Shown: positions 1 through 64,000 of the stretch, one piece after another
How positions within the stretch are numbered: the first letter of the stretch is position 1
Layout of the letters: every line of letters begins with the position of its first letter
DNA from: a virus
DNA length: 64,000 nucleotides
IMG/VR virus record: IMGVR_UViG_3300002920_000014
Coordinates: 1 to 64,000 of that record
Reading direction: 5' to 3' (one strand)
Notes under the pieces: model-generated
Databases searched by the model: none
Told to the model about the DNA's origin: nothing
The model's input: only the letters and a program-made list of their open reading frames with translations
Translations under genes and position numbers: made by a program

Positions 1-24
1 TTCAGTTTTGACTCGGTAGGGTGG

Positions 25-327
25 ATGAAGACAGCAGGTTTTGGCAAAGTCTTTTTACCGTTTGTGCGTGCTTACAACATTACTTACTATGACTCATCCG
101 CGACAACCTTAACTAAAAACCAATTTATTGAGATGAAAAAAGAAACACACCATGAATGCTACTTTTGCCACTCTTTCGAGGACTTGCAAAAGTATCGTTA
201 TTTTCGCATACTTCATAATCTTGCAGTGATTTTAGATATGTTAGAAATGAGTGTTCATGATCTTGATGTTTTCCATATTATTCGACAATATTCTCCTAGT
301 TATACACGTTTTTTAGAAGATAGATAA
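25..327 (+). CDS. hypothetical protein
   Basis: 100-aa ORF co-oriented with the + strand block. No recognisable motif. Confidence 0.4.
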   Translation: MKTAGFGKVFLPFVRAYNITYYDSSATTLTKNQFIEMKKETHHECYFCHSFEDLQKYRYFRILHNLAVILDMLEMSVHDLDVFHIIRQYSPSYTRFLEDR

Positions 328-375
328 CGGGAGTATCTCTGTTATTCTTTTAAACGTTGAGCCGGAAGACAACAC

Positions 376-801
376 ATGATGTTGAATGTACGTTTCGCTA
401 CCTGTGACGATTTAGACGAAATTAAAACTTTGTATGACTCTCAGCGACAAGCTTTGGGTTTCGTGTTGCGTCCTTCGTTGGTTGAATCCGTTCATAAGAA
501 TGAACTACTGGTCGCTTGGGATGAAAAGTTAGTGGGGGCTGTGCATTACCACCATCGACGAGACCATCAGACGACTCTGTACCACATTGCGGTGCAAGAA
601 AACCAGAGACGGCGCGGCATCGGTGCTGCTTTGGTGTCGGCTCTTATTCGGGAATGCCAAGCTCGGCAAGCCCGCTGCATCCTGCTCAAATGTCCTCAAG
701 AGTTGCTCTCCAATCAGTTTTATAAAGCTATGGGTTTTCAACTTCGAGGTCAAGACATAGGCAAGCACAGACCATTAAATATGTGGGTGCTGCCTTTGTA
801 A
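376..801 (+). CDS. GNAT-family N-acetyltransferase
   Basis: The acetyl-CoA binding motif Q/R-x-x-G-x-G/A is seen as QRRRGIGAAL, followed by a typical GNAT C-terminal beta-strand region. The ORF is visibly more GC-rich than its flanks. Confidence 0.75.
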   Translation: MMLNVRFATCDDLDEIKTLYDSQRQALGFVLRPSLVESVHKNELLVAWDEKLVGAVHYHHRRDHQTTLYHIAVQENQRRRGIGAALVSALIRECQARQARCILLKCPQELLSNQFYKAMGFQLRGQDIGKHRPLNMWVLPL

Positions 802-855
802 AGTTGATCGGTCATTTGTTTTTGTGTTAAAAGAAGTATAGATAATTTCTTTTAG

Positions 856-884
856 TTGAAATTAATGTCGCTGTATGGTATAAT
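856..884 (+). promoter_or_regulatory. sigma70-like promoter (TTGAAA-17 nt-TATAAT with TGG extended -10)
   Basis: The -35 TTGAAA is at 856-861 and the -10 TATAAT at 879-884, preceded by TGG. It lies ~35 nt upstream of the 920 CDS. Confidence 0.55.
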
Positions 885-919
885 TATAAGTAAATTTAAT
901 ACGGGAGGATCTTTTAACT

Positions 920-1612
920 ATGTCTTCTAAGCCCCAAGATTCATTAATTGATGTTCTACTTGATGTTCCTGAAGAAGTTAAACCACATATTAAATCTGTC
1001 GTCAAGGTAACTGGTGGCGCCGCTGTGACGGAACAGGGCAAGATGCGTGTTGTTTTTAATGCTAGAGTCATTCGTGAGCAACAAGTAAGAGCAAACATGC
1101 TCATCGCTTCTCGACAGATTCCTGTCGATATTGACGCTGAAGTTACGATTGCTCATCCCTTGGTTGTTATGCTCATGGCGTCTACGGAAGGGATGGCATC
1201 GCAAGATTTGACACGGTTTGCTATTTCTAGTGTTAAGTCTTACTACGAAAATGCTAAAGTTGAAGCTCTTTCTGATGCTTTTACTTTAGCAATGACCGAT
1301 TTTTGCTCTTTCGAGGGTCTTGATATTGAGACTCCTGAAGAGGAATCTGTTGACTCAGAAGACGCTTACGTGCCTGACTATATGCGTAAAGTTGTTCAGT
1401 TGCCCCCCATCACCAAAAACATTTCGAACCCCATTGAAAAACGTCTTATGATTATCAATAAGTTCCTGAATAAAGCTGGGTTTGAATTTGCTGTTCTATT
1501 TAGGTCCACTATCGAAGATGCTTGGACTAAAGCCATCCAAGAAGCCGGGGATAGGGGGCGTGCTGTTGAAGTAGCTCCAGATGGTTTTCGTACTCCAAGA
1601 GCTCGTAAGTAA
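920..1612 (+). CDS. hypothetical virion-module protein (acidic C-terminal half)
   Basis: 230-aa ORF preceded by GGGAGGA about 10 nt upstream of the ATG. It lies upstream of the tape-measure gene. Function not recognisable. Confidence 0.6.
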   Translation: MSSKPQDSLIDVLLDVPEEVKPHIKSVVKVTGGAAVTEQGKMRVVFNARVIREQQVRANMLIASRQIPVDIDAEVTIAHPLVVMLMASTEGMASQDLTRFAISSVKSYYENAKVEALSDAFTLAMTDFCSFEGLDIETPEEESVDSEDAYVPDYMRKVVQLPPITKNISNPIEKRLMIINKFLNKAGFEFAVLFRSTIEDAWTKAIQEAGDRGRAVEVAPDGFRTPRARK

Positions 1613-1616
1613 CTAC

Positions 1617-1994
1617 ATGTATTTGATGGCTCCGCTCGTCAAAGTGAAGAGAACCGTCATGATCGACGGTTCTCCAGCAATTGTAGATACATGGGTGAGA
1701 GTTACGGAGCGTTATGAAAATGTTTTGAAACTGTGTAATGGTGACTCTAATTTGGCAAAAAAGCACAAAAAAGAGTTGTTTGGATCGGACAAAGAAATGA
1801 TATTTCCAGATCTTTACAATCTTGCCTCCATTGCCAAAGAATTGGGAATACCTTATCATGAATTTAACAAAATACCTCTCCATGAACGAGCTATTATGAT
1901 TGTGCAATATTATATCAGTGGAATGTTGGAGACGTTGCGTAGGCACGATGACATCATAGAGAGGAACACAGAAAAACAATCTTCTAAGAAATAG
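1617..1994 (+). CDS. hypothetical protein (start uncertain: 1581, 1617 or 1626)
   Basis: ORF 1581..1994. The ATG at 1617 lies just after the upstream stop at 1612. Confidence 0.45.
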   Translation: MYLMAPLVKVKRTVMIDGSPAIVDTWVRVTERYENVLKLCNGDSNLAKKHKKELFGSDKEMIFPDLYNLASIAKELGIPYHEFNKIPLHERAIMIVQYYISGMLETLRRHDDIIERNTEKQSSKK

Positions 1995-2008
1995 TTGAAA
2001 GGACCAAC

Positions 2009-3073
2009 ATGTCAAAAACTAAAGTTGATAAGTACTTAGAAAGTATGATAGGACTTGACCCTGTTCGTGTTGGTTCTCTTCTTAATGCTAACGCTGAAGT
2101 TACTGCTGAAACAGTAATAAAACAATTAGATAAGTTCATTAAAGCTATAGCTGATACAAGCGGTGGTCGTTCTGCTGGCTCTCTTAAAGGGTATCATGGT
2201 GCTTTAGTTAAATCTAAAGCTAAGAGGTTTGTGCCTATAGTTCTTCCGTCGAGTGGTGTAAAAATATACGTTAATCAACCTTCTGTTTACGTAGAAGCCC
2301 CCGACCACCACAAGAAGATACGGCACGGTAAAGGGGTTCGTCAACACCTTCATGTTTTTGACTTACTTGATGAAGGCCGTAAAGCTTTGCCACGTAAGCA
2401 AGTAGGTGGTTATGCTTTGCACAATTTAACAGACACTGGAATAACCCCCAGAACTTATGCTGCCGGTAAGCAAAGACGTGAAGATGGTGTTATCAAGAAG
2501 CCAGTTAGGTACGAGCCTAGAACACAAAAAGTTATGTATGTTAAGGCAAGAGTTGCGTCTATAACTACTGGTGCTGGCACTTACACTATAACACGACCTG
2601 AACCTCGTGTAGACCCAAGACGTCAAGTTGCTGTTAGCAGAAAGAGGTTAAAAGAGGATGAAGTCACCAGTAAAGACCTTAAAGCTCAGGTGTCTGCTAA
2701 GAGAGAGTTTATACAACAGCGCATTGACGAATTAAGAGATAGAATGAAAACTGAATATGTAAATAGAACAGGCAGAAAGACTATTAGACCTCAAGACGCT
2801 GAATTGATGAAAAAAGAAATAGAAGCATTTAAGCTTTCTATGAGAGAAAAACTTATCGGCCCTATTCTACTTGAACAAGCTAGGAGAAATGCTGCTAGAC
2901 GGGCCGCTAATGCTAACAAGAAAGCCGGCGTTATGTACGTTCGTGGTGGCATAGAGGCTGTTATGCCTAGACGGTTGTATCAAAGAGCTTATAAACAAGC
3001 TAAAAAATCTACTGTTGGCAAGGGTGCTTACTTATTCGATGTTGTATTAGTTAAAAATGTTACTCTTAAATAG
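2009..3073 (+). CDS. hypothetical, strongly basic (K/R-rich) protein
   Basis: 354-aa ORF with GAAAGGA upstream of the ATG. It lies immediately upstream of the tape-measure gene. Confidence 0.6.
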   Translation: MSKTKVDKYLESMIGLDPVRVGSLLNANAEVTAETVIKQLDKFIKAIADTSGGRSAGSLKGYHGALVKSKAKRFVPIVLPSSGVKIYVNQPSVYVEAPDHHKKIRHGKGVRQHLHVFDLLDEGRKALPRKQVGGYALHNLTDTGITPRTYAAGKQRREDGVIKKPVRYEPRTQKVMYVKARVASITTGAGTYTITRPEPRVDPRRQVAVSRKRLKEDEVTSKDLKAQVSAKREFIQQRIDELRDRMKTEYVNRTGRKTIRPQDAELMKKEIEAFKLSMREKLIGPILLEQARRNAARRAANANKKAGVMYVRGGIEAVMPRRLYQRAYKQAKKSTVGKGAYLFDVVLVKNVTLK

Positions 3074-3093
3074 CTAATGTTGGGTGGGTAACT

Positions 3094-6000
3094 ATGGCTG
3101 CTGGTGTAAGTGGTTTTAATCTAGAAGTTCTTTCGGAACTGGTTAGTAAGCTAGACCAAGTTTATGTCAAACTTAGTCAGGTCGAGGAAAGACTTGCTAC
3201 AATAAGCTCTACTGATCTAACTTTAACCATATCTGGCAGAACAGCAGAGACGCTTAACACTTTAGTTCAAAATTTTGAAAAACTTCAAAACTTAGACTCT
3301 GAGTCCGTATCTAATATTGCTAAGAATCTTTCTAATGCTTTAGATCAGCTCAATAAGTCTGATATTAATGACAGGCTTTATAAGTTGCAGTTACCTGAAA
3401 CTTTCTTACAGTCTGCTAAAGGTCTCAATGCTTTCGCATCTGCTATAGCCAGACTTGGTAGAAGTGATGTTGACGTTGGTTTGTCTATAGCTAAGTTATC
3501 ATTCTCACTTAAATCATTAGTCGATATAGACGTATCTTCTATAAAATCAGACAATTTTAATGTGTTTTTTGAAGTCGGTAAGAGTTTAGCATCTTTTGCG
3601 CTTTCTTTTAACCGTCTTTCTAGGCTATCAGAGAGTGATTTTAGCAACATAACCACTAACGTTATGAATTTTATTAAAAACTTTTCTTCTTTTAAAATAC
3701 CACAAACTTTTGATAGACAAATATTAGACATATCTAAGTCTGTTTCTAATATAGCGTCTGTCTTTAAAATCACTAGTAGTTTACCACTTGATTATGATAT
3801 TACACCATTTTTTGTTATTCTCGATGATTTTATAGACTATTTAGCTCTTGCATCAGATGAAATATCAAAAATAGAAAAAGTTGATTTACTTTTTGTTATC
3901 TCTAGATTGTCCCGTAATATGATTGATTTTATAAAGTTAGCTGGTTCAAAGTCGGATAATCTAAACGTAAAAAATATGTTTTCTGTTTTTGATGATCTTA
4001 TACATTATTTCAGCACTATATCTGATAAAATAAAATCCGTGCAAGATCTTAATGATTTGTCCGTTTTATTCAAGTCTTTTTCACAGTTAGCAAATTTTTT
4101 TAGAGTTGCTAAATCAATAGCGGTAGACTTTGATATAAAGGGTGTAATTGCAATTTTTGAGTATTTTATTGGTTACATTATTAGGGTGTCTAATCGTGTA
4201 TCAAAATTAGAAGGCATAGATAGTTTATCTTCTATATTCAAATATTTTTCTCAACTAGGTGAATTCTCAAAGTCAACAAGAACAATTACTGGATCTTTTG
4301 ATTTCACCCCCATATTTACTGTTCTTGATCAATTTATACAGTTTTTAATTAAAACATCTGACAACGTTCCAAAATTAGATAGTATAAAAGATATTATATC
4401 ATCTTTAAGATTGTTTATTAAAGTTTCAGAATTAACAATTGCTTTAGAAAATAATTCTTCTATCACTAAAAATAATCTAACTCACATGTTTGATTCACTA
4501 AAAATTTTTATAGATATTATATCTGAAGAATTAAAAGTTAATACTAGAGTAGTAGATAATCTTACAACTTTACGCATTATCTTAGAATCTATACGTGATT
4601 TGTTCAGATTATCTAAAATAGTCAGCAACGATCCAGATTATTATAAAAAGTTAGCAGATTTGGTAAGTATAATACCTATATTAAATAATTTTACAAACCA
4701 ACTTAAGCAAATTCAAACTGTACCAAATGAATCTGTTGTTTTCTTTAAAAAGTTGTCTGAAGTTATTAGAAATATAAGCTATATTACTACAATAAAAGAA
4801 AATTTTAATGTTTCAATTATAGACAAAATTATTAATCAACTTATTACGACAATAGCTAATGTCTATACTAAGTTAAACAATGGACAACTTATTAAATTCG
4901 ATCAAATATTCCCTAGTATTCAATCCTTAATACTATCCATAAGAAGATTTATTAATACTATTATTTCTAATAAAGGACTATTAGAAGATTCAAGTAAAGT
5001 TGAAACCATATTTAAGAATATGAAAAAACTATTAGATGGGATACCCGATTTAATAGGATCAGTGGTCGGACCTATTAAATTTACTACAGATATAGGTGCT
5101 AGATCTGTAGCCAGGATATTAAAAGACGTAGGTCCTCTTTTAACTTTTATATTTAAGGACCTAGTAAATATAATAGACGAACAAACTATAAGTACTAACC
5201 TAAAAAACTTGCTTAAAAGAGGACTATTGTTACGATTGACAGCAGCGGCTTTTGGTATTTTTATGGACGCCATAATGATGCCTTTCAAAGCCATAGAAAA
5301 TGCAAAATTAGGGGGTATTGGCGACTTTACTAGCGGATTTGGTAGATTACTTGAAGGGGTATCTTCATTTTCTAGATTCATAAAAAGTTTGCTTGAAATA
5401 AACCTAAAGTTCGATAAAACCACTTTTATAGAGATAACGAAAATCGTTGGATTTATAGGTCTACAAGTCGGTCTTTTAATTTTAGCATTAGCTCCTGTGG
5501 CTTTTTTAAACCCTACAAAGCTATCTGCACTGGGTGATATAAGTAAATCGTTTAGGTACGTACTCGATTTCTTTTCGTTTGTCAACTCTCCCGATTTTGT
5601 TTCAAAAGCTGGTATAGCAGTAGCCCTTAGTGTTGGCACACTATTAAATAAATTCTTTAAAACAGTTGTAGCTGGTGGGTTCATAACATATTTGTTACTT
5701 ATTTTTGCTAGTATGGCCAAGTTAGGTGGTTCTGACTTAAAGTATGTACCTGATGTTATTAAATCTTTGAAATACGTAGGAGAATTTATAAGATCTTTAA
5801 ACGATAACATATTCAGTAACGCTAATTTAATAACCGATGGTCTTCTTAAATCATTAAACGAATATACCAAGATATTTAGAGCCATAAGTCAAGGTGGGTT
5901 TGTAATTTCCATTCTTATAGCGCTTGGGATTTTAACTCGTTTAGCGGGAGAAAACACAAAATTCTTACCCGATGTTATTAAATCGCTAAGCAGCATATCT

Positions 6001-9000
6001 GATTTTATTACACAGTTACAATCTAATGTGTTTAAAAATGCTAATTTAATAACAGACGGATTATTAGGCAGTTTAAACACTAGCACTAAAACTTTTAGAG
6101 CAATATCCCAAAGTGGTTTTATAACTTCTTTGTTCTTGTTCTTAGGGGTGATGAGTAAGTTAGCTGGTCAAAATATGGCTTACTTACCAGATACTATAAT
6201 ATCTCTAAAAGTAATATTTGATTTTGTAGACTCTATGCAACAGACTGTGTTCAGAAACGCCAATATTGTAACAGATGGTTTGTTGAGTAATCTAACACAA
6301 TCAACTCAAATATTTAGAGCCACAGTTCAATCTGGATTTATAGGTTCTATTTTGCTGTTCATAGGGTTTATGTCTAAAATAGGTGGCGTTAACTTACAAT
6401 TCGCACCTGAAGTCTTAAAGAATCTTTATGTTATATTCTCTTTTGTAGAAAAACTTCAAACTACTGTATTTAAATCGGTCAATTTGATTACTGATGGTCT
6501 ACTTCAAGATTTAACCAGATCTACTAAGACTTTTAACGCTTTATCACAAAGTGGGTTTATAAACTCTATATTGTTAGTTATAGGTGTAATGTCAAGACTA
6601 GGTGGTGAGGACTTACAATATGCGCCAGCTGTTCTGAACAGTTTATCCTCTGTTTTTAACTTTATTGAAGGTCTTCAGACTAACGTATTTAAATCTGCAA
6701 ACATTATCAAAGATGGACTCTTTGAGGACCTAACAAAAACTACTAAAATGTTTAACGCTTTATCACAAGGAGGATTTGTATCTTCTTTGTTACTTGTGAT
6801 AGGGGTTTTATCAAAACTTGGCGGTTCTGGTCTAAAAGACATACCGAGTGTTTTATCCTCACTACCTTATTTAGGATCTTTCATAGATTCTATAAACTCT
6901 ACCGTGTTTAGGTCGGCTAACTTAATAAGTGATGGTTTGTTAGCAGATCTTAATAAAAATACTAAAGTGTTCAGAGCGTTGACTCAAAGTGGGTTTTTAT
7001 CTTCAATTCTTTTGGCTCTTGCCGCGTTCTCAAAACTTGCCGGCGTTAACACTCAGTACGTAGGTCCGGTATTACAAGCCTTGCCAGCTATAGGCACACT
7101 TATAGAGTCTTTGAACCGTACAATATTTTCATCGGCCAATTTAATACAAGACTGGTTATTAAAAGATTTTAATGATCAGATTAAGATGTATAGATCATTG
7201 ACTCAAGGGGGTTTTGTTGCTGCATTACTTGGCTTAATAGGAGCTATGGCACGTCTTGGCGGTTCTGCTTTACAATATGTACCTGGTATACTATCGTCGT
7301 TACCAGTTTTAGCTGATTTCTTGTCACAATTAAGAAAAACTATATTTGCTAATGCCGATCTCGTAACTGAAAGTGGACCTTTAGAAGAAGTAAATAAGAC
7401 TGCTAAAAAATTCAGAGCGTTGACACAAGGTGGTTTTCTGTCGTCAATATTGCTGATGATAGGTGTGATGACTCGAATTGGTGGTTCTAATCTACAATAC
7501 GCAGATAAAGCAGCTGTTGCAATAAAAGCTGTTACGGACTTTCTGTCTGCTGTTTCTCGCAACGTAACTAGTAGCTTTCTGGACTACATACCTATTATAT
7601 CGGATATTAAGAGAGCTTCTGAGCTATTTAAAGCTATAGTTCAGTCAGGTCTTTTTTCTCTTGCAGCTGTAGTGTTTTTATTGGCGACGCGCTTGTCTAA
7701 CGTTTCTGCTATAACTTCTATGGTTAATTTTTTTGATTCTATGAGTAAGTTGTACGTATCTCTCAAATCGTCTGCTAAAAATGACTTATCAATGGAGAAC
7801 GTTAAAACTTACTTCGCTCAAGTAGACTTTATACTTAATTCTATACGTCGACTAAAACTTAGTAAAAATGTAGATAGTTCTTTTTTGAACTCTGTAATTG
7901 GTCTCATATCAGCATTAAGTAACATAAAAGTCGATTTACCTGATACTCTTACTAGAATTGCTCCTGCTTTTAAAGATTTTGTTAGTTCGTTTAACAGTCT
8001 CAACATAGACGATAGATCATCAAAGTCTATAGTTAGAATTATAGATTCGTTAAAAAACATACCTAGAAACATACCTAATATACCAAAAATAGATGTAAAT
8101 GCACCAAAGTCTACGAACACTGCATATAGAAACTCTATAACGGAACTTAATAGTCTTCTCTCTATCATAGATAGAGTTACTTCAGCTGTTAAGTCTATGT
8201 TCCAAGCTTTTGCTTCTTTAACTAATATAGTTGGTTTAGTAAATAACGTGTCTAGAAGTGTAGTTGAGCTAGGCAGAAACGTTAGAGAAGTCGGAGACAA
8301 CATCATGCAGGCTGGCCAAAATATGGGCCAAGTATTTACTGGATTTCTCCGTAATCAAACGTTCTCTACAGTATCTGAATTTGATAAAATAGGTACTCAA
8401 CTTCAAGTTTTTGGTGGTCTTACAAATGAAGCCAGACGTGAAGCAGAAGATTTTGCACTTCAAATAGGCAAAAATTACCCGTTATCTGCTAATGAAGCAC
8501 TACAAGCTACAACCGATCTTATAAAAGCTGGTCAAAGTTTAGCTTCTACTAAATTCATTCTACCTAGTGCTTCTGATTTAGCGGCTCTTAGTGGGTCTTC
8601 TTTACCCGACGCCACTAATTTGTTAATCTTAGCAGAAAGTACTTTTAGCTCTTTTAGAGATGGCGTAGAAGGATCTTTTGAAAACATAGATAAAGCAGCT
8701 GACATACTCTCTGCGGCAGCAGACGCTAGTACAGCTTCGGTTCAAAGTTTAGGTGAGGGTTTAGCTAACGTATCATCAACTGCTAATATTGCAGGTATTA
8801 CTCTTGAAGAAACAGCCGCCATACTTGCTATACTGGATGAAAGCGGAAAGAAAGGAGCGGAAGGTGGTACGGCGCTTGCATCTATGTTTAACAGTTTAAC
8901 AAAACCAAAAACACAAAAGGCGCTAAGTGATTTACAAAGAACTGTTAGAGGTTTTGGTAAAGAGTTCAAAGATTTAAATGTAAGTTTATACAATCCTGAT

Positions 9001-12000
9001 GGATCTAGAAGGAATATCAATGATTATTTTAATAGTTTAGGTATAGCCCTTAAAGCTATAGAAGAGAGGCAAGGTACAAAAGGTGTAGATGCTTACATAA
9101 ATAGACTAGCTGACACTTATGGTAAACAAGGTTTACAAATTATCCTAGCTGGTGGCACTGACGCTATTAAAAACATGATAGAAGCAATGAACGATGTTGC
9201 CCCTGCGTCAGAACGCGCAGCGTCTATGCTTGATAATTTTGCTGGGGATGTAGAGCAACTCAAAGGATCTGTAGAAACTTTATATGTTAAAGCACTAAAG
9301 CCTTCCCTCGAAGAATTTTTTAGACCTTTTGTTAAGATTGGCAGATTAGTAGTAGATACTCTGATAAGTATGGATACAAAAATTGTATCTTTCTTAGGAA
9401 GTATGTTATCTGTGTCTGTTACGGGTGTAGGTAGCTTAGCAGCTTTAACGCTATCTTTTGGCGGTTTGCTCAAGGTAGGTGGGGCTGTTATATCCTCTCT
9501 AGGTTATATGATAAATGTACTAAAATTTGCAACTTGGTTTATGGGTTTATTATCCGGTTCTGTTATAGGGCTTGTGACTGCATTTACTGCACTGACTGTA
9601 ATAGTTCCAGTAATAGCCGGTGTAACGGCCACCTTTAAGAGCTTATATACCATACTCAGTCAAGACTTAGGAGGTGCTGCATCAGGAATCAGAAATGTAT
9701 TCGGTGTGTTAGGAGAATTTTTCTCTTCAATAAGCGAACTAGGTAACTCCGTTATAAACCTTATCAAAGAAGCTTTTGGTGACGGTGCTGGTACGAACGG
9801 CCTCTTAGATGCTGCTGGAGCGAGCATAGCTAACTTCTTTAACAACATAGCATCGGGATTGAAAAACGGTGCAATTGGACGTGTTACACAAGCGTTCAAA
9901 GACATGGCTGGTATCATTACTGCTTTTACCTCAGTGATGACAGTGGAGTCTAGACGTGCCAAACAGATAGAATCACGTAACAGACGTATGACCGAAGACG
10001 GTATATTTTCCGAAGAAGATATAGAAGCTTCTGTTAAATCAACAGAAACTAACTTTGATAAAGCTTATAAATCTCTTATCGATAACGTTGTTAAAAACAA
10101 CAAGTTGTTTAAAAAAGTATTTGGTGAAAGCTTTTCTCCTGATCAGTTCATTCAACTTGCCGAGAGCTTAAGAAGCAATTTTAACACCATCGGCAATGTT
10201 ATCGCCGATTTTAGAAAGCGTATATCTGAAGGAGTTGTCGGAGGTAATTTAAGTTTACCTGAATTGTTAGGACTTGGCAATGATACTGCTGGTAAAATAG
10301 CAGGAGAACTGGCAACAATTTTTGGCACTCTGTTCAATATAGATTTGTCACAAGTAGCAGCTAATTTTACAAACGGTGGTTTTATTGCGGGTATACAAGA
10401 TCTGTTTAGATCACTAATATCAAAAGCAGGTGAAGTTTTACTTAATAACAAAGAATCTTTAAGAACAGCCTTTATAGGTGTCTTAGAGTTTGCTTTTAGC
10501 CCCGTTAAACTTGTTGGGTTAATTGGAGATATATTTGATATAAAAGCACTTCAAGACATAGCTTCTGGGTTTGAAGAAGTTATGAAAAACGTGTTTGGTG
10601 GAATATTTGACACTTTAGTAGCTTTGCTTTCAGGTAAAGATATTGAAACAGCCCTCAATGAAGGGTTTGGTAAAACTTTTAACTCTATAATAGAGTTGAT
10701 AAGAGGGGTCGGTAGATCTATATCCCTCTTGTTTAAGTACATTTCGGAATCAATAAGTTCTTTTATATCCTCAATAGGAATAAGTGGTGAAACAGTAACC
10801 TCTGTTGTAAATGACATAATAAAAGCTTTAGCTGACGTTATAAAGATAATAAATGACGAATTTTTTACCCCGCTCGCAGAAGAAGGATTATTCGCCGCTC
10901 TTGGTAACGTGTTGAAACTGGCTTTTGAAACTATAAAAACGGTAGTCGCAGATATTATTAGTTACTTATCGACTATTGATATAGCCAGTGTTGTATCAAC
11001 TTTCGTAGCGACGTTATCCTCCAATTTAGTCAGTGGCTTGTCCTCTGCACTTTCCACAGCTGTTTCTTCTGTAGGCGGCGATACTAATTCTCTTAAATCT
11101 CTTTTTGAAACTACTCTAAGCAGCTTATTCGATATAAGTAGTACAGGTTTAGAAGGAGCGTTCGCTACTTTACCAGCAGCTTTATCTGGAGCACTTGCGA
11201 CAGCGCTCACTGCAGGCATTGAGCTTCTTGGGAGTACTCTGAACCTTGATGTGTCTGCAGTAACACAACGTATTAACGATACGTTACAGAGCATTTTTGA
11301 CGGCATCAAAGATCTCGTTGGTTTTGGTGAAGAAAACGGCATCATAGATAACATAAGGAAATTTGTAGATACGATACAAAAGTTGTTCGATGTTATAACG
11401 GGAAACAACACAGATAACGCTTCTAAGACAGCGTATAATTTAAACATACTAACAGCGGCACTACAATCGATCGCTAATTTGCCTTTAGCGATTATAGATC
11501 AGGCTATACGCACCATAGACTCTTTCTTTGACTTTATTGGGTCACTTGAACCTCAAGACATAGCTTTGGTTGCAGCAGGTATAGTTACTTTTGCTGGTGC
11601 TTATACAGTATTGACTACCGCTGCATCTTTAGGTGGTATAGCAAATCTACTAGCTATGAAAGGTTTGTTTGGAACTTTAGGGACTATTGCTTGGTCAGTC
11701 ATAAGCGGCGGCATAAGTGCTGTAGCCGGCGCTATAACAACCCTTATGAACTCTGTTGTTGGTAAGATGATTGGTGTTGCATCAGTAGTCCTCGTCATAG
11801 CTACTTTTGTTCAAAATCTTGGTCAATTAAAAGACGTTATTGATAACCTTCTCAAAGGTGACTTATTCGGAGCATTGGGTGAAGCCATACAAGGATTGAT
11901 TGACTTCTTAGGAGACATAGGTATCAATCTTCTTAAACTTTTAGGCTTCGATGAAGGATTCATACGTGGTGTACAAACAACTCTTGACCAAGTTGGGGTA

Positions 12001-14004
12001 CTCATAAATCTGCTGTTCACTGGTCTTGGTGTACAAATCACTTCATTTTTTGAAAACGTCTTCAACAAAATAGGCTATTTCTTTTCTACACAGCTACCTT
12101 TAATTCTTGCTAAAGCTGGGGCTGAGGCAGTAAGTCTAGCAAACCCAGACCGTGCTATAGATGGTCAAATAGCGGGCATAGAAAAATATTTAGGAGGAAC
12201 GGATTTTAGCGCAGCGAAAGATTTAGCAAGTACTACAGATGGTAGTTTTATACGTCAATTTACTAACACAGGTAATGCACTTAACGACGCTATTTCAGAT
12301 TATGCTAGAAAAACACTTGTGTCTAACATAGATAACTTTGTAAGATTTTTGAATGAAGAGTCTTTATCCACAGAAGGTTTTAGCACGGATATAGGTGCTC
12401 TTAACCTCGAACAATACGTAGGAGCTCTGAACGCTAGTGGCGGTGTAGATGAAGCAATTGGCAGAGCTTTTGCTATGGGGTATACCGATCTTGCAAATCA
12501 GATCATCGCTGAAGCTGACGCTAAAGGTTACAAGTTTGATATAGCTCCAGTTATCAATAATGCAGCCAGAGAAATAGTCAATTCAGTTGGTCAACAAGGC
12601 ATGTCTATGACCCCTGAAATGGTGGACTCTGCTGTAGCTCAGTTAGAAACCATGCGTGCAGAGCTAGTTGAGAGAGGTTTCTCTACCGATGGGGTAGACT
12701 CCGAAATTGCTCGTGTTCAGGGCTATTTTAGTATGCTTGTAAGTGCTGCTGCGAAAAGTAGTGAGGGGGCGGCCGAAGAGGCTGGTAGAGCTATAGGAGA
12801 AACTGCTTCAAGGGGTATAACGAATGGTATGTCTAACGTTGAAATTAGTAGTCCTGTTAGTCCACCTACGTCTACTATAACGGAAGACAGTTCAAACATT
12901 CCTTCTAATCCGATAAGTGTACCTGTTGAAGTCAATCCAGTTGTAACTGAAGTTACTCCCATTGCTGAAGATTCTACTAATTTAATTAAAAATTCCTTAG
13001 AAAGTGACATCTCAGAATCTATAGTAGAACTTAGCGTTCCTGCTCAAGCTACATTGGATATTCTGGACGTGGACACGCTGACGCCGGAAGCCATTACGGT
13101 TTTAAGTGAAGTCTTTGCTAAACTAAGTTTAGAACTTAAGGGTGTACATGAAACAATAAACACATTAGTTAAACCAGCTATTAATGAGTTAAGCTTATCA
13201 ATAGAGACGTTAATAAACGTCAATATCTCAAACTTTACAACATCGGCCACCGGTATGGCTAACACATTGACAACAATTGTTCTTCCCTCAATTGAACAAA
13301 TAAAAGCTTCTTTTAACAACATGTCGTTACTAACCATTCCTGTTTTGAACAGTATGCTCATGGTTACATCTAGCATATTATCCATAAATTTCCCAATAAG
13401 TGCTTCGTCTACAGCAACAGCTGTGAAACTAATTGAAGAAGCTTTCTTCAGTCTTGGAAACACTGTAACTCGCGTGACGAGTCTGTTATTGAACGTAGCA
13501 GAAGCCGCTGCCTCTGCCTCACAAAATGCTGCTGATGCAACTGGTAGGATAGCTGAGGCTGCAGTTGGTTCAGCTAATGCAGTAACGAATTCTTTAGGAG
13601 GTGGTTCATCTAAACCTCAAGGAAGAGCCAGTGGTGGTACAGTTAAACAAGGTATGTATCGCATTAACGAACAAGGATCTGAAGTCTTAATTGAACGTGG
13701 TAAGATGTACTTATTGTCTTCCGGCTTAGGTAAGATTGAACCATTGTCAAAAGGTCTACTGCCTAATTTTGATCCTACAGCAAGAACTATGGGGAATAAC
13801 ATTTATTCAGAAATTAGAAAGCCACCGATGAATAGCAACGAGTATTCATACAACACCTATAACGAAGGAGATATTGTTGTTAATGTCACAGTAGATAGCT
13901 CAGCCTCAGCTAAAGAAATATCAAACCGAGTTGCAGAAGCTATTCGTAGACAAAGACCAGAGCAGATAAGTGCTAAAAAGAATTTTAGGAGTAATCAACA
14001 ATGA
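3094..14004 (+). CDS. giant tail tape measure protein (3636 aa)
   Basis: A TP901/PhageMin_Tail-like core is present (FGGLTNEARREAEDFALQIGKNYPLSANEALQATTDLIKAGQSL...). There are hydrophobic helix clusters. The C-terminus is typical of tape-measure proteins (ASGGTVKQGMYRINEQGSEVLIERG). Dit/Tal-like genes follow. Confidence 0.8.
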   Translation: MAAGVSGFNLEVLSELVSKLDQVYVKLSQVEERLATISSTDLTLTISGRTAETLNTLVQNFEKLQNLDSESVSNIAKNLSNALDQLNKSDINDRLYKLQLPETFLQSAKGLNAFASAIARLGRSDVDVGLSIAKLSFSLKSLVDIDVSSIKSDNFNVFFEVGKSLASFALSFNRLSRLSESDFSNITTNVMNFIKNFSSFKIPQTFDRQILDISKSVSNIASVFKITSSLPLDYDITPFFVILDDFIDYLALASDEISKIEKVDLLFVISRLSRNMIDFIKLAGSKSDNLNVKNMFSVFDDLIHYFSTISDKIKSVQDLNDLSVLFKSFSQLANFFRVAKSIAVDFDIKGVIAIFEYFIGYIIRVSNRVSKLEGIDSLSSIFKYFSQLGEFSKSTRTITGSFDFTPIFTVLDQFIQFLIKTSDNVPKLDSIKDIISSLRLFIKVSELTIALENNSSITKNNLTHMFDSLKIFIDIISEELKVNTRVVDNLTTLRIILESIRDLFRLSKIVSNDPDYYKKLADLVSIIPILNNFTNQLKQIQTVPNESVVFFKKLSEVIRNISYITTIKENFNVSIIDKIINQLITTIANVYTKLNNGQLIKFDQIFPSIQSLILSIRRFINTIISNKGLLEDSSKVETIFKNMKKLLDGIPDLIGSVVGPIKFTTDIGARSVARILKDVGPLLTFIFKDLVNIIDEQTISTNLKNLLKRGLLLRLTAAAFGIFMDAIMMPFKAIENAKLGGIGDFTSGFGRLLEGVSSFSRFIKSLLEINLKFDKTTFIEITKIVGFIGLQVGLLILALAPVAFLNPTKLSALGDISKSFRYVLDFFSFVNSPDFVSKAGIAVALSVGTLLNKFFKTVVAGGFITYLLLIFASMAKLGGSDLKYVPDVIKSLKYVGEFIRSLNDNIFSNANLITDGLLKSLNEYTKIFRAISQGGFVISILIALGILTRLAGENTKFLPDVIKSLSSISDFITQLQSNVFKNANLITDGLLGSLNTSTKTFRAISQSGFITSLFLFLGVMSKLAGQNMAYLPDTIISLKVIFDFVDSMQQTVFRNANIVTDGLLSNLTQSTQIFRATVQSGFIGSILLFIGFMSKIGGVNLQFAPEVLKNLYVIFSFVEKLQTTVFKSVNLITDGLLQDLTRSTKTFNALSQSGFINSILLVIGVMSRLGGEDLQYAPAVLNSLSSVFNFIEGLQTNVFKSANIIKDGLFEDLTKTTKMFNALSQGGFVSSLLLVIGVLSKLGGSGLKDIPSVLSSLPYLGSFIDSINSTVFRSANLISDGLLADLNKNTKVFRALTQSGFLSSILLALAAFSKLAGVNTQYVGPVLQALPAIGTLIESLNRTIFSSANLIQDWLLKDFNDQIKMYRSLTQGGFVAALLGLIGAMARLGGSALQYVPGILSSLPVLADFLSQLRKTIFANADLVTESGPLEEVNKTAKKFRALTQGGFLSSILLMIGVMTRIGGSNLQYADKAAVAIKAVTDFLSAVSRNVTSSFLDYIPIISDIKRASELFKAIVQSGLFSLAAVVFLLATRLSNVSAITSMVNFFDSMSKLYVSLKSSAKNDLSMENVKTYFAQVDFILNSIRRLKLSKNVDSSFLNSVIGLISALSNIKVDLPDTLTRIAPAFKDFVSSFNSLNIDDRSSKSIVRIIDSLKNIPRNIPNIPKIDVNAPKSTNTAYRNSITELNSLLSIIDRVTSAVKSMFQAFASLTNIVGLVNNVSRSVVELGRNVREVGDNIMQAGQNMGQVFTGFLRNQTFSTVSEFDKIGTQLQVFGGLTNEARREAEDFALQIGKNYPLSANEALQATTDLIKAGQSLASTKFILPSASDLAALSGSSLPDATNLLILAESTFSSFRDGVEGSFENIDKAADILSAAADASTASVQSLGEGLANVSSTANIAGITLEETAAILAILDESGKKGAEGGTALASMFNSLTKPKTQKALSDLQRTVRGFGKEFKDLNVSLYNPDGSRRNINDYFNSLGIALKAIEERQGTKGVDAYINRLADTYGKQGLQIILAGGTDAIKNMIEAMNDVAPASERAASMLDNFAGDVEQLKGSVETLYVKALKPSLEEFFRPFVKIGRLVVDTLISMDTKIVSFLGSMLSVSVTGVGSLAALTLSFGGLLKVGGAVISSLGYMINVLKFATWFMGLLSGSVIGLVTAFTALTVIVPVIAGVTATFKSLYTILSQDLGGAASGIRNVFGVLGEFFSSISELGNSVINLIKEAFGDGAGTNGLLDAAGASIANFFNNIASGLKNGAIGRVTQAFKDMAGIITAFTSVMTVESRRAKQIESRNRRMTEDGIFSEEDIEASVKSTETNFDKAYKSLIDNVVKNNKLFKKVFGESFSPDQFIQLAESLRSNFNTIGNVIADFRKRISEGVVGGNLSLPELLGLGNDTAGKIAGELATIFGTLFNIDLSQVAANFTNGGFIAGIQDLFRSLISKAGEVLLNNKESLRTAFIGVLEFAFSPVKLVGLIGDIFDIKALQDIASGFEEVMKNVFGGIFDTLVALLSGKDIETALNEGFGKTFNSIIELIRGVGRSISLLFKYISESISSFISSIGISGETVTSVVNDIIKALADVIKIINDEFFTPLAEEGLFAALGNVLKLAFETIKTVVADIISYLSTIDIASVVSTFVATLSSNLVSGLSSALSTAVSSVGGDTNSLKSLFETTLSSLFDISSTGLEGAFATLPAALSGALATALTAGIELLGSTLNLDVSAVTQRINDTLQSIFDGIKDLVGFGEENGIIDNIRKFVDTIQKLFDVITGNNTDNASKTAYNLNILTAALQSIANLPLAIIDQAIRTIDSFFDFIGSLEPQDIALVAAGIVTFAGAYTVLTTAASLGGIANLLAMKGLFGTLGTIAWSVISGGISAVAGAITTLMNSVVGKMIGVASVVLVIATFVQNLGQLKDVIDNLLKGDLFGALGEAIQGLIDFLGDIGINLLKLLGFDEGFIRGVQTTLDQVGVLINLLFTGLGVQITSFFENVFNKIGYFFSTQLPLILAKAGAEAVSLANPDRAIDGQIAGIEKYLGGTDFSAAKDLASTTDGSFIRQFTNTGNALNDAISDYARKTLVSNIDNFVRFLNEESLSTEGFSTDIGALNLEQYVGALNASGGVDEAIGRAFAMGYTDLANQIIAEADAKGYKFDIAPVINNAAREIVNSVGQQGMSMTPEMVDSAVAQLETMRAELVERGFSTDGVDSEIARVQGYFSMLVSAAAKSSEGAAEEAGRAIGETASRGITNGMSNVEISSPVSPPTSTITEDSSNIPSNPISVPVEVNPVVTEVTPIAEDSTNLIKNSLESDISESIVELSVPAQATLDILDVDTLTPEAITVLSEVFAKLSLELKGVHETINTLVKPAINELSLSIETLINVNISNFTTSATGMANTLTTIVLPSIEQIKASFNNMSLLTIPVLNSMLMVTSSILSINFPISASSTATAVKLIEEAFFSLGNTVTRVTSLLLNVAEAAASASQNAADATGRIAEAAVGSANAVTNSLGGGSSKPQGRASGGTVKQGMYRINEQGSEVLIERGKMYLLSSGLGKIEPLSKGLLPNFDPTARTMGNNIYSEIRKPPMNSNEYSYNTYNEGDIVVNVTVDSSASAKEISNRVAEAIRRQRPEQISAKKNFRSNQQ
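3560..5010 (+). repeat. degenerate ~56-aa repeat series inside the tape-measure N-terminal third (approximate bounds)
   Basis: A recurring pattern F-x-x-h-D-x-F-I-x-Y/F...S-D/N-x-h-x-K-h...L-x-x-h-F-K/R-x-h-S is seen about 8-10 times, for example FFVILDDFIDYLALASDEISKIE, FSVFDDLIHYFSTISDKIKSVQ and FTVLDQFIQFLIKTSDNVPKLD. Confidence 0.6.
5599..7570 (+). repeat. in-frame tandem array, 219-nt (73-aa) period, about 8-9 units, inside the tape-measure gene
   Basis: The anchor motif (N/S)-(A/V)-N-(L/I)-(I/V)-x-D-(G/W)-L starts at 5818, 6037, 6256, 6475, 6694, 6913, 7132 and 7351, exactly 219 nt apart. Each unit also has T-K-x-F-R-A-(I/L)-(S/T)-Q-(G/S)-G-F followed by a hydrophobic helix and L-(A/G)-G. 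Confidence 0.9.
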
Positions 14005-15071
14005 ACGTGTGGATATACCAAATAGGTAACATTCCAGTGTATGAGGTTCTCAGTAGTCGTTCTGATGGTGGTGTTGAAGTTGATATACCAAGAAAGTGGC
14101 ACGTTCCTACAGAAGACCTCAAAGATACTGGTGGCAGGATTAACTTAATGCCTTCGGGTAGAACTTCTCCTGAAGCTGTTGATATCAGCGTTAAGGGTGA
14201 TTTTTTTGAAACCTCAACAATGCCCGCCATGTCTTTTGTTAATCAAATTAATAGTTTAGGTGGTTTTAGAGATGTGCCAATTATAGGGTTTCGATTGGCA
14301 AGTCAACCCAACGGCTCTCAACCAATTCTTCATTGGCTTACAATGAATGTCACTATAGAAAGTGTTGATGTTGAGTTTAGTTACAAAGATACTGAGTGGA
14401 AATCAGATGTAGTTACTGTAGACATCAAGATGAAAGGTGAAGCTTATTGGAGAAGCCTTAACTCTTCTGTGTGGTCATACTCACTTTTCAATCACAGAGG
14501 TGACCAAAAATCTTTTTCTATAAGCCATCCCAAATACATTACAGATATAAATAAAAATTACAGTTTTGTTCAAAGAATTGACAACAACACAATTATTCAT
14601 AATCCATCTTTGTGGGGGGTATTTTATAAATCCGATCCTTTTGGGTCTTTTGGCTTTTCTTGGACAAGTTCACTTTCAAACTATGTATACTCACACCCTT
14701 ATTTTTGGTCTGGAGAACCCATCAGTTATTACGCTTTCAAGAACCTTGATCTTAATAACCAAGTGTCTATTGAGGTTGTTAAAAATGATGGGTCTTTGTC
14801 AACATCCACGCTCAACACAAACGATTTACATACAATTTTAGTGGCTAGAGGCTATTATGGTCTCAGACCATCTGATATTATTATAGCGGGAAAAACCAAT
14901 CCATTACCGGGCTTTGTAATTCGAGAAGGTAACGTCATACCAGTCGTAGCTCCTTGGATTAAACAAGACGTGTTTGTTGGGAGAGTTGGGATTGGTGAAA
15001 GCCTTATAAAAGTAACAGTAAATAACTCAGGAATACTTCAATCACAACTTCATATTTTCCAGAGTTACTAA
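14001..15071 (+). CDS. distal tail protein (Dit) candidate
   Basis: 356-aa ORF whose start overlaps the tape-measure stop (ATGA). Called from its position directly after the tape-measure gene. No motif-level support. Confidence 0.45.
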   Translation: MNVWIYQIGNIPVYEVLSSRSDGGVEVDIPRKWHVPTEDLKDTGGRINLMPSGRTSPEAVDISVKGDFFETSTMPAMSFVNQINSLGGFRDVPIIGFRLASQPNGSQPILHWLTMNVTIESVDVEFSYKDTEWKSDVVTVDIKMKGEAYWRSLNSSVWSYSLFNHRGDQKSFSISHPKYITDINKNYSFVQRIDNNTIIHNPSLWGVFYKSDPFGSFGFSWTSSLSNYVYSHPYFWSGEPISYYAFKNLDLNNQVSIEVVKNDGSLSTSTLNTNDLHTILVARGYYGLRPSDIIIAGKTNPLPGFVIREGNVIPVVAPWIKQDVFVGRVGIGESLIKVTVNNSGILQSQLHIFQSY

Positions 15072-15079
15072 GGTACACT

Positions 15080-17161
15080 ATGGCTACAGTCAAAGTCTTT
15101 GATAAAAGCGGTGAAACATTCATCGGTGAAACTCAAATAGCAGACTGCAAAATACAATACGGTATTTCAAAAGCTGCAGATTGGTCGTTCTCTATACCAC
15201 TAACTTCTCCAATAGTGACCAATCTAAGTGTGGGTCAGTTTATAGAGGTGTGGCATGACGGCAGTATGCTCGTTAAAGGTCGTATTCAAGAAGTTGAAGC
15301 CGATGTTACCGAGAACTTTAAAATTTCTTATAAAGGTCGTGATTACTTGGACTTACTGTACCAAATCAGTCCCCACCCATTTGCTTATTTTAAAAATCAG
15401 ACGTATCTAAAAATTCTTGCAGAACTTTTAAGATTTACTGATTGGAGGTTAGGGGTTATAGACCCAGTTCTTGACTTGCTTAAACAAAAAAGTACAGTAG
15501 ATCTTCGAGGGAAAAAAAGTTTAGCTGAGCAATTAAGTGAATTGTTCAAGATGATAGGTAATATTCAATACCGCCTTCAAAAACAAGGGAAAAAAGTTAT
15601 TGATTTGGGCACATTTACTAGTCCAAAAGCGATTTTCGGGACACAGGTAACCGAGGGACAAGCTACATTTCCGACATTAGTTATAAATGGAATAAAACTT
15701 AAAGAAGATGTAGACTACCAATTGGGATCGCTTAGCGCTGTTGGACCAGTCACTACAACCCCGTCTGGTAAACGAGCCATTACTATGGCCGACGGTCTTT
15801 TAGACACCCAAGTAATAGATGATACCACTGCTCTGGTAGAAGAAGTTAGATCTTCAGTTTTTTCCTTAAAAAACAGACGTGTTAAAGGCTCTGGTGGAAC
15901 TGTACTCATGAGGAGTTCAGCCTCTATTAACACACCATTCACACAATCAGTAGACACTATGGTGGTGTATAAAGTTTTACCCAGTGGTAAAGTAAAAAGT
16001 TTATTATTAGATACTAATGAAACTCACCCTTTTTTAACCTATTCACTTAAAAACGGTGCTGCTTACTTCGGCATAACTTTCTTTGGACCGATTAACAACT
16101 ATCCAACTAACCCTTACCCTTGGTACAGGTCTTTTCCCCTCCATAATGAAGTAATAATAATCGGTATGCCTGACAGTTACAACGGATCGGGCAGTATATT
16201 ATTCAATCTTGAACCATACAACGTAGTGTTACCCGAAACTTCAGCGTATGTATTAAGATTTACAATATTCAATATAGGGACAAATATTAATAACTACATG
16301 TTTGTTCGTTACGCACCAGACACTAACATACTGACTAAAAATTGGACTGAGCTGAGATCGACGGGGGGAGTAGTAAATACATTTACAGATCGTAGTCCAT
16401 CTTTTGAACTTGAAATAGCCTCCACAAACAACAGTATAAACTTAGTAAGCGAAAACCAAATATTTGAAGAATATAAGGTTGCTGAGGGGGACACAATGAC
16501 TGCTCAGCAAGTATCTGAGGCGGGCAAAGCATTGTTAGCCAGAGCTCGCAGTATTATGAATAACCGTCTCGTTGGTAGAAAGGTTTATGAATTAGAGGCT
16601 TCAGCTAGTAATCTATTTATTCGTCCCGGGGATTACGTAAAGTTTAGTTTGTCACAAACTATTGGAAGCACGGTTGTTAATTTAGATAATGAGTCTTTAA
16701 AAGTAGAAAGTATAGATTACGATTTTAATAACGGTATTGGTAAATTATCTGTTAAACTCACAACTAACCCAGAACTTGAATATACTGACCCCTTTATAGA
16801 AACCAAAGATAGAGCAAAACCTCAAACTATTGAGAACAGAGTAGACTTAGGGTTCAATTTTACAGCCCATCAAGAAGATTTTATTATATCAGAAACAACT
16901 ATTAGTCTTAACAACCTTCACCCAAACACCTTCACTTCAGACAACATACCTGGCACACTTATAGAATATACACCAACTAACAACTTATCTAGACTCCTAT
17001 GTACGCCAGTCGTGTCAAACGCAAACGAACCGGTATTTGTTGAAAGATTGAACAACACTAAGTTTGTTGCGTATACCCCTAATGGATGGAATTACCAAAC
17101 AAACTGTAACATCACAATGTTCGAGTATGTAAGAACTAACTCAGTGGCTGGAGGGAACTAA
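15080..17161 (+). CDS. tail-associated / baseplate hub (Tal-like) protein candidate
   Basis: 693-aa ORF in the second position after the tape-measure gene. The N-terminal region resembles siphovirus tail endopeptidase / Tal N-domains by eye. Confidence 0.45.
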   Translation: MATVKVFDKSGETFIGETQIADCKIQYGISKAADWSFSIPLTSPIVTNLSVGQFIEVWHDGSMLVKGRIQEVEADVTENFKISYKGRDYLDLLYQISPHPFAYFKNQTYLKILAELLRFTDWRLGVIDPVLDLLKQKSTVDLRGKKSLAEQLSELFKMIGNIQYRLQKQGKKVIDLGTFTSPKAIFGTQVTEGQATFPTLVINGIKLKEDVDYQLGSLSAVGPVTTTPSGKRAITMADGLLDTQVIDDTTALVEEVRSSVFSLKNRRVKGSGGTVLMRSSASINTPFTQSVDTMVVYKVLPSGKVKSLLLDTNETHPFLTYSLKNGAAYFGITFFGPINNYPTNPYPWYRSFPLHNEVIIIGMPDSYNGSGSILFNLEPYNVVLPETSAYVLRFTIFNIGTNINNYMFVRYAPDTNILTKNWTELRSTGGVVNTFTDRSPSFELEIASTNNSINLVSENQIFEEYKVAEGDTMTAQQVSEAGKALLARARSIMNNRLVGRKVYELEASASNLFIRPGDYVKFSLSQTIGSTVVNLDNESLKVESIDYDFNNGIGKLSVKLTTNPELEYTDPFIETKDRAKPQTIENRVDLGFNFTAHQEDFIISETTISLNNLHPNTFTSDNIPGTLIEYTPTNNLSRLLCTPVVSNANEPVFVERLNNTKFVAYTPNGWNYQTNCNITMFEYVRTNSVAGGN

Positions 17162-18084
17162 TGTCTGTACCTTCATTGATAGACCAAATAACCTGGACAA
17201 ACGATCCAGCTTTACAAAAGACAGTGTGGGCTAATAATGTATCTTTAATAACCCAAATATTCGACTTAATGATGTCCGGTGATACGTTGTTCCTTAATCA
17301 GGAGAACGAACCAAGCATTGAAGATTGGTATTCTTTACAAGAAAATCTTATAACCCCAAACCAAGATTTGGTATGGTTTAGTAATGGAGTGTACCAAAGC
17401 ACCTATCGAATCATAAACAACACTTTAATGATCTACGATGCAATAGGTGGCATAGGGAAATCTGTATTTCAAGGAGATCATGATGGTCTTACCGTTCTTG
17501 GATTTGGTTCAATATCAACCTCTACGACTGTGCCAGTAACTTGGCCGAGTGCTGGGCAGCTACTAGCAACTTTTGTTCCAAACTACGTGTCTGATAGAAC
17601 TTGCACTGCCGGATTAAATCTGTATAAACTTATCCCACACAGAATTGGAAGCTCATCATCTACCCCACCCTCTCCTACTTACACTAATTTGTTACTCGCC
17701 ACTACTAACGTACTCATCAAAACCGGTAACGGTATCAGCGATTTCATTGTTATAAAGAATGTAACACCCGGATCTCAATATAAATCATCTGTGATAAATA
17801 ACGGCAACAACCCAGACATTATGATGCACTCTATATGGGGTACTAAGTTAAACTTCAACTTAGTTAACGAGGGAATTGAAATCGTTATTCACGTCGAAAA
17901 CTTAAATTACAACCGTTCTAGCTTTAAAGAAATTGCCTTTGATTCCAAAAACTATAAAAGGGCTAACCAAGAGTCCATGTCGTCAACTGGTTATTGTTTG
18001 GCAAGTCCTTCAGGAAATCAATCTTCTTACTACAAACCAAAAAAAGCTTATTCTTATTTAGAGATATACGAGGTGTGGTCATGA
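17161..18084 (+). CDS. fibre / receptor-binding family paralog 1
   Basis: Shares the N-terminal module h-h-h-N-Q-x-x-x-P-x-x-x-D-W with the next four ORFs (LFLNQENEPSIEDWYSL). Translationally coupled. Confidence 0.5.
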   Translation: MSVPSLIDQITWTNDPALQKTVWANNVSLITQIFDLMMSGDTLFLNQENEPSIEDWYSLQENLITPNQDLVWFSNGVYQSTYRIINNTLMIYDAIGGIGKSVFQGDHDGLTVLGFGSISTSTTVPVTWPSAGQLLATFVPNYVSDRTCTAGLNLYKLIPHRIGSSSSTPPSPTYTNLLLATTNVLIKTGNGISDFIVIKNVTPGSQYKSSVINNGNNPDIMMHSIWGTKLNFNLVNEGIEIVIHVENLNYNRSSFKEIAFDSKNYKRANQESMSSTGYCLASPSGNQSSYYKPKKAYSYLEIYEVWS

Positions 18085-18824
18085 CATCAATTGTTTTACC
18101 AAACTGGTCAGATAATTTTTCAGACCAACAATTTTTCATAGACGTTTTAAAAACAAATCTAACTAATATCTACAACGAACACATACAAAAAAACAGACAA
18201 ACTATTATCTTAAATCAAGACACAAGACCAACTCAAGATCAATGGGAAACAGAATGGGTGTTAATAACTGGTCTTCCTCTACCTATTTTGCCTTCTGCAG
18301 AACTCATTTGGGTTAAAGGATCAGCTATCCACGATATTTTAAGGTTTATCAACGGGTCTCTCGTATCAATACGAACGATGACCCCCCAAAAAAGTGTATA
18401 TATGTTATCTTCCACGGGAGGCAACAACTCCCCCGTAACCAATTCTACTCAAAGTTTTCTCACGCCCGTAGCCACATTAGGGACAAACATCAACATTAAA
18501 GTTCCAACAACGATTGAACTCGCTTTTTCAACCGCTTTAGTTGTCAACACAGCGCCCTCCCCAACAACCAATCTCTTTGGCGCTGACTTTTTCGCTAACG
18601 GACAAAAACTAAGTACGACCTATTACGCTCAAAGCACTACGTCTCCTTGGATGTTTCTCGGAAATACAACAACATTCATCAACATATGGATGATAATACC
18701 AAACCTTAATCCGGGTTCATACACTTTCCAAGTTGGTGTTGGTAACAGCGGAACGCCCTCTGTCGCAGGTAACTTCACTCTAGGGCCTGGATGGACGGGC
18801 AGTGTTAAAGGTTACAGACTATGA
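18081..18824 (+). CDS. fibre / receptor-binding family paralog 2
   Basis: The ATG at 18081 overlaps the upstream stop (ATGA). N-module IILNQDTRPTQDQWETEW...LPLPILPSAELIWV. Confidence 0.5.
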   Translation: MTSIVLPNWSDNFSDQQFFIDVLKTNLTNIYNEHIQKNRQTIILNQDTRPTQDQWETEWVLITGLPLPILPSAELIWVKGSAIHDILRFINGSLVSIRTMTPQKSVYMLSSTGGNNSPVTNSTQSFLTPVATLGTNINIKVPTTIELAFSTALVVNTAPSPTTNLFGADFFANGQKLSTTYYAQSTTSPWMFLGNTTTFINIWMIIPNLNPGSYTFQVGVGNSGTPSVAGNFTLGPGWTGSVKGYRL

Positions 18825-19909
18825 GAGTCAACATAGAAGATATTAAAGAATTTCAATCATTAGATACACGCTTACGTATCGCTGAAGCCAAACTCAAAGG
18901 TGTTGTTATCCATTCGTACACAAAACCTACTCGCAAAGATTTTGAAAAAGTTTATATAAGTCAGTATAAACTTCCTGTACCTATCCCCCCCGGTGTGAAG
19001 TGTGTATGGTATAGTTTGTCTACTTTTCAAGTAAGAACATATACGACCGCTTATGATCTAAGTGATACAGAATTTTCTGGTAATTTGTACAACATGCAAG
19101 CATCCGACACCAACTCTAGTTTCAAATTATTAGGCGTTAAAGGTCAAGTGCTTAATACATTTGACATCCACAGTAAAAACGGAAGTCTTTATCGGTCGGG
19201 TAGTAATTACAACGGGTTCTTCATGCCTCTAGGCTCTGATTGGACGGCTAAAAACCTTGTTAATCTTTATGTAAAAGGTGGGGCTGGATGGGGGGTAAGC
19301 TCATCAAGTTCTTCAAACGCCCCAAGCATACCTATTGTAGATTCTTCAACGAGTACTAATAACAGCGCGATAAATTTAACGTCTTCACCCCCAATTACAG
19401 GAAACTCTGTATACAGAAACAACCGAGATTTGGCAACTTCAGGAACCTTTTACACAAGGGAACAAAACATTCCAAGTACCAACTTTAATATAATAAACTT
19501 GATACCTGGTTTTGTAATTTACCCCTTAGCTTTAGATATGACATCTGTAGGTATGAACAACGTGGAAGTATCCAACGGCACGCTAACGGGTTGTCTGTTG
19601 ACTATCTACAACGTAGCAGAATTCTTCACATCTCAGCCGGCAATCGTAAGTGGTGACAGTTGGTATATGGCTTCACCATCTAATAATTTTACTTCTACCG
19701 GCAGAACTACTAAATTTAGCTTTTCTTTTTCTACCCCGTATAATGCTGACTATTACTATGATTTATACTTCCTTAAGCAAAGTTATGGAGATAACGTTAT
19801 TGGATCAGACTCGAACACCTACTCCAGACAACAATTCAAAGATCAAGGATTACACGTGTATGGGCTTTATGCCACTGACAGTTATGATTACATTGGAGAA
19901 AGCTCTTGA
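18821..19909 (+). CDS. fibre / receptor-binding family paralog 3
   Basis: N-module VVIHSYTKPTRKDFEKVY...LPVPIPPGVKCVWY. The C-terminus is Ser/Asn/Thr-rich. Confidence 0.5.
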   Translation: MRVNIEDIKEFQSLDTRLRIAEAKLKGVVIHSYTKPTRKDFEKVYISQYKLPVPIPPGVKCVWYSLSTFQVRTYTTAYDLSDTEFSGNLYNMQASDTNSSFKLLGVKGQVLNTFDIHSKNGSLYRSGSNYNGFFMPLGSDWTAKNLVNLYVKGGAGWGVSSSSSSNAPSIPIVDSSTSTNNSAINLTSSPPITGNSVYRNNRDLATSGTFYTREQNIPSTNFNIINLIPGFVIYPLALDMTSVGMNNVEVSNGTLTGCLLTIYNVAEFFTSQPAIVSGDSWYMASPSNNFTSTGRTTKFSFSFSTPYNADYYYDLYFLKQSYGDNVIGSDSNTYSRQQFKDQGLHVYGLYATDSYDYIGESS

Positions 19910-21351
19910 CGATGCAAACCATAGAAAACTTAACACTATCGTTAATTGACAAATTAGATAAGCTCGAAGATATCAACAAGACGATAATCATCAATTCAAA
20001 TAAAAGACCTATTCAATCAGACTTTGAATCAGCATGGGTCAGTGATGGTAATATTTTACCTATACCAGCGGGCATTACTTTCATATGGAAAAACAACAAT
20101 CAAATTCAACAAACTTTCCACACTTATCAAGACGTTATTGTACCCTTTGAAGTGTGGAGTTATATGTTCAGTAGTAGTACTACCTTAATTGGTTTCTACG
20201 ATGCTAATCATATTATATTTAATCAAGGTGCAAACATATTTAAGATAAACGCTTATGACAGAACATCTAAGAACATATACAAATGGAACTCGACTTGGTT
20301 TAATGGGTACACTGTAGTGGGATACTCAAAACTAAAACAAGCATTCATAGCTTATGATGGCAGTGATAACATATTCCTAATAAGCGAAATCGACGGGATA
20401 GCTCAACAAATTATCGGCATTACGAGATTAAACTCTTTGTTAAAATTGTATCAAGAATCAGAAATAATTCAACACGGTAACACTAATTACTTTGATTTGG
20501 CTACAATGAGTACTACTACACTATCGAATTTAAAAACTAAACAAGCAATTGTGTCTCAGCTTTTTAATACAGACTTAATTATTAGATCACTATCTAGATA
20601 CAAAAGCAGTAAACCCCTCAATGGGTTTATATATGAAAATACATACTTCCCATACACAACTAGAGTTTATGGCCCTAATGGAGTTGTGTGTATTGATCAT
20701 GAAACAAAATGTTTACTATTCCCAAACGGATGCTCTGGTTACGTTTACCCATTGCACATCGACAACCCACCGATAACTGACCTTTATGTCGTCGGTCCTT
20801 CGATGATTAGCCAATCCACTTTCGCAAACCTATCTACAAACTCAGTTACAATAACTGATTTGCCACCTAGCACGCATCAAGTAGCTGAGTACCACATAAA
20901 CTTAGTGACGACCGTTGCTGCCACCTTAACTTTCAATTTACCATCCTCCATTACACAACTTAGCGCTTCCTGGCAAAGACAAACTAACGGTAACCCTTCT
21001 ACACGAGTCGTTGGTTTTTCCAATTCAGGCGCTCTCAGTATACCACTTAACACAACCCCAGGAACACGCTTCAACATACTAGTAAAGATACACAGCACAA
21101 CGATAGAAATCATCTTAGTTCATCTTAACGGAGGTATAAGAACTTCTGAACACCTTAACATAAATATCAGAGGGAATATAGATGGTCAACAAGTTATACT
21201 ATCAGTAGCCAATAACTTTGAAGGTATTCCTTGGGCAAAAAACGTGAACTTATTCACTATAACTTCTACTCAAACTTTAACTAATACTTCTTGCTTCATC
21301 ACTGGCTTCTACCACAGAACAGAAACCGGTTCTGTAAACTACATGGATTAA
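19906..21351 (+). CDS. fibre / receptor-binding family paralog 4
   Basis: N-module IIINSNKRPIQSDFESAW...ILPIPAGITFIWK. 481 aa. Confidence 0.5.
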   Translation: MTMQTIENLTLSLIDKLDKLEDINKTIIINSNKRPIQSDFESAWVSDGNILPIPAGITFIWKNNNQIQQTFHTYQDVIVPFEVWSYMFSSSTTLIGFYDANHIIFNQGANIFKINAYDRTSKNIYKWNSTWFNGYTVVGYSKLKQAFIAYDGSDNIFLISEIDGIAQQIIGITRLNSLLKLYQESEIIQHGNTNYFDLATMSTTTLSNLKTKQAIVSQLFNTDLIIRSLSRYKSSKPLNGFIYENTYFPYTTRVYGPNGVVCIDHETKCLLFPNGCSGYVYPLHIDNPPITDLYVVGPSMISQSTFANLSTNSVTITDLPPSTHQVAEYHINLVTTVAATLTFNLPSSITQLSASWQRQTNGNPSTRVVGFSNSGALSIPLNTTPGTRFNILVKIHSTTIEIILVHLNGGIRTSEHLNINIRGNIDGQQVILSVANNFEGIPWAKNVNLFTITSTQTLTNTSCFITGFYHRTETGSVNYMD

Positions 21352-21356
21352 ACATC

Positions 21357-22037
21357 ATGAGCTCATTTACAGAGATTGAAAAAAGATTAACTTTGCTGGA
21401 AGCTCAGCTTCCTAAATACGTCTTCTCTTTAGAACAACCAAACAACCCAGAAGACTATAAATCAGCTGTATGGTTCGACACCCAAGAAAACAAAATTCGT
21501 GGTTTGTATATAAACGGTGACTCTTACAACAAACCCCTTATAAGAAACCACCTCATTTACGCCAATACGGAACTTATAAACAATTTAACAGCTTCTTGGA
21601 CAATACCGTCTAATTTTAACATCATCAAAATAATGATGTCCTTACGATCATTAGCGGGTGGGGACATCGCTAACATACAACTCACTTCAAACAACGTTGG
21701 GTGGTCGGCTGGTTACACAACAGAGTATCTTACAATGGGTACACCTACACCTCAGGTTTTCGGTGGATTAAATTTCACAGTACCGGCTGCATCCAGAGCA
21801 ACTGGCATAACTATGCTTGAGATCATGCTCTACAACCTCCAGAACTGCGCTTCAAACAACGGTATGTTCACTATCGACAGCGTCTCCAATTATTTACCCA
21901 ACAAAAACCCAATAAATGGCGCCATAGAAAGACAAAAAGGCGCGGGAAGCTTTACAACGACTTCTGGCGTCGTAACTGATCTACGCCTTTCTTCAAACAA
22001 TGTGATAGGACGAGCCCTGATCTATCACATTGCCTAA
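21357..22037 (+). CDS. fibre / receptor-binding family paralog 5
   Basis: The ATG at 21357 comes after the upstream stop at 21351. N-module YVFSLEQPNNPEDYKSAVW, preceded by a short coiled segment as in paralogs 3 and 4. Confidence 0.45.
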   Translation: MSSFTEIEKRLTLLEAQLPKYVFSLEQPNNPEDYKSAVWFDTQENKIRGLYINGDSYNKPLIRNHLIYANTELINNLTASWTIPSNFNIIKIMMSLRSLAGGDIANIQLTSNNVGWSAGYTTEYLTMGTPTPQVFGGLNFTVPAASRATGITMLEIMLYNLQNCASNNGMFTIDSVSNYLPNKNPINGAIERQKGAGSFTTTSGVVTDLRLSSNNVIGRALIYHIA

Positions 22038-22666
22038 TTCAGTGAAACTACGGGTGTGACACCTCCTTCCACCCGTATTTCTTCTATGTCCTCCCAGACA
22101 AGTGGGTTGTTCAAACAAATGAACAACCCTTTTTTAACTTTAAATGTACCCTCTTCACCGTCAGAAACTTTATATTGAGATCTAATATGCCCAACAAGCT
22201 CTTTACTAGGAGGTGGTAAAGGGTATCCATATTCCCTATAAAAAACCCAATCGGGAGTATACTTGCACACAACTTTTCTTTTGCTCCAATACGCCTCTGT
22301 TATAATACAAGTCTCTGAACCCACCGTAAAAGAAGCGCCAACAAAAGTCTGAGGAAGACTGGGGTCTAAAGGATCATAATGAGAAAACAAAGAATGTGTA
22401 TACACATTACCTGGTTTGTCTTTTTCAAAGCATAAACTATTAATCTCTAGTTCATCTGTGAACAAAGAAGCGTAAGCTATAATAGCAATTTCAAACCCCT
22501 TAATTTTAACATTAGTAACCAACATTTTAAGTTTGTCTTTAAGCATAACGTACAACATAATGAAGTTAACCATATTTTGCAGTCGTTTGTTCTCTTCTCG
22601 TAGACGACGATTAGATACTTCAAGGAGAGCTATATACGCCAACTGCGCGCGCGTCAACGACTCCAT
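22034..22666 (-). CDS. hypothetical protein
   Basis: 210-aa ORF, convergent with the fibre genes and overlapping them by 4 nt. N-terminal coiled or leucine-rich segment. Confidence 0.5.
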   Translation of the reverse strand: MESLTRAQLAYIALLEVSNRRLREENKRLQNMVNFIMLYVMLKDKLKMLVTNVKIKGFEIAIIAYASLFTDELEINSLCFEKDKPGNVYTHSLFSHYDPLDPSLPQTFVGASFTVGSETCIITEAYWSKRKVVCKYTPDWVFYREYGYPLPPPSKELVGHIRSQYKVSDGEEGTFKVKKGLFICLNNPLVWEDIEEIRVEGGVTPVVSLN

Positions 22667-22961
22667 AATACTAATCCCATTACTCTATTCGCCAAATAAG
22701 TTAATAATTTATTACTCATTGTTTGTTCCGTAACACTAGTCGCCAAAATAAACAATCTCCCAAGACAGTAAAACGCCATCTCTAACTACCATAGGGGGTT
22801 TTGACAAACTAAACAAATACAAAGGAAACCCCATGACCATTATGTCCGAGATCCTCTCATAGACAACTGAAAAGTCAAACGGTATAATATTATAACCAGC
22901 TACTATGCTTTTACGTAAGACCTCTAACTATCAATTGTCATGTCGTCATACACCCCCTCTG

Positions 22962-23879
22962 TTAAGTAATAAGCTGTAAGTCCCCTTTTGAAATTATTGC
23001 AAAAGAATTCGTCCACTTAGGCAGGCCTGTTTGTGCGTGCATATAATACTGTGTCTTTTTAGGGTCTCTCATAGTGCCAATAGAAATCAATTTGTGCGAT
23101 CCATCAGCTGAGTAATTAAAACTAGTGATATGCGTATGTGCGCACACAAAATGGCACTTTTGTAGAGTACTGGTAGGAGACAAGGGGTCAAAGTAAGGAC
23201 CTTGTTCTGCATTGTAAAACTGATGAAGCATCGTAATCGGCGTCTTGGAATAACTATCTGGATGAACAATCTTTACCAAACCCTTATTCGTTGTTTTTAC
23301 ATAACAGAAATCATGAGGAACATAAGTAAGGTCTGGAACAAGATGACCCACATTAAGCCCACCCCCAAGTGCCAAATTGAACCTGTCATCGTGGTTACTG
23401 CCGATAAGATACTGATTTTCAAATTGTGAACCAAACCAAGCTACAACTTCCCGTACATACTCAAGCGTCTCAGCTAAAGGCATAGCTTTAGTTACATTAG
23501 ATGTTTCATGGCGCGTCAACTTAGCGTAATCAAAAGCGAACAAATCACCCGCCCATACAACAGTTTTAATATTTTTTTCTTTAGCGATGGTGTATGCTTT
23601 TTGAAGCCAATTCATATCTGTGTCGGGGAATTCGGTGTCAGAAATAATCAAACAGTTATCAGTTTCTAGCACAAGAAAGTTATTGTGGGTGTTAGGATTT
23701 CTGTCCATGACGGCAACGCCAAAACGCTGACGTAATTCCCTTAAACGCCTCTTCAAATTCTCTTCTGTAAGATTGTTACTCATGCGAAACATGGCAAGTT
23801 CTTCTTGAGTCATACTGAGTAAACGCTTCGCTTCTTCTTCTGTAACATTAGACCATGAGTAAGCCATAATCACCCCCAT
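22962..23879 (-). CDS. calcineurin-like metallophosphoesterase
   Basis: Motifs WAGDLF (GD), GSNHDDR (GNHD/E) and CAHTH (GHTH) occur in canonical order. The start may be 23867 instead (GGGGGTGA upstream). Confidence 0.7.
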   Translation of the reverse strand: MGVIMAYSWSNVTEEEAKRLLSMTQEELAMFRMSNNLTEENLKRRLRELRQRFGVAVMDRNPNTHNNFLVLETDNCLIISDTEFPDTDMNWLQKAYTIAKEKNIKTVVWAGDLFAFDYAKLTRHETSNVTKAMPLAETLEYVREVVAWFGSQFENQYLIGSNHDDRFNLALGGGLNVGHLVPDLTYVPHDFCYVKTTNKGLVKIVHPDSYSKTPITMLHQFYNAEQGPYFDPLSPTSTLQKCHFVCAHTHITSFNYSADGSHKLISIGTMRDPKKTQYYMHAQTGLPKWTNSFAIISKGDLQLIT

Positions 23880-23880
23880 A

Positions 23881-23915
23881 AATGAAAGACTTTACATAGT
23901 GTAAAGTCTTTCATT
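23881..23915 (-). terminator. perfect 16-bp hairpin (AATGAAAGACTTTACA / TGTAAAGTCTTTCATT, 3-nt loop)
   Basis: Lies between the 23985 gene end and the 23879 gene start. On the - strand the stem ends in a T-rich run (TCTTTCATTTAT). Confidence 0.45.
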
Positions 23916-23984
23916 AAACATGTCAAGGGTTTTTAAAAGTTAATGCTTATATAATTTAAATAGTTCGATTCAAATCAGACAGTT

Positions 23985-24224
23985 TTATTTAGTTAGCCCC
24001 TTGATAACGACACCTGCAACAAAATAGGTAATGAATAAACCAATAGCAATGTTAACGGAACTAACAAACGTTGGCTCTAATAGTAACTCCTTAAGAACAA
24101 GATAAACACCAAGAGCCTGTAAACCCACAATGAACATAAAACCAAACAAAACTTTTAACAACGGACCTAAAAACCCCAAATCACCCATTTGTCGTCTCCT
24201 TAAATATGACAACCAATTCCACAA
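23985..24224 (-). CDS. small two-TM membrane protein (holin-like topology, unproven)
   Basis: 79 aa with two hydrophobic helices (LGFLGPLLKVLFGFMFIVGLQALGVYLVL and VNIAIGLFITYFVAGVVI). Confidence 0.45.
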   Translation of the reverse strand: MWNWLSYLRRRQMGDLGFLGPLLKVLFGFMFIVGLQALGVYLVLKELLLEPTFVSSVNIAIGLFITYFVAGVVIKGLTK

Positions 24225-24227
24225 TAG

Positions 24228-24485
24228 TCATTGTTTATTCCCCGTATAAGCATAAAAGTTAGGTGCAATTTTAATGTAATCTGCACCAAGAGGCCTACTG
24301 ACAAAAACCTGCTTAGCAACTGGTGACTTCAAATTACGTTCTTTAAGCCAATCATGAAAATCATCATCCAACTCTTGCACCATATTGAATTTCATAGCAT
24401 TCATCGCCATGTAAATAGCAACTTGCGGGTTGTTGGTCGTCATAAAAGCTTCATACAAAATTTCGTATACTTCGTCCCTAGTCAT
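24228..24485 (-). CDS. hypothetical protein
   Basis: 85-aa ORF, tightly packed in the - strand operon. Confidence 0.45.
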   Translation of the reverse strand: MTRDEVYEILYEAFMTTNNPQVAIYMAMNAMKFNMVQELDDDFHDWLKERNLKSPVAKQVFVSRPLGADYIKIAPNFYAYTGNKQ

Positions 24486-24506
24486 TATATCATCTCCAAA
24501 TAAATA

Positions 24507-24746
24507 TCAATCCTGATCTTTCATCATTTTATATAAATACGCATCAATACTAGAAGAAGTTACCCAAGAACCACCAAAGATCAACTTCAAATTAACACTC
24601 CCATCTTTATGAACCGTCTCAAACCAAACACCGTTCATAATAGGCCCGTGTGCATGATCTCGAAAAGAACCAAAAACAAGATACACTCTAATGTCTTCCG
24701 TTGAAAGTTGGTCAGGCACTTTGTAAAGAACCTCATGTACGATCAT
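24507..24746 (-). CDS. hypothetical protein
   Basis: Internal ATG at 24746 is preceded by GAGGAAAACG. The longer 24782 start would overlap the upstream gene more deeply. Confidence 0.45.
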   Translation of the reverse strand: MIVHEVLYKVPDQLSTEDIRVYLVFGSFRDHAHGPIMNGVWFETVHKDGSVNLKLIFGGSWVTSSSIDAYLYKMMKDQD

Positions 24747-25347
24747 CGTTTTCCTCGCCAAATAAATTTTCAAAACCATCAATTTTTTCCTTGGCGTTAA
24801 TAATCAAAGACTTTCTATGCCTATCATGGTATATCTGAACATCCGTAAGTTGTTGCCCGCTTCTCCTGTCATCCAAACACCAAACATACACTTGAGCACC
24901 AGCAAGAGCTTTTGATGGGACAACAACAACGTCGGCGTGAGGGGATACGTACTGACGATCATCCAACACCACAGGCACTATGCCTTTATTAAAACGACCA
25001 TACCCAAAAGACTTAGAACTCTGAAGAGCCTCCTGCAGCGTCGTTAACGCATTGTCCGTATCCGAAACAGGAATAGAATTTTTACCCCTTGAGTAACGAT
25101 ATATAACAGCATAAATCCCCATCTTGTAACCAGAATTTAAGGTGTCGTAACCTTTACCCTTATACACACCCCACTGTGACAAAAGTTTAGGGCGATTGTT
25201 GTTATAAAATTTTTCAACATCCACAGAAGACAAAACAAGAGTCTTTTGTGTTTCAGAATCAAATACAAAACTTTTATTGTTTTTAAGAGATGGAACTTCT
25301 CCGATAAAAGAAAACAGGAGAGGGTGATTTGCTGTAGGTTTAATCAT
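24733..25347 (-). CDS. RusA-like Holliday junction resolvase candidate
   Basis: PSLKN near the N-terminus and D-T-D-N-x-x-x-x-L-x-E-A-L resemble the RusA P-x-S-x-N and D-x-D-N-x-x-K-x-x-x-D-x-L motifs. The protein is longer than canonical RusA. Confidence 0.4.
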   Translation of the reverse strand: MIKPTANHPLLFSFIGEVPSLKNNKSFVFDSETQKTLVLSSVDVEKFYNNNRPKLLSQWGVYKGKGYDTLNSGYKMGIYAVIYRYSRGKNSIPVSDTDNALTTLQEALQSSKSFGYGRFNKGIVPVVLDDRQYVSPHADVVVVPSKALAGAQVYVWCLDDRRSGQQLTDVQIYHDRHRKSLIINAKEKIDGFENLFGEENDDRT

Positions 25348-25362
25348 TATAAACCTTAATAG

Positions 25363-25656
25363 CTAATTTGGTCTTTTAGTTTTATTCTTAATAGAGGGGT
25401 AATCATGAGGGTTGACACCGGTAACAAGTTGTGGAACCTCATAATACTCTGCAAGTTGCTTTGGAGAACTGTTAGGGTTTGATCGTATATAATAAACTCT
25501 ACCATAGCGAACAACCTCTGATTCAGGGTAAAACAAGTCAACGTAGGCATCAATAGTATCTACCAAAGACTGAAAACTTGTGTGACGCTTATTGTATTTA
25601 AAGTAAGTGTCAGGATTTTCAGCCCCGAAAAGTGTCAAATAATATACGTAGTTCAA
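25363..25656 (-). CDS. hypothetical protein
   Basis: 97-aa ORF directly downstream of the polymerase gene. Confidence 0.45.
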   Translation of the reverse strand: MNYVYYLTLFGAENPDTYFKYNKRHTSFQSLVDTIDAYVDLFYPESEVVRYGRVYYIRSNPNSSPKQLAEYYEVPQLVTGVNPHDYPSIKNKTKRPN

Positions 25657-25748
25657 TCTCCTACCCCCACATCTTCACACGACAAATAATCAATATGTCC
25701 ACTATTCCACAAATAACTGGTATTACACACTGATGTTTAACCACCATT

Positions 25749-28553
25749 TCAGTCATGACTTAAAAGCTCCTCGGCATACTGAATTGATTTTACCAAACGG
25801 GGATAGATTGTCAATAGTTTCTGATGAAGTTCAGATAACACCCATTCGTACTTAGGTCTATTGACGTTTTTAATAGCAATCATATATTCGTCAAACGTAG
25901 GAGTCAAGTACTCCTGAGTTGTACCGTTGACCGACGTGAACGGCACAACCATTTCATGGTACTGATTAACTACATCACCAAGTATATACGCATACTTAGC
26001 ATGTATAGGTAGATCAACTTCTTGTGAAACCACTTCTTCAGGTTTATCACGATCGGCTTTACACCAAGTTATCCACTCATCCAAACTGTGAAACACACGC
26101 TCATCCCACTTCCACACAGGAGCTTCTTCTTCGCCTTCTGCGTATGGGAAAAACCCATACTTATTAGCGTAACGACTAGTATCTTGAGGGTAAGGTCTGT
26201 TATGACGATAACCCCACTTCTTAGCATTACTACGAGGGCAATACTCAGCTGAGAAACTAATATAAGGGATTGTCCGCTTCGTCAGTGAATCAGGAGCAAC
26301 CGACCCCATAATGCCACAAATAATCGGCACTACAAGATCAACCTCATCGTCATAAACAGCAACGATGATACTATCGTGAATGTTAAGCGCGATATAACTT
26401 TTGAAGCCTCGCTCAATAAAAGCTTGGCTGATCTTCAGCATAGCGTTATGGATGAGGATAGACACACCACCTTGCTGCAAGTAATTCCATTGGGGGTGTG
26501 TCACAATTTCTGGCTTAGAAATCATTTTGCCATTAACAATCTGAGGCGTCTTATACTGCTGTCTGTCTAGAACATGATACACGGGAACACTGACACGAGA
26601 CTCATCCCACAAAGGAACATAAGCTACATAACCAGCTTCATACCTCTTGCTACAATTAGTAGCGTACCTCTTCTTAGCTTCTTCAATCGAAGGAAAAGCT
26701 TTCTTACGCGCGTCAATAATGTCCTGAGCTTCTTGTAAAGAACAGCCAATCTCGGCTGCAATCTTGGCTGCACCTGCGCCATAAGGTATGGCAAAAGTGG
26801 GCGCTTTGCCGAGTTTACGTATCGCTTTAAGACCTTTCTTGTCCCCAGCTTCCCTCAAAGCTTTGACTCGATCAGGCCAGTAAACTTCAGCCATTGCCAT
26901 ATGAAAATCTGAACCCATAACAGCTTTAGCAAAAGCATCATCTTTGCCGATAGCTGCACCCATGAAACTTTCAGCATTACTGTAGTCGAACTCCACCAGA
27001 GTTGCCCCCTCTGGAGCGACAAATACACCAGCAAAATCACCCAAAGGAATGTTCTGCAAATTGGGCAAAGAGGACGAATCACGTCCTGTGCGAGTGAAGG
27101 GTCCAATTAAAGAGTGAATACGACCATTGTACACATGCTGACGTATCTCTTTATAGCGCAAATATAGAGCTTTAGCATCTAAGTACTTGCGGTATTCGGC
27201 AATAATACTATACCCTTCAGGATCACACTCACACACCCTTGGGTAAGGATTTTCAACCCCCAGATAATAATCCACCGCGTCTTTGCTAAACGAACGATGA
27301 CCTTTCTCCGTGAGAAGATAAGCATGAGAGGACAACTCTTCTTCGTTAGGCATAGGGATTTTTGCAACCCTTTCAATGAGCAGACGTTGAAATTTATCTG
27401 CATTAAGAAGGTCGTTCAAATCTCCCCCCTTAAAGGATGTAATAGTCGCCATAAATGCCGATCCTAAATCAAGATCGCAACGTATGGTGTCGAAAGCTGA
27501 CAAATTTGTATAACTCTTCAGGATCGGCATAATAACTGAAGTTAGATCATCTCGCTTGTATGTATGCCCAGGAAGAAACTCAACCCCTAAACTTCCATAC
27601 TCAGGCAACCACCAAGCCGGTACTTTAATATTCTTATTCGACCCAGCCGACGAAACCATGTTACTTACTTGAGTTAACCAAGTGTAACGCAAAAACTTGA
27701 GAATATCCTCGTAGTCTGCCAACAAACACAACACAGCAGTACGTTTGAACACCTCCAACGCAGAAGCACTCTGTTTAGTATGCGAATCAGCGAGCTTAAA
27801 ATCCAAATACTCTACGTCAACATGAACCCCTCGTATAGACTGATTGACACACTCCGTAAGTAAACGTCTCCAAAAAGAGAATAGAGTCGGAATGCTAGAC
27901 CATTTAGGTACTACGACAGGCTCAGGTTTGGTCAAAAGTTTGCCCCCCTTAACTGGCGTCAAATGATAAGGCACTTCGGTATCCTTAAACTGGACGCTGT
28001 TAACAAACTCAACTTGAGCCTCGTACAAAGCATACGTAACATACACGTCTTTCTGTACGTACCACAGCCAATTTTCCTGATCAGCGTCACCATCACCAGA
28101 ACGAACTTTCTTCATCCCTCTGTAGCGGTTCAAGTCAGATTGATCGAGAATAAACTCAGCGTAATAATCCAGAGAGCGTTTGTCGTCCGGGTCACCCCAC
28201 AAAAGGCGGATGGACAGAGCGTATGTATCGTGGACTATCGTGGTATGGTGAAGCTGGAAGCCAAAGTGAACACCAATATGGCGCATGTCGAAAATGACGT
28301 TATGCCCAACAATAAGTAAGTTTTCTCTAATGAGAAGATCACGAACAAAACTTATTTGCTCCTCGCTGTAATCAACAGACAACGTGAGATACTCGTCCAG
28401 AAAAGGGCTATAAAAGCATATGAGCGTAATCGGAGAAGCAACCATCAAACCATAGTTTTTATAGTCAATGTGTCCAACTGTCGTCTCTATGTCCAAGACA
28501 ACAGTCTGCACAGAAGAAGTAATCCATTTAACTCGTAATTGTTCGTAATCCAT
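25749..28553 (-). CDS. family A DNA polymerase with 3'-5' exonuclease domain
   Basis: Exo I is LDIETT, Exo II is HNVIFDMRH and Exo III is YVQKD. Pol motif A is DYSNAESF, motif B is RKLGKAPTFAIPYG and motif C is NIHDS. Confidence 0.9.
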   Translation of the reverse strand: MDYEQLRVKWITSSVQTVVLDIETTVGHIDYKNYGLMVASPITLICFYSPFLDEYLTLSVDYSEEQISFVRDLLIRENLLIVGHNVIFDMRHIGVHFGFQLHHTTIVHDTYALSIRLLWGDPDDKRSLDYYAEFILDQSDLNRYRGMKKVRSGDGDADQENWLWYVQKDVYVTYALYEAQVEFVNSVQFKDTEVPYHLTPVKGGKLLTKPEPVVVPKWSSIPTLFSFWRRLLTECVNQSIRGVHVDVEYLDFKLADSHTKQSASALEVFKRTAVLCLLADYEDILKFLRYTWLTQVSNMVSSAGSNKNIKVPAWWLPEYGSLGVEFLPGHTYKRDDLTSVIMPILKSYTNLSAFDTIRCDLDLGSAFMATITSFKGGDLNDLLNADKFQRLLIERVAKIPMPNEEELSSHAYLLTEKGHRSFSKDAVDYYLGVENPYPRVCECDPEGYSIIAEYRKYLDAKALYLRYKEIRQHVYNGRIHSLIGPFTRTGRDSSSLPNLQNIPLGDFAGVFVAPEGATLVEFDYSNAESFMGAAIGKDDAFAKAVMGSDFHMAMAEVYWPDRVKALREAGDKKGLKAIRKLGKAPTFAIPYGAGAAKIAAEIGCSLQEAQDIIDARKKAFPSIEEAKKRYATNCSKRYEAGYVAYVPLWDESRVSVPVYHVLDRQQYKTPQIVNGKMISKPEIVTHPQWNYLQQGGVSILIHNAMLKISQAFIERGFKSYIALNIHDSIIVAVYDDEVDLVVPIICGIMGSVAPDSLTKRTIPYISFSAEYCPRSNAKKWGYRHNRPYPQDTSRYANKYGFFPYAEGEEEAPVWKWDERVFHSLDEWITWCKADRDKPEEVVSQEVDLPIHAKYAYILGDVVNQYHEMVVPFTSVNGTTQEYLTPTFDEYMIAIKNVNRPKYEWVLSELHQKLLTIYPRLVKSIQYAEELLSHD

Positions 28554-28794
28554 GTGTCATCTCCTAAAACCTCGATTTACTTGTTTATCGTAACAAGAAG
28601 TAGTCGTTTGTCAATAGACAGTCAAAACGTCGATAAAGCCTCAAAAATAAAGATAAAGTACCCACGTACCACTCAACAGAATTAAACGATTCTAGAGGCC
28701 TTCTAGGCCGTTTAAAAGGCATTCCTAAAATAGTCCACGGGAAACACAATCTTTATTCAGGGGAAAAGGTGGGGTGGATTATTAAAATAAAATT

Positions 28795-28846
28795 AGTTGC
28801 ACCTACATCACCTATAATAATTATTATAGGTGATGTAGGTGCAACT
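28795..28846. repeat. perfect 52-bp palindrome (AGTTGCACCTACATCACCTATAATAA / TTATTATAGGTGATGTAGGTGCAACT)
   Basis: Verified base by base. It begins 2 nt past the helicase stop. Its arm is near-identical to the palindrome at 53442-53484. Confidence 0.9.
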
Positions 28847-28848
28847 AA

Positions 28849-31023
28849 TCATAAGCTCATCTTTAAACCCTCCATCTTCTGTATAACGTGGGTGGCAAAC
28901 ACTTGGTGTGTGATGAGCGCAGCGGCTTGTTTTTTGGACAGTTTGTACGAAACATTTATTCCAAGACTCTGTAAATACGCTAATTGTTTGTCAGTAGCGT
29001 CTTCTTTTTTGTGCTTCCAAGAGGCTGACTTCGACGCAAAAGCTTTAGTTATCTCTTGTTCTTCAGCCGCCTGAACTATTTCCAAACTATCACTTTCTAG
29101 TGCGTTAATGTCGCTATTAACAGCCACAATGGTACTACTGATACTGCCACCCTGCTTAGTAACGAGCCATAAACTGAATTGGCTAAACAATTCTGCCGCT
29201 TTGCGCAAACGCTTTGTCGTATCTGTTCCTGCTCCATCTTCTGTCTCCATGAGTTTGGCTATGCGATCATCAATTTCAGAGGCAACGGTATAGTTGGGTG
29301 GGTATATAACTAACGCTTTCTCTTGTCCGATACTCATTGACATCACAAGCGATTGATCTATGTGCCAATCGTTGCCTGATTTGTTAACGATTTTACCCAG
29401 ATCGTAGATAGTATCCCCACCATATACTTTAAAACCTGTAGTTAGGTTTCGTATATCTCCTTCGGAAATATCTTCTTCGTTGGTCATAGCGTCATACAAC
29501 GCCTTGATGATTTTCTTTTGGAGTTTTGTTATGTTGGGTATATCTTTTGCTAAATCTTCCAGACTATTGATCGTGTTATAGACATAGGTTTTGTCTTTTA
29601 TAAACGATTGAAGATTTCCCCACTCAATCATCTGATCTTTTTTACCTTGCATAATCGCTTGGATGAGGTAATTCAGAGCTTCTACCAAATCTACATCCAC
29701 ATCGACTTGCTTTGTAAAAGGATCAACTTTGTAACCCATAATAGAACCAATACTGCTGATTACCAACTGTTGACCAGTGAAGTCAATTAGTTGCATATCC
29801 TCTTTTCCAGGGAAAAGACGTATGGCTCGACCAATAATCTGGGTGAACGTCAACTCGTTTACTTTACGCGCTAGGAGAATGGCTGAGCATCTGGGCAAAT
29901 CAATACCTTCAATTAACACATTGAAATTGGTTAATACCTTAATTTCACCTTCTTGGAACGCTTGAAAAAGTTTGCCCCGATCTTTGTTACTTACAAAGTT
30001 ACCGTGTTGATCTATGCACCCTTCTCCGTCTATGTGCGCGCAAGGTATACCATTTTCGTTAAACTTGGCGGCAAGCATTTTACTAGCAGTAATAGGGCCA
30101 ATGTCACCAATTCTTCCAACATAGGCGATAGCACTACGGTCGGATGCGTTGTCTAAGTAAGCTTTTACGATAACATCTGCCCAATTTTCTAGTTTAGTGA
30201 CGAATTGATTGTCTGTTTCGTTATCTCCGTCAACTGTAAATCCTTTTGCTGAAACTACAATTGGGTCAGCAAACGGTACGACATACCCGTGTTCTATGGC
30301 ATACTGGATTGTCCGGTTAGCAAACACCCTTTCAAAAATTGTGTTTAACCCTCTGCCGTCTGTGCGGATAGGGGTCGCTGTGTTGCCGATGATTTTCAGT
30401 TTTTTGCGACCCATAGCTGCATATAACTGCTTAATACGCTCAATCAGTACCAAAGATCCATCAGCTACCGCATGGTGCGCTTCATCGTGAATCCATAAAT
30501 CTATTGGGCCACCATTAGCTAATATTTCATCAAAACGGGGACTTATTAAAAACCTACGAGGGGAGTTGGGTCTTTTGACGACGTTACCATACTTATCAAC
30601 AGTAAAATCAGCTTTATCTATTGGATGAGATTCAGGATCCCCTCTGCCGATAGAGTCACTTTTATCTACGAGAGTTTGAATGGAAGCAGATATGATTCTC
30701 GCATTAACATGGTTAATCGACCCCATGACAATTCCAAAACCCGGGTATGATTTGTGATTGACTGTGATATACTTGTCAAACTCTGGTAAGAATTTTCTTA
30801 ATTCTCTGTCTGACTGGTAAACGAGTCCTTGATTTACCCCACCGACGAACAATGATCGATAACCTTTTAAAGGATTAGCAAAGCGCCGAATACTTTCGGC
30901 GCTTATAATGGTTTTTCCTCCTCCTGTAAAAATTCTGTATATACCGCTACTTACACCCTGTTCAAAAGCGTTTTGGGCCGCATTTACTGCATCTTCCTGA
31001 TACGGTCTTAACGATATCGCCAC
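28849..31023 (-). CDS. SF2 DEAD/DEAH-box helicase
   Basis: LRPYQ N-terminus. Motif I is TGGGKT, motif II is HDEAHH, motif III is TATP and motif VI is QIIGRAIR. GTG start with GGAGG 6 nt upstream. Confidence 0.85.
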   Translation of the reverse strand: MAISLRPYQEDAVNAAQNAFEQGVSSGIYRIFTGGGKTIISAESIRRFANPLKGYRSLFVGGVNQGLVYQSDRELRKFLPEFDKYITVNHKSYPGFGIVMGSINHVNARIISASIQTLVDKSDSIGRGDPESHPIDKADFTVDKYGNVVKRPNSPRRFLISPRFDEILANGGPIDLWIHDEAHHAVADGSLVLIERIKQLYAAMGRKKLKIIGNTATPIRTDGRGLNTIFERVFANRTIQYAIEHGYVVPFADPIVVSAKGFTVDGDNETDNQFVTKLENWADVIVKAYLDNASDRSAIAYVGRIGDIGPITASKMLAAKFNENGIPCAHIDGEGCIDQHGNFVSNKDRGKLFQAFQEGEIKVLTNFNVLIEGIDLPRCSAILLARKVNELTFTQIIGRAIRLFPGKEDMQLIDFTGQQLVISSIGSIMGYKVDPFTKQVDVDVDLVEALNYLIQAIMQGKKDQMIEWGNLQSFIKDKTYVYNTINSLEDLAKDIPNITKLQKKIIKALYDAMTNEEDISEGDIRNLTTGFKVYGGDTIYDLGKIVNKSGNDWHIDQSLVMSMSIGQEKALVIYPPNYTVASEIDDRIAKLMETEDGAGTDTTKRLRKAAELFSQFSLWLVTKQGGSISSTIVAVNSDINALESDSLEIVQAAEEQEITKAFASKSASWKHKKEDATDKQLAYLQSLGINVSYKLSKKQAAALITHQVFATHVIQKMEGLKMSL

Positions 31024-31354
31024 TATGTACCTCCGGTGTTTTTATGTACAGTTGGTTTATCTCAAAAGCAATCTCTTCAATTAAATGTTTCCATGTTACT
31101 GTGGGTGGGTTGCGTTTAATACTTTTTAGTGCAACACCATTAAAATTAACCCTGATTGGACCATAGTGCTTAACAAATGGTTTGTGACCTTTAAGCATGA
31201 ATTCAAGATAAAGTGAAGAATCAGTTTGATCTTCATACACATACGCCACAGAGCTTAAGCACTCAATTTTATCTATCTTGTAATAAACCAAAAGATAGTC
31301 TAATACGTCTTGACCCGCATTTACATTTCCTTTCCAATACAGACGAGAAGGCAT
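30962..31354 (-). CDS. hypothetical protein
   Basis: 130-aa ORF with GGAGGAG upstream. Its 3' end overlaps the helicase start by 62 nt. Confidence 0.45.
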   Translation of the reverse strand: MPSRLYWKGNVNAGQDVLDYLLVYYKIDKIECLSSVAYVYEDQTDSSLYLEFMLKGHKPFVKHYGPIRVNFNGVALKSIKRNPPTVTWKHLIEEIAFEINQLYIKTPEVHSGDIVKTVSGRCSKCGPKRF

Positions 31355-31357
31355 TAT

Positions 31358-31774
31358 TTAGACTCCTCCTCTGAAGAAATTCAATTCATTTCTACTATCA
31401 ATTTGTGGTTTTATAAACTTACAATCCATCTTAACAAATTCAAAAGCGTGCCTGAATGGTGGGTTACCGGTAACTAGATCATAATCAGGTTTGACTACAG
31501 AGTACAGAAAATCGGCGACGTATACGGTGTCGATTACTGTATCTTGTTTGGGTAAATCTGGGTCTATCTCATAACCCACTATGTGAGCTTCTGGTAAGAT
31601 TGATTTAACCGATGCACCTAAAGATCCTGTACCCCTCCCCATATCCAAGAGGTTTTTTGGTGGTTTAGTCGTACCCAACACCACCCCCACTTTGAGGACT
31701 CCTTGAGAAGTTGGGTAAAAGTCTGTCTTATGTTTTGGTTTCATATCGGCAGAATTTGTAAAAACAACAGGCAT
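31358..31774 (-). CDS. SAM-dependent methyltransferase core, N6-adenine type (NPPF)
   Basis: FYPT near the N-terminus. Motif I is LLDMGRGTGSLG and motif IV is GNPPF. At 138 aa it has no obvious target-recognition domain. Confidence 0.6.
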   Translation of the reverse strand: MPVVFTNSADMKPKHKTDFYPTSQGVLKVGVVLGTTKPPKNLLDMGRGTGSLGASVKSILPEAHIVGYEIDPDLPKQDTVIDTVYVADFLYSVVKPDYDLVTGNPPFRHAFEFVKMDCKFIKPQIDSRNELNFFRGGV

Positions 31775-31779
31775 TATGT

Positions 31780-32394
31780 CTACCCCACCTCTCTTAATAC
31801 TTTTCTCACAACACTCTCTTCTGAAAGGCGATCTGTGTTAACTCTCAAAGTCTTTTTTGCTAATCCTTCTTCAACAACGAATCTGAGCCAACTATTATAA
31901 CTCTGTGTATAGTAATCATAATCTGCTTTGTTTACTTTCGTCTCACCAAACGCTTCAAGTCTGTTATTGGTGGTATTAAAAGATGTTTCACAAAGAACGA
32001 GCAAATCAACCGGGAACAACGCCCGTTTAATGAAAGTGATGACTGGTACATACATTGCACGATTATAAACCAACGTAGATAACCACCACTCATCCAAAAT
32101 GACATAACTCATATTCAAGTTACTTGAAGAACGCTCATAAAACGAGCCGTGTATAAATTCTTTAACTTTCTCAGAAACCCATAGGTGCTGAATGAATTGA
32201 AGAAGTGCGCGTTCGTCTTCTGTCTCTGTGGCATCGTATAACGACTTCCATTTATTGTACAGTTCTTTGTTTGTACCCATAACGGGGTTGCACAAAACAA
32301 TAGAATTGGGCAGTTCTAATTTGAGATTATGAGCCAACGTACTCTTACCTGATTTATTGAATCCTTCAATCAAGATAATCTTCGTATTCTTCAT
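31780..32394 (-). CDS. P-loop (d)NMP kinase-like protein
   Basis: Walker A is IEGFNKSGKST directly after the ATG at 32394. Size and position fit phage dNMP or thymidylate kinases. Confidence 0.55.
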   Translation of the reverse strand: MKNTKIILIEGFNKSGKSTLAHNLKLELPNSIVLCNPVMGTNKELYNKWKSLYDATETEDERALLQFIQHLWVSEKVKEFIHGSFYERSSSNLNMSYVILDEWWLSTLVYNRAMYVPVITFIKRALFPVDLLVLCETSFNTTNNRLEAFGETKVNKADYDYYTQSYNSWLRFVVEEGLAKKTLRVNTDRLSEESVVRKVLREVG

Positions 32395-32395
32395 T

Positions 32396-32629
32396 TTAAT
32401 CCCCAATTTTGGACCATGAACCATCAGCTGACCTCTCAAATACCGCCACGAGTTCTGTAAATCTCGTCTCTAATAACTGAACTACTATGTCTCTCGGGAA
32501 CAGATGAGAAGCTAATTTTTCCTCCACCTGTTGTACAGACAAAAACCCTAGGTAGTGATCTGAGAAATTGCTCGGTTTTACTGATTTTGAGTACCATATC
32601 ACATGAAACTTGTGTGGTGGGACGATCAT
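32396..32629 (-). CDS. hypothetical protein
   Basis: 77-aa ORF whose stop abuts the kinase ATG (TAAAATG). Confidence 0.4.
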   Translation of the reverse strand: MIVPPHKFHVIWYSKSVKPSNFSDHYLGFLSVQQVEEKLASHLFPRDIVVQLLETRFTELVAVFERSADGSWSKIGD

Positions 32630-32680
32630 GATTTGTCACTTTCTTTAACTCCACCTTGTATGACAGTTTTAGCTAACTGT

Positions 32681-33292
32681 TTACACATCGTTACTCTCCG
32701 AAGCAATTTTCTTGAGAAATGCCAGTGTCATTTTGCAATCATACAGTGCATCATGAGCCAAGTCAATATTGACTTTAGCGAGTTGCTTCAAAGAAGATAA
32801 CTTAGGGTACTTAAAAACATTACTCAAAGTGTCGAAATTGCCAGCATAAAAAGAAGCGATGAGCATGGCATCATATATCACTCTTGGCTGAGGGTATGCT
32901 AAACCGTACTGTTCACAAGTGCTCGCTAACAACCTAGTGTCAAAAATTGAATTATAAGTAACCCAACTTCTACCCGCTAAGCTTATGTAAAGTAAAGTAT
33001 AAATATCTCGAAACGTTGGTTTACCCACAACATCATCTTCTGTAATACCGTGAGCTTTTGTGGCTCCAGAACTTATCTCCCTCTCTGGGTCAAGAATTGT
33101 TGACACTAATGGTTTGCCTATATTATCGATGATAGATACTTGAACAATACCAGAATCGGCTGTATCAAGACCAGTAGATTCAAAATCTAGGACCACCAAA
33201 TCTTGATTGGACAAGACATCACGAGCCATCTGCCTCGCAGTGTTTTTATAAGCAAAGTACCAATTAATCATCAAATTCCTCAAATTCCTCAT
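32681..33292 (-). CDS. DEDDh 3'-5' exonuclease (DnaQ/epsilon-like)
   Basis: Exo I is LDFESTG, Exo II is YNSIFD and Exo III is HDALYD. Confidence 0.8.
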   Translation of the reverse strand: MRNLRNLMINWYFAYKNTARQMARDVLSNQDLVVLDFESTGLDTADSGIVQVSIIDNIGKPLVSTILDPEREISSGATKAHGITEDDVVGKPTFRDIYTLLYISLAGRSWVTYNSIFDTRLLASTCEQYGLAYPQPRVIYDAMLIASFYAGNFDTLSNVFKYPKLSSLKQLAKVNIDLAHDALYDCKMTLAFLKKIASESNDV

Positions 33293-33473
33293 CCAAAAGT
33301 TCGTCGATCATATCAAACAGTATATCGCGCATTTCTGTATAAATCTTAATTTGTTGGGGGGTTAATTTAGACTGAGAAGCTAAACGCTTACTTAGTTCGT
33401 GAATAGCGTCCATAATACTACTAAAAGTCGGATAACGAATTGCTTTGTCATACAAACTAGTTAAGTCACCCAT
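33264..33473 (-). CDS. hypothetical acidic protein
   Basis: 69-aa ORF with an acidic C-terminus (DELLDEEFEEFDD). Confidence 0.4.
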   Translation of the reverse strand: MGDLTSLYDKAIRYPTFSSIMDAIHELSKRLASQSKLTPQQIKIYTEMRDILFDMIDELLDEEFEEFDD

Positions 33474-34233
33474 TAGATTTAACTTTTCTAGGAACTAAAA
33501 TTCCATACTTGTTCTGGCAAGCAGCAAGGTCTGGCATCAAAGTCTGAACGATGCTCAAAATAGTCAAAGCATATTGACGAATTTCAAACTGGGCGGCTAA
33601 ATCAACACGCAAGTCTAAAAAACGCAAGACGTTGAGTAAGTTAGCTTTATAAGTAAAAGTAGTATACATGGCGTACGCCGGGAGCACCAAACGCGCCATC
33701 TCATTTGCCACACCAGCCTCGTGCATATCCCGATACAACTTAACAGACTCAGCGATCAAAGTTTCAAAACGGCCTGAAAAATCTCCGATAACAGCTGTTT
33801 CACTACGACCTTGTTTGTTTTTTTCACTCTGTCGATACCAAACTTTCGGCACGTAAAACTCAGGTTCTTCAATATACGAATACCGTCCACTATAAGCGTT
33901 GTAAGATGCAGTACGATGACGAATCCACTGACTAAACACTACCATAGGCGCTTTAACTTGAAAGATAAACTCAACTGTTTCAAAAGGGCTAGTATGCCCC
34001 GATTTGAACAAATACTCAAAAAGTTTCATATCAGTATAATTGTAATTTAAAGCAGGATATGTACGACTTGTTGACACTCTCGCTGCGGCTACAATCTGCT
34101 CTTCTGGTCGAATACTAGTATGACCTATATTTGGCATCATATCCAGGAGAATAACGAACCCCTCCTCTAAAACAGGTATCGGTTGTAGCAACACACTTTT
34201 AAAAGTCCGTGCAAAATCTTGAAAATTCGTCAT
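33466..34233 (-). CDS. thyX: flavin-dependent thymidylate synthase ThyX
   Basis: The ThyX signature RHR-x-x-S-x(n)-S-x-RY is seen as WIRHRTASYNAYSGRYS. Confidence 0.85.
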   Translation of the reverse strand: MTNFQDFARTFKSVLLQPIPVLEEGFVILLDMMPNIGHTSIRPEEQIVAAARVSTSRTYPALNYNYTDMKLFEYLFKSGHTSPFETVEFIFQVKAPMVVFSQWIRHRTASYNAYSGRYSYIEEPEFYVPKVWYRQSEKNKQGRSETAVIGDFSGRFETLIAESVKLYRDMHEAGVANEMARLVLPAYAMYTTFTYKANLLNVLRFLDLRVDLAAQFEIRQYALTILSIVQTLMPDLAACQNKYGILVPRKVKSNG

Positions 34234-34293
34234 CTTATCCTCAATTTTATGCTAATTACTTATTACCGTGATCAATAAAGACGTAGTTTTTGA

Positions 34294-35481
34294 TCATGTT
34301 AATACCTCCATTACACGTTCTCCTAACCAACGAGCTACATTAGGCGTTACAGCATTCCCAATCTGCTTAAACTGATCTTTTTTAGTGCCTAAGATAATAT
34401 ACTCATTAGGAAAAGACATGCCGAGTTTAAGCTCGTGAGGTTGCAGAAACCGCATAGTGGATTGTTCAATGAGATCATCCATTGTATCCCCCTCTGGTAC
34501 GATTAAAGTGTGATTACTAGCCGTCGTAATAGTAGGAATACCATCATCCAAAGACGATATAGAGTCAGTACGGCCATAGTAAGTCGCCAAAAAAGGAGGA
34601 ACAATTAGTTTGACAACGTTCGTCTCAAAATCAGTATGCACAGGTTGACCAAAACGCTTGAATCCATTGCGTATCCGTTGAAGAGTTTTATTACTTAAAG
34701 GAGTTTTGCGGCTACCAATACGTTCTCCTTTAATCGACCAATCAATTACTTTCGATCCTGGAACGTGGGATGGCTTAACCTCAACGCCACATTGAGGACA
34801 ACGCCAAACATACTGACCGTTTCGACTACCGTATCTACCCCAAGGTCTATCAGAACGCTTCCACGATTGAACCGCTCCAATTTGCCCGTGATCAGGACAA
34901 TCAGCAGCAGGGCGATAATCTAGATCAGGAGGTTTAATACCACGCTTCCAAAACACGGCGTAATAACGATCACGTGATTGAGGAACGCCGTGAAACTTGC
35001 TATTGGTGTAAACGACGCGACCCTCATAACCGAGATTGAGCATCCCCCTCCACCAATCTTCATAAAACTGCCACACTTTAACTTCTACAACATTCTCCAC
35101 AAGTACTACATCATAACGGTGGTAGTCAGTGAACCTCACTACTTCATGCATAGTAGCCCTGGACTTTTCTTCAGCGGAGTATGTTCCTGTTTCGCAACAC
35201 GTTTCATATAGGTTGATATATTCTCGTTTACGTCCTTTCGCCACGGTATGATTGGTACATTCAGGGCTAAACCACGCAACTTGAGTACGAGGTAAATAAT
35301 TTGGGTGTACTTGCTGAATGTCGACTAAGTAATGATCTGTAGTAGGGTGATTAATACTGTGAGTCTCCAGAGCTGTCTTCCAATAGTCTATTGCTACCTT
35401 GATTTCAAACCCCACGGAAGACAAACCAACTGATGCTCCTCCCGCCCCACAAAAAAAGTCTGATACTGTTATTGATGTCAT
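34294..35481 (-). CDS. DNA (cytosine-5)-methyltransferase
   Basis: Motif I is DFFCGAGG, the catalytic region is SPEC, motif VI is ENV, motif VIII is QSRDR and motif X is GNAV. Confidence 0.85.
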   Translation of the reverse strand: MTSITVSDFFCGAGGASVGLSSVGFEIKVAIDYWKTALETHSINHPTTDHYLVDIQQVHPNYLPRTQVAWFSPECTNHTVAKGRKREYINLYETCCETGTYSAEEKSRATMHEVVRFTDYHRYDVVLVENVVEVKVWQFYEDWWRGMLNLGYEGRVVYTNSKFHGVPQSRDRYYAVFWKRGIKPPDLDYRPAADCPDHGQIGAVQSWKRSDRPWGRYGSRNGQYVWRCPQCGVEVKPSHVPGSKVIDWSIKGERIGSRKTPLSNKTLQRIRNGFKRFGQPVHTDFETNVVKLIVPPFLATYYGRTDSISSLDDGIPTITTASNHTLIVPEGDTMDDLIEQSTMRFLQPHELKLGMSFPNEYIILGTKKDQFKQIGNAVTPNVARWLGERVMEVLT

Positions 35482-35590
35482 TTAAAACACCCTTTACTGA
35501 GCCTATACACAAAAACTGCAAATTTAAACCATAACCCTATAACTTTCTTACGATTAACTATTGATGACATGAGCAGTAACTAGAATTATA

Positions 35591-35625
35591 AACAAAAAGA
35601 CTCTTTTAACAAGAGTCTTTTTGTT
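35591..35625 (-). terminator. intrinsic terminator-like hairpin (AACAAAAAGACTCTT / AAGAGTCTTTTTGTT)
   Basis: 15-bp stem with a 5-nt loop and T-rich 3' side on both strands. Lies between the gene ends at 35644 and 35481. Confidence 0.6.
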
Positions 35626-35643
35626 GGTTAGCTAAAATTCAAT

Positions 35644-35931
35644 TTAATCTTGAGTAGGGGGGACAGAAGGAGGAGGGGTTTGCTGAAGTTCTTTGGTAGA
35701 TGATAGAATCTTCAAAGCAACTTCGTAAGCAATGTCATCCACTTTTGTTCCAGTAGAATCAACTTGGGATTTGAAATTATTTAAGTAACGTTCTATAGTT
35801 TCAACCGGGATTGAATTGATTAGCCCTCTAATCAAAGTGTTGTGCGTGTACAAGAACGTCAACACGATGACTACAACGCCAGTGAAGACCAAAGCAATCA
35901 AAGTTCCGTTAGCGGCGATAAACTCTTCCAT
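35644..35931 (-). CDS. small membrane-anchored protein
   Basis: 95 aa with an N-terminal hydrophobic helix (GTLIALVFTGVVVIVLTFLY). Confidence 0.45.
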   Translation of the reverse strand: MEEFIAANGTLIALVFTGVVVIVLTFLYTHNTLIRGLINSIPVETIERYLNNFKSQVDSTGTKVDDIAYEVALKILSSTKELQQTPPPSVPPTQD

Positions 35932-38900
35932 TATACACCTACATCTTTCTCTAACAACTTCATATAACGGGTAATCGTACTGTTACTGGTAATGCCTAAT
36001 TCTTTAGCGATTAATTTGTACGACGGTTTAATCTTTCTGGGCCTCTTAGTGGACGCTAACCTATCCTCCATATATTTTAGCACAAATTCCTTAAATTTTA
36101 AATAACTATCCCCCGCAACCACGTTAACATAAGATTTTTTATTAAATATGTCAGTTATGAATCGTAAAGCGGGTCTAGATGATAAAACCACAATCAGTTT
36201 ACCATTTGTAGTAGTCATTGAAGTGTGGGGTCTGATTCTTTCTGCACATTGTTGTTGTTCACCGACTTCGAACCTATCCACCATTTCTGCTAACAACGGG
36301 TCTTTATATGAAGGGTGTGTATGTCCAAAATTAGTACCATGAAAATTAGAAACGACATCTGTTCTGACATCATACATACTGCCTAGATTTCTATCAACCT
36401 CTAACAAATAAGCCCACATATTCGTCATGTACCATACTTCAGGATAGGGTATTCTGAAAGCCCCAATCATAAGGACAGCTTCGTAGTCTTTATATAAATT
36501 AGTACCACGAAGACCGTTGTAATGCCCGAAACTTATTTTCGGTTCATCCGAAGTTGAAGCTTCTAAACCCACATATCGTATTCTAGCTGATGCTACACTT
36601 TCAATGACTTCTTTGAATTCTTTATGGGCGACGACTAAAAGTGATTTATGAGTCGTAAGAATTTTGCTAATGACAGCTATTATGTAATCAAGCTCATACG
36701 GAGTATCAATACCCGTAGCTGTTCTGAGTATGTGATCTTCAGGAAGTTCTTCTATTTGTTCTCTAAAACGCTTCACAAGCCTGTTCCGTGTAGACGCTGT
36801 ATAATCGTCCCCCACAACCTGAATTGTACGTGTCCTAGGATCATATACAGTCGGAGCGTAAACGTCTACAGGACGCCGAAACATAGCTTGATATATCCAC
36901 GGTAGACCGGTGGCATCAGCTATAACAATGGGCGTCTTCCTCTGCACTTTAATCTGTGACACAGGGTAGAACTCAAGACGCCCCCCGTTAATAAACACCC
37001 TAGTAGGCATATCTTTGTTACCTATTCTTTGTAAACGCTCAGACTCTTCAGCAATAACTTTTATGAAGTCACCGATAAAACGCTTTTTAATAGGAGAGTC
37101 TTGACCAAGATAAGTGGGGTGATAACGAGAAGCAACGTCTTCTAAACAATAACGTCTGATGTAATCGTGGAGGATAACGGTCTCATTAAACTTAGCAGAC
37201 AATTTATCTTGCAAAATCTCAATAACCCTACCACCACGAATCATATAATTTTCATTAGGCTCACCATGAATAAACATAGACTCACCCTCATTACTGACCA
37301 TGACCTCTTTAAGCGCTGTTATAAAGTCTTGCAAACGAAGCACTGAATCACGGTCTTCTAAATCAACTTCCCACATAGGAGAATGGGGAGCTATATCTTT
37401 TAAACTAAAAGAACGCCTGTTTTGTTCGTAAATGTGGCCTGGGTCTTCATCCACCACAATGAGTTTTGTATGTTCTTGAGGATAAGTGCTTTGTAGATGC
37501 TGATGTCTGTAAAACACAATGGATGACTTGTGCTTATCTTTTTCTTGCTTAAGATAACCCGATGTAATACAAGAATCCTTAAATGGGCAAGCAATGTGAC
37601 AATATTGCCCGACATCGTGATTGGCCGATCCTAACTCTTCGACTAGTTTATAATTTTGACAATTAGTTTCATTACGACCTTCATAATTAAACCATAATTC
37701 AGGGTGTTTACTAAGAGAAAGGATGTCTGCAAAACCGTCTCGAAACTGTCCAAACAAAGCTAAAGTGGCAAACGAGAAATTGTCTAACTTAGATTGGAGT
37801 TTTTTAACCGTCTTCTCCATCTCAGCTTTCTCTTCATCTGTGCCAGAAAAAGCTTCAAGTTCTGTTTTAGCCTCTTCTAAGCTTTGTTCAAGTTTTAACT
37901 TGTCAATTAATTTAACTTCTCGCTCTTTGATAGCAACATCCTCCATGTATGCTACAAGTGCATGACTCTTGCCAGATCCAGGAGGGGCTTTGAGAAGCAA
38001 GATGTTACCTTTGTTGGGGTAATCATTTACATACTGCTCAATCTGAGACCTTAACGAAAACGAACCATGTCTAAGTTGGCCCAAGCTTAAAGCAGCTTTT
38101 TTATCCTGTTCAGCTACGTTCTCCATGCCTTCAACAAGCTTAGAATTAAATATGTATTGAGAAGGCAAATCTTCATAAAACTCTAAGGACGTATCTAACC
38201 ACCGTCTAAACTCATCCCCTGAATAGCATTTTTGTAATACCTCAGTGACATCCTTAACGGACTCAGGTATTAAGTCTTTTGTTATATCCCAATTCAAAAC
38301 ACGAACTATAGCCCCTTGCATACGAAACATACTGGCCACTTTATCAGAGAAAGTGCGACCCGGAACGTCCCTGTCACCACATACGATAATGTCTTTAAAC
38401 CCCAAAGACATAATAAACTCTGTCTTTTTCTGTGACCAATGATTCGTACCAAAAGATACGACAAAATTCTTAAACCCCGCCTGCCAAACCGTAATTCCGT
38501 CTTTTTCACCCTCAGTAATGATAATAGTATCGTTGTCTGGATCATCTCTTACAAGCCATACATAAGGCTTCACAGAACCAGAAGAGTGGCGTTTCGTAGA
38601 TTTTCCATTGGCGTCCACCCCCCTCGTTCCGATATACCAAAGATCGGTTATTGTACCATGATCGACACTGGTGAGTTTCATAGGGATGATGTGGACATCA
38701 GGATCGTCGCTGTATAACGTCCCTTTACCTAAACGAAAACGCTTGATCGTCTTTTCCGTCCAGCCAAAACCTAGCCAAAAACGATAATCAACATTTCTAT
38801 GAGACAGGTTCACTTGACCATCTGTCCACAAACGACCAAGAGGAGTTACAGTTTCAGCGAACTTTAACTCGTGTTCTACAAAAGAATCACTGAGCCTACC

Positions 38901-39182
38901 ACATAATTTCTCAGCGAGATCTCGCATAGAGTAATACCCATTTCTGTTTCTCCCTCGCTGAGCGTTCGCACAATGCCGGCAATAAGCACCGTTCCGGCTA
39001 CTAAATATGGTCAAACGGTCATCACCATAAAAAGGCAAACCATCTCCATTGTATCTCACCCCTCGACCATCTTCCTCACAGAAAGGGCATGGGGCTTTCA
39101 ACTCTGACGAAACTGTTTTTACGCTGTTCATTGGAAACTTAGCGAGTATATCGTCTAGAGATTCAAATACAATGTCTGTCAT
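35931..39182 (-). CDS. Zn-finger/Toprim primase fused to P-loop helicase-like ATPase
   Basis: The zinc ribbon is CPFC...CRHC. Toprim is TEGEKDG plus CGDRDVPG. Walker A is APPGSGKS and Walker B is VVDED. Confidence 0.8.
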   Translation of the reverse strand: MTDIVFESLDDILAKFPMNSVKTVSSELKAPCPFCEEDGRGVRYNGDGLPFYGDDRLTIFSSRNGAYCRHCANAQRGRNRNGYYSMRDLAEKLCGRLSDSFVEHELKFAETVTPLGRLWTDGQVNLSHRNVDYRFWLGFGWTEKTIKRFRLGKGTLYSDDPDVHIIPMKLTSVDHGTITDLWYIGTRGVDANGKSTKRHSSGSVKPYVWLVRDDPDNDTIIITEGEKDGITVWQAGFKNFVVSFGTNHWSQKKTEFIMSLGFKDIIVCGDRDVPGRTFSDKVASMFRMQGAIVRVLNWDITKDLIPESVKDVTEVLQKCYSGDEFRRWLDTSLEFYEDLPSQYIFNSKLVEGMENVAEQDKKAALSLGQLRHGSFSLRSQIEQYVNDYPNKGNILLLKAPPGSGKSHALVAYMEDVAIKEREVKLIDKLKLEQSLEEAKTELEAFSGTDEEKAEMEKTVKKLQSKLDNFSFATLALFGQFRDGFADILSLSKHPELWFNYEGRNETNCQNYKLVEELGSANHDVGQYCHIACPFKDSCITSGYLKQEKDKHKSSIVFYRHQHLQSTYPQEHTKLIVVDEDPGHIYEQNRRSFSLKDIAPHSPMWEVDLEDRDSVLRLQDFITALKEVMVSNEGESMFIHGEPNENYMIRGGRVIEILQDKLSAKFNETVILHDYIRRYCLEDVASRYHPTYLGQDSPIKKRFIGDFIKVIAEESERLQRIGNKDMPTRVFINGGRLEFYPVSQIKVQRKTPIVIADATGLPWIYQAMFRRPVDVYAPTVYDPRTRTIQVVGDDYTASTRNRLVKRFREQIEELPEDHILRTATGIDTPYELDYIIAVISKILTTHKSLLVVAHKEFKEVIESVASARIRYVGLEASTSDEPKISFGHYNGLRGTNLYKDYEAVLMIGAFRIPYPEVWYMTNMWAYLLEVDRNLGSMYDVRTDVVSNFHGTNFGHTHPSYKDPLLAEMVDRFEVGEQQQCAERIRPHTSMTTTNGKLIVVLSSRPALRFITDIFNKKSYVNVVAGDSYLKFKEFVLKYMEDRLASTKRPRKIKPSYKLIAKELGITSNSTITRYMKLLEKDVGV

Positions 39183-39203
39183 ACTACGACCTTATCGGTG
39201 GAT

Positions 39204-39235
39204 AAAAGCGGCTATTATGAAAGATAGCCGCTTTT
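39204..39235 (-). terminator. intrinsic terminator (AAAAGCGGCTAT / ATAGCCGCTTTT)
   Basis: GC-containing stem followed by TTTTAT on the - strand, 30 nt after the stop of the 39266 gene. Confidence 0.65.
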
Positions 39236-39265
39236 ACGTTCAATTTTTAACGATGGTATAACTAA

Positions 39266-40519
39266 TTACTCATCCAAAGGAATGTTGTTTGAGGGTAGTT
39301 GAGGATTGGGGGCAAAAGAAGCAAGTTCAGTAACCTTGACTTGAACGGCTTCAGCTGAACCAGCACCCATGAGTCGAGCACGCATGCCATCAACAACGTA
39401 ACCCATCATCGCCTCTGAGAATTGACGAATGATTCCTTCTTCCGTCACAGGTTCATCCTCTTGCAATTCAAAAGCGGGTTTGACAACACGGGTGGTGGAA
39501 CGTTTGCCTAATGCATCCTTAGGACCGAACTCCACAGATTCAGTGTATGCGCTGATAGCCATAGGGACAATAGGAACAAAACGCTGAACAATATCAGGAC
39601 GACCCTCTGGGAACATGGGGTTAACAAAGATCGTGACCTCGTAAAAACCATCACCAAGGTCTGTCTTGTTGAAATCGTTATGTGCAGCGTACATAACATC
39701 TTTATGAAGCTTGACATTAACAGCAAAAGATTGCATGAGGGGGTGAGTAACACCTTTAGCGCCATCCTTAAGAGCCGTCTTATTGGGGAACATAGCGCGC
39801 TGCAAGTTGTAACGACCACCACTACTCATACGAGCAAGAAAACCAGTCTCAAAAACATGTTCTTCTGGGGTGAAAACGTCTTTACCATTTTTTCTAGTCT
39901 TGACAAAGGTGTAGAAAGTTTGAGGAAGGACGAAAAGAACAACACCCCAATTGTCAACGCACGGAACAGCTATTCTAGAACCCTCATAATACTGAGCCAA
40001 CGGACAATTTAAGCAAATCTTGGTAATGTCCGTAACAGGTTTGCCATTCTTATCCGCACCGATCACAACCTTATCACCAGTAGCCGGATTAATAACCTCT
40101 TTACCAATGTAAGATTGGTACGGGTAGAGACCATTGGCCGAGCCACAAGCATCAAGGGTCTTGGTTTGAGTTTGGCCGGTTACAGGATCATAAGTGGGCA
40201 TACGACGTGCACCCACCACTTTGTTACTTCCTGGTACAGACATTTGTAGGGCGTCAACAATGACCACACGCAACTCTTTGGTATAATACTTAACTGCTGT
40301 GTCCCCACTCTTTACATACACGGATATCGCGGCCCCAGCGTAGTCCGGAGGAACAATATCCTCACCATTAGGGGCAACGAGATTAATGTAGGTGCTGATA
40401 GGGTTACTAAAATCAACAGTGTTAACGTAAGCAACATCCTGGTGGCTGGCGGTACTGCTGAAAAGTTCGTCAAATCCGTTCATTGGGTCCTCCATTGGGT
40501 TCAAATTTGTATACAACAT
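39266..40519 (-). CDS. hypothetical protein of the replication module
   Basis: 417-aa ORF upstream of the primase gene. Function not recognisable. Confidence 0.6.
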   Translation of the reverse strand: MLYTNLNPMEDPMNGFDELFSSTASHQDVAYVNTVDFSNPISTYINLVAPNGEDIVPPDYAGAAISVYVKSGDTAVKYYTKELRVVIVDALQMSVPGSNKVVGARRMPTYDPVTGQTQTKTLDACGSANGLYPYQSYIGKEVINPATGDKVVIGADKNGKPVTDITKICLNCPLAQYYEGSRIAVPCVDNWGVVLFVLPQTFYTFVKTRKNGKDVFTPEEHVFETGFLARMSSGGRYNLQRAMFPNKTALKDGAKGVTHPLMQSFAVNVKLHKDVMYAAHNDFNKTDLGDGFYEVTIFVNPMFPEGRPDIVQRFVPIVPMAISAYTESVEFGPKDALGKRSTTRVVKPAFELQEDEPVTEEGIIRQFSEAMMGYVVDGMRARLMGAGSAEAVQVKVTELASFAPNPQLPSNNIPLDE

Positions 40520-40577
40520 TTATAATACTATGCCAAACACCCAACGTCAATAGTAAAGAACAACTATTAAAGTATTC

Positions 40578-41048
40578 TTATGTTGACAGTAGGCGTTCGG
40601 CTTCTAACTTTGCTTCGTTATAAATTAATATAGCACGATATTCGACTGCTTGTTCTAAGTTAGAAAGTGTTCTAAACCAAGAAGGTGGTGCACCGTTGTT
40701 CGTTTTAGCCCATTCATTCGCTCCTTTCAATATGTGCTTAAGCAACCTAGAGGTCGCTCTTAAATCAGCTATATTGGCGCCTTCCGTAGCGTCAATAATT
40801 CTATAAGGGTCTACAGTTGGCGCTGGTAATAAAAACACTTTTCTAAAACTTTCATATTTGTTAACATCAAAACGATCGTTATAATGTTTAAGTATAGTAA
40901 ACATTACGTCATTCCAAAACCACCACCAATCAGAATCAGAAGAACATCTAGCACCTAATGCTAAAGCTCTTTCTGTCCAATGTGGTTTGTGATAAGGAAC
41001 AATACCGACAGACACCACCTCCAACGCTAATTGCTCTTTAATCATCAT
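40578..41048 (-). CDS. hypothetical protein
   Basis: 156-aa ORF. Confidence 0.5.
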   Translation of the reverse strand: MMIKEQLALEVVSVGIVPYHKPHWTERALALGARCSSDSDWWWFWNDVMFTILKHYNDRFDVNKYESFRKVFLLPAPTVDPYRIIDATEGANIADLRATSRLLKHILKGANEWAKTNNGAPPSWFRTLSNLEQAVEYRAILIYNEAKLEAERLLST

Positions 41049-41481
41049 TTAACTCTTCCAAATCAACATCGAGAACCTTTGCTACGGCTATTTCGAGGAT
41101 AGCACACGCCGTGCAAATGCGTAATTCCCTGAAGTCGTAGTTTATAGGTTTCTTGTATTTAAGGGTAGAGTAATTTATAATTTTAGAATTAAGAGCCGGC
41201 GTATACACCGTACTCCTTACCACAAGATCTATCTCAGCGTCAGACAAAGTGTCTACAAAATCTTTCAACGCTTTTACAAGAACTGATTTAGGTATATTCA
41301 ACGACAAAGGTCTTTTTTCTTCGACAGGGTCATTAACTTCAACTGCATTGAAATAAGGGGTTAATTTATCACACCACTCTAAAACTTTGGATTGAAATTC
41401 CGATACACTAATCGGCAACGTAAAAGGAGTTGGTGAAAAAACGTATCTACCCTGTAAGTCTTTAGAAAGCGTATATAACAT
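41038..41481 (-). CDS. hypothetical protein
   Basis: ATG at 41481 with GGAGAG 6 nt upstream. The longer ORF start at 41523 would sit inside the promoter-like element. Confidence 0.5.
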   Translation of the reverse strand: MLYTLSKDLQGRYVFSPTPFTLPISVSEFQSKVLEWCDKLTPYFNAVEVNDPVEEKRPLSLNIPKSVLVKALKDFVDTLSDAEIDLVVRSTVYTPALNSKIINYSTLKYKKPINYDFRELRICTACAILEIAVAKVLDVDLEELNDD

Positions 41482-41514
41482 TATGAACTCTCCGTCTATT
41501 AAATTAACAAAACT

Positions 41515-41543
41515 ATAATACACGGAGAGTCCACGATAGTCAA
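41515..41543 (-). promoter_or_regulatory. sigma70-like promoter (TTGACT-17 nt-TATTAT)
   Basis: On the - strand the -35 is at 41543-41538 and the -10 at 41520-41515. Confidence 0.5.
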
Positions 41544-41547
41544 TACA

Positions 41548-41955
41548 TTAAGCCGAAAAACCGTACCAACTGTCTATGATCTCATTGACCCAGTCAATGA
41601 GTAAATTTCGATTTCCAGTGTCTCTAGCAGTGACGACCAAATATCTCAGCGTTTCGTACAACACGACACTAGCATTACCCCTATAAAAATGTCTAAATAA
41701 GTCGTCAATAGCGATTTTACTAGCCAACTCTTTGTCTGTTAATTCGTTAAAAACGGCAATAACCATAACACCCCACATAGGATGAGAAGGCACTACAGCT
41801 TCATAATTACCCCACACATACTCAAAGTACTGGCTAAACGCTGTATCTCCCAAGTTAAGCAAGGTGTGAAATAGCGTTACAACGTTGTCTCTGCTTGGAT
41901 TAGTCTTCAGGATCAAAGTTTGTCCGATTGCAGTCGAAACACGTTCGTCGTACAT
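41548..41955 (-). CDS. hypothetical protein
   Basis: 135-aa ORF. Confidence 0.5.
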   Translation of the reverse strand: MYDERVSTAIGQTLILKTNPSRDNVVTLFHTLLNLGDTAFSQYFEYVWGNYEAVVPSHPMWGVMVIAVFNELTDKELASKIAIDDLFRHFYRGNASVVLYETLRYLVVTARDTGNRNLLIDWVNEIIDSWYGFSA

Positions 41956-42081
41956 TAGTGGCCCTCCGTTGCAAATTCACCAGTAGATCCATAACCCCGA
42001 TCCCCACGAAGTGTGGGAGGTCGATTTGGATCATCAAAAACTAAATCAATCTGAGCGAACCCTCTATGCCGATTTGCCGAT

Positions 42082-42705
42082 TCAGCACGAAAGCTCTTGC
42101 AGAAAATCTTCGAGAAGGCTGATGTCAAGTTCTGGCACGTAATCTGAATCATTACGCTTCTTACGCTCATCCAAATAACGCATAACGCGCACATAACGCT
42201 TAAGATTATTACAATCAGAAAGATACTTCTCAGGTATCCAACTAAGAATCGTGTTCACTTGCCTGAGAGTATCAAACCACCGACGAGTCTTGGTGAGGTT
42301 GTTTGTACAACGAACAGCAAAACTGTAGCCAAACTCGCTCACGGTTAATGGAGTTATAGGTTGTCTACGGTGAGATGTAATTATGTCTACATGAATAAGC
42401 TCAAGGACGGGAGAATTAGCGGCATCGAACACGTAATTTGGCCACCCATAAACAAAATAATCTTCTCCTCTCTTAACAAAAATAACAGGAGACTCTGTCA
42501 AACCGATTGAGTAGCCGTTGTTACGCTCAAGCGAACTATTCGATACAACACGAACTTGGTCGAGGTCTAACCAGTTCATCACAAGACAGGCCAGCAGATA
42601 ATCGATCTCTTCTATAGAACCGCTATCTTGATGGGTGCGTCTGTAATTGCGCAACACACGCAACACTGGATAGTTGTCAGAATTGATCACAATATCAGAA
42701 GTCAT
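42082..42705 (-). CDS. hypothetical protein
   Basis: 207-aa ORF. Confidence 0.5.
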   Translation of the reverse strand: MTSDIVINSDNYPVLRVLRNYRRTHQDSGSIEEIDYLLACLVMNWLDLDQVRVVSNSSLERNNGYSIGLTESPVIFVKRGEDYFVYGWPNYVFDAANSPVLELIHVDIITSHRRQPITPLTVSEFGYSFAVRCTNNLTKTRRWFDTLRQVNTILSWIPEKYLSDCNNLKRYVRVMRYLDERKKRNDSDYVPELDISLLEDFLQELSC

Positions 42706-42935
42706 TTCAAACCCTCCCTCATAGCATCAAGATCACTTTTAATGCGATTGTAAGCATAACGGGCTGCCGCCTCATCCAAACCAAAACTCCGTTGTCCAGC
42801 GAACGAAGTAAGATTATTCCAATAGTAAACCACCCACTCTCTGGCAAGACGACGGTAAGAAATTTGTACCGTACCTTGACCTTCGATTTTAGTCATCTCT
42901 CGGAAATCATCTGTAGGTGCACTATTTGCGCCCAT
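42702..42935 (-). CDS. hypothetical protein
   Basis: ATG at 42935 preceded by GGAGGTGGTTT. Confidence 0.45.
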   Translation of the reverse strand: MGANSAPTDDFREMTKIEGQGTVQISYRRLAREWVVYYWNNLTSFAGQRSFGLDEAAARYAYNRIKSDLDAMREGLK

Positions 42936-43203
42936 AAACCACCTCCAAAAGTTTATAAGCCATACGTTCCCAATCATTATTTGGTTTAGTTCTCATACCA
43001 GATACACCATAAGGTATGAAAAACACATCCTCTACGCCATCAAAATCAGGATAATCACCTTCGTTAACAACAATAATAGCAGAAAAGCCGTCAAACACTT
43101 TGGGACACCATTGAGCATCAGGAATATATAATCTTAAAGATTCAAATTGATCTAACGTAACTGGTCCGGCCGTCATCCAAACATACTTACGACTACGTTT
43201 CAT
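42922..43203 (-). CDS. hypothetical protein
   Basis: 93-aa ORF with AGGAGGAGAACAAG directly upstream of the ATG. Confidence 0.5.
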   Translation of the reverse strand: MKRSRKYVWMTAGPVTLDQFESLRLYIPDAQWCPKVFDGFSAIIVVNEGDYPDFDGVEDVFFIPYGVSGMRTKPNNDWERMAYKLLEVVYGRK

Positions 43204-43276
43204 CTTGTTCTCCTCCTGTTTTATACTTATATACGTTTCAAAACATGTGTATGATTTGACTATCTACTAATACAAA

Positions 43277-43384
43277 TTAAATGCGGGAGTTTCCAGACGT
43301 TAACTTCAACTCCACACCTGTGCGCATCAGACTAAAACGTCCTAACACCCCGTATGTTTGTCCCAAAAGCAACTGAAAGAACAT
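43277..43384 (-). CDS. possible 35-aa micro-ORF
   Basis: ATG at 43384 lies 6 nt after AGGAGGG and 1 nt after the upstream stop. No other support. Confidence 0.25.
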   Translation of the reverse strand: MFFQLLLGQTYGVLGRFSLMRTGVELKLTSGNSRI

Positions 43385-43385
43385 A

Positions 43386-43796
43386 TTAACCCTCCTGACT
43401 AAGAATATTTTGTACATCTGCCGCATGTTCTGCTTCAGCAGATTGTAAATACTCCAGGAGAACTCCAGGTATGTTTGTGCCAATCCACAAAGCTGGATTG
43501 GGAGCAGGCCACAACGTAACTGGGTATTTAGGATCAATATGTTTAGATACAAAAGAATGCCACGACTTTGCAAACTTGACATTCTTAGACACAGCCCCAC
43601 TATTCTGCATCTGTGTCGCAACGTACACCAACAACTCATCTAAATCTAATATATCATTCTCCAACAAAAAGGAAGGTTTTTCAACCTTCACATTTTCTCG
43701 GACTGTCTCAATTACCTGTTTTTCAACAACTGGCGGACGCTTCAACTCCCGTACAATGAACAACAGTAGCATGAGTAAAATAATTAGGATTTCCAT
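43386..43796 (-). CDS. N-terminally membrane-anchored hypothetical protein (backbone paralog of 52786..53121)
   Basis: Hydrophobic N-terminus. Aligns by eye with the island ORF: LLENDILDLDELLVYV with ILEDGVVDLHELLVEV, KFAKSWHSFV with KLMKAWENFV, and PALWIGTNIPGVLLEYL with PVLWVGDKIPPPILDRL. Confidence 0.55.
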   Translation of the reverse strand: MEILIILLMLLLFIVRELKRPPVVEKQVIETVRENVKVEKPSFLLENDILDLDELLVYVATQMQNSGAVSKNVKFAKSWHSFVSKHIDPKYPVTLWPAPNPALWIGTNIPGVLLEYLQSAEAEHAADVQNILSQEG

Positions 43797-43828
43797 TTGA
43801 TTCCTCCATTGATCCTATAATACAAAGA

Positions 43829-43855
43829 AAATACCCACTGCGCAAGTGGGTATTT
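43829..43855 (-). terminator. intrinsic terminator (AAATACCCACT / AGTGGGTATTT)
   Basis: 11-bp stem with a 5-nt loop, followed by TTTTCTTTGT on the - strand after the 43890 gene. Confidence 0.65.
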
Positions 43856-43889
43856 AGGCATACTGCTCTACTTTAACCAAATGTTCATG

Positions 43890-44342
43890 TCAGCTATAGA
43901 TGAATTCGGGATGAGGAACTAACTTCTTCCCGAAAAACATAGGATACCCCACTAAGTGATTACCATCCGAGCTCTTACGAACGTAGGTAGTGATTGATGT
44001 ACGACGAGTTCCGTCATTCGACTCTCCATGTACCTCATAGTGGCCATCTGGACTAAGTTGAAGGCGACGATAAGGGACATTGAGGACAACTTGAATGTCT
44101 TTACTGTTGAGATTGACACGGCTAGGATCAAAAGCTTTCTTAGCCAAGACAGCGTGAAGCCTCTTGAAAATATCCCAAGCCTCATCTACTTGAGTGGCCA
44201 ACTCAACACTAACAGTTCCTTTGCTGATTTGCTCCTCTTCCATCAAGTCCCTTAAATTAAGGTATCTAAAACCTTGATTGATGTAAGTTCTCCACTCATT
44301 CTCTTCAATACGTTTCACACCCAACAAAATACACCCCCTCAT
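43890..44342 (-). CDS. hypothetical protein (start uncertain)
   Basis: 150-aa ORF. There is no SD before the ATG at 44342. A TTG at 44327 follows GAGGGGG. Confidence 0.45.
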   Translation of the reverse strand: MRGCILLGVKRIEENEWRTYINQGFRYLNLRDLMEEEQISKGTVSVELATQVDEAWDIFKRLHAVLAKKAFDPSRVNLNSKDIQVVLNVPYRRLQLSPDGHYEVHGESNDGTRRTSITTYVRKSSDGNHLVGYPMFFGKKLVPHPEFIYS

Positions 44343-44355
44343 AATATTATAATAA

Positions 44356-44395
44356 ATGTACCTATAATGTTAATCCAGTATAGGTACATTGTCAA
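44356..44395 (-). promoter_or_regulatory. promoter-like element (TTGACA-17 nt-TAACAT) overlapped by an 11-bp inverted repeat
   Basis: The -35 is at 44395-44390 and the -10 at 44372-44367. The inverted repeat ATGTACCTATA (44356-44366) / TATAGGTACAT (44379-44389) brackets the -10. Confidence 0.45.
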
Positions 44396-44403
44396 GTGTC
44401 AAT

Positions 44404-45237
44404 CTAATCCAAACAATAAACAGGGAACAAATTGTACAGAGCTACGGAATCATCGCCGTCCGAAAGACCGTACGTAATAGTTTGCAACGGTATGAACAAG
44501 TTGGAGGGAATGAATGGCATACTTGCAACGCGCTGAATTTCACACCCCGTCTCATCCGATTGACAGACGAGCCAGTCGTAAAATTCAATAGCAATCTTAT
44601 TCAGATCGAAGGTAAAGATTTTATAACCTTCACTTAGTCGATCCGGGTTGACTACGTTATGGCTAAGAACGTTAAGACTCTTACCTTTTTCAACATCACT
44701 AAAATGTTGACCGATGAAATAAGGGATCATAGACAAATAAGATTGATCATGGTTATAAACAATGTAGAAAAATGGCCTAAAAGCAGCCACCACCTCACAA
44801 CTATCAACAACGTCACCCTCTTCCACAACCGAATTAGAAGAATTTAATGCATCATCAAATTCATCGACTAAATCATGATCATACACACCCTGATCAGGAT
44901 CAAAATTGAGAACTTCCCCATACTTCAACACATATGGATGCCGATCCCACAAAAACCGTTTAAGATAACGATTAACGTTTAGTGGTGTAAGACGAGGAGA
45001 CTTTTTATAATTGTGGTACAAATTGCGCACCACACCAAAATATTCAGCTATAGGATTATCAAGCCAAGCCAAAAACCCGTCTTCGTTAACTGAACTATAA
45101 TAATTCAGAAATGGCCTCAACGCCTCTTTGTCCCTAATTTTGATGAGTTTAACCAAATCTTCTAAGTTTCGGTAAAGAGACGGATACCTAACCCAAGCTA
45201 CATACAAGGGAAGATCGTGAAGATAAACTTTAGTCAT
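44404..45237 (-). CDS. hypothetical protein
   Basis: 277-aa ORF. Confidence 0.55.
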   Translation of the reverse strand: MTKVYLHDLPLYVAWVRYPSLYRNLEDLVKLIKIRDKEALRPFLNYYSSVNEDGFLAWLDNPIAEYFGVVRNLYHNYKKSPRLTPLNVNRYLKRFLWDRHPYVLKYGEVLNFDPDQGVYDHDLVDEFDDALNSSNSVVEEGDVVDSCEVVAAFRPFFYIVYNHDQSYLSMIPYFIGQHFSDVEKGKSLNVLSHNVVNPDRLSEGYKIFTFDLNKIAIEFYDWLVCQSDETGCEIQRVASMPFIPSNLFIPLQTITYGLSDGDDSVALYNLFPVYCLD

Positions 45238-45549
45238 AACTAGTATCCTTTCAATTTGGAGTCAAACGCCGTAGGTATCATAAATTTATTGAGACGATCG
45301 CCCGTCAACGGAATTAAACCAGTGTAATACAGGGGTGCTACACGTACAAGATCATCACGAATAACCTCATAAGTTACACACATAGCGCTTTGAAAATATG
45401 AGATGTGATGTCTTGCTTAGCAGATAATAGGTAGGTTTGATGACGACCCCAACAGCCTCTAAGTACATGACTGAGGGGTCATCAATTAAAAGTAAGAATA
45501 TTAATTAGGATAAGTTATCTGAGACAGACTCAAACAACTTACAGTGTCT

Positions 45550-45945
45550 TTAAGATAGTCGATTCTTATCACCCTCCCCACTCCTACTTTGACGAAGCTT
45601 ATCGTAAGCCGCGCAAATGGTTTCTTGAGAAATTACAACATATCCATCAGGGTATAAAGCAGGCAAGTAATCACGAAGATTCTCGTGATAAGCCCGATCC
45701 CAAACATACTTGCCATAGTCCCGAAAGAACTCTTGAATGGTTACGTCGTAATAACCACCATCAAAATACAAATGGAAACTGTCATCCTCCCCCCGCTCAA
45801 CAGTGACGGAGGGTACATTGTTGCATACCATAAAAGTAGACAATTCACTTAGAAACGTATAAAGTGCCTCAAAGTGAAACAACTCAAACTGTTTCATAAT
45901 AAAAGTATACATACTTTGAACCTCTTTAACCGTCAACGGATTCAT
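45550..45945 (-). CDS. hypothetical protein
   Basis: ATG at 45945 preceded by GGAGGAAACAACG. Confidence 0.5.
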   Translation of the reverse strand: MNPLTVKEVQSMYTFIMKQFELFHFEALYTFLSELSTFMVCNNVPSVTVERGEDDSFHLYFDGGYYDVTIQEFFRDYGKYVWDRAYHENLRDYLPALYPDGYVVISQETICAAYDKLRQSRSGEGDKNRLS

Positions 45946-46297
45946 CGTTGTTTCCTCCACGAAGCCAATCAAGTAAATCAGTAAAGTTATCTAGTGTATA
46001 GTCAGGAAGCGCATACGTACTGATTGGGATAAGATTAGTATCGAAACCTTCATAGCTCCAATACAGATAACACTTAAAATCAGGCTCAACACCCAATTCT
46101 TCACACAAACTGTTAAAAATATGAATAGACTTGAGGGCGTCATTAACAATTGAAATTTCAGACGGCCCAATTGTCTCCAGGTACACATCTTGATAAATAT
46201 CGTGCAAAAGCTCATCAACACAGTCTAACGTTAAGATAAGCTCAGTAGTAGCATTAATGATACGGACTGCTAAGTCACTAACCATTGAAAGTGTCAT
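45926..46297 (-). CDS. hypothetical acidic protein
   Basis: 123-aa ORF, translationally coupled to its neighbours. Confidence 0.5.
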   Translation of the reverse strand: MTLSMVSDLAVRIINATTELILTLDCVDELLHDIYQDVYLETIGPSEISIVNDALKSIHIFNSLCEELGVEPDFKCYLYWSYEGFDTNLIPISTYALPDYTLDNFTDLLDWLRGGNNDESVDG

Positions 46298-46745
46298 CCA
46301 TCACCCCTTTCTCGATTTTATCAACGAGACGAGCAAGGAACAGATCGAACCAATCGCCGAAATAACATTCTTGGTACATATCAACATCACCCACTAAACT
46401 AACAACTTCCTCCTGAAAGTCACGCTCATCAGGGTCATCACTATAAAAACCATCAGGAACATCTTGAGGACGAATGCGGCCAGAGATAGGCTCAACATGG
46501 AACTCATGACCAAAAATACTATAATACTCACAATCAACGGTGAACCATAAACTCCCAATCTCATACGACCACTGTGCATAGAAAGTAACCTCCTGTTCAT
46601 GACCAGAATCAGTCATGACAGAAAGAAAATGCACGTATTTTACAACCCACTTGCCCGAATAGACGTTAACGATCAAGCTATCCCGAATGGAGTTAGCATC
46701 ATACGTATAACTCTCAACAAGAGTATTTTGATTATTACTAATCAT
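46278..46745 (-). CDS. hypothetical acidic protein
   Basis: 155-aa ORF. Confidence 0.5.
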   Translation of the reverse strand: MISNNQNTLVESYTYDANSIRDSLIVNVYSGKWVVKYVHFLSVMTDSGHEQEVTFYAQWSYEIGSLWFTVDCEYYSIFGHEFHVEPISGRIRPQDVPDGFYSDDPDERDFQEEVVSLVGDVDMYQECYFGDWFDLFLARLVDKIEKGVMDDTFNG

Positions 46746-47172
46746 TGTTGACCTCCTTATGCTTTGGCGCGTGATAAAGTGCAGTAATCATGGAAAGATA
46801 TTTCCATGGTTTAGGCCAATCACTAAGAGCAACAGTGACTAAACTCTGATAGTCCGAAAAATTAAAAATTGGGAAACCAGAACAAGTTGCCCATAAATGG
46901 TCTGTATTATAGTAGACCTCAACATAGTCCTTAAAATAGTAAATGTCATGGTATGAAAACATACCATTTACCCACTTCAGATAACTAAATGGTGCGTGGT
47001 AGATGGTGAGGTTCTTCCATACACCAGAAGGCACGTAAGAACGGTCGCCCCCTCTAAGAACAAAATCTATAAAAACTTGTGGATTATTCTTCCACAAATC
47101 ATCCGACGTGGCAAAACGTCCAGACATAAATGCCTGCTGATAACCATAAACCAGATCATTGAATCTATTCAT
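46738..47172 (-). CDS. hypothetical protein
   Basis: ATG at 47172 overlaps the upstream stop region (AAAAATGAATAG). Confidence 0.5.
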   Translation of the reverse strand: MNRFNDLVYGYQQAFMSGRFATSDDLWKNNPQVFIDFVLRGGDRSYVPSGVWKNLTIYHAPFSYLKWVNGMFSYHDIYYFKDYVEVYYNTDHLWATCSGFPIFNFSDYQSLVTVALSDWPKPWKYLSMITALYHAPKHKEVNND

Positions 47173-48019
47173 TTTTAGCCCCCAAAGGAAAAAGTTGACC
47201 GTCGACCACGATAAAGTTTTTATCAAAAGCCTCGAGCATATCCTCGTACCACTGAAAGCTACCAGTGTACGACGCACCATACAAGATAGGAAACCAAGCC
47301 AAAGCAGTACTCAAAGACACTTCAAGATCCTCCGCCAAATCGAAATACGAGTAGTTTTTTGCCCACCCGTTACGACGGATAATCTCCTCAAAAGCGCTAT
47401 AATCGTACCCGCTGTTAGGAAGTGCGTCCCAATACGACAAACCAAGTGCCTCAATCACGCGACCATCCACCTCATCGTAGAACAGAGACACGAATTCGAT
47501 CAACTCCACCATGTCGTGCAGAGCATACCCGATAGTGCAATACACACTAAGGTTTTCGTAAACTTCTCTCAGAGAAGCAACGAAGCTCGGAGAAAGGAGA
47601 TAAATATATAGATCAGTGGTGTCGGTGTTAGCTGGAATCTTCACCGCGTCTCCGGTCGCCAACAAATACTCCAAAAGCAAATCCCCCAAACGAAGACGAG
47701 CATCGTCGTACGCTTCAGTGAGAGGGTATCTGCCATCAAACTGCAAATTTTCTGTGTAGATATTCCTAAACTCAAAAAGGAAAAGAGAATGATCATCACC
47801 GTCAACACGATCAATCTGCATTTGACGATCAACCCACACTTTAAGGGCATCAAACACCATAAAATCGCTAATATTGTACTCATCGAAGTCAGTAAGAGAA
47901 GTCGTGAACAAACAACTATCATAAAAGTACCACCCTCGGTACTTAACTTCGTCCTCATGCCGCAATAAAGAGGACATACCGGGGGTGTACTTAGGAATGG
48001 GGTTAGTGTACCAGAACAT
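47165..48019 (-). CDS. hypothetical acidic protein
   Basis: 284-aa ORF. Confidence 0.55.
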   Translation of the reverse strand: MFWYTNPIPKYTPGMSSLLRHEDEVKYRGWYFYDSCLFTTSLTDFDEYNISDFMVFDALKVWVDRQMQIDRVDGDDHSLFLFEFRNIYTENLQFDGRYPLTEAYDDARLRLGDLLLEYLLATGDAVKIPANTDTTDLYIYLLSPSFVASLREVYENLSVYCTIGYALHDMVELIEFVSLFYDEVDGRVIEALGLSYWDALPNSGYDYSAFEEIIRRNGWAKNYSYFDLAEDLEVSLSTALAWFPILYGASYTGSFQWYEDMLEAFDKNFIVVDGQLFPLGAKNE

Positions 48020-48070
48020 TTTCCACCTTTCGTATACTTAAGCTAATTTTAATCTGATACAAAAGTATCT

Positions 48071-48143
48071 GTGCGCCCTACAGGATTCGAACCTGTAACC
48101 TAGTGGTTATGAGCCACCTGCTCTGACCGTTGAGCTAAAGGCG
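48071..48143 (-). tRNA. tRNA with CAU anticodon (elongator Met, or Ile2 if lysidine-modified)
   Basis: A hand-folded cloverleaf was obtained. The acceptor is GCGCCTT/AGGGCGC, the D arm GCTC/GAGC, the anticodon loop CTCATAA and the T arm ACAGG-TTCGAAT-CCTGT. Discriminator A. Confidence 0.85.
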
Positions 48144-48184
48144 CGTTGAAATCATTGTAACAAAAAGCTGTGTGTCAAACAACC

Positions 48185-48637
48185 CTAAATACTTGAAAGT
48201 AAATACTTGAAAGTCTCCAAGAAAGCATGGAGAACTTCAAAAGTCTGACAAACAAGGTTTTTATTCTGAACACACCGAACCAACACCTCCGCATCTTCAT
48301 CCCCAGTCAACGTCAGCCCAAATAAAAATACAACTTCAAAAAACTTAGGGTATTGAGCTTTAGCTAACTCTCTGTGAACGGCGCTAACCAAAACGCCGCC
48401 CGTATTTTCCACAAGAACATACATTACATCATCCCCCCAAGAAAGATTCAAAGGCAGAATCAAGTCGTCGTCTTGGTATGCAAGACGAATAGATTTGGCA
48501 TGCGGCCAGTTAAAAACAGCGCATGCCAAAATTAAATACATACTAATGTCCTCAGATGCGTCTGGGACAATATCAGAAATAACACTAGCGCACGAAAACA
48601 GTGCGCGTAAAGCTGGAACATCAATATACCCCACCAT
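48185..48637 (-). CDS. hypothetical protein
   Basis: Starts at the ATG at 48637. The longer ORF to 48721 runs into the tRNA gene. Confidence 0.5.
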   Translation of the reverse strand: MVGYIDVPALRALFSCASVISDIVPDASEDISMYLILACAVFNWPHAKSIRLAYQDDDLILPLNLSWGDDVMYVLVENTGGVLVSAVHRELAKAQYPKFFEVVFLFGLTLTGDEDAEVLVRCVQNKNLVCQTFEVLHAFLETFKYLLSSI

Positions 48638-48662
48638 AATAACCCCGTGTATATTTAGTAAA

Positions 48663-48735
48663 TGCCCCTCGTGGGATTCGAACCCACACTGTGCCGATTT
48701 TAAGTCGGTTGCCTCTGCCATTGGGCTAGAGGGGC
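48663..48735 (-). tRNA. tRNA with UAA anticodon but a short (5-nt) variable loop; Leu(UAA)-like, atypical
   Basis: In the hand fold the acceptor is GCCCCTC/GAGGGGC and the anticodon loop is CTTAAAA. The T arm is GTGGG-TTCGAAT-CCCAC, with A73. The D stem has only 3 bp and there is an A27-C43 mismatch. Confidence 0.7.
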
Positions 48736-48739
48736 TAAA

Positions 48740-48812
48740 TGCCCTGGACAGGGATCGAACCTGCGACCTATCGCTTAGAAGGCGACTGCTCTATCCGCTG
48801 AGCTACCAGGGC
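48740..48812 (-). tRNA. tRNA-Arg (UCU)
   Basis: In the hand fold the acceptor is GCCCTGG/CCAGGGC and the D arm is GCTC/GAGC. The anticodon loop is CTTCTAA and the T arm is GCAGG-TTCGATC-CCTGT. Confidence 0.85.
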
Positions 48813-48877
48813 ATTTTTATGTTACCACTCTCCAATATCGAGGTCAATACTTAACCCCGATAAAAACGTATTACCAA

Positions 48878-49216
48878 TCACCCGACCACGTTTAAGAACC
48901 GATCATCGTTAAATACATGGTACTTCATCCCGAACTTGTTGGCAAGATCAGATAATGTTTGCTGTCTAATAACGTCACGCTCAGCGTGATGAATGTGACA
49001 ACCACCATCCACATCTACCAAATGAACGCCGCCTTTTGAATCGACGACGAGGAAGTCTACATAGAGGCCGCAGACATAAATATTTCTAAAGTACCGGTAA
49101 CCAATCTGGTCAAGGGAACGCATAAATGACACTTCTAGGTACTTACAAGGTTTAGTCTTAAGAATGCGAGTTTCCCCGCAAACTTCGCACGTTTGATACA
49201 TATTTTTTTGATACAT
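48878..49216 (-). CDS. DUF559/Vsr-like (PD-(D/E)xK-type) endonuclease-fold candidate with N-terminal CxxC
   Basis: ATG at 49216 follows TAAGGAGGAAAAT. The pattern YVDFLVV...LVDVDGGCH resembles DUF559 / very-short-patch-repair-like nuclease cores. Confidence 0.4.
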   Translation of the reverse strand: MYQKNMYQTCEVCGETRILKTKPCKYLEVSFMRSLDQIGYRYFRNIYVCGLYVDFLVVDSKGGVHLVDVDGGCHIHHAERDVIRQQTLSDLANKFGMKYHVFNDDRFLNVVG

Positions 49217-49284
49217 ATTTTCCTCCTTAGAATACACCAGAAATAAATTTAAGTATTCAAGAAGGGTAAGTTCATTCTCTTAAG

Positions 49285-49686
49285 CTAAGAAGCGTTGATG
49301 TTCTTTATGTATTCGCGAAGGAGACTCACCAGCGAGGGCGTAATCAGGAGAACATCAACCTCGTAAGGCCAGGGGAACTCAACCGTGTTAGATGGGTGGG
49401 GGATAGGGGTAGTATCAATCCCGTACCAATCAGAGTACAAATTAAAACGCTTACGATCCTCATCCTCTTCAAAGCACTCCTGAACAAGGTCAAAAAACTC
49501 TCGAAGAGAGAAGAGAAGGTTGTTTATATCCGTGATAACATTGCGATAAGTAAACCCCTTACTCTTGATAACAACGGAACGAGAGAAAGAATGGAAGGAA
49601 AGGTCAATATCTTTATCGACAAGATGAATCGAGCGCTCAGCGTGCTGAGCGAGATTGACTAGACGGATTATTTTTGGTGCAACCAT
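49285..49686 (-). CDS. hypothetical protein
   Basis: 133-aa ORF with TAGGAGGGTATT upstream. It is the last AT-rich gene before the GC-rich island. Confidence 0.5.
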   Translation of the reverse strand: MVAPKIIRLVNLAQHAERSIHLVDKDIDLSFHSFSRSVVIKSKGFTYRNVITDINNLLFSLREFFDLVQECFEEDEDRKRFNLYSDWYGIDTTPIPHPSNTVEFPWPYEVDVLLITPSLVSLLREYIKNINAS

Positions 49687-49769
49687 AATACCCTCCTATA
49701 CTATCCACTAATATGCCAGATTGCCTACACACAAAACAACCTGGCATTTTTTACTAAAAGACGAACTTG

Positions 49770-50207
49770 CTATCTGGCTTGAACGCGAAGACGACGAATG
49801 CCAACAATATGGCCTTGTTCGTCACGTACTTGGGCATCAGGCGAAGTATCTGGGGCGAAAAGATCGGCCCGATGCCCTACGTCAGGAGCATCGATAACCA
49901 TTCCGGATACAATGAACAGCATCCCTTCACAGGGACTTGGTAGGCCTTGCACCGGCCCAAACTCTGTAGCCGAAACAGCCACGTCAAAACAACCCATCGA
50001 AGTGGTGTTTGGTAAAGATACCAACTTTACGGATCGTCTGGCCACGACACTCGTTTTGGCCAGACGATAGTGCTTACCATCCGTTCCAAAAATGTCAAAA
50101 TCGTGGGGTGTGCAGTTAAAAAACGGGCACAAAGGCGTACCCTGCAAATGCGCAGGGATTAGATAAATTGGCCCTTGAGGGCTGTCCAAAATTTCAAAAT
50201 TCTCCAT
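49770..50207 (-). CDS. hypothetical protein (GC-rich island)
   Basis: 145-aa ORF with GGAGATAGATT upstream of the ATG. Confidence 0.55.
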   Translation of the reverse strand: MENFEILDSPQGPIYLIPAHLQGTPLCPFFNCTPHDFDIFGTDGKHYRLAKTSVVARRSVKLVSLPNTTSMGCFDVAVSATEFGPVQGLPSPCEGMLFIVSGMVIDAPDVGHRADLFAPDTSPDAQVRDEQGHIVGIRRLRVQAR

Positions 50208-50456
50208 AATCTATCTCCGCGCCACTTTGGGCTGTCGCTACACCCTGCCACCAATTAAGCCGGTGACCAGCCAGTGGAGCTGTGGGGATTTGCACCCCAA
50301 TCCAGCCCGCCTGCCTTGTCAAGGCCGCCCCCTATCCTGTGCGCCTTCACGGGGGTCTTACGCGGCTCAGCGGGCTGTCGACACTATACCAGCCCCGTAT
50401 TTTGCGCGTGTAGGATGCGCGCCCCCCTTGAATCGACTTAGCGCCTTAATGCCAGT

Positions 50457-51284
50457 TCAGGTATAGACCGGATCATCGCCGGTTTTATTACCGTCTTGGA
50501 CAAATATTAGGTCATGAAGATCGACTTTTACCGTATCGTTACGGTAAAGGACGACCTTTTCCCAAACACCCCGGGTGGGCCTATCATCATGGTAAAACAA
50601 CCCGGGATTTTCATCTTGGTCATAGACGTAACCCTCTATAAGGGCCACGTCAGAGAAACCCAATTTCTCTCCGCCAGCTAGGAGGGTCATACCCTCCCAG
50701 CGGGCGTCTGGATCTTTAATTTTACGACCATCGGAGGTCGTGATTACTGGGTCTTTTCCCAACTCGGGATGAGAGACTCCATTGGCCCAATTACAGGCCA
50801 ACGGGCACTCGCCCATATGGAAAAATTTACCCCCCACAACCACATGGGGAGTGGACGAAAGAATCGAGCGCCTTTCGGCCTCAAGGGCCTGTAATTGGCC
50901 CAAATAGTATATGTAAGCCTTATGGGCCTCCTCGATGGCCGATAGGGCCTCTTCTACCGACGAAAAAATCGTCGGCTCTGGAGTTTCTCTATGCAACCAA
51001 GAGTTGCTGGCATCTACCCCAGTAGGGTTAGCACGCCAGCCCCTCTCCCCCTTCGAGAGGGCCGAGGGGTGGATTTCGACTATGGCCCCCACCTCTAGCA
51101 TGGAGGCCCTACGACCCGGCACAAAAACTGTTTGCGAATTTTTCTGATGGCGTGCCATGCTTAATAGCGCGCCATTCTCAAACAGCTTAACGACTTTGGC
51201 CGCTACAGTTATCGGACCAAAGTCACTAACCGTTCTATACGACGGTAAGTCGGGCAGTTTTACCCGACTGGGTATTTTATCCAC
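50457..51284 (-). CDS. hypothetical protein (GC-rich island; start uncertain)
   Basis: The ORF extends to 51380. A GTG at 51284 is preceded by AAGGGGGG and overlaps the upstream stop (GTGGATAA), suggesting translational coupling. Confidence 0.5.
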   Translation of the reverse strand: MDKIPSRVKLPDLPSYRTVSDFGPITVAAKVVKLFENGALLSMARHQKNSQTVFVPGRRASMLEVGAIVEIHPSALSKGERGWRANPTGVDASNSWLHRETPEPTIFSSVEEALSAIEEAHKAYIYYLGQLQALEAERRSILSSTPHVVVGGKFFHMGECPLACNWANGVSHPELGKDPVITTSDGRKIKDPDARWEGMTLLAGGEKLGFSDVALIEGYVYDQDENPGLFYHDDRPTRGVWEKVVLYRNDTVKVDLHDLIFVQDGNKTGDDPVYT

Positions 51285-51540
51285 GTTTACCCCCCTTAAC
51301 TTTTTTGGCCGCCCGACGAGCGGCCAGTTGAAACGAGTGCGTTGGCTGGGTATGGGGAATAGAAATGTTCTTACGCCCATGAGCCAACGTTAGCTCAATG
51401 GGATTGCCCGGAACAACAGTAAGAACTTTCTCCCCATTTTCCCAAGTGAAATACGGCAACTTACCGGACTTAAGGATTTCAGCAGCGTGACGCTGCTGAG
51501 ACTCAAGTTTTATCCTATCTTTCTTATTCTTTTTGGCCAT
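51277..51540 (-). CDS. small basic protein (GC-rich island)
   Basis: ATG at 51540 follows GAGGAAAAAATC. The longer ORF to 51597 would read through tRNA-like module 1. Confidence 0.5.
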   Translation of the reverse strand: MAKKNKKDRIKLESQQRHAAEILKSGKLPYFTWENGEKVLTVVPGNPIELTLAHGRKNISIPHTQPTHSFQLAARRAAKKVKGGKRG

Positions 51541-51570
51541 GATTTTTTCCTCGTCTTTGCATATATCAAA

Positions 51571-51647
51571 AACACCAGGTGGGATTCGAACCCACAAAAC
51601 CGTTTATGTCAGAGTTGTCTGATGAGACAAGTCTAACATCTGGTGTT
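51571..51647 (-). ncRNA. tRNA-like module 1 (acceptor-like stem + long hairpin + canonical T arm, no D arm)
   Basis: The - strand reads AACACCAG | ATGTTAGACTTGTCTCATCAGACAACTCTGACAT | AAACGGTTTT | GTGGG-TTCGAAT-CCCAC | CTGGTGTT, then TTTTT. Confidence 0.6.
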
Positions 51648-51650
51648 AAT

Positions 51651-51679
51651 AGTTTAACGTCATTTCGGACGGAAGTCAA
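51651..51679 (-). promoter_or_regulatory. sigma70-like promoter (TTGACT-17 nt-TAAACT) abutting tRNA-like module 1
   Basis: The -35 is at 51679-51674 and the -10 at 51656-51651. It is embedded in a 68-nt block identical to 52708-52775. Confidence 0.5.
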
Positions 51680-51737
51680 CAGGCAGTTTAACGTCATGCC
51701 CAGGACGATTTTCACTACGAAAGAACAAAACCCCTAA

Positions 51738-52013
51738 TCACAACCAGGGGTTCTGCTCTTTAATTTCCCGCTGGGTGGCTGCGTCACCCAGCCAAAAATA
51801 ATAATCGAGGTAGAGGAGCATAAGTTGGCGATTAAGCACCAGATAGGTGTCATAATCATCCTCGGTAGCCTCTAGATAGGCTTCTAAGACACGAGGACGC
51901 AAAGCCTCAATTTCACGGCGCAAAATGCGCGCGTATCCACGACGACGGGCAACCCCAATTCGCTCAGCCATTTCATGAGCACGCTTACGAGCGGCACGAC
52001 GGTCTTCGCACAT
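51738..52013 (-). CDS. small Arg-rich protein (GC-rich island)
   Basis: ATG at 52013 follows TAAGGAGAAAAATC. Confidence 0.5.
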   Translation of the reverse strand: MCEDRRAARKRAHEMAERIGVARRRGYARILRREIEALRPRVLEAYLEATEDDYDTYLVLNRQLMLLYLDYYFWLGDAATQREIKEQNPWL

Positions 52014-52045
52014 GATTTTTCTCCTTACTGTTCTTGTATACAAAA

Positions 52046-52116
52046 AACACCAGGTGGGATTCGAACCCACAAAACCAATTATGACAGACTTTGTAAAAAA
52101 TCTGTCATCTGGTGTT
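52046..52116 (-). ncRNA. tRNA-like module 2
   Basis: The - strand reads AACACCAG | ATGACAGATTTTTTACAAAGTCTGTCAT | AATTGGTTTT | GTGGG-TTCGAAT-CCCAC | CTGGTGTT, then TTTTT. Confidence 0.6.
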
Positions 52117-52139
52117 ATAAAGAATGGATTGATATTTAA

Positions 52140-52601
52140 TCAATCCACCCACTCCAGCCCACCGACAAAGTCGGTGGAGTGAACGAAACCGCTTGACGAC
52201 GGGTGGCAACAGCCACCCCATCCTCGAGACCTTATGAATTCCGAAGCCGCCTTATAGTACTCTTCACGGCGCTCTTTCCCCTGATGCCCAGGGAAATTAA
52301 GTTTCATCCAACCAAAGTACTCTCTTTGAAACTCTAACTCCTGAGGAGTTAGCGTTTCCTCGACGGAGGATTCTTCTTCTTCTTCGTGTTCAAACGAAGA
52401 AAGACGACAGGCAGTGCGCAAAAGCGCCTCAGGATCAAAAAGTTCGTCATCATCCCCGTCTATGACGATGACGGGAACATCGTCGTCATCGTCGTCATCG
52501 TCGTTAGAATCGAAACGACGGGCCTTGCTAAGAGCAACGATATTGTTCAGGGCCTGCTCGGCCCAAGTCTCATCAACGGGATTGAAGGTTTCGATAGTCA
52601 T
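52140..52601 (-). CDS. highly acidic protein with poly-Asp and poly-Glu tracts (GC-rich island)
   Basis: ATG at 52601 follows TAGGAGAAACATC. Contains DSNDDDDDDDDVPVIVIDGDDDELFDPE and HEEEEESSVEE. Confidence 0.55.
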   Translation of the reverse strand: MTIETFNPVDETWAEQALNNIVALSKARRFDSNDDDDDDDDVPVIVIDGDDDELFDPEALLRTACRLSSFEHEEEEESSVEETLTPQELEFQREYFGWMKLNFPGHQGKERREEYYKAASEFIRSRGWGGCCHPSSSGFVHSTDFVGGLEWVD

Positions 52602-52640
52602 GATGTTTCTCCTATTCTTGTATTACATTCGCGTACAAAA

Positions 52641-52715
52641 AACACCAGGTGGGATTCGAACCCACAAGACCAATTATGACGTACTACCCACATAGACAGT
52701 ACGACATCTGGTGTT
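52641..52715 (-). ncRNA. tRNA-like module 3
   Basis: The - strand reads AACACCAG | ATGTCGTACTGTCTATGTGGGTAGTACGTCAT | AATTGGTCTT | GTGGG-TTCGAAT-CCCAC | CTGGTGTT, then TTTTTT. Confidence 0.6.
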
Positions 52716-52718
52716 AAT

Positions 52719-52747
52719 AGTTTAACGTCATTTCGGACGGAAGTCAA
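52719..52747 (-). promoter_or_regulatory. sigma70-like promoter (TTGACT-17 nt-TAAACT) abutting tRNA-like module 3
   Basis: The sequence is identical to the 51651-51679 element. Confidence 0.5.
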
Positions 52748-52785
52748 CAGGCAGTTTAACGTCATGCCCAGGACGTGAGGCTGAA

Positions 52786-53121
52786 TTAGTTTCTCGGAGA
52801 AAGTCTATCCAAAATGGGCGGGGGGATCTTGTCCCCTACCCATAAAACCGGTGTTTGTCCCCTCAGACCCACTACGGGGTACTCTTCTGGGGAGACAAAC
52901 GCCCCAACGAAATTTTCCCAAGCTTTCATAAGCTTGGGGTCGTCTGAGACGCCCCCATATTCGTGGAGGAGGGTTATCACCTCCACGAGGAGCTCGTGGA
53001 GGTCCACAACGCCATCTTCAAGAATGTAAGACGGCGCCACAACCCTCTCAACTACTTTTTCAACCTCAATCACTTTCTCAATCACTTTTGGCGCAAAAAA
53101 GCGCCGAAAAAACTTGAACAT
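52786..53121 (-). CDS. hypothetical protein; GC-rich paralog of backbone gene 43386..43796
   Basis: TAAGGAGGACAC upstream of the ATG. Collinear similarity to 43386..43796 over most of its length (see that entry). Confidence 0.6.
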   Translation of the reverse strand: MFKFFRRFFAPKVIEKVIEVEKVVERVVAPSYILEDGVVDLHELLVEVITLLHEYGGVSDDPKLMKAWENFVGAFVSPEEYPVVGLRGQTPVLWVGDKIPPPILDRLSPRN

Positions 53122-53376
53122 GTGTCCTCCTTATAGGCGATTAGAGCGATTTTTACAGCCCCTAGGTAGAGGTACAAGCCTGGGGGCTGTAAAAACGCTT
53201 TATAGGCCCTTGTGGGCCTTGTATGAGGCACTAGAAAAAACACCTAATGCCCCCCACAAGAGTCACAAGGGGTGACGGCCCGTACGGATAAGGCTGGCTA
53301 GGCCCCTGGGTAGCCCGTACACTCCCAGGAAAAGGTCATCCTCGTAATAAAATATACTAATATTTTGGTATTAATT

Positions 53377-53548
53377 ATGTTGATTAAAAAATCAACTATG
53401 CTAGTATTATGTCAGTACGGTGTCAGTACTGACAGGGAAACGCACCTATATCACCTATTATATTATATTAGGTGATATAGGTGCATTTTGCACCCTTCCC
53501 CTGAAAAAACTAGCATAGTGTTGACATAGTTGATTTTTTAATCAACAT
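53377..53548. repeat. 172-bp nested inverted-repeat structure in an AT-rich patch
   Basis: The outer arms are 53377-53404 and 53510-53548; the right arm carries an 11-nt insertion. The central palindrome is GCACCTATATCACCTA-11 nt-TAGGTGATATAGGTGC at 53442-53484. There are inner palindromes GTTGATTAAAAAATCAAC, GTCAGTACTGAC and GTTGATTTTTTAATCAAC. Confidence 0.85.
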
Positions 53549-53647
53549 GTCAGCACTACCCCATTTTAACACGGGGTAAAAAATTTTTTAACTTGTGTTA
53601 AAATTTAATTTTAAACTAGCAAAAAAATTATTTTAACTCATTTTAAA

Positions 53648-53793
53648 CCCCAGCCCCAGCCCCTCATTAGGGCTGGGGCTGGGGGCTGGAGGCTGGGGTA
53701 TGGGGGCTGTATTCGCCCCCATACCCCACAGCCCTTGTGGTGATTACGGGGGCTGGAGGCTGGGGTATGGGGCTGTATTCGCCCCCATACCCC
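53648..53793. repeat. GC-rich hairpin repeat cluster
   Basis: One 15-bp hairpin is CCCCAGCCCCAGCCC / GGGCTGGGGCTGGGG at 53648-53684. There are also two copies of GGGGGCTGGAGGCTGGGGTATGGGG(G)CTGTATTCGCCCCCATACCCC, each forming a 12-13-bp hairpin (53695-53727 and 53762-53793). Confidence 0.85.
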
Positions 53794-53806
53794 AGTTCTT
53801 GAGCCT

Positions 53807-54085
53807 CTAAACCCCGGGGGGGAGAATCGGCTTGGGCCGATTTTCCCACTTCAGCATCATTGCCCTAACTTCCTCGGGCAGACGCGGGTCATCGGGCGTT
53901 ACGACTTCTATCCCGTTTGGGCCACTATATACCCAAATTTTTTCACGCCATAGCCATCTTACCGTGTAGGCTTTTTCCAAAATCAACCCCCCGTCCCGAC
54001 GGAGGGGCCCCCAACACACTGCATGAGGCAGTGTGTCCAGGGTATAAAAAAACCCAATGCGTTCGCGCTTGTTTGACTTTTTCAT
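53807..54085 (-). CDS. hypothetical protein (GC-rich island)
   Basis: 92-aa ORF with GAGGATACG upstream of the ATG. Confidence 0.5.
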   Translation of the reverse strand: MKKSNKRERIGFFYTLDTLPHAVCWGPLRRDGGLILEKAYTVRWLWREKIWVYSGPNGIEVVTPDDPRLPEEVRAMMLKWENRPKPILPPGV

Positions 54086-54119
54086 CGTATCCTCGTTTCT
54101 TTTGATAGTTAAGTGTGTT

Positions 54120-54160
54120 GGAGGCTGGAGGCTGGGCGGGGGCTGTATCAGCCCCCGCCC
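54120..54160. repeat. third member of the GGAGGCTGG-hairpin family
   Basis: GGAGGCTGGAGGCTG is followed by the 12-bp hairpin GGGCGGGGGCTG-TAT-CAGCCCCCGCCC, located between two - strand genes. Confidence 0.8.
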
Positions 54161-54183
54161 AGATGACTTCGACTAGCTTTCGG

Positions 54184-54657
54184 CTAGTCGAAGTCGTATT
54201 CGTATTCCGAGTCGTCAAGGTCCAAGTCAAGGTAGGTGACTTTTGAAAGAGCCTTCTTTATGAACGCTCTTACCTCACCGTATACCGGTCCGCACTGGTT
54301 GAACCAGTGCCAACTGGAATAAGTAGTCAACTTGGACGCAAAGAACTTAAGCGCCGCCCCCACTTGGGGCGGTAGAGGACTTGGGTTACAACCGTACCAG
54401 GCTAGACGGCCTTCAAAGACGCGAATGCGTCCGACGTATGCTGATGAGCGTTTACCCGTACTGTCTACATTGGCCATACGGACGGCGTATATGTTTTCCG
54501 TGTTCTTAACAAACGCCAGCGTCATAAAGCTGGCGTTTGTTATGTTGCCATCTTCACGCTCGACTTCTACAAGTAAGCTAAACCGCCCCGTCGCTTTTTC
54601 TTCTTTTTTGGCGGCTTGGCGGGCGTTTAGGGCGTTTATGTATTGCTTGGCGTTCAT
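54184..54657 (-). CDS. hypothetical protein with acidic C-terminus (GC-rich island)
   Basis: ATG at 54657 is preceded by TAAGGAGGCTATC. The longer ORF start at 54705 lacks an SD. Confidence 0.55.
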   Translation of the reverse strand: MNAKQYINALNARQAAKKEEKATGRFSLLVEVEREDGNITNASFMTLAFVKNTENIYAVRMANVDSTGKRSSAYVGRIRVFEGRLAWYGCNPSPLPPQVGAALKFFASKLTTYSSWHWFNQCGPVYGEVRAFIKKALSKVTYLDLDLDDSEYEYDFD

Positions 54658-54705
54658 GATAGCCTCCTTATGGTTAACGGTTAGCAGTGCCTCAATCTGA
54701 GACAC

Positions 54706-55517
54706 TAGTAAGGGCCGTAACGTATGGCACGTTACGGCCCTTACTATTGGCTCGATTGATACGGGCTACTGTGACGGGCGTCACAGTAGCCCTAATCTTG
54801 TTGATTGCCCCCCTCGGGGTCAACGGGCGGGAGTCCTCATACCCTATGCCAGCTTACCCTCGTACATTGTACTACTCTCAGACTGGCCCGCGCCTCGCCC
54901 CAGCTAGTTGACTTACGATACCTTAAGTCCCTGTTACTGAAACTTACGCGGCTACTCTCTTACTACTCCTGCCGGTTGTCTTTTGCCCGTCTATAGCCAC
55001 TTGAATGACTTACCGTCACCCGTATGGGCTATTCGTGGCTATGGCCCGCGGGCGGGGTAACCCCCGCCCACAAGTAGCGCTAACCGTCTGCGCCTCAGCT
55101 ACGCCCGCGGCCAGCCCAAAACTGGAACTTGTTCCAGTGCTGGTAACGTCTCGGCCCTCACAGCTCGCCTTACGCTGTTCCGAGTTTCGAGGCGTCCCGT
55201 ATACCGCGTCTAGGTATCTAGACTTACGGGTCATCCCGCCCACTCGGGCGACAGCTTCCAGTGACGCTCTTAGGGGCGTCACCGTTAAGGGCGGCCGTTC
55301 CCAGTTCACCGCTGGGCCTCGGGGGCTTTCACCCCGAGCTAGGCTCGCCGTCCTCTAATCATGCGCTTGGGGGGTAACCCGCCCCAAGGGCTTTTCGAGG
55401 GACTTACTCGCGCGGGCGCATTCCGCGCATTAGGCAGCGCTCAATTGTTAAGGAGCGTTTGGGGGCGTTCCGTCTACCCCCTCGGGGGGGCTGGCCCGTC
55501 TGCCAGCCCGTCTTGAC
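54706..55517 (-). ncRNA. candidate large structured RNA or ~0.8 kb structured 5' leader (bounds approximate)
   Basis: There is no convincing ORF on the transcribed strand. At least 12 GC-rich hairpins are present, including a perfect 16-bp stem at 54707-54745 and a 13-bp stem at 54763-54792. GGGGTAACCC-type loops recur. A sigma70-like promoter lies immediately upstream. Confidence 0.45.
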
Positions 55518-55523
55518 ACTGAC

Positions 55524-55552
55524 ATACTACCTCGCCCCGTTAGCGGAGTCAA
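55524..55552 (-). promoter_or_regulatory. sigma70-like promoter (TTGACT-17 nt-TAGTAT)
   Basis: The -35 is at 55552-55547 and the -10 at 55529-55524. An AT-rich, UP-like stretch lies upstream on the - strand. It points into the structured region. Confidence 0.55.
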
Positions 55553-55605
55553 CTGTTTAGCCGTTTTCTTTAATCTGTTTCTCATGTTTTTCATTTTGGG
55601 GCGTC

Positions 55606-55800
55606 GCCAGCTGCTCCAGCAACGGCAGTCTCCAGCTGCTCCAGCAACGGCAGTCTCCAGCTGCTCCAGCAACGGCAGTCTCCAGCTGTTCCAACAACGG
55701 GCGTCGCCCGCTGTTCCAACAACGGGGGCGACTGCTCCAGCAACGGGGGCGACTGCTCCAGCAACGGCAGTCTCCAGCTGCTCCAGCAACGGGGGGCGAC
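55606..55800. repeat. eight tandem iteron-like repeats (21-25-nt period)
   Basis: The core GCTG(C/T)TCCA(G/A)CAACGG starts at 55610, 55635, 55660, 55685, 55710, ~55731, ~55752 and 55777. Confidence 0.9.
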
Positions 55801-55992
55801 TGCTTTTACCAGTCTTTAGGGGTGTATTCTTGTTCTGTTTTTTGTTGTGTGTACTGTCTGTTACTTTTTAAGTGTCAAGGCTATGTGTATATTACTAACA
55901 TATAGCTTTGTTACAATTATTATGGAATATTCCGAAATGTTTGAATCACGTTGTGACAAACGTATCGAGATTTTTTATGAATTTTTTAATTA

Positions 55993-56022
55993 TTGACTTT
56001 TGATACTAGTATGTGGTATAAT
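55993..56022 (+). promoter_or_regulatory. strong sigma70-like promoter (TTGACT-18 nt-TATAAT, TGG extended -10)
   Basis: The -35 is at 55993-55998 and the -10 at 56017-56022. It shares ATGTGGTATAATTAATTA with the promoter at 61822-61851. Confidence 0.65.
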
Positions 56023-56048
56023 TAATTAAATTTATATGGGGGGTTGTT

Positions 56049-56453
56049 ATGGGAAGACCAGCACTATCTTTGACGGACTATTTAAATCTTGCTAAAGACT
56101 GCAATCTTGAGTTTATTGGCCCTATGCCTGCTGATTCATCTGATAGTTCTCCTGCTTGGCGTTGTTTAATTACTGGTATTATTCAACATAAAAGTTATAA
56201 TGCAGTCAAAGCCACTTATCCTTATGGAAACCGATACCAAAAAGACTTTGAGAAGCAACTTGATAAATATCACTCTTTGGCTAAAAAACTTGGAATTACT
56301 TTTATTCATGAACCTGGTAAATTCCCTTATAATGTCAAAGTAGTTTGCTCCTGGTTAGGTCGTAATGGTAACATAGTACGTTGCTCTTATCACGATTTGG
56401 CGTACCAAACTATCCCTCGTCGACTTCTTGAGGAGCTTGGGATTGAAGACTGA
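56049..56453 (+). CDS. hypothetical protein
   Basis: 134-aa ORF with GGGGGG upstream. It is the first gene of the + strand block. Confidence 0.55.
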   Translation: MGRPALSLTDYLNLAKDCNLEFIGPMPADSSDSSPAWRCLITGIIQHKSYNAVKATYPYGNRYQKDFEKQLDKYHSLAKKLGITFIHEPGKFPYNVKVVCSWLGRNGNIVRCSYHDLAYQTIPRRLLEELGIED

Positions 56454-56850
56454 TTACACTGTTAGGCATATTAAGGGTTATACGTTTGAAGGCCCTTTAA
56501 TTGTATATAATGATGATCGGTTTGGTGGTTATTTTACTAAAACTACTGAAACTTGTATACTTTTTACTGAAAAATACCCAATTTACTTTATTTTTACTGA
56601 TCAAAACGGTAAAAAACACCAAAAAAGAGTAGCTTTTGGTCGTATATTTCAAGTAAAAGGGGGGTTTAGGTGTAATTTTACGTTTGATATTGAAGAAACT
56701 GATGAAGGTTTAAGGGCTAGTTTAAGTCTTTTAATTCGTAATAATTCTTTTGAGTTAAGCCCTATGACATCTCGTAACTTGATTGAAACTGCAAAAAGTG
56801 GTAGAATAATTAGATACCCTGTGATGGCTGTGTTGCTGTTTCGAGTTTAA
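56428..56850 (+). CDS. hypothetical protein
   Basis: 140-aa ORF that overlaps the upstream gene by 26 nt. The start is not certain. Confidence 0.45.
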   Translation: MRSLGLKTDYTVRHIKGYTFEGPLIVYNDDRFGGYFTKTTETCILFTEKYPIYFIFTDQNGKKHQKRVAFGRIFQVKGGFRCNFTFDIEETDEGLRASLSLLIRNNSFELSPMTSRNLIETAKSGRIIRYPVMAVLLFRV

Positions 56851-56859
56851 GGGGTGTAA

Positions 56860-57459
56860 ATGTCTACGACTAAAGCTGCTCGTTTGGCAAAAGTCAATTT
56901 AAAAAATGAAATACTTCGCTGTGCTACTATCGACGGGTTGTCTGTGCCGGCTATAGCGGATAGTTTGGGTATTTCGGAGACAGTTGTGAAGTCCGCTCTT
57001 GACGAGGCTCAACGACAAGCTGATTTACTTCATACTGATTTGGTTACCCGATATAAGATTCTTAATCTGAGTAGGTTAAATTCCTTGTATGAGGCTGTTG
57101 AACCTTACGCTCTTGGGGAGGTTGAGGTGTTGGGGGGTGCCCCAAGTCCACAGCACGCTAAGTTGGCTCTTGACATCATCAAGCAAGTAGATGCTATGTT
57201 GCCTAAATTAATCACCAAAGAAGACTCAGATGTTAAGAAGATGACGATTACTATCTCCAGAGATGACGATATCTATAAAGCGGCTAGTATGCACTTAGAC
57301 CCAGGTCTTCTTGTTCAGGTTCTTAAAGACAATTACGAAGTTGATTCTGCTTACATGCCTGAAATTAATACTCCCACTGTTGTAACTGATCCCTCTGTGT
57401 TCGGGGAAAGTTTTGAGCGATTACATAGTGCCATAGAGGATGATCTTAATGTCACTTAA
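56860..57459 (+). CDS. terminase small subunit candidate (HTH)
   Basis: N-terminal helix-turn-helix (GLSVPAIADSLGISETVVKSAL). It lies directly upstream of TerL and overlaps it. Confidence 0.55.
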   Translation: MSTTKAARLAKVNLKNEILRCATIDGLSVPAIADSLGISETVVKSALDEAQRQADLLHTDLVTRYKILNLSRLNSLYEAVEPYALGEVEVLGGAPSPQHAKLALDIIKQVDAMLPKLITKEDSDVKKMTITISRDDDIYKAASMHLDPGLLVQVLKDNYEVDSAYMPEINTPTVVTDPSVFGESFERLHSAIEDDLNVT

Positions 57460-58912
57460 AGCTGATGATGTTGAGAGTAAATTAATTGAGTTGGCTCGAT
57501 CATCCCCTTATTATTTTATTTGGTATGTATCAGGTCATCAACCTGCTACCCACCATGTTAAGTGGCTTAAGCTTTTGTTCTCTGAGGAACACACTCGCAT
57601 AAACATTGTTGCTCCTCGTGAGAGTGCCAAGACAACGATTCTTGTCTATTCTCTTCTTTGGTTGATGTCGATAAACCCCCTTTGGACTAATGCTATTGTT
57701 TCAGTTTCAAAAAGTCAAGCTCGTGAACGTTTAACTTTAATTCGCACTATTATTGAGACAAATCAGCGGTACAGGAATGTGTTTCCCCACATATTCATCG
57801 ACGAAAATCGTTCTTCAACTCAGGATACTTTTTCTCTTTGGGATAGCTCTTATCCAAGTTACGCTGCTTGGATGACAGAAGTTACTCAAAAGGGTTCATT
57901 AAAAGATCCCACACTGTTCGTTACCGGGGCTCTTGGTAAAGGTTTCATTGGTCGTCGTATTAGTGGATGGCTAGTTATGGATGACATTGTGGATGAGAGT
58001 TTGTCTAACCCCGCTGGTCAAGATAAGATGATGAGTTATATTATGACTACTCTCGAGCCTTGTATTAAAGCCAGTGGTAAAATCATTAACATCGGAACTC
58101 GTTGGATTATTAATGACGTATACGAGCGTTTGATGAACAACCCAAAGTGGACGAGTTCTGTAACAAGGGGCATAACTTACAACGAAGACGGTCAACCTGT
58201 GTCTTATTGGCCTGAGTTTTGGAGTCTTGAACGTTTGGAGGATAAACGGCGTATCATTAATGATGACCGTATTTTTGGCGTTATGTACTTGTGTGATGTT
58301 CATGCTAACGCTCTTGAACTTTTTAATTCTAAGACGGCTTCTAAAGACATACCTCATCCTTTGCCACCTTTTATTGGCGTATATGTGAGTACTGATTGGG
58401 CGACTTCTACTAAAGAACGCGCAGATTATACTGTGTTTGCTGCGTTAGGTGTTGATGCTCTTCACAATATTTATCTTTTGGATATGGAGCGCCGAAAAGA
58501 ACCTATTGATACCCTCATGGAATCTTTCTATGCTTTTGTTGATAGAACTTCGGCTCTGTACGGAAGATTGGATGCTGTTATTACCGAGAATGTAGCTTTC
58601 CAAAGTGTTATTTATGGCTTAGTTGCATCCGCCCGTCCTGACATACCTATAGTCGGTATTGTTCCTAAGGGAGATAAGACCCAGAGAGCGCGTGTTCTTG
58701 CTAATTATGCACTTAATGATAAGTTTTATGTTAATCAACGTATTGATCCTTATGTTCTCAAGGCGCTCAATGACGAGCTTGTCAATTTTGGTATCCATCC
58801 TCATGATGACACCGTGGATGCTTTGTCGCTTTTGTTTCAACACACAAAACTTATTTCAGTTGAGGCTAAAGTCGTTAAAGTTTTTCCTGGTAAACGACTA
58901 ACTCGTATTTGA
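57440..58912 (+). CDS. terminase large subunit
   Basis: The Walker A-like motif is VAPRESAKTT and Walker B is WLVMDDIVDE. The C-terminal RNase H-like nuclease acidic residues are seen in VSTDWATS and HPHDDTVDAL. Confidence 0.85.
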   Translation: MILMSLKADDVESKLIELARSSPYYFIWYVSGHQPATHHVKWLKLLFSEEHTRINIVAPRESAKTTILVYSLLWLMSINPLWTNAIVSVSKSQARERLTLIRTIIETNQRYRNVFPHIFIDENRSSTQDTFSLWDSSYPSYAAWMTEVTQKGSLKDPTLFVTGALGKGFIGRRISGWLVMDDIVDESLSNPAGQDKMMSYIMTTLEPCIKASGKIINIGTRWIINDVYERLMNNPKWTSSVTRGITYNEDGQPVSYWPEFWSLERLEDKRRIINDDRIFGVMYLCDVHANALELFNSKTASKDIPHPLPPFIGVYVSTDWATSTKERADYTVFAALGVDALHNIYLLDMERRKEPIDTLMESFYAFVDRTSALYGRLDAVITENVAFQSVIYGLVASARPDIPIVGIVPKGDKTQRARVLANYALNDKFYVNQRIDPYVLKALNDELVNFGIHPHDDTVDALSLLFQHTKLISVEAKVVKVFPGKRLTRI

Positions 58913-58937
58913 CAAAAGGGTTTCATACTGGTATGAT
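58909..58937 (+). promoter_or_regulatory. sigma70-like promoter (TTGACA-17 nt-TATGAT, TGG extended -10)
   Basis: The -35 overlaps the TerL stop codon. The -10 is at 58932-58937. Confidence 0.55.
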
Positions 58938-58957
58938 AGTATTGAAAGGATGGGACT

Positions 58958-59104
58958 GTGAATAACGTCCTGATACTTTTAATTGTGATATTTTTAGGTT
59001 TGTTTGTATCGTTTTGTTTGCATGTTTATGCTATGATGGTTTGGTATAAGAAACTTTTTCGAATAGTGTTAATGATTTTAAAGAGGGAAATGGATGATGA
59101 GTAA
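58958..59104 (+). CDS. possible 48-aa single-TM micro-protein (GTG start)
   Basis: AAGGATGGG is upstream of the GTG. There is a hydrophobic stretch (VLILLIVIFLGLFVSFCLHVYAMMVW). Confidence 0.3.
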   Translation: MNNVLILLIVIFLGLFVSFCLHVYAMMVWYKKLFRIVLMILKREMDDE

Positions 59105-60026
59105 CGAGTTAACGATTTTTCCTCCGCTTAAGTCTGATCAAATACGTGCTTGTGAGACCGTAGCTGAACAACGTGTAAGAGAGAAGTTGGGTCCAAAACC
59201 TACACTTGAAGCTTACACTAGTATGGTTTCTGAAAAAGCAAGTAGTCGTGCGATTCTTTCTACTTTGGTTACACCTATTGACTATTTTATGATTCCTTTG
59301 TTGATTGCTTTGTTCATGGTTAGTATGTCTCACATGATTACTTTTTCAGGTTCTATAGCAGATACTAGTTACCATGAGCAGGCTGATGGTTTTGCTGGTA
59401 TCTGGTTTTCACCGTTTGTTTGGGCTATCATAACTCAGTTTGGTTTTTTCTTCATGAGTGAAATTGGTATTATTTTTTTCTACAATCGTTACCGTCAAGT
59501 TGATGTTGATAGGTCTCGTTTTCGTAGTCCTAACTTTTGGATGTCTATTCTTTTTGCTGTGTTGACTTTCGTGGCTAATATTGTCTCGTTGCTTAATAAC
59601 GCAGAGGGGGTACTTAGTGTCGGTCTTGCGGTATTTGTTGGTGCTTTGGTTCCAGCTGCTACTCTTCTTATGGGGGATCGTTGGGCAGAGATTACCTTTG
59701 AGTTAGTTGAGTCTAAGAAGCGTTATGCTCAAGAGTTTAATGATGCTGTAGCTAAGTACCGTGCTGATCTTGATCGTTGGTCTCGAATTAATGAAGATCC
59801 TACTTTGTACTCTGTTGGAAATGGTAAAGATTCTTATCGTATTTATCTTGGCAAAGCCATTGTGGAATACTACAAACGTTATATTGTTACAACTCCGTCT
59901 TTTAAAAGTAGGCACGGTGAAGTTTCTTGGAATCCTAATCTTGAAGTTTCTCTTGCTGCTAGAGAGATAGCAAATTTATCGGTGTTTTCAGATTTAGATC
60001 AGGTGGTGGAAAATTTTTTATCTTGA
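59094..60026 (+). CDS. multi-pass membrane protein, function unknown
   Basis: 310 aa with about 5 hydrophobic helices. Confidence 0.55.
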   Translation: MMSNELTIFPPLKSDQIRACETVAEQRVREKLGPKPTLEAYTSMVSEKASSRAILSTLVTPIDYFMIPLLIALFMVSMSHMITFSGSIADTSYHEQADGFAGIWFSPFVWAIITQFGFFFMSEIGIIFFYNRYRQVDVDRSRFRSPNFWMSILFAVLTFVANIVSLLNNAEGVLSVGLAVFVGALVPAATLLMGDRWAEITFELVESKKRYAQEFNDAVAKYRADLDRWSRINEDPTLYSVGNGKDSYRIYLGKAIVEYYKRYIVTTPSFKSRHGEVSWNPNLEVSLAAREIANLSVFSDLDQVVENFLS

Positions 60027-60355
60027 GTAGGGTAAGATCTGATCGTTTGTTGGGCCTTATCCAAAAGTTGTTGAAAAACGAAACTGAACCTGAAACTGAA
60101 CCTGAAACTGAAACTGAACCTGAAACTGAACCTGAAACTGAACCTGAAACTGAAACTGAAACTGAACCTGAAACTGAAACTGAAACTGTAATTGAAACCG
60201 AACCTGAAACTGAACCTAAATTCAGAGGTAAAAAAGGTATAATATTACAGTACTTAACTGATCACTCAGAGTTATCAGGTAGTCAAGTAGCAAAACATTT
60301 CAATGTAACACCACAGTATGTTAATCGATTGAGGAAACTGTTGTTTGTTATATAA
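60023..60355 (+). CDS. ETEP-repeat protein with C-terminal HTH
   Basis: (E-T-E-P / E-T) repeats are followed by ILQYLTDHSELSGSQVAKHFNVTPQYVNRLRK. Confidence 0.55.
   Translation: MSRVRSDRLLGLIQKLLKNETEPETEPETETEPETEPETEPETETETEPETETETVIETEPETEPKFRGKKGIILQYLTDHSELSGSQVAKHFNVTPQYVNRLRKLLFVI
60080..60217 (+). repeat. coding hexanucleotide tandem repeat (GAAACT / GAACCT units)
   Basis: Read directly from the sequence. It encodes the Glu-Thr-Glu-Pro tract. Confidence 0.9.
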
Positions 60356-60435
60356 ACAATAGTATGGATTTAATTTATATTTATCTTTGGCAAGTGATTT
60401 TATTTATACAGATATTAATTTCGACTATTTTATTG

Positions 60436-60464
60436 TTGACATACTATTTTATGTGTTGTATGCT
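60436..60464 (+). promoter_or_regulatory. sigma70-like promoter (TTGACA-17 nt-TATGCT)
   Basis: The -35 is at 60436-60441 and the -10 at 60459-60464. It lies in the 350-nt AT-rich spacer before the Dam-like gene. Confidence 0.45.
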
Positions 60465-60708
60465 TAAGTGTGTGCGGCAGGAATAACGTTAATAACCTCT
60501 TTCAACTTACTGACATTATTTATCCTGCCGCAAATTACTTTATTATAAAAGTTGAAGAAAATAAAATATGGTTTTTTGAATACGGTGTTAATTTAGTGTC
60601 ATTTTGGTCGATTATTTTACTTACTGATGATTTTCAATTACTTATTTGATATCCAAAATTTAATTGGTATAGGGTATTTTTTATGTAAATTATTTTTAAG
60701 GGGTCAAA

Positions 60709-61662
60709 ATGATTAAACCACCATATACATACTTTGGCGGTAAACGACTTGTGGCTAAAGAAGTGTGGAGAAGATTTGGTGATACTTATGGTTTTATAGA
60801 CCCTTTTATGGGGTCTAATTCTATTCTTTTGTCTCGTCCTTTGGATCACAAGAGGGGTCATGAAATAGTTAATGATTCTGCAGGTATGATTACAAATTTT
60901 TGGAGGGCGGTTAAGTATGATCCATATCTTGTGTTTAAGTGGGCAAATTGGCCGGTTTTAGAAAGTCACATTCATGCTTGTCACTTGTATCTTCTTCAGC
61001 ATAAATTTAATCTTACTTCTAGGTTAGAAGCAGATCTTGAGTATTATGATGCTAAGATTGCTGGTATTTGGTTGTATGGGACTACTTTTTGGATGGGTCG
61101 GGGCTGGGTAACCGGTAAGGGTGGACCTTATAGAGTAGTTGGTAATAGACTTGTTAGAGATGGTGGTGGTAATAATTTTCCAAGTATAGTAAGACAAAAA
61201 CCTTCTACTAGTACGCATACTGTTAAGCTTAAAAGTTCTGATACGTTTTTTGAATACATTAAATTGCTTTCTGAGAGAATGAAAAACGTTATCGTTCTAT
61301 CTGGAGATTGGACTAGAGTGCTTGCTTCTTCTACTATACCGGCTTTGGATTCTAGACCTAAGTTATCTTCTATATTTCTTGATCCTCCATATATGGTTTA
61401 TAACCGACAAAAAGATTTGTATGATAAAGATGATAATAATGAGTTAGCAATTAGTGTTTATAGGTGGGCTTTAGAAAACGGCGATAATCCATACCTTCGT
61501 ATAGCACTGTGTGGTTATCAAGGACATTATGATATGCCGTCTTCTTGGACGCCTTATTACTGGAAAACTGGTGGTGGTTACAGTTCTGTTGGTAAATCAC
61601 AGCAGTCAAAAATTAATAGTACGAAAGAAGTTGTGTGGTTTAACCGTTCGTGTTTGTTGTGA
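60709..61662 (+). CDS. Dam-like N6-adenine DNA methyltransferase (D12 class)
   Basis: The N-terminal SAM-binding motif is YFGGKR and the catalytic motif DPPY is seen as FLDPPYMVY. Confidence 0.8.
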   Translation: MIKPPYTYFGGKRLVAKEVWRRFGDTYGFIDPFMGSNSILLSRPLDHKRGHEIVNDSAGMITNFWRAVKYDPYLVFKWANWPVLESHIHACHLYLLQHKFNLTSRLEADLEYYDAKIAGIWLYGTTFWMGRGWVTGKGGPYRVVGNRLVRDGGGNNFPSIVRQKPSTSTHTVKLKSSDTFFEYIKLLSERMKNVIVLSGDWTRVLASSTIPALDSRPKLSSIFLDPPYMVYNRQKDLYDKDDNNELAISVYRWALENGDNPYLRIALCGYQGHYDMPSSWTPYYWKTGGGYSSVGKSQQSKINSTKEVVWFNRSCLL

Positions 61663-61821
61663 TAAATTATGATTAATTTTGTAGCTACGTTTTTTAACTA
61701 TTTAAATAAAATAAATTAGTTTATTTTTTATTATTTATTGTTGTTTATTGTAGTTATTAATTTTATAGTTAAAGTTTGTAATTAGTATTGTTTGGTTTTA
61801 AGTTATAGTAATTTATCTGAC

Positions 61822-61851
61822 TTGACTCACATCGTATTAATGTGGTATAAT
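61822..61851 (+). promoter_or_regulatory. strong sigma70-like promoter (TTGACT-18 nt-TATAAT, TGG extended -10)
   Basis: The -35 is at 61822-61827 and the -10 at 61846-61851. Its architecture matches the promoter at 55993-56022. Confidence 0.65.
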
Positions 61852-61884
61852 TAATTATACCGTGTTTATACGATGAGATAAATT

Positions 61885-62643
61885 ATGGATCTTTTATCAG
61901 AAGTGCTTAACTATCTTTTGAAAAATGCCGGTAATATTACTATAGACGTTATTGCTATAATGTTAATGTTTATTATCGTTCTTCTTATGAGGACTTTTAG
62001 GCAGTCTGAAAAAGAAAACGCTATAAATGATATTCGCTATATGGATGAGCGAAAATCTTATGTTAGTATGATTAAAGATCAAATGACTTACCAAGATGCT
62101 AATATTAAGGCTTTGCAAGAAGTTGCTACTTCTATGAAACTTATGAACTCACAGATTGCTGTTATACCTAAAGAAACTTCTGATATGATTTCTGTTATGG
62201 TAAAAGAGGAAACATCTAATATTATTTCTTACATTCAAAGCGTATTTGATAAAGGTTTACCAATTAGATTAGGTGTGTTAATAGTTCGACCTAGTGGTAA
62301 CGTATCTTTCATAAATACTGAAGCTGTTCAGTTATTAGGTGTTTTAAAAGAAAATGTACAAAACGTCAATGTTTTTGATATTATGCAGGGTGCTGTTGAT
62401 ACAAACCGTAAAGTATTTAAAAGAGAAGATCTTCCTGTATCAAAAGCTATATTTTCTAAAGAGACTGTGTTTAATAAAATTGTTGGGTATCTTCACCCAA
62501 TTAAGAAAACACTTGTATGGCTTGCGCTTAATATAGTACCAAATGTTCAAGAAGATGGCAACGTGGCGTCAGCGGTTTGTATTTTCTTTGATGTTGGAGA
62601 TTTTATCCCTGTTTCTGAAACTATGCCCCTAACTCAGGAATGA
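61885..62643 (+). CDS. N-terminal TM helix plus PAS-like domain protein
   Basis: The TM helix is ITIDVIAIMLMFIIVLLM. The segment GVLIVRPSGNVSFINTEAVQLLGV...VFDIMQG resembles a PAS N-terminal cap and core, by eye only. Confidence 0.45.
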   Translation: MDLLSEVLNYLLKNAGNITIDVIAIMLMFIIVLLMRTFRQSEKENAINDIRYMDERKSYVSMIKDQMTYQDANIKALQEVATSMKLMNSQIAVIPKETSDMISVMVKEETSNIISYIQSVFDKGLPIRLGVLIVRPSGNVSFINTEAVQLLGVLKENVQNVNVFDIMQGAVDTNRKVFKREDLPVSKAIFSKETVFNKIVGYLHPIKKTLVWLALNIVPNVQEDGNVASAVCIFFDVGDFIPVSETMPLTQE

Positions 62644-64000
62644 CGATGACTGACGACATTCGTATTAAGCAAGCGAATAACGCTCAACGTATTGCAAACG
62701 AGAATATTACAAAGTCTCTCTTTGGTTCTGATTTTTCTATTGTTACTCCTAAGACAATGCTTAGTGTTGGCGGTAAATTGAGAGACAAGTTGTTTGAATA
62801 CCCAATTATACCTGGTGCTATGTGGGTGTATCAACAGCTTGTGTCTTCTCGTGAATGGGTGATTAGCGGCCATCCGAGAACACTACCAAGAGCGGTTGAG
62901 TTTATACAAAAAGCTCAGGCGATTAACACTAATACTGGGTTTGTTGAGTATGGGTTTGAAAATGTTTTAAAAAGAATGGCACTTGACTTTATAGCTGTTG
63001 GTAGAATTACGTTGGCGGTATCTGGATCTAAGTCTAATTATCATTTAGAGTATTTAGATCCAGTCAGGCTTAGTTTTGATAGAAGTTATAATAAAAACTC
63101 TGGAATTAAAGGGGTGTATAGCAACCCCGTAAAGCCCAATGACACTGTGTGGCGTTATGTGGAAGGCGTTACTTTTAAAGCTAAAGATGTTGTTGTCAGT
63201 CATTCTATGCCTATTGGAGATAGTCAATTTATTGCTCCGTTTACTTACCTTTTGCCGGTAGCTAATCTGGCTTGGCTAATTCAACAACACGACACAGCGG
63301 CTCTTGATGGTAGGAAGATAAGAGACATTTTGCTCGTGGGTAACGCTTCTATTGAAAACGCAATTAGAGATGCTATTAATACACAGATTGCGTTGTGGAG
63401 TGGGGCTAATCCAGAAGAAGTTGGCATACCTGTTATACAGGTGAATAACCTCAGTGGCGGTCCTATTTCAAATAATGTATCGAGGTTAGGTATCAGCGAA
63501 ATACCAGAAGCTTTTAACAGAACGGATTTTATATTTTACTACGTCAATCAAATTGCTTCTGTATTTGGTCTTGCTCTGCGTCATTTTTGGAACGATGAGC
63601 GTACGACTAACAAAGCGTTGGAAGTGGTTCAAGAACAGAGACAGCAGCAGAAAGGCCCAGCTTATTTTGTAAGAAGTATGCAAAGACTTATAAATTCTTC
63701 AGGGTTTCTTGATACGTTCACACACGTTGGTAAAGTTCCTAAGTTTGGTTTTATAGAAGAGGTGGATACTAACAGTCTTCTTGAACGTGCAGAGGTTATG
63801 AAATCAAATAGTGAGGCTTTAGAGAAACTCGTATCTGTTTTTGGAGCTTATATAGATCCAGAAGATTACTTTGCTTGGATGCAATCTGTAGGGGTGTTTC
63901 CTTATGAGCTTAAGCTGTCGAAGACTAAGCGTTCTGTAGACGCTGTTAATCCAGATTCCTTTAATACAATTGGTCAAGACGGCGTTAGAGTTGGGTCTTC
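62640..64000 (+). CDS. portal protein candidate (partial; runs off the window end)
   Basis: I translated this frame by hand from the ATG at 62640 (ATGA overlap with the upstream stop) to 64000 and found no stop codon. It is not in the ORF track, presumably because it is open-ended. The portal call is based only on position downstream of the terminase genes and on size. Confidence 0.45.
   Translation, partial: MTMTDDIRIKQANNAQRIANENITKSLFGSDFSIVTPKTMLSVGGKLRDKLFEYPIIPGAMWVYQQLVSSREWVISGHPRTLPRAVEFIQKAQAINTNTGFVEYGFENVLKRMALDFIAVGRITLAVSGSKSNYHLEYLDPVRLSFDRSYNKNSGIKGVYSNPVKPNDTVWRYVEGVTFKAKDVVVSHSMPIGDSQFIAPFTYLLPVANLAWLIQQHDTAALDGRKIRDILLVGNASIENAIRDAINTQIALWSGANPEEVGIPVIQVNNLSGGPISNNVSRLGISEIPEAFNRTDFIFYYVNQIASVFGLALRHFWNDERTTNKALEVVQEQRQQQKGPAYFVRSMQRLINSSGFLDTFTHVGKVPKFGFIEEVDTNSLLERAEVMKSNSEALEKLVSVFGAYIDPEDYFAWMQSVGVFPYELKLSKTKRSVDAVNPDSFNTIGQDGVRVGS

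Follow-up and report, generated by a model that had tools for sequence, protein, structure and literature searches.

The 64,000-nt window analysed here belongs to a viral contig of 73,752 bp, of which 14.8 % is occupied by a single gene for a tape measure protein (TMP). The features recognised in this gene and next to it are the following:

920-1612, 1581-1994 and 2009-3073, + strand: three upstream ORFs, syntenic with ORFs upstream of related TMPs (tblastn)
3094..14004, + strand: TMP gene, complete, with ATG start (3,636 aa, 390.6 kDa)
3094..3369 (aa 1-92), + strand: conserved N-terminal segment, common to the N-termini of related TMPs with a long pre-core region (blastp)
3730..4416 (aa 213-441), + strand: array of about four 56-aa repeats (three complete units, one lacking its N-terminal part and a weak trace of a fifth)
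5470..7695 (aa 793-1534), + strand: array of 73-aa repeats, with nine full units at aa 853-1494 and degenerate copies at both ends (aa 793-832 and 1511-1534)
7726..8376 (aa 1545-1761), + strand: pre-core segment conserved with relatives (blastp against L005, L003, L006, P0002 and P0003)
8377..9357 (aa 1762-2088), + strand: TP901/PhageMin_Tail core (PF10145, TIGR01760), modelled as a compact all-helical domain (pLDDT 80-95)
9382..9654 (aa 2097-2187), + strand: post-core hydrophobic cluster (Kyte-Doolittle values up to 2.43), in a position typical of TMPs
9655..13611 (aa 2188-3506), + strand: long post-core region, acidic and with helical periodicity
13612..14001 (aa 3507-3636), + strand: C-terminal segment with a GG...E.G.E motif and a terminal strand/helix segment (comparison by eye)
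14001..15071, + strand: downstream ORF, the ATG of which overlaps the TMP stop codon (ATGA)

The TMP reading frame is real and uninterrupted, as the earlier note had described it. It contains no internal stop codon, while the other five frames across the ORF contain 76-424 stops. With a per-codon stop probability of 0.072 in this region, the probability of the frame being open by chance is approximately 1e-118 (log10 P = -117.8), and the long open frame is no chance product. Two observations speak against a chimera: GC3 is uniformly low along the whole ORF (0.17-0.31), and the N-terminal motif recurs in relatives. The 73-aa repeats are only 45-62 % identical at the DNA level and Tandem Repeats Finder detected no period longer than 12 bases in the repeat region; collapse or expansion of the array during assembly is thus not an issue. 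The protein forms a singleton cluster and contains no cysteine, three histidines and three tryptophans.

The 3,636-aa protein is a TP901-type tail tape measure protein. PF10145 (PhageMin_Tail) matched at aa 1786-1963 with 84.3 bits (cutoff 33.2) and TIGR01760 at aa 1784-2066 with 75.5 bits (cutoff 28.8), in agreement with the core that had been placed near aa 1740-2010 from the sequence. In addition, 12 PHROG TMP families matched the protein (E 1e-9 to 1e-44), as did annotated TMPs in 261 phage records in tblastn. Modelling of individual segments with AlphaFold had been proposed, and for the core it gave a confident helical domain: in a Foldseek search it matched 169 predicted viral TMP models of BFVD at E<=1e-3; those of the top matches that carry a name were TMPs or minor tail proteins. 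Against the PDB the core model had no significant fold match, the best being a designed alpha/alpha toroid (E 0.04), and a PDB sequence search with the TMP gave no match. PF10145 was the sole Pfam domain found, and no DxDxD motif, peptidase M23 or transglycosylase domain was found in the extension. An RNA polymerase-like or otherwise enzymatic N-terminal domain was rejected, given the lack of DxDxD and of a Pfam domain there, together with the low number of His and the absence of Cys.

The three upstream ORFs are, judged by their position, candidate tail tube and assembly chaperone genes, and the downstream ORF is a candidate distal tail protein gene on the same grounds. Searches of these flanking ORFs against Pfam, PHROGs, NCBIfam and PDB sequences gave no match and no tail family. 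A programmed -1 frameshift (G/GT-like) joining ORFs 1581-1994 and 2009-3073 was considered and rejected: there is no slippery site, the -1 frame of the first ORF is closed at 1985, just 7 bases ahead of the zero-frame stop, and the second ORF has its own start. The TMP gene shares its strand with the terminase and late genes.

The extra length of the protein is located mainly in the pre-core region of 1,761 residues, and internal repeats make up 27 % of all residues. The repeat arrays mentioned in the earlier note were recovered. The 73-aa units are 25-59 % identical to each other as protein, and their third codon positions only 37-51 %; the duplications behind the repeats are ancient. The residues kept across the units (Q-GGF, KLGG, P-V and ANLITDGLL) have been retained despite the diverged third positions, which indicates a role that depends on the sequence itself and not only on spacing. 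Each of the nine full units contains an uncharged stretch of 19-23 residues, and in seven of them this stretch is a transmembrane-like hydrophobic helix flanked by Lys/Arg. The array region is basic (pI 9.6), and charge is segmented along the protein, with pI 9.5-9.9 in the pre-core region and 4.2-5.1 in the post-core region. For three 73-aa units AlphaFold reached a pLDDT of only 45, the usable part being the low-confidence secondary structure, which was all-helical with a loop of about 12 residues predicted per unit. It is possible that the conserved Gly, Pro and Asn-Asp-Gly residues and the predicted loops give fold-back helices, which could then span less than 0.15 nm per residue.

Hydrophobic helices had been noted in multiple clusters, and three clusters were found (aa 711-1541, 2097-2187 and 2823-2985), with 19 hydrophobic peaks in total. 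The second aligns with the hydrophobic cluster of the metagenomic relative P0003. The third lies within the post-core region, which also contains a linker rich in Pro/Ser/Thr/Glu at aa ~3200-3300. Hydrophobic periodicity peaked at 3.5-3.7 residues in all 12 blocks of the protein, with 2-7 times the power found at the beta-strand period of 2.0, and DSSP assigned helices in both AlphaFold models (the core and the three 73-aa units). The C-terminus, earlier called canonical for tape measure proteins, has the motif 'ASGGTVKQGMYRINEQGSEVLI' followed by the terminal strand/helix segment, and compared by eye, thus only qualitatively, it resembles the C-termini of the unrelated TMPs P0008, P0009, P0017 and P0019.

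Approximately 75 % of the TMP sequence was without a detectable homologue, also when 1.84 billion proteins were scanned exhaustively. The N-terminal half gave no match in 50,697 phage records with megablast or tblastn, and peptide-pattern scans of IMG/VR with aa 1-800 and aa 801-1650 gave no relative. Nothing reached E<=1e-3 when aa 767-1560 and aa 2700-3636 were the queries of word-indexed searches, an exhaustive HMMER search with aa 1-1200 matched only the query itself, and no homologue was found for the post-core region beyond aa ~2680. A scan of genome contigs with the core alignment did not find a relative and hence gave no prophage or host clue.

Six relatives were found in metagenomic data: P0002, P0003 (on a contig in a Chloroflexota MAG), L003 (from IMG/VR), L005, L006 and L007. 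They have in common with the present protein an N-terminal motif of ~60-90 aa, the conserved pre-core segment and the core (26-39 % identity over the main aligned segment), and two or three syntenic upstream genes. In blastp the N-terminal segment was 41 % identical to that of L006, 28 % to that of L003 and 27 % to that of P0002, over stretches from aa 1-58 to aa 9-92. The GC content of the relatives is higher (0.46-0.54). The earlier note had suggested a comparison with relatives differing in repeat number. Their pre-core regions are indeed shorter (446, 512, 833, 905, 911 and 911 aa compared to 1,761 aa), and they have a repeat-rich hydrophobic region at the same position, in L005 an own array of at least six hydrophobic repeats of ~63 aa. 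The 73-aa unit as such could not be detected in these proteins: with the repeat HMM no per-domain E value was below 0.05 and no whole-sequence E value was better than 0.007. All relatives except P0002 run into the end of their contig, and P0002 ends ~110 bases short of its own, which leaves the total lengths uncertain.

The TP901-1 TMP (937 aa) and other members of the TP901 family share with the present protein the core domain, above both curated cutoffs, a hydrophobic cluster directly after the core, helicity throughout, the C-terminal motif and internal repeats. In typical members the core starts only ~70-80 residues from the N-terminus (70 in L004, 70-78 in P0004 and P0005), whereas here it is preceded by 1,761 residues. 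The repeats of TP901-1 are aromatic and of 11/18 aa, compared to 73 and 56 aa here; they act as length modules (PMC5099701). When the hydrophobic segments Tm2-3 of TP901-1 are deleted, the tail measures 107.6 nm instead of 118 nm (PMC5099701); hydrophobic segments are thus part of the ruler length.

The size of the protein was earlier regarded as exceptional and several-fold above the typical. It is at the top of the range and about four times the length of the TP901-1 TMP, but precedents exist: this TMP is among the longest found, not unprecedented, and giant rulers with matching tails are already known. Gordonia phages Hotorobo and Monty have TMP genes of 9,984 bp and tails of ~540 nm, i.e. 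0.162 nm/aa (PMC4982279), and gp96 of Thermus phage P23-45 has 5,002 aa with a tail of more than 800 nm (PMC10770324, PMC9022992); both gene lengths were confirmed. The TMPs of the Montyvirus phages Hotorobo, Monty and Woes have 3,322-3,327 aa, and in these phages, as here, the giant TMP takes 13-15 % of a ~74-77 kb genome. The present protein is 309 residues longer than that of Hotorobo, which has 22 hydrophobic peaks (19 here), 8 % of residues in internal repeats (27 % here) and 70 tryptophans (3 here). The Hotorobo core is not homologous, the best BLASTP hit (E 0.001) being on a non-core helical low-complexity stretch, and Woes has no similarity to the sequence here and a different base composition. 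The gp96 of P23-45 and P74-26 is likewise giant, with a long N-terminal extension before the membrane and ruler parts. P23-45 gp96 shows no detectable similarity to the present TMP (best BLASTP E 0.089), has no internal repeats and only five hydrophobic peaks, and carries at its N-terminus a fused virion RNA polymerase, a precedent for a non-ruler function (PMC10770324); in the present protein, as a difference from gp96, neither a DxDxD motif nor a peptidase domain is present. As homology to the Hotorobo and P23-45 TMPs was not detectable, the giant size looks independently derived.

With 0.15 nm per residue, 3,636 residues correspond to 545 nm. The earlier estimate of a tail above 0.5 micrometre is thus arithmetically correct, and the scaling in the Gordonia phages and P23-45 backs the relation behind it; we predict a tail of ~545-590 nm. 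We consider it likely that the protein is the tail ruler of a highly divergent uncultivated tailed phage, lengthened by duplication before the core, and this is overall the best explanation. The protein, almost entirely alpha-helical, would lie stretched out within the tail tube, with the C-terminus anchored at the tip and the N-terminus at the head-proximal end, and polymerisation of the tube would halt at the end of this 3,636-residue ruler. For the ~75 % of the protein without homologues the ruler role would follow by analogy with other TMPs. Ancient tandem duplication of helical modules before the core (9-11 copies of 73 aa and ~4 of 56 aa) would be the main source of length, stretching the pre-core region from the 446-911 aa of the nearest relatives to its present size. 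A role as a DNA conduit, through insertion into the envelope, has been proposed for other TMPs. Here also the TMP may be ejected at infection, and its transmembrane-like helices may insert into the host envelope and form or line a conduit for the DNA.

The ruler and a membrane segment acting after ejection had been presented as alternatives. The effect of the TP901-1 hydrophobic segments on tail length indicates that the two are not mutually exclusive. In a stricter division of labour only the part from the core to the C-terminus (~1,900 aa, ~290 nm) would set the tail length, and the pre-core region would be cargo, folded or packed differently and acting after ejection as a multi-helix envelope conduit or an effector, in parallel to the N-terminal RNA polymerase of P23-45. 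The uncharged stretch in every full 73-aa unit, mostly a hydrophobic helix bracketed by Lys/Arg, the motifs kept in spite of diverged third codon positions, the segmented charge, the breaks in helicity predicted at low confidence in each unit and the P23-45 precedent (PMC10770324) are all in line with such a division. We nevertheless regard it as rather unlikely, as tail length follows the length of the entire TMP at ~0.16 nm/aa both in the Gordonia phages and in P23-45 (PMC4982279, PMC9022992), hydrophobic segments add to tail length in TP901-1 (PMC5099701), the pre-core region has no enzymatic signature, and its length differs among relatives, as that of a spacer would. A related and somewhat less probable idea is that the ~10 transmembrane-like helices of the 73-aa units, in a basic segment of 1,300 residues before the core, constitute a dedicated ejected envelope conduit or a scaffold for docking of chaperones. 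The protein would then represent a new architectural class of TMPs, common to L005-type relatives, and the tail would fall well short of the length expected from the 0.15 nm/aa rule.

An artefact, either a chimeric join of at least two genes or a mis-assembly of the repeats, is very improbable. The gene is carried by one contig only, but a 10.9-kb open frame cannot be chance, GC3 is uniform, the repeats are too diverged for mis-assembly, the N-terminal motif is also N-terminal in the relatives with long pre-core regions, the upstream gene order is conserved and the canonical C-terminal motif is present. The earlier concern that sequencing errors might be hiding stop codons does not fit this evidence. 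It is equally hard to believe that the protein is the ruler of a tailocin or another tail-like injection system instead of an infectious phage. A family search inside the window identified no capsid or portal gene, which is in line with such a particle. However, the window encodes a large terminase, DNA polymerase A, helicase, primase, methyltransferases and tRNAs, which is the gene set of a replicating phage, and head genes are expected at the place of the ~9.7 kb by which the contig extends beyond the window.

The giant TMP overturns no current idea. If the ruler rule holds, the tail would be ~0.55-0.6 µm long, beyond those of the Gordonia phages and among described cases second only to the Thermus phages, and tail gigantism would have arisen here for a third time, independently. 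If instead the pre-core region is a dedicated conduit, the phage would offer a natural test case of TMP length uncoupled from tail length. The repeat-built pre-core region and the relatives with shorter versions of it form a natural series for the evolution of tail length by module duplication, and the same series could be used to ask if the hydrophobic repeat modules act as a ruler, as a membrane conduit or as both.

The gene encoding the tail tape measure protein (TMP) of the window is 10,911 bp long and, as the earlier note had proposed, is one uninterrupted ORF (3094..14004, + strand), with an ATG start, 3,636 sense codons, a TGA stop and no internal stop. At the base composition of this region, one codon in ~14 would be expected to be a stop, the probability of 3,636 codons being open by chance is ~1e-118, and the remaining five frames contain 76-424 stops per frame. 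GC3 was 0.17-0.31 across 12 of 12 blocks of 303 codons, and this uniformity argues for one gene of uniform origin. At 14001-14004 (ATGA), the TMP stop codon and the start codon ATG of the following ORF overlap. The product is a protein of 390.6 kDa and pI 5.2, with no Cys, three His and three Trp, and is organized as follows.

aa 1-92, N-terminal segment, conserved in relatives
aa 213-441, 56-aa repeat present in about four copies
aa 793-1534, 73-aa repeat array (nine full units at aa 853-1494, degenerate copies at both ends)
aa 1545-1761, conserved pre-core segment
aa 1762-2088, TP901 core
aa 2097-2187, strongly hydrophobic cluster
aa 2188-3506, long acidic helical region
aa 2823-2985, third hydrophobic cluster, inside the acidic helical region
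near aa 3200-3300, linker rich in Pro, Ser, Thr and Glu
C-terminal end, motif 'ASGGTVKQGMYRINEQGSEVLI' and a terminal strand/helix segment

A hydrophobic periodicity of 3.5-3.7 residues is dominant in every block, and multiple hydrophobic helix clusters are present as claimed earlier, e.g. aa 2097-2187, aa 2823-2985 and the 73-aa units. The C-terminus, previously described as canonical for TMPs, resembles by eye those of the unrelated TMPs P0008, P0009, P0017 and P0019 in both the motif and the terminal segment. The protein falls into segments of different charge: it is basic at aa 442-1761 (pI 9.5-9.9) and acidic in the core and post-core (pI 4.2-5.1), with the exception of a basic hydrophobic cluster, aa 2089-2200 (pI 9.7). 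The lowest GC content of the window (0.29) occurs at 4001-6000, i.e. TMP aa ~300-970 within the lineage-specific pre-core region, and GC3 is 0.17 at aa 304-606.

The TP901/PhageMin_Tail core, which had been placed near aa 1740-2010, was recovered by both Pfam PF10145 (aa 1786-1963, 84.3 bits, cutoff 33.2) and NCBIfam TIGR01760 (aa 1784-2066, 75.5 bits, cutoff 28.8). Matches at aa ~1604-2744 came from 12 PHROG families that carry the annotation tail length tape measure protein. In tblastn the C-terminal half matched genes annotated as TMP in 261 phage records, in the core only, with 22-27 % identity in the 25 of these records listed. AlphaFold2 was applied to segments, as the earlier note had suggested. 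The model of aa 1669-2200, with 15 homologues as input, was confident for the core (pLDDT 80-95 for aa ~1758-2068) and had 169 matches among BFVD predicted structures at E<=1e-3, the named top matches being TMPs or minor tail proteins; the model of three 73-aa units was all-helical but unreliable (pLDDT 45). No solved structure was matched by sequence search or fold search. The earlier observation is confirmed and its interpretation is supported.

The window represents part of a phage genome, with genes for a large terminase, DNA polymerase A, helicase, primase and methyltransferases, and three tRNAs. Identity between its terminase and known phage terminases is only 22-29 %, which indicates a very divergent lineage. 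Features in the neighbourhood of the TMP gene and elsewhere include the following.

920-1612, 1581-1994 and 2009-3073, + strand, three ORFs upstream of the TMP gene
48071-48813, - strand, tRNA genes Met (CAT), Leu (TAA) and Arg (TCT), found by both ARAGORN and Rfam
61885-62643, + strand, PAS-domain ORF between the large terminase and the last ORF
62646-64000, + strand, ORF of at least 451 aa running off the window end, no Pfam match, portal candidate by position only

The three upstream ORFs have no family or PDB match, and the third is very basic (pI 10.4). They are syntenic with ORFs that precede related TMP genes in L002, L003, L005, L006 and L007, and their homologues adjoin the TMP gene in several relatives. 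The frame relation of ORFs 1581-1994 and 2009-3073 is -1 both in the window and in L003, but a frameshift link was rejected as there is no usable slippery site. A GNAT acetyltransferase gene (PF00583, E 4e-13; 376-801, + strand) lies in the late/tail block just upstream of the TMP gene, an unusual site for such an enzyme. GC skew is negative from about 16 kb (~16000-22037), though ORFs are on the + strand up to 22,037 and other + strand genes have positive skew; this stretch is possibly a mosaic module for the distal tail or host range. The region 50000-56000 is GC-rich (0.47-0.54 compared to ~0.39 elsewhere), contains small minus-strand ORFs without Pfam match and adjoins a strand switch near 55.4-56 kb.

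For some three quarters of the TMP sequence there is no detectable homologue. No match to aa 1-1650 was found among 50,697 phage records, no relative of aa 1-800 or aa 801-1650 in IMG/VR, and no match to aa 767-1560 or aa 2700-3636 in an index of 5.8 billion proteins. Exhaustive HMMER searching of 1.84 billion cluster representatives with aa 1-1200 returned only the TMP itself, a singleton cluster from one JGI/IMG contig of 73,752 bp. Through the core region, a small metagenomic clade of relatives was found.

Metagenomic relatives of the window TMP
P0002: JGI metagenome contig of 9.5 kb; pre-core 905 aa; total 1,371 aa
P0003: contig in a Chloroflexota MAG; pre-core 446 aa; total at least 1,308 aa
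L003: IMG/VR; pre-core 512 aa; total at least 1,937 aa
L005 / L007: metagenome; pre-core 911 aa; total at least 1,640 aa
L006: metagenome; pre-core 833 aa

Every relative in the clade shares a conserved pre-core segment and core with the window TMP, and an N-terminal motif is common to the window TMP, L006, P0002 and L003 (blastp identity 41, 27 and 28 % to the latter three, respectively; aligned aa 1-58 to 9-92). The relatives have shorter pre-cores. At the position of the 73-aa array, L005 carries an array of its own, with at least six hydrophobic repeats of ~63 aa. The 73-aa unit is undetectable in the relatives, and their total lengths are uncertain, since all except P0002 run off contig ends and P0002 ends within the post-core hydrophobic cluster, ~110 bases from its contig end. 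The pre-core of the window TMP (1,761 aa) is by far the longest, compared to only ~70-80 residues in the ordinary members L004, P0004 and P0005, and its excess of ~850 aa over the longest pre-cores of the relatives is near the span of the 73-aa array. In L003 a post-core array of ~54-aa repeats (aa 1416-1800) indicates that repeat expansion in the clade occurs after the core as well. On the contig of P0002 (L001, 1-5237, - strand) a homologue of ORF 2009-3073 adjoins the TMP gene on the opposite strand, followed by a 1,521-aa minus-strand ORF, an arrangement which may be a fold-back chimera.

The 73-aa units share 25-59 % identity as protein, 45-62 % as DNA and 37-51 % at third codon positions. 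Tandem Repeats Finder gave only six tiny rows in the ORF (periods 8-12 bases), with no row at the unit length of 219 bases. It follows that the duplications are ancient and cannot have come from an assembly artefact. The conserved positions K.F, Q.GF, LL, KL.G, P.V, SL and ANLITDGLL are kept by protein-level selection. The array is basic (pI 9.6), and each full unit contains an uncharged stretch of 19-23 residues, which in seven of the nine is a hydrophobic helix with K/R on both sides.

Giant TMPs are known from Thermus phage P23-45, in which gp96 has 5,002 aa (PMC10770324; gene of 15,009 bp confirmed), its N-terminus is a virion RNA polymerase (PMC10770324) and the tail is >800 nm (PMC9022992). 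In the Gordonia phages Hotorobo and Monty, TMP genes of 9,984 bp (3,327 aa) go with tails of ~540 nm; the TMP genes of GMA7 and GTE7 are 9,141 bp (PMC4982279). The window gene is thus intermediate between the Gordonia group and P23-45. Pairwise BLASTP revealed no meaningful similarity to P23-45 (E 0.089) or Hotorobo (E 0.001 on a non-core stretch), and the gigantism therefore looks independent in origin. With ~22 hydrophobic peaks in Hotorobo as well, an abundance of hydrophobic segments does not set the window TMP apart. Its detectable internal repeat content is, however, far higher (27 % of residues) than that of Hotorobo (8 %) or P23-45 (0 %).

A conventional ruler is the best-supported reading. 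In this model an extended, helical TMP would occupy the lumen of the tube, with the C-terminus located in the tail tip and the N-terminal end marking where polymerisation of the tube would stop; on infection the TMP would be ejected and form or line the membrane conduit. The tail would be 545 nm long at 0.15 nm per residue, or about 590 nm at the Gordonia ratio (540 nm / 3,327 aa). The main rival, which is less likely, is that the pre-core array serves as cargo or conduit and not as ruler; in its favour, sequence-specific motifs are kept in the 73-aa units and helix breaks are predicted in them. Hydrophobic segments can be both ruler and membrane or chaperone-binding elements, as deletion of the hydrophobic segments Tm2-3 in TP901-1 reduced tail length from 118 to 107.6 nm (PMC5099701). 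The repeat-built pre-core architecture is unusual, its shorter form being shared with the small metagenomic clade, and the gene joins the known giant TMP class as a new member, apparently evolved independently.

Follow-up and report, generated by a model that had tools for sequence, protein, structure and literature searches.

Why does a tape measure protein (TMP), a textbook molecular ruler, carry upstream of its core domain a long array of repeats that each contain a hydrophobic helix? The question arises in the window analyzed here, a stretch of 64,000 nucleotides of viral DNA (IMG/VR record IMGVR_UViG_3300002920_000014, positions 1 to 64,000), and it touches on the evolution and assembly of very long tails, which are poorly documented. 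The viral contig, from an uncultured phage, is complete and bears 113-bp terminal repeats.

The gene (P0001) extends from position 3094 to 14004 on the plus strand, which also carries the repeat units, core domain, hydrophobic clusters and upstream gene located below, and is a single open frame of 3636 aa. Its assignment as a tape measure gene, made at first from the letters and reading frames, was borne out by domain and family searches. PF10145 (84.3 bits, cut-off 33.2, aa 1786-1963) and TIGR01760 (75.5 bits, cut-off 28.8) identify it as a TP901-type TMP, and it was matched over aa ~1600-2750 by 14 PHROG families, of which 12 are annotated as tape measure and the other two have no known function. 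The PhageMin_Tail/TP901 core domain, located by these domain matches, lies at 8449-8982. Two hydrophobic clusters follow. The first (9382-9636, aa 2097-2181) contains two charge-free stretches, one of 30 aa and one of 37 aa, and has a mean 19-residue Kyte-Doolittle score (KD19) of up to 2.43; it corresponds to the usual TMP “transmembrane” region and lies within a block that aligns with all the relatives described below. The second, towards the C-terminus (11560-11829, aa 2823-2912), has charge-free stretches of 33, 34 and 21 aa. Pfam searches of the antisense ORFs at 4920-5885 and 7203-7562 gave no match.

Our analysis confirmed the repeat array. Eight strong 73-aa units, recognized by profile, alignment and 219-nt anchor spacing, occupy 5731-7485 (aa 880-1464) and start at nt 5731, 5950, 6169, 6388, 6607, 6826, 7045 and 7264. 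The anchor A-N-L-I-T-D-G-L and its variants are found at nt 5821, 6040, 6259, 6478, 6697, 6916, 7135 and 7354; counted from the preceding N codon (5818 to 7351), these are eight anchors separated by seven intervals of exactly 219 nt, as originally described. The period itself was said to be perfectly kept, and this is true for units 1-7; unit 8 has one extra residue after the anchor (74 aa), so that the exact period is limited to the first seven. A profile built from the eight units recovered all of them in P0001 with independent E-values of 1e-35 to 1e-38, and the BLOSUM autocorrelation of the protein peaked at a lag of 73 (z ~8).

The array also extends beyond the strong units. Degenerate units were found immediately upstream (5533-5730, aa 814-879, 66 aa; profile match aa 812-879) and downstream (7486-7704, aa 1465-1537, 73 aa; profile match aa 1465-1522). 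They scored 15.4 and 12.3 bits, respectively, with profiles built without them, the ceiling for shuffled sequences being 9.6 bits as measured against a later ten-unit profile. The upstream unit retains the K-L-G-G end and a 19-aa charge-free segment, and the downstream one has a charge-free segment of the same length at aa 1514-1532. A possible eleventh and most degenerate unit (5317-5532, aa 742-813) is suggested by hydrophobic spacing: it shows an in-register hydrophobic peak at aa 784 and a K-bounded charge-free segment of 25 aa, and the ten-unit profile does not detect it. Including it, eleven hydrophobic peaks follow one another from aa 784 to aa 1520, spaced by 69-78 aa. The eight to nine repeats originally placed at 5599-7570 are thus real, but their number and limits change to eight strong and two weak units over 5533-7704, with a start possibly as early as 5317.

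The copies are old. Ungapped amino-acid identity between units ranged from 21 to 63% among all eight (30-63% for units 1-7) and nucleotide identity from 39 to 65% (47-65% for units 1-7), with 18 nt as the longest in-register exact match, and Tandem Repeats Finder did not detect the array in the DNA. Since synonymous differences between units are near saturation (pS 0.69) while pN is 0.37, the copies are ancient and have evolved under purifying selection, in agreement with the earlier statement that they are not recent duplicates. They are also specific to this lineage, and they sit between an N-terminus and a core that are both conserved.

Each unit consists of an amphipathic helix of ~25-29 residues, a turn (N-L-I-T-D-G), a second amphipathic helix and a hydrophobic helix, the latter charge-free, usually 19 aa long, with K/R at both ends and followed by G-G. 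The motifs reported earlier, T-K-x-F-R-A-L-x-Q-G-G-F and a terminal K-L-G-G, are present in the aligned units. Conservation is centred on the turns (Y-x-P, N-L-I-T-D-G, Q-G-G and L-G-G), aromatic residues are conserved at unit positions 5, 19, 28, 49 and 57, and helices 1 and 2 show the 3-4 spacing of amphipathic helices. The charge-free segment measures 19 aa in eight of the eleven units and 22, 22 and 25 aa in the others; judged by sequence, all eleven are of a length that could span a bilayer (mean Kyte-Doolittle 1.25-2.05), and KD19 reaches at least 1.6 in six of the eight strong units and in the flanking ones. The 73-aa array portion is basic (pI 9.5), in a protein with an overall pI of 5.2.

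AF2 predicted an all-helical secondary structure with a break at N-L-I-T-D-G. The four-unit model, a helical-repeat fold with three helices per unit, was of low confidence (pLDDT 51, pTM 0.43), and the single-unit model (pLDDT 65) disagreed with it by merging helices 2 and 3. In Foldseek, none of the matches to the four-unit model reached E <= 0.001; designed helical repeat proteins were weakly matched, and the spectrin repeats of plectin ranked 39th (E 0.27). Given the low confidence of the model, we treat the Foldseek result as uninformative. Neither Pfam, searched with the array alone, nor the PDB, searched by sequence with the unit profile, gave any match.

We did not find the 73-aa unit outside this gene. 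It was absent from 50,697 phage records (megablast and tblastn), from 5.8 billion proteins in a word-indexed search with aa 860-1540, from viral contigs, for which both the protein and the unit alignment served as queries, and from metagenome contigs searched with the protein. A profile search of 1.84 billion representative proteins likewise gave no genuine relative. The lone other match in that search (P0002), a surface protein of 3946 aa from a bacterium, with beta-rich repeats and a chance “YRALVQSG”, was rejected as spurious.

The protein as a whole does have distant relatives, eight giant TMPs of 2456-3070 aa from metagenomes (P0003-P0010); over the block from core to C-terminus, the main BLAST alignments show 28-45% identity. 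P0001 aligns with them from aa ~1500-1725 onward, corresponding to their aa ~240-1120 onward, and at the N-terminus its aa 1-90 match the same end of P0005, P0006 and P0007. From the core onward the length is nearly constant (1869-2008 aa in all relatives but P0008, which has 2300 aa, and 1941 aa in P0001), whereas the N-terminal region is variable, ~440-1120 aa in the relatives against 1695 aa in P0001. Arrays occur in this region elsewhere in the family: P0004 has six units (65, 65, 66, 65, 65 and 65 aa), each with a hydrophobic stretch, and periods of 65 and 58 aa were found in P0006 and P0008, respectively. The periods of these arrays are as well kept as that of the 73-aa array. In comparison with P0001, they have fewer copies, and no homology of their units to the 73-aa unit could be detected; hhalign of the P0004 units against it gave a probability of 0.9%. 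For the two relatives whose contigs were fetched (P0004 and P0007), the structural module is syntenic with the P0001 locus.

P0001 itself contains a second, unrelated array of five 56-aa units (3736-4575, aa 215-494), evident in self-BLAST at offsets of 56, 112 and 168 and by HMM (independent E-values of 1e-17 to 1e-28). Profiles of the 73-aa and 56-aa units found nothing significant in the eight relatives. By these comparisons, the two arrays explain the ~900 extra residues of the N-terminal region. P0001 thus reaches 3636 residues mainly through amplification of two private helical modules in its N-terminal region, the core-to-C-terminus part being ~1900 residues long as in most relatives.

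The 73-aa array is therefore probably the product of old serial tandem duplications that occurred in frame and lengthened the ruler, in the variable N-terminal part of the TMP. From established TMP biology, the array would belong to the ruler and be housed in the tail tube; with ~0.15 nm per residue, a module would add ~11 nm and the whole array ~80-110 nm of tail. The breaks conserved at G-G, D-G and Pro could, however, let the module fold back on itself, in which case it would add much less than 11 nm. The original interpretation as a modular ruler holds in this general sense only, in that the arrays make up the N-terminal length that P0001 has beyond its relatives.

Its stricter form, in which the exact period would set a fixed quantum of tail length, is not supported. 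The second array of the same protein has a unit of 56 aa, and the arrays of relatives have units of 65 and 58 aa. The number 73 is prime, and neither a 7- nor an 11-residue sub-period was found within the unit; hydrophobicity power was 6.2 at period 73, 0.7 at period 18 and 0.3 at period 11. W/F markers at 11- or 18-residue spacing, of the TP901-1 and p2 type, were not found in the 73-aa array either. The conserved positions are at helix ends (Pro, D-G and G-G), which is usual for folded helical repeats. With less certainty than for the placement in the tube, we consider it plausible that the period was preserved by the intolerance of a folded or packed repeat to insertions and deletions that change its helix lengths, and not by a quantised tail length. 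With similar caution, the basic hydrophobic helices may serve mainly to pack the TMP oligomer and to bind the assembly chaperone, membrane insertion after ejection being a secondary possibility.

A different explanation gives the membrane the leading part: the 10-11 helices of each chain would insert into the host membrane after ejection, 30 or more per trimer forming or lining a conduit for DNA, with the ruler role incidental. The segments themselves invite it, since every unit has a charge-free stretch of transmembrane length bounded by K/R and with the hydrophobicity given above, and the [K/R]-x19-[K/R] pattern, together with the basic array, appears more membrane-like than a simple spacer would require. 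Hydrophobic regions of TMPs have also long been proposed as channels, and hydrophobic region 1 of TP901-1 is essential (PMC5099701), although the authors of that study judged chaperone binding likelier than membrane spanning. The proposal of a stack of membrane-inserting hairpins, in particular, was not supported: there is a single TM-like helix per 73 aa, the charges flanking it are similar on both sides and from unit to unit and do not alternate between odd and even units, and unit identities show no even/odd pattern and no 146-aa super-period. An ordinary alternating topology is thus not encoded. Furthermore, three of the eight relatives (P0003, P0005 and P0008) have an N-terminal region without any hydrophobic peak, the family-wide hydrophobic clusters come after the core (aa 2097-2181 and 2823-2912), and the N-terminal third of a TMP is the last to leave the tail. 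Overall, we regard a primarily membrane-active array as unlikely, though it fares better than the other alternatives.

Less probable still is a folded, spectrin-like repeat acting as an elastic element or spacer, a three-helix zigzag module advancing ~4-5 nm per unit, which would tune tail flexibility or the register with tube rings rather than add 11 nm per unit. The turn-centred conservation fits such a module, as do the three helices per unit of the four-unit model and its weak matches to designed helical repeats, but the low confidence of that model, the merging of helices 2 and 3 in the single-unit one and the lack of any Foldseek match below the threshold do not. In addition, nine helices per trimer would crowd the tail-tube lumen of ~4 nm.

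We give a similarly small chance to the eleven evenly spaced basic hydrophobic helices being a functional periodic device and not a by-product of duplication. They could be sites of registration or docking, on the negatively charged wall of the tube lumen or on an assembly chaperone, or could assemble from the trimer, after ejection, into a membrane conduit of 30 or more helices. If so, tails of extreme length would depend on a dedicated repeating module for their construction or for DNA delivery. Finally, a mis-assembled repeat or a false fusion of two genes, conceivable for a virus record that comes from a metagenome and lacks close relatives, is highly improbable: the frame is open over 10.9 kb, the conserved N-terminus and core flank the array as in the relatives, the contig is complete with its terminal repeats, and units with so little nucleotide identity and such short exact matches could not be collapsed or inflated by an assembler.

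Growth of the ruler by duplication can be compared with known systems. The classical rulers lambda gpH and T5 pb2, whose length sets tail length and whose hydrophobic parts are implicated in a post-ejection channel, belong to families different from that of P0001, and we know of no comparable long-period array in either. The TMP of TP901-1 (Mahony et al. 2016, PMC5099701) shares with P0001 the PF10145/TIGR01760 core, a largely helical ruler with internal repeats and hydrophobic regions predicted to be transmembrane. It is, however, a protein of 937 aa with 29 W/F-marked repeats of 11 or 18 aa, and its hydrophobic helices form two clusters of three, whereas P0001 has a 73-aa unit with one helix per repeat, eleven in all, evenly spaced upstream of the core. 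Tail shortening in TP901-1 is proportional to the size of the TMP deletion (PMC5099701), and for this reason an in-frame gain or loss in any TMP is expected to alter tail length.

That tandem units of TMPs are duplicated and lost in the course of evolution is known (Belcaid, Bergeron and Poisson 2011, PMC3271669), and tandem repeats were present in 52% of 45,500 TMPs surveyed (PMC13585406). The units of P0001 resemble those of the former study in being in-frame tandem units that make up the adjustable part of a ruler. Those units are of 11 aa and often recent, with a duplication history legible at the nucleotide level; in P0001 synonymous sites have reached saturation, and no other member of the unit family was found among the 1.84 billion representatives. 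With ruler growth by internal tandem duplication already established in principle, and TMP repeats well documented, the array is a striking example but not a new one. Because its units have diverged enough to be handled individually, it would offer a clean natural cassette for measuring nanometres per residue in a laboratory phage and for comparing chaperone with membrane binding by TMP hydrophobic helices.

Directly upstream of the TMP gene, in the chaperone position, is a gene for a basic protein of 354 aa (2009-3073), which from its position is a candidate tail assembly chaperone. It is 28-34% identical to the 250- and 219-aa TMP-upstream proteins of the relatives L003 and L004 and has, compared with them, an extra K/R/E-rich insertion of ~110 aa; the protein in this position is thus likewise enlarged in this phage. 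A -1 frameshift of the gpG/gpGT kind joining ORF 1581-1994 to ORF 2009-3073 was considered and is not claimed, since the second frame does not open before nt 1988 and the overlap of the two frames contains no canonical slippery heptamer. The neighbouring structural proteins did not match named tail families, including any that would tell whether the tail has a sheath; one of them, of 493 aa, contains a BNR/sortilin-like propeller region. The gene order around the TMP is conserved with two relatives.

The source record is complete (73,752 bp with 113-bp direct terminal repeats), and the window comprises its first 64 kb. The product of a single open frame of 3636 codons at 3094-14004 (+) is identified by its sequence matches as a tail tape measure protein (TMP): PF10145 (PhageMin_Tail) matched aa 1786-1963 with 84 bits (cut-off 33), TIGR01760 (tape_meas_TP901) matched with 75.5 bits (cut-off 28.8), and 12 of the 14 PHROG families matching aa ~1600-2750 are annotated as tape measure. 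The array of 73-aa tandem units in the N-terminal part lies outside the coverage of all these models, and is basic (pI 9.5, net charge +15) within a protein that is acidic as a whole (pI 5.2). None of the structural proteins of the genome matched a named family, and sheathed and unsheathed tails are not separable from the sequence.

The original prediction placed exact 219-nt repeats at 5599-7570, with anchors from 5818 to 7351. We found the anchor (A-N-L-I-T-D-G-L and variants) starting at nt 5821, 6040, 6259, 6478, 6697, 6916, 7135 and 7354, and all seven intervals between these eight anchors are exactly 219 nt, as predicted. Substitution-matrix autocorrelation over aa 650-1500 has its maximum at lag 73 (z about 8), and the self-BLAST offsets in the array are multiples of 73. 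Eight clearly related units occupy aa 880-1464 in a 73-residue register. The period is perfectly kept by the anchors and not by the units, since unit 8 has 74 aa, with one additional residue after its anchor. A profile built from the eight units retrieves each of them at independent E 1e-35 to 1e-38 and adds one degenerate unit on either flank, scoring 15.4 bits upstream (aa 812-879) and 12.3 bits downstream (aa 1465-1522); the maximum among 200 shuffles of the remaining TMP, scored against the later ten-unit profile, was 9.6 bits. Hydrophobic peaks number eleven, spaced 69-78 residues apart from aa 784 to 1520, which hints at an eleventh, unrecognisable unit at aa 742-813. Because of the degenerate flanking units and these peaks, the array, real as it is, extends slightly beyond the predicted limits, to nt 5533-7704 and possibly from 5317.

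Pairwise identities between units, computed without gaps, were 21-63% for protein and 39-65% for nucleotides among all eight, and 30-63% and 47-65%, respectively, among units 1-7. The longest exact in-register nucleotide match is 18 nt, and Tandem Repeats Finder reported no repeat for the array. Nei-Gojobori counts gave a mean pS of 0.69, near saturation, and a mean pN of 0.37. The nucleotide identities and pS agree with the earlier claim that the copies are diverged and not recent; to judge from these values, the units are old and maintained by purifying selection. A repeat-assembly artefact is excluded by this strong divergence. Neighbouring units resemble each other only slightly more than units further apart do (0.53 versus ~0.45), and no even/odd pattern of similarity was found among the eight units compared. 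Indels are rare: one in eight units, although copies differ by about one substitution per site.

The unit consensus begins x-N-L-Q-Y-x-P-x-V-L-x-S-L-x-x-I-x-x-F-I-x-S-L-Q-x-T-V-F-x-N-A-N-L-I-T-D-G-L-L-x-D-L-N and continues x-x-T-K-x-F-R-A-L-S-Q-G-G-F-x-x-S-I-L-L-x-I-G-V-M-S-R-L-G-G. AlphaFold models, both of low confidence, were all-helical, with helices at 6-30 and 38-72 in the single unit (pLDDT 65) and at 3-31, 38-54 and 57-74 of each unit in a four-unit model (pLDDT 51); N-L-I-T-D-G forms a loop in both. Given these low confidences, the Foldseek result was treated as uninformative. Hydrophobic residues at 3-4 spacing make helices 1 and 2 amphipathic, and helix 3 is hydrophobic (mean Kyte-Doolittle value, KD, 1.79). 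At 8 of the 11 periodic positions the charge-free stretch is exactly 19 residues long with K or R at both ends, and at the remaining three it measures 22, 22 and 25 residues; mean KD over the 11 stretches is 1.25-2.05. With a 19-residue window, KD is at least 1.6, the classical threshold, in six of the eight strong units. The most conserved positions are helix ends (Pro7, D36-G37, G55-G56 and G72-G73), a pattern shared with folded helical repeats.

A second array, of five helical 56-aa units unrelated to the 73-aa unit, lies upstream at nt 3736-4575 (+; aa 215-494), with self-BLAST offsets of 56, 112 and 168 and HMM independent E of 1e-17 to 1e-28. Units 1-4 of this array keep exact register; the fifth is displaced by about 5 residues.

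The 73-aa unit was not found in phage records, viral contigs or metagenome contigs, a word search of 5.8 billion proteins gave no match, and a profile search through all 1.84 billion representative proteins gave no relative. The only other match of the latter search, a beta-rich bacterial surface protein, was rejected as sharing a chance 'YRALVQSG' motif. These searches leave the unit family an orphan. A query with the core region, in turn, retrieved eight distant giant TMPs from metagenomes (P0003-P0010; 2456-3070 aa), their sources including runs SRR12022142 and SRR18465933. By BLAST, TMP aa 1-90 align to the N-termini of P0005, P0006 and P0007, and the part from aa ~1500-1725 to the end aligns to a stretch of the relatives that starts at their aa ~240-1120 and likewise runs to the end. 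The core-onward part measures 1941 aa here and 1869-2008 aa in all relatives but P0008 (2300 aa), whereas the N-region has 1695 aa here against about 440-1120 aa in the relatives. Since the former is near-constant and the latter longer here, the two arrays (about 730 and 280 aa) account for the ~900 N-region residues beyond most relatives. The contigs of two relatives (77 and 89 kb) have a structural gene order in common with the source genome, with proteins 22-47% identical, and these two are real, though distant, kin. GC content rises along the TMP gene, from 24-30% in and beyond the 56-aa array (nt 3600-5400) through 31-38% in the 73-aa array to 35-42% in the 3' half (genome mean, 40%), the variable N-terminal half being clearly more AT-rich than the conserved half. 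Two antisense ORFs within the gene, 4920-5885 (-; 321 aa) and 7203-7562 (-; 119 aa), had no family match and are most likely by-products of AT-rich, repeat-coding sequence.

Some relatives have arrays of their own. P0004 contains at aa 128-518 (nt 10382-11554 of its contig) six units of 65, 65, 66, 65, 65 and 65 aa, each built round a hydrophobic V-x-x-P stretch; homology to the 73-aa unit is undetectable (hhalign probability 0.9%), and the array is independent. Periods are 65 aa in P0006 and 58 aa in P0008, and P0009 shows four hydrophobic clusters at intervals of about 90 aa. The relatives' periods are kept as strictly as the 73-aa one. On the best-supported reading, the N-terminal part of these giant rulers is an evolutionarily adjustable segment, which each lineage would have lengthened through amplification of a helical module of its own. 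Tail length follows from TMP length, and deletions in frame make the tail proportionally shorter, as established for lambda and T4 (cited in PMC13585406) and measured in detail for TP901-1 (PMC5099701). On this analogy, a chain extended at ~0.15 nm per residue would give ~11 nm of tail per 73-aa unit and about 80-110 nm for the whole array.

The proposal that the hydrophobic helices insert into a membrane, originally as a stack of hairpins, draws on their transmembrane length and basic flanks, and they may do so. Each unit has a single such helix, though, and no hairpin, and flank charge is alike on both sides and in all units, without the alternation required by a multi-pass topology. No hydrophobic peak was found in the N-regions of P0003, P0005 and P0008, the family-wide hydrophobic clusters are located after the core (aa 2097-2181 and 2823-2912), and the N-terminal third would leave the tail last. 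In TP901-1, experiments dissecting the TMP led to the judgement that its hydrophobic regions more probably recruit the chaperone than enter the membrane (PMC5099701). The gene immediately preceding that of the TMP, 2009-3073 (+), encodes a strongly basic protein of 354 aa, homologous to proteins of 250 and 219 aa at the same position in the two kin contigs and longer through an extra K/R/E-rich stretch of about 110 aa. Across the three phages compared, this protein is larger where the TMP is longer; from three data points this is no more than a hint of a possible tie to chaperone recruitment. No canonical G/GT-type frameshift site was found between this ORF and ORF 1581-1994 (+). The first ~48 codons of the latter lack a counterpart in the relatives' 95-aa homologues and overlap the end of ORF 920-1612, so its true start is probably further downstream.

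A further idea was that the exact period reflects selection on a quantum of tail length. Periods of 56 and 73 aa occur together in a single protein, hence in one tail, and those of relatives are 58 and 65 aa; the number 73 is prime, no power is seen at 7, 11 or 18 residues, and the conserved unit positions are turns. We do not think, on these sequence features, that the period is evidence of such a quantum; rare indels are the behaviour of any helical repeat fold.

Tandem units in TMPs are already well described. They occur in 52% of 45,500 TMPs from IMG/VR (PMC13585406); 11-residue units evolve through duplication and loss (PMC3271669), and the TP901-1 TMP contains two hydrophobic regions along with 29 repeats whose length is 11 or 18 residues (PMC5099701). 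In contrast to these short units, the one described here has 73 aa. What is particular is the scale, 10-11 copies of an orphan unit inside a 3636-aa ruler, and the design, a transmembrane-length, K/R-bracketed helix built into every unit.

Among the tail genes just past the genome end, a small gene at 376-801 (+) is acetyltransferase-like (PHROG acetyltransferase families, E 2e-11), with no counterpart at the corresponding place in the two relatives examined. Outside the window, at genome 70515-71996 (8516-9997 of the retrieved stretch L002), a structural-module protein of 493 aa shares 38-47% identity with the relatives' homologues. Its aa ~245-350 resemble a sortilin-like propeller of the BNR/Asp-box type (E 1e-5 to sortilin in the PDB, Pfam scores below cut-off), and a role as a decorated tail or head protein is possible.

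Follow-up and report, generated by a model that had tools for sequence, protein, structure and literature searches.

Early takeover and anti-defense regions are well known from virulent phages; examples are the class I genes of T7 with ocr, the pre-early first-step-transfer region of T5, and the host-takeover module of SPO1. To our knowledge, none of these is a GC-rich island, is punctuated by tRNA-like elements, or is base-paired throughout its coding sequences. The morons and mosaic modules of tailed phages described by Hendrix and colleagues consist of a promoter, a gene, and a terminator, with a composition unlike that of their neighbors. Genome-scale ordered RNA structure, in which coding folds beat synonymous or dinucleotide shuffles over kilobases, is found in RNA viruses and RNA phages. 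Modules that resemble tRNAs also occur outside tRNAs, as in stable RNAs C and D of T4 and in organellar transcripts punctuated by tRNAs; they stand between coding units, at places open to RNase P or RNase Z. Finally, conjugative plasmids have leading regions with higher GC, adapted codon usage, many anti-defense genes, and GC-rich hairpins, whose density showed no association with position in the leading 50 kb (bioRxiv 10.1101/2025.04.03.647016).

We compared these systems with a GC-rich island in the 64,000-nucleotide window under study, which derives from a singleton phage of siphovirus type with no relatives in any collection searched. The island makes up the 6 kb nearest the promoter in a leftward (minus-strand), predicted early operon. 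Like plasmid leading regions, it is GC-richer, shifted in codon usage, equipped with GC-rich hairpins and a predicted anti-defense gene, and, we propose, expressed first. Those regions differ, however, in entering the cell in single-stranded form, with hairpins that serve as single-stranded DNA promoters, whereas a tailed phage injects double-stranded DNA; moreover, excess folding is the chief feature of the island. Like the T7, T5, and SPO1 early regions, it is promoter-proximal at one end of an early unit, with small orphans, strong Shine-Dalgarno (SD) sites, several promoters of host type, long intergenic hairpins of the processing type, an acidic protein, and again the candidate anti-defense gene; homology to the T7, T5, or SPO1 early regions was not found. 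It shares with morons the promoter/gene/terminator units of deviant composition, but forms one uninterrupted block of 6 kb where an operon starts rather than one gene inserted between conserved genes. Unlike the structured genomes of RNA viruses, it is a single 6-kb segment of a dsDNA phage.

An initial sequence-only reading had claimed an abrupt switch in base composition near 49.7 and 55.9 kb, together with GC-rich codon use in the genes between. Both claims held up: the island was distinct in GC, GC3, and tetranucleotides alike. GC was 0.510 (49,700-55,880) compared with 0.387 in the rest of the window, and the 1-kb windows did not overlap, the lowest of the ten island windows (0.463-0.575) lying above the highest of the 113 backbone windows (mean 0.387, sd 0.035, maximum 0.455). 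The edges are at ~49,780 and ~55,800, where the largest GC steps occurred (+0.095 and -0.295). GC3 was 0.45-0.58 in the island ORFs and 0.23-0.43 in most backbone genes. Since the three genes immediately left of the island already have a GC3 of 0.45-0.50, the left edge is graded in this measure; the right edge is abrupt and coincides with an operon boundary. The dinucleotide distance delta* was 104-142 for island windows and 58±24 for backbone windows, and the tetranucleotide correlation to the backbone was 0.26-0.45 and 0.63±0.08, respectively.

The island also folds far better than expected. Over 150-nt windows, the mean z was -3.0, with 65% of windows below -2 (n=40), compared with -0.46 and 11% in the backbone (n=386; p 3e-14). 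This excess is not a GC effect, because backbone windows with GC of at least 0.45 had a mean z of -0.14. In permutations that keep both the protein and its codon usage, all eight island ORFs folded better than their permuted versions (z -2.3 to -12.9), while 16 backbone genes averaged z -0.9 (island versus backbone, p 1.8e-4). The signal ends at the left GC edge (z -0.8 at b49285, -0.1 at b48878). The extreme case is ORF7, whose mRNA carries a near-continuous string of ~22 hairpins of 6-13 bp and has an MFE of -371.7 kcal/mol, versus -282.1±6.9 for synonymous permutations (z -12.9). All eight ORFs lie on the minus strand and have SD sites, and seven show codon periodicity.

Table 1. Features of the island and related backbone features (window coordinates).
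Feature	Position	Strand	Evidence or remark
Sigma-70-like promoter TTGACT-17-TAGTAT, 5' end of structured leader	55524..55552	-	Consensus scan; putative function
Iteron-like array (13-nt core, eight tandem copies)	55603..55792		TRF period 25, 7.9 copies
ORF-free folding leader, ~860 nt, 5' of ORF1	54658..55520	-	GC 0.55-0.64
ORF1, 157 aa, orphan	54184..54657	-	SD AAGGAGG; codon periodicity p 2e-4
Two GC hairpins 3' of ORF1	54120..54197	-	Repeat family D8; window z -8 to -9
ORF2, 92 aa, coding status uncertain	53807..54085	-	SD present; codon periodicity p 0.29, not significant
GC hairpin repeats H2 and H3	53645..53800	-	Families D7/D8; window z -7 to -8
AT-rich intergenic region inside island (GC ~0.36)	53340..53644		Promoter-like sites and nested palindromes
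ORF3, 111 aa	52786..53121	-	Paralog of backbone ORF 43386-43796
72-bp repeat copy 1, overlaps 5' end of t-element A	52704..52775	-	Family D6, 100% identical
t-element A, 35 nt upstream of ORF4	52636..52716	-	Fold z -3.9; CM score 101.9 bits
ORF4, 153 aa, very acidic (pI 4.2, nine-Asp run)	52140..52601	-	Periodicity p 5e-8
t-element B, upstream of ORF5	52041..52117	-	Fold z -5.6; CM score 100.4 bits
ORF5, 91 aa, orphan	51738..52013	-	
72-bp repeat copy 2, promoter-like, overlaps 5' end of t-element C	51636..51707	-	100% identical to copy 1
t-element C, upstream of ORF6	51566..51648	-	Fold z -5.1; CM score 96 bits
ORF6, 87 aa, basic	51277..51540	-	Stop overlaps ORF7 GTG start (GTGGATAA)
ORF7, 275 aa, orphan	50457..51284	-	Periodicity p 7e-7
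tmRNA-like tRNA domain, 125 nt, mRNA part missing, upstream of ORF8	50272..50396	-	Rfam RF00023 and fold
ORF8, 145 aa, Crn4-family ring nuclease candidate	49770..50207	-	PDB, PADLOC, PHROG matches
Backbone tRNA-Arg(UCU) 48739-48813, tRNA-Leu(UAA) 48663-48735, tRNA-CAU 48071-48144	48071..48813	-	
Backbone paralog of ORF3	43386..43796	-	Sequence comparison
Backbone GCACCTAYATCACCTA palindrome copy, between helicase and DNA polymerase genes	28793..28848		

Although distinct by composition, the island is bound to its own genome, as the earlier reading had also maintained. The diverged backbone paralog that it reported is real: ORF3 matched its counterpart with 39% identity over 104 aa (E 2e-21), the sole protein pair between island and backbone, and no further family member was found among 1.8e9 representatives. 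The shared palindrome arm was likewise recovered, with GCACCTAYATCACCTA forming inverted pairs at 53442/53469 and at 28799/28827 (0 expected by chance). A third tie is the T-arm, identical at 17 of 17 positions in three tRNA-like elements of the island and the backbone tRNA-Leu, which was also the only further match (26.9 bits) of the covariance model (CM) built on these elements. Each backbone tRNA at 48.0-48.8 kb lies 3' of a promoter-like site and 5' of an ORF; the promoter/t-element/ORF layout of the island is a copy of this arrangement, which runs on across the left boundary. The GC hairpin repeats, at 53645-53800 and 54120-54162, are island-only, as claimed. Less straightforward was the claim that the island has its own repeated promoter type. 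A 72-bp promoter-bearing unit is indeed repeated, with TTGACT-17-TAAACT between two ATGACGTTAAACT copies, but its promoter belongs to the sigma-70 type that our scan also matched along the backbone minus strand.

The three tRNA-like elements (t-elements A-C) all lack a D arm, and the only covariation in the island consists of three compensatory pairs among these copies. In element A, an acceptor-like stem of 8 bp is combined with a long hairpin, a GG-containing linker of 10 nt, a T-arm of canonical form (GUGGG-UUCGAAU-CCCAC), and a U-run; an anticodon loop is missing, and both ARAGORN and the Rfam tRNA model were negative. Because the elements have a promoter-like site on their 5' side and a U-run at their end, they may just as well represent small RNAs or attenuators. 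In the tmRNA-like domain upstream of ORF8, the acceptor stem is 7 bp long and contains G3:U70, and the discriminator is A73; the domain also has an analogue of the D-loop containing UCGAC, a P2 helix of 9 bp, and a T-arm, with 48 nt in place of the ~294 nt expected for the mRNA-like domain and pseudoknots. Its RF00023 score of 37.2 bits (E 2.7e-12) fell short of the gathering score (47), and ARAGORN called no tmRNA at this position. Reduced tmRNAs without an mRNA-like domain, mostly two-piece and organellar, are described in jakobid mitochondria (PMC3590771). The phage element likewise has the tRNA-like domain alone, a G:U third pair, and an A discriminator; unlike them, it is one-piece, phage-borne, sub-threshold in Rfam, and has an atypical T-loop (UGCAAAU). 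The t-elements resemble the tRNA-like domain of tmRNA and the bacterial Y RNAs (PMC4201824) in having an acceptor stem and T-arm “elbow” with the anticodon arm replaced by another helix, and they too stand between coding units, at possible sites of RNase P or RNase Z cleavage. Unlike these known modules, they match no Rfam model and occur without a Ro/Rsr gene.

Searches of the proteins pointed to a candidate defense-related function for ORF8. Its best PDB matches were the ring nucleases Crn4a (9sma, E 3.4e-5), Crn4b (9r7b, 1.7e-4), and Crn4 (9qs9, 1.3e-3), and it also matched PADLOC Unk_01 (E 8e-12) and phrog_30542. ORF8 is alignable over most of its length to Crn4a and Crn4b, with its NCTPHDF and VRD motifs aligning to T13/H15 and R112, named residues of Crn4a; Crn4b homologues on phages have been proposed as anti-CRISPRs (PMC12830947). 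Since the catalytic T-P-H and R residues are kept, ORF8 is predicted to be, probably, an anti-type III CRISPR/CBASS enzyme. Its identity to the PDB chains is low (E 1e-3 to 3e-5), and the assignment is a prediction from sequence.

At the right end, an ORF-free stretch of ~1.2 kb comprises the array and the structured leader. The array core, GTTGCTGGAGCAG, occurs eight times versus 0.3 expected, always within the array; two of the copies read GTTGTTGGAACAG. The spacing is 21 or 25 nt, and the linkers are of three types. The array adjoins an AT-rich stretch (GC 0.32 at 55850-56149). The fall in GC at 55.8 kb lies at a region of divergent promoters (plus-strand TTGACT-18-TATAAT at 55993-56022), which adjoins the terminase operon at the island start. 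The fold of 54700-55610 has an MFE of -414.8 kcal/mol (z -7.6), with long hairpins at 54758-54797 and 54699-54753 (25-nt arms, 92% complementary) at the 3' end of the leader. Neither a long ORF nor a single-stop-type frame was found in the leader, its codon periodicity was borderline (p 0.04, period-3 SNR 2.3), and an Rfam search at E<=10 gave no match to it.

Several explanations compete for these observations. The island may be 6 kb recombined from a related phage of a GC-richer host, with composition unameliorated and structure incidental or inherited; this was the main idea of the sequence-only reading, and we consider it possible but rather unlikely. Its distinct GC, GC1-3, codon choice, amino-acid usage, and di- and tetranucleotide signature all speak for such an exchange, as do the second copy of a backbone early gene (ORF3), the island-specific repeats and hairpin terminator style, and the sharp right edge at an operon boundary. 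Indeed, the GARP amino-acid share (0.277 versus 0.175-0.214), the codon choices shifted to GCC, CCC, and CCG, the oligonucleotide signature, and the hairpins without U-tracts fit as expected traces of a GC-rich donor. However, exchange leaves unexplained why every ORF folds far beyond its own synonymous permutations and why this excess stops exactly at the GC edge; the T-arm and palindrome common to the backbone and the graded left edge argue against it as well, and no donor-like sequence was found in any database searched. It is improbable, in our judgment, that the region works at the DNA level, as a replication origin and/or a packaging or first-entry genome end with ordinary early genes embedded. 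The array, the AT-rich stretch, the nested palindromes, and the dense hairpins would then act in DNA, for example by binding an initiator or a terminase, by forming cruciforms, or in single-stranded intermediates. The eight cores, about two helical turns apart beside a 200-bp AT-rich stretch, a 170-bp nested palindrome at 53.4-53.5 kb, and the bordering terminase operon are consistent with it. The hairpins could function in DNA rather than RNA, because folding z is equal on both strands (-3.19 versus -3.12, p 0.6). Against this, there are no DnaA boxes nearby and no recognizable initiator gene, hairpins over 6 kb far exceed the need of any origin or pac site, and an origin would explain neither the tRNA-like modules nor the codon shift.

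The sequence-only reading had also suggested a semi-autonomous or parasitic element resident in the phage. The compositional contrast, own promoters, and internal repeats agree with this, yet neither an integrase, transposase, recognizable Rep, or homing endonuclease inside the island, nor direct, inverted, or terminal repeats or target duplications at its edges, were found, and the genes keep the operon orientation and layout; we regard this suggestion as very improbable and did not retain it. An equally slight chance attaches to foreign GC-rich DNA mis-joined during assembly, which the abrupt change and the singleton status of this metagenomic contig could suggest. Such a chimera is unlikely because two misjoins would be required, with backbone on both sides, and because four independent sequence links (paralog, palindrome, T-arm, and the CM match to tRNA-Leu) connect island and backbone; orientation, SD usage, and promoter type match the backbone as well.

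Because the island is packed with hairpins, carries tRNA-like elements, and encodes a likely anti-CRISPR ring nuclease, it appears to be a specialized, first-expressed counter-defense module rather than an assembly error. Our tentative explanation is a native accessory and counter-defense module in which high GC goes along with selection for densely packed secondary structure. Host RNA polymerase would start at the sigma-70-like promoters at ~55.5, 53.6, 52.7, and 51.7 kb, probably early in infection, and yield very GC-rich transcripts that, given the computed excess folding, would be almost wholly base-paired in leaders and ORFs. The putative tRNA-like modules directly 5' of ORF4, ORF5, ORF6, and ORF8 (three t-elements without D arms and one alanine-type tmRNA-like domain) might be excised by host RNase P and RNase Z, or might cap and stabilize the mRNAs, by analogy with CCA-less tRNA precursors. 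ORF8 would destroy the cyclic oligoadenylate alarm signals of type III CRISPR/CBASS, and the other products appear to be small orphans, with ORF4 strongly acidic. For the elevated GC, the preferred reading is that it goes with selection for stable structure and with codons independent of the phage tRNAs, rather than that it is a mere foreign relic, although a relative of higher GC may have supplied part of the island, for instance the ORF3 paralog. AGA, UUA, and AUA are the codons served by the three phage tRNAs, and their use drops from late through middle to early genes (AGA, 0.43, 0.25, and 0.11; UUA, 0.34, 0.25, and 0.14). The island values were 0.12 for AGA and 0.08 for UUA; AUA is not avoided (0.30, n=50).

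Only one of the eight island proteins gave a functional hint. ORF1 had no family in four libraries, and ORF7 had no homologues among 5.8e9 proteins, its sole match being the identical called protein P0001. Coding sequence makes up 54% of the island; this fraction, the saturating secondary structure, the tRNA-like and tmRNA-like elements, and the Crn4-type ring nuclease were absent from the sequence-only account. Among the intergenic structures, one hairpin 3' of ORF1 overlaps the stop codon and the other, H1, has the tail AGCCUCCAGCCUCC and no U-tract, while H2 and H3 share 25-26-nt blocks of 100% identity followed by a terminator-like hairpin and UUU. In the AT-rich intergenic region, 40-nt arms (53377-53416/53509-53548) enclose the palindrome at 53438-53488 that is common to the backbone at 28.8 kb, and the ~210-nt 5' UTR of ORF3 (53125-53340) is structured.

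The abrupt change of base composition that a sequence-only reading had placed near both ends of the island is real and large, and GC, GC3, dinucleotide and tetranucleotide profiles all differ from those of the backbone, as we call the rest of the window. GC content was 0.510 in positions 49,700-55,880, compared with 0.387 elsewhere in the window, and each of the ten 1-kb island windows (0.463-0.575) exceeded the highest of the 113 backbone windows (maximum 0.455, mean 0.387, sd 0.035). The biggest local steps were +0.095 at ~49,780 and -0.295 at ~55,800. GC3 reached 0.45-0.58 in the eight island ORFs (ORF1 to ORF8, numbered from right to left on the minus strand) versus 0.23-0.43 in most backbone genes; because the three genes directly left of the island already have values of 0.45-0.50, the left border is graded at synonymous sites, and the right border is abrupt. 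Dinucleotide delta* was 104-142 in the island against 58±24 in the backbone, and the tetranucleotide correlation with the backbone was 0.26-0.45 against a comparison value of 0.63±0.08. Deviant GC content, codon usage and oligonucleotide signature, the compositional marks of a horizontally acquired genomic island or moron, are thus all present, and the coding fraction of the island is 54%. Avoidance of restriction sites was considered as a cause and rejected, as the depletion of 4- and 6-bp palindromes was no stronger than in the backbone. Only two sites are low in the island, CCGG with 14 occurrences against 36 expected and TGCA with 9 against 21 expected.

The window belongs to a siphovirus-type phage, with recognizable genes for a 3636-aa tape measure protein, DNA polymerase, helicase, primase, DNA methyltransferase and large terminase. 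The minus strand carries the genes at 22-55.9 kb, and the plus strand those at 1-22 kb and beyond 56.05 kb, which makes the island the initial 6 kb of a leftward operon. It starts at a divergent AT-rich putative promoter region adjoining the terminase operon (features are listed in the table). The genes at 42-55.9 kb are all orphans, as is usual in phage early regions, and within the island ORF8 alone has recognizable relatives.

Features of the island and their positions in the window
Feature	Position	Strand	Description
Iteron-like array	55,792-55,603		eight 13-nt cores, spacing 21 or 25 nt; adjoins AT-rich stretch
Promoter-like site	55,552-55,524	minus	directly before leader
Leader	~55,520-54,658	minus	~860 nt, no ORF in any frame, GC up to 0.64
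ORF1	54,657-54,184	minus	
AT-rich intergenic region	53,340-53,644		~300 bp; promoter-like sites and nested 170-bp palindrome around shared motif GCACCTAYATCACCTA
72-bp repeat unit			two copies in island; carries TTGACT-17-TAAACT and two ATGACGTTAAACT copies
ORF3	53,121-52,786	minus	
t-element A	52,716-52,636	minus	
t-element B	52,117-52,041	minus	
t-element C	51,648-51,566	minus	
tmRNA-like RNA	50,396-50,272	minus	125 nt between ORF7 and ORF8; RF00023 end-to-end match
ORF8	50,207-49,770	minus	

Secondary structure was assessed by cutting the transcribed strand into non-overlapping 150-nt windows and setting the folding of each window against that of its dinucleotide shuffles. The mean z was -3.0 in the island, with 65% of windows below -2 (n=40), and -0.46 in the backbone, with 11% below -2 (n=386; Mann-Whitney p 3e-14). 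GC content alone is not the cause of this excess, because backbone windows with a GC of at least 0.45 had a mean z of -0.14. In the coding sequences, synonymous codons were permuted within each gene, keeping protein and codon usage fixed. All eight island ORFs were more stably folded than their own permutations, with z-scores from ORF1 to ORF8 of -4.3, -6.1, -3.3, -2.7, -2.3, -4.5, -12.9 and -3.7, compared with a mean of -0.9 for 16 backbone genes (island versus backbone, p 1.8e-4). ORF7, which folds into a string of ~22 hairpins, lies 90 kcal/mol above its expected stability. The folding signal ends at ORF8, at the GC step. Two backbone early genes on the minus strand, 48185-48634 and 46738-47280, also exceed their permutations (z -4.3 and -3.7), so the structure signal is not wholly confined to the island. 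Folding excess did not differ between the two strands (z -3.19 versus -3.12, p 0.6), and action at the RNA level is thus not told apart from action at the DNA level. The idea that the GC excess sits in stems was dropped, since the split of GC between paired and unpaired positions was the same in shuffled sequence, which made that test uninformative.

At its right end the island opens with an array of tandem direct repeats that recur at about every two helical turns and adjoin an AT-rich stretch, the arrangement of an iteron origin; no DnaA boxes were present within 7 kb, and family searches returned no recognizable initiator gene. In ToxI-like RNA antitoxins, the tandemly repeated units all have one length, in the range of about 34-45 nt. 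We rejected the array as such a type III toxin-antitoxin RNA, or as a phage pseudo-ToxI, since its units measure 21 or 25 nt with variable linkers and no ToxN/AbiQ-like gene was found. The leader that follows folds with -414.8 kcal/mol (z -7.6), shows borderline codon periodicity only, and ends at its 3' side in two long hairpins, one of them with 25-nt arms. It matched no Rfam family even at E<=10, and a search of 54650-55900 against Rfam 15 (including GOLLD, ROOL, HEARO, OLE, group I/II introns and RNase P) returned, at E<=10, nothing beyond chance matches at the level of hairpins. Hidden coding through recoded stops was discarded, as the leader has no open frame and no frame with a single stop type. 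Further along, ORF1 and ORF2 are each followed by GC hairpins with AGCCUCCAGCC tails, and ORF3 is preceded by a structured 210-nt leader of its own.

Several smaller claims of the sequence-only reading could be examined directly. The island is indeed the sole carrier of the GC hairpin repeats (53.65-53.80 and 54.12-54.16 kb). ORF3 and backbone ORF 43386-43796, described as diverged paralogs, share 39% identity over 104 residues (E 2e-21) and are the sole such pair between island and backbone. The palindrome arm reported from both regions recurs as an inverted pair of GCACCTAYATCACCTA at 28.8 kb and at 53.45 kb, where none is expected by chance. A repeated promoter type peculiar to the island held up in part: the 72-bp unit occurs in two copies that are 100% identical, but its promoter-like sequence is of the ordinary sigma-70 type, found along the backbone as well. 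In the backbone, the motif forms the arms of a near-perfect ~56-nt palindrome (28793-28848), which lies between the genes for helicase and DNA polymerase and has a U-rich tail after it; this palindrome may serve as a shared operator or as a terminator acting in both directions.

Three units, those of ORF4, ORF5 and ORF6/7, share the order promoter-like site, tRNA-like element (t-element), U-run, SD and ORF. In the predicted fold of a t-element, an 8-bp acceptor-like stem is stacked directly on a 10-16-bp hairpin (z -3.9 to -5.6), followed by a 10-nt linker with an invariant GG and then a canonical T-arm. Among the copies, the acceptor and T-arm are invariant; the middle hairpin varies in sequence and stays paired, with three compensatory pairs. 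The elements thus possess the 7-8-bp acceptor stem and the 5-bp T stem with UUCGAAU loop of a tRNA; they are nevertheless not tRNAs, because the D arm and the 7-nt anticodon loop are missing, with one long hairpin folding in their place. ARAGORN and the Rfam tRNA model detected none of the three. They are tRNA-elbow mimics; in principle, the tRNA-like domain of tmRNA or the tRNA-like modules that bacterial Y RNAs contain (PMC4201824) are comparable.

A covariance model of the t-elements recovered, within the window, the three copies and the backbone tRNA-Leu only, whose T-arm is identical to theirs. CCA is encoded in none of the phage's tRNAs or tRNA-like elements, and in an Rfam scan of the window the three backbone tRNAs alone reached threshold. 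These tRNAs, at 48.0-48.8 kb, show the same layout of putative promoter, tRNA and ORF as the island, so the punctuation pattern crosses the island's left border. We rejected the t-elements as attP-like copies of a host tRNA 3' end, since their 24-mer was absent from 185,579 species genomes; its single match in IMG/VR is tRNA-like but unrelated and belongs to the tRNA cluster of a jumbo phage. This uncalled sequence (IMGVR_UViG_3300044712_000815, 159 kb, positions 6470-6550, in a cluster of 15 tRNAs in 7 kb) has the T-arm and 3' acceptor 24-mer of the t-elements and otherwise no similarity to them. The tRNA-Leu(UAA) itself (48663-48735, minus strand) measures 73 nt only; a bacterial-type tRNA-Leu of this size, with no long variable arm, is unusual. 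Beside the tRNA genes, ORF 48878-49237 (minus strand) gave sub-threshold matches to Vsr-like (E 5e-4) and DUF559 endonucleases (E 1.5e-3) and may encode a homing-type nuclease.

The tmRNA-like RNA scored 37.2 bits against RF00023 (E 2.7e-12), below the gathering score of 47. The covariance-model alignment and the fold reveal an acceptor stem, G3:U70, an A73 discriminator, a UCGAC D-loop analogue, helix P2 and a T-arm, with 48 nt replacing ~294 model positions of message and pseudoknots. ARAGORN found no tag peptide, and the mRNA-like domain, which in a tmRNA has a resume codon, a tag ORF and pseudoknots, is lacking. The 125-nt RNA is not a tmRNA, because the message is missing and the score falls short of the threshold. 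Similar to it are the tmRNAs with no message in jakobid mitochondria, in which these alanine identity elements are likewise retained (PMC3590771). Apart from this sub-threshold match, a permissive Rfam scan of the island yielded hairpin-level noise only. The stretch 50330-50365 (minus strand) includes GCC GCG UAA (Ala-Ala-stop) right after helix P2a, with no proper resume context; a vestigial tag is a tempting interpretation, but chance is probably the explanation.

All eight island ORFs have SD sites, and seven show significant codon periodicity, ORF2 being the exception. Of the eight, ORF8 alone found recognizable relatives. It matched the PADLOC family 'Unk_01, sometimes fused to CARF' (E 8e-12), phrog_30542, and Bacillus and Paenibacillus phage proteins at 32-36% identity. 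It is similar to the solved structures of Crn4a (9sma), Crn4b (9r7b) and Crn4 (9qs9) with E values of 3.4e-5 to 1.3e-3, the similarity to Crn4a and Crn4b extending over the whole domain. NCTPHDF and VRD of ORF8 align with NLTPHE and IRD/VRD, so that N-x-T-P-H and (I/V)-R-D are kept, and the equivalents of the key Crn4 residues T13, H15 and R112 (A. procaprae numbering; PMC12830947) are present. Its sequence and catalytic residues make ORF8 a new candidate member of the Crn4 family, with predicted ring-nuclease activity. Rare phage and plasmid Crn4 homologues have been reported as probable anti-CRISPRs (PMC12830947). Single-sequence AlphaFold models had pLDDT values too low for use (36.7 for ORF8, 36 for ORF7), also for a comparison of ORF8 with the homodimeric fold of Crn4. 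ORF4 has a pI of 4.2 and a run of nine Asp residues; for ORFs other than ORF4 and ORF8, family searches gave no hint of function.

Codon usage varies with the predicted timing of expression. The phage tRNAs (48071-48813) have the anticodons UCU, UAA and CAU, reading AGA, UUA, and AUG or AUA, respectively; the CAU tRNA would read AUA if its anticodon is lysidine-modified. In late, middle, early-distal and island genes, the use of AGA was 0.43, 0.25, 0.11 and 0.12, that of UUA 0.34, 0.25, 0.14 and 0.08, and that of AUA 0.48, 0.27, 0.10 and 0.30 (n=50). Use of the three codons thus rises along the predicted order of expression, from early to middle to late genes. Early genes make little use of codons that depend on phage-encoded tRNAs, as would be expected if the host supply is poor. 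The match of this gradient to the three phage tRNAs points to AUA as the codon of the CAU tRNA and to a host in which these tRNAs are in short supply. Other shifts are seen in the island and not in neighboring early genes, namely GCC at 0.51 of Ala codons and CCC+CCG at 0.65 of Pro codons, and the share of Gly, Ala, Arg and Pro in island proteins was 0.277 compared with 0.175-0.214.

Searches for relatives of the phage returned none in INPHARED, IMG/VR, JGI contigs, 5.8e9 proteins or 1.8e9 cluster representatives. In INPHARED, neither blastn nor tblastn found a match to the island, its flank or the DNA polymerase. The best identity of TerL to anything searched was 28%, and TerL anchors in IMG/VR and JGI contigs (26-28% identity) had no similar upstream region. 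ORF3, ORF7 and ORF8, compared with the 5.8e9 proteins, each matched their own copy only, on a 73,752-bp JGI contig, and a profile of the paralog family recovered just the two window proteins from the 1.8e9 representatives. No match was obtained when the palindrome and the tmRNA-like element's 3' half were scanned for as exact patterns, or when the 3' half of tRNA-Arg from the phage was used to look for a host.

The island is thus more than a step in GC. We class it as a putative accessory and anti-defence region in the early part of a phage genome, unusual in that secondary structure pervades it and tRNA-like elements punctuate it. Composition, folding excess, element architectures and the similarity to Crn4 are observed; promoters, early timing, RNA processing, enzyme activity and the selective reason are inferred. 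Our tentative explanation, to which we give a little less than an even chance, is that it is a first-expressed accessory and counter-defence module, native to the phage and shaped by special constraints. Host polymerase would transcribe it into GC-rich, highly paired RNAs punctuated by tRNA-like modules, which RNase P and RNase Z probably process, and the module would deliver a Crn4-type ring nuclease and other small proteins. A less likely but viable alternative is a relic of a GC-richer donor, in line with which amino-acid usage and oligonucleotide signature are shifted too; the two explanations can be combined. The structure result leads us to prefer the native constraint, since a simple foreign relic predicts neither synonymous-site pairing in every ORF nor the common borders of pairing, GC excess, low coding density and RNA-like elements, which coincide at the 5' end of one transcription unit. 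A role at the DNA level, as an origin or packaging end, could account for the iteron-like array, the AT-rich stretch and the palindromes; it leaves 6 kb of hairpins and tRNA-like elements unexplained, and we consider it very improbable.

The assembly chimera that the sequence-only reading wished to see excluded is unlikely: an insert needs two misjoins, four independent sequence features tie the island to the backbone, and operon orientation, SD usage and promoter type are as in the backbone. The semi-autonomous element it had also entertained is not supported, as family searches found no mobility or replication genes in the island and a repeat search of its edges found no flanking repeats. 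From its position beside the terminase operon, and by analogy with how cos and pac phages generally package, the island DNA may be packaged last and injected first. A bolder form of the native explanation, which we regard as improbable, is a 'stealth' early module whose transcripts are selected down to synonymous sites for near-complete pairing and tRNA-like punctuation. They would evade RNA-guided or single-strand-specific defences (type III CRISPR, Cas13, cOA-activated RNases) while delivering the ring nuclease, and would deploy tRNA/tmRNA mimics, including an alanine-chargeable message-less tmRNA domain, as processing handles or decoys. If true, a dsDNA phage would here show ordered RNA structure in a region-specific form. 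A loose link of tRNA-like elements to counter-defence, which we take as a lead only, is that AcrIIIA1, an anti-CRISPR against type III systems, acts together with tRNA and tmRNA fragments (PMC11662646).

Functionally, the island has its nearest analogues in the early host-takeover regions of phages and in the leading regions of conjugative plasmids. Plasmid leading regions were recently reported to be GC-richer, codon-adapted and anti-defence-rich, with GC-rich hairpin promoters (bioRxiv 10.1101/2025.04.03.647016), and taken together with these data our results suggest common design rules for the segment that incoming mobile DNA expresses first. If the native-constraint explanation is right, selection for structure (in RNA or DNA) and the timing of the phage's own tRNAs would shape composition and synonymous sites in first-expressed phage genes; foreign ancestry would not be the sole cause, and a GC island in a phage would not automatically indicate horizontal transfer. 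The locus also provides testable objects: a ring nuclease borne by a phage and a new candidate of the Crn4 type, a tmRNA-like RNA with no message, a few related D-arm-less tRNA-like elements placed as gene punctuation, and a ~860-nt structured leader outside described RNA families.

A further idea, an N4-like early region in which hairpin promoters serve a virion RNA polymerase, was considered and rejected, as the giant 3636-aa ORF is the tape measure protein. Its gene (3094-14004, plus strand) implies an exceptionally long tail and contains at least seven diverged tandem units of 219 nt (73 aa) at 5845-7448. In the head region, ORF 60023-60355 (plus strand) harbors a tandem array of 6- and 12-nt units at 60051-60242 (GAAACTGAACCT, about ten registers), which would encode a Glu/Thr/Pro-rich repeat.
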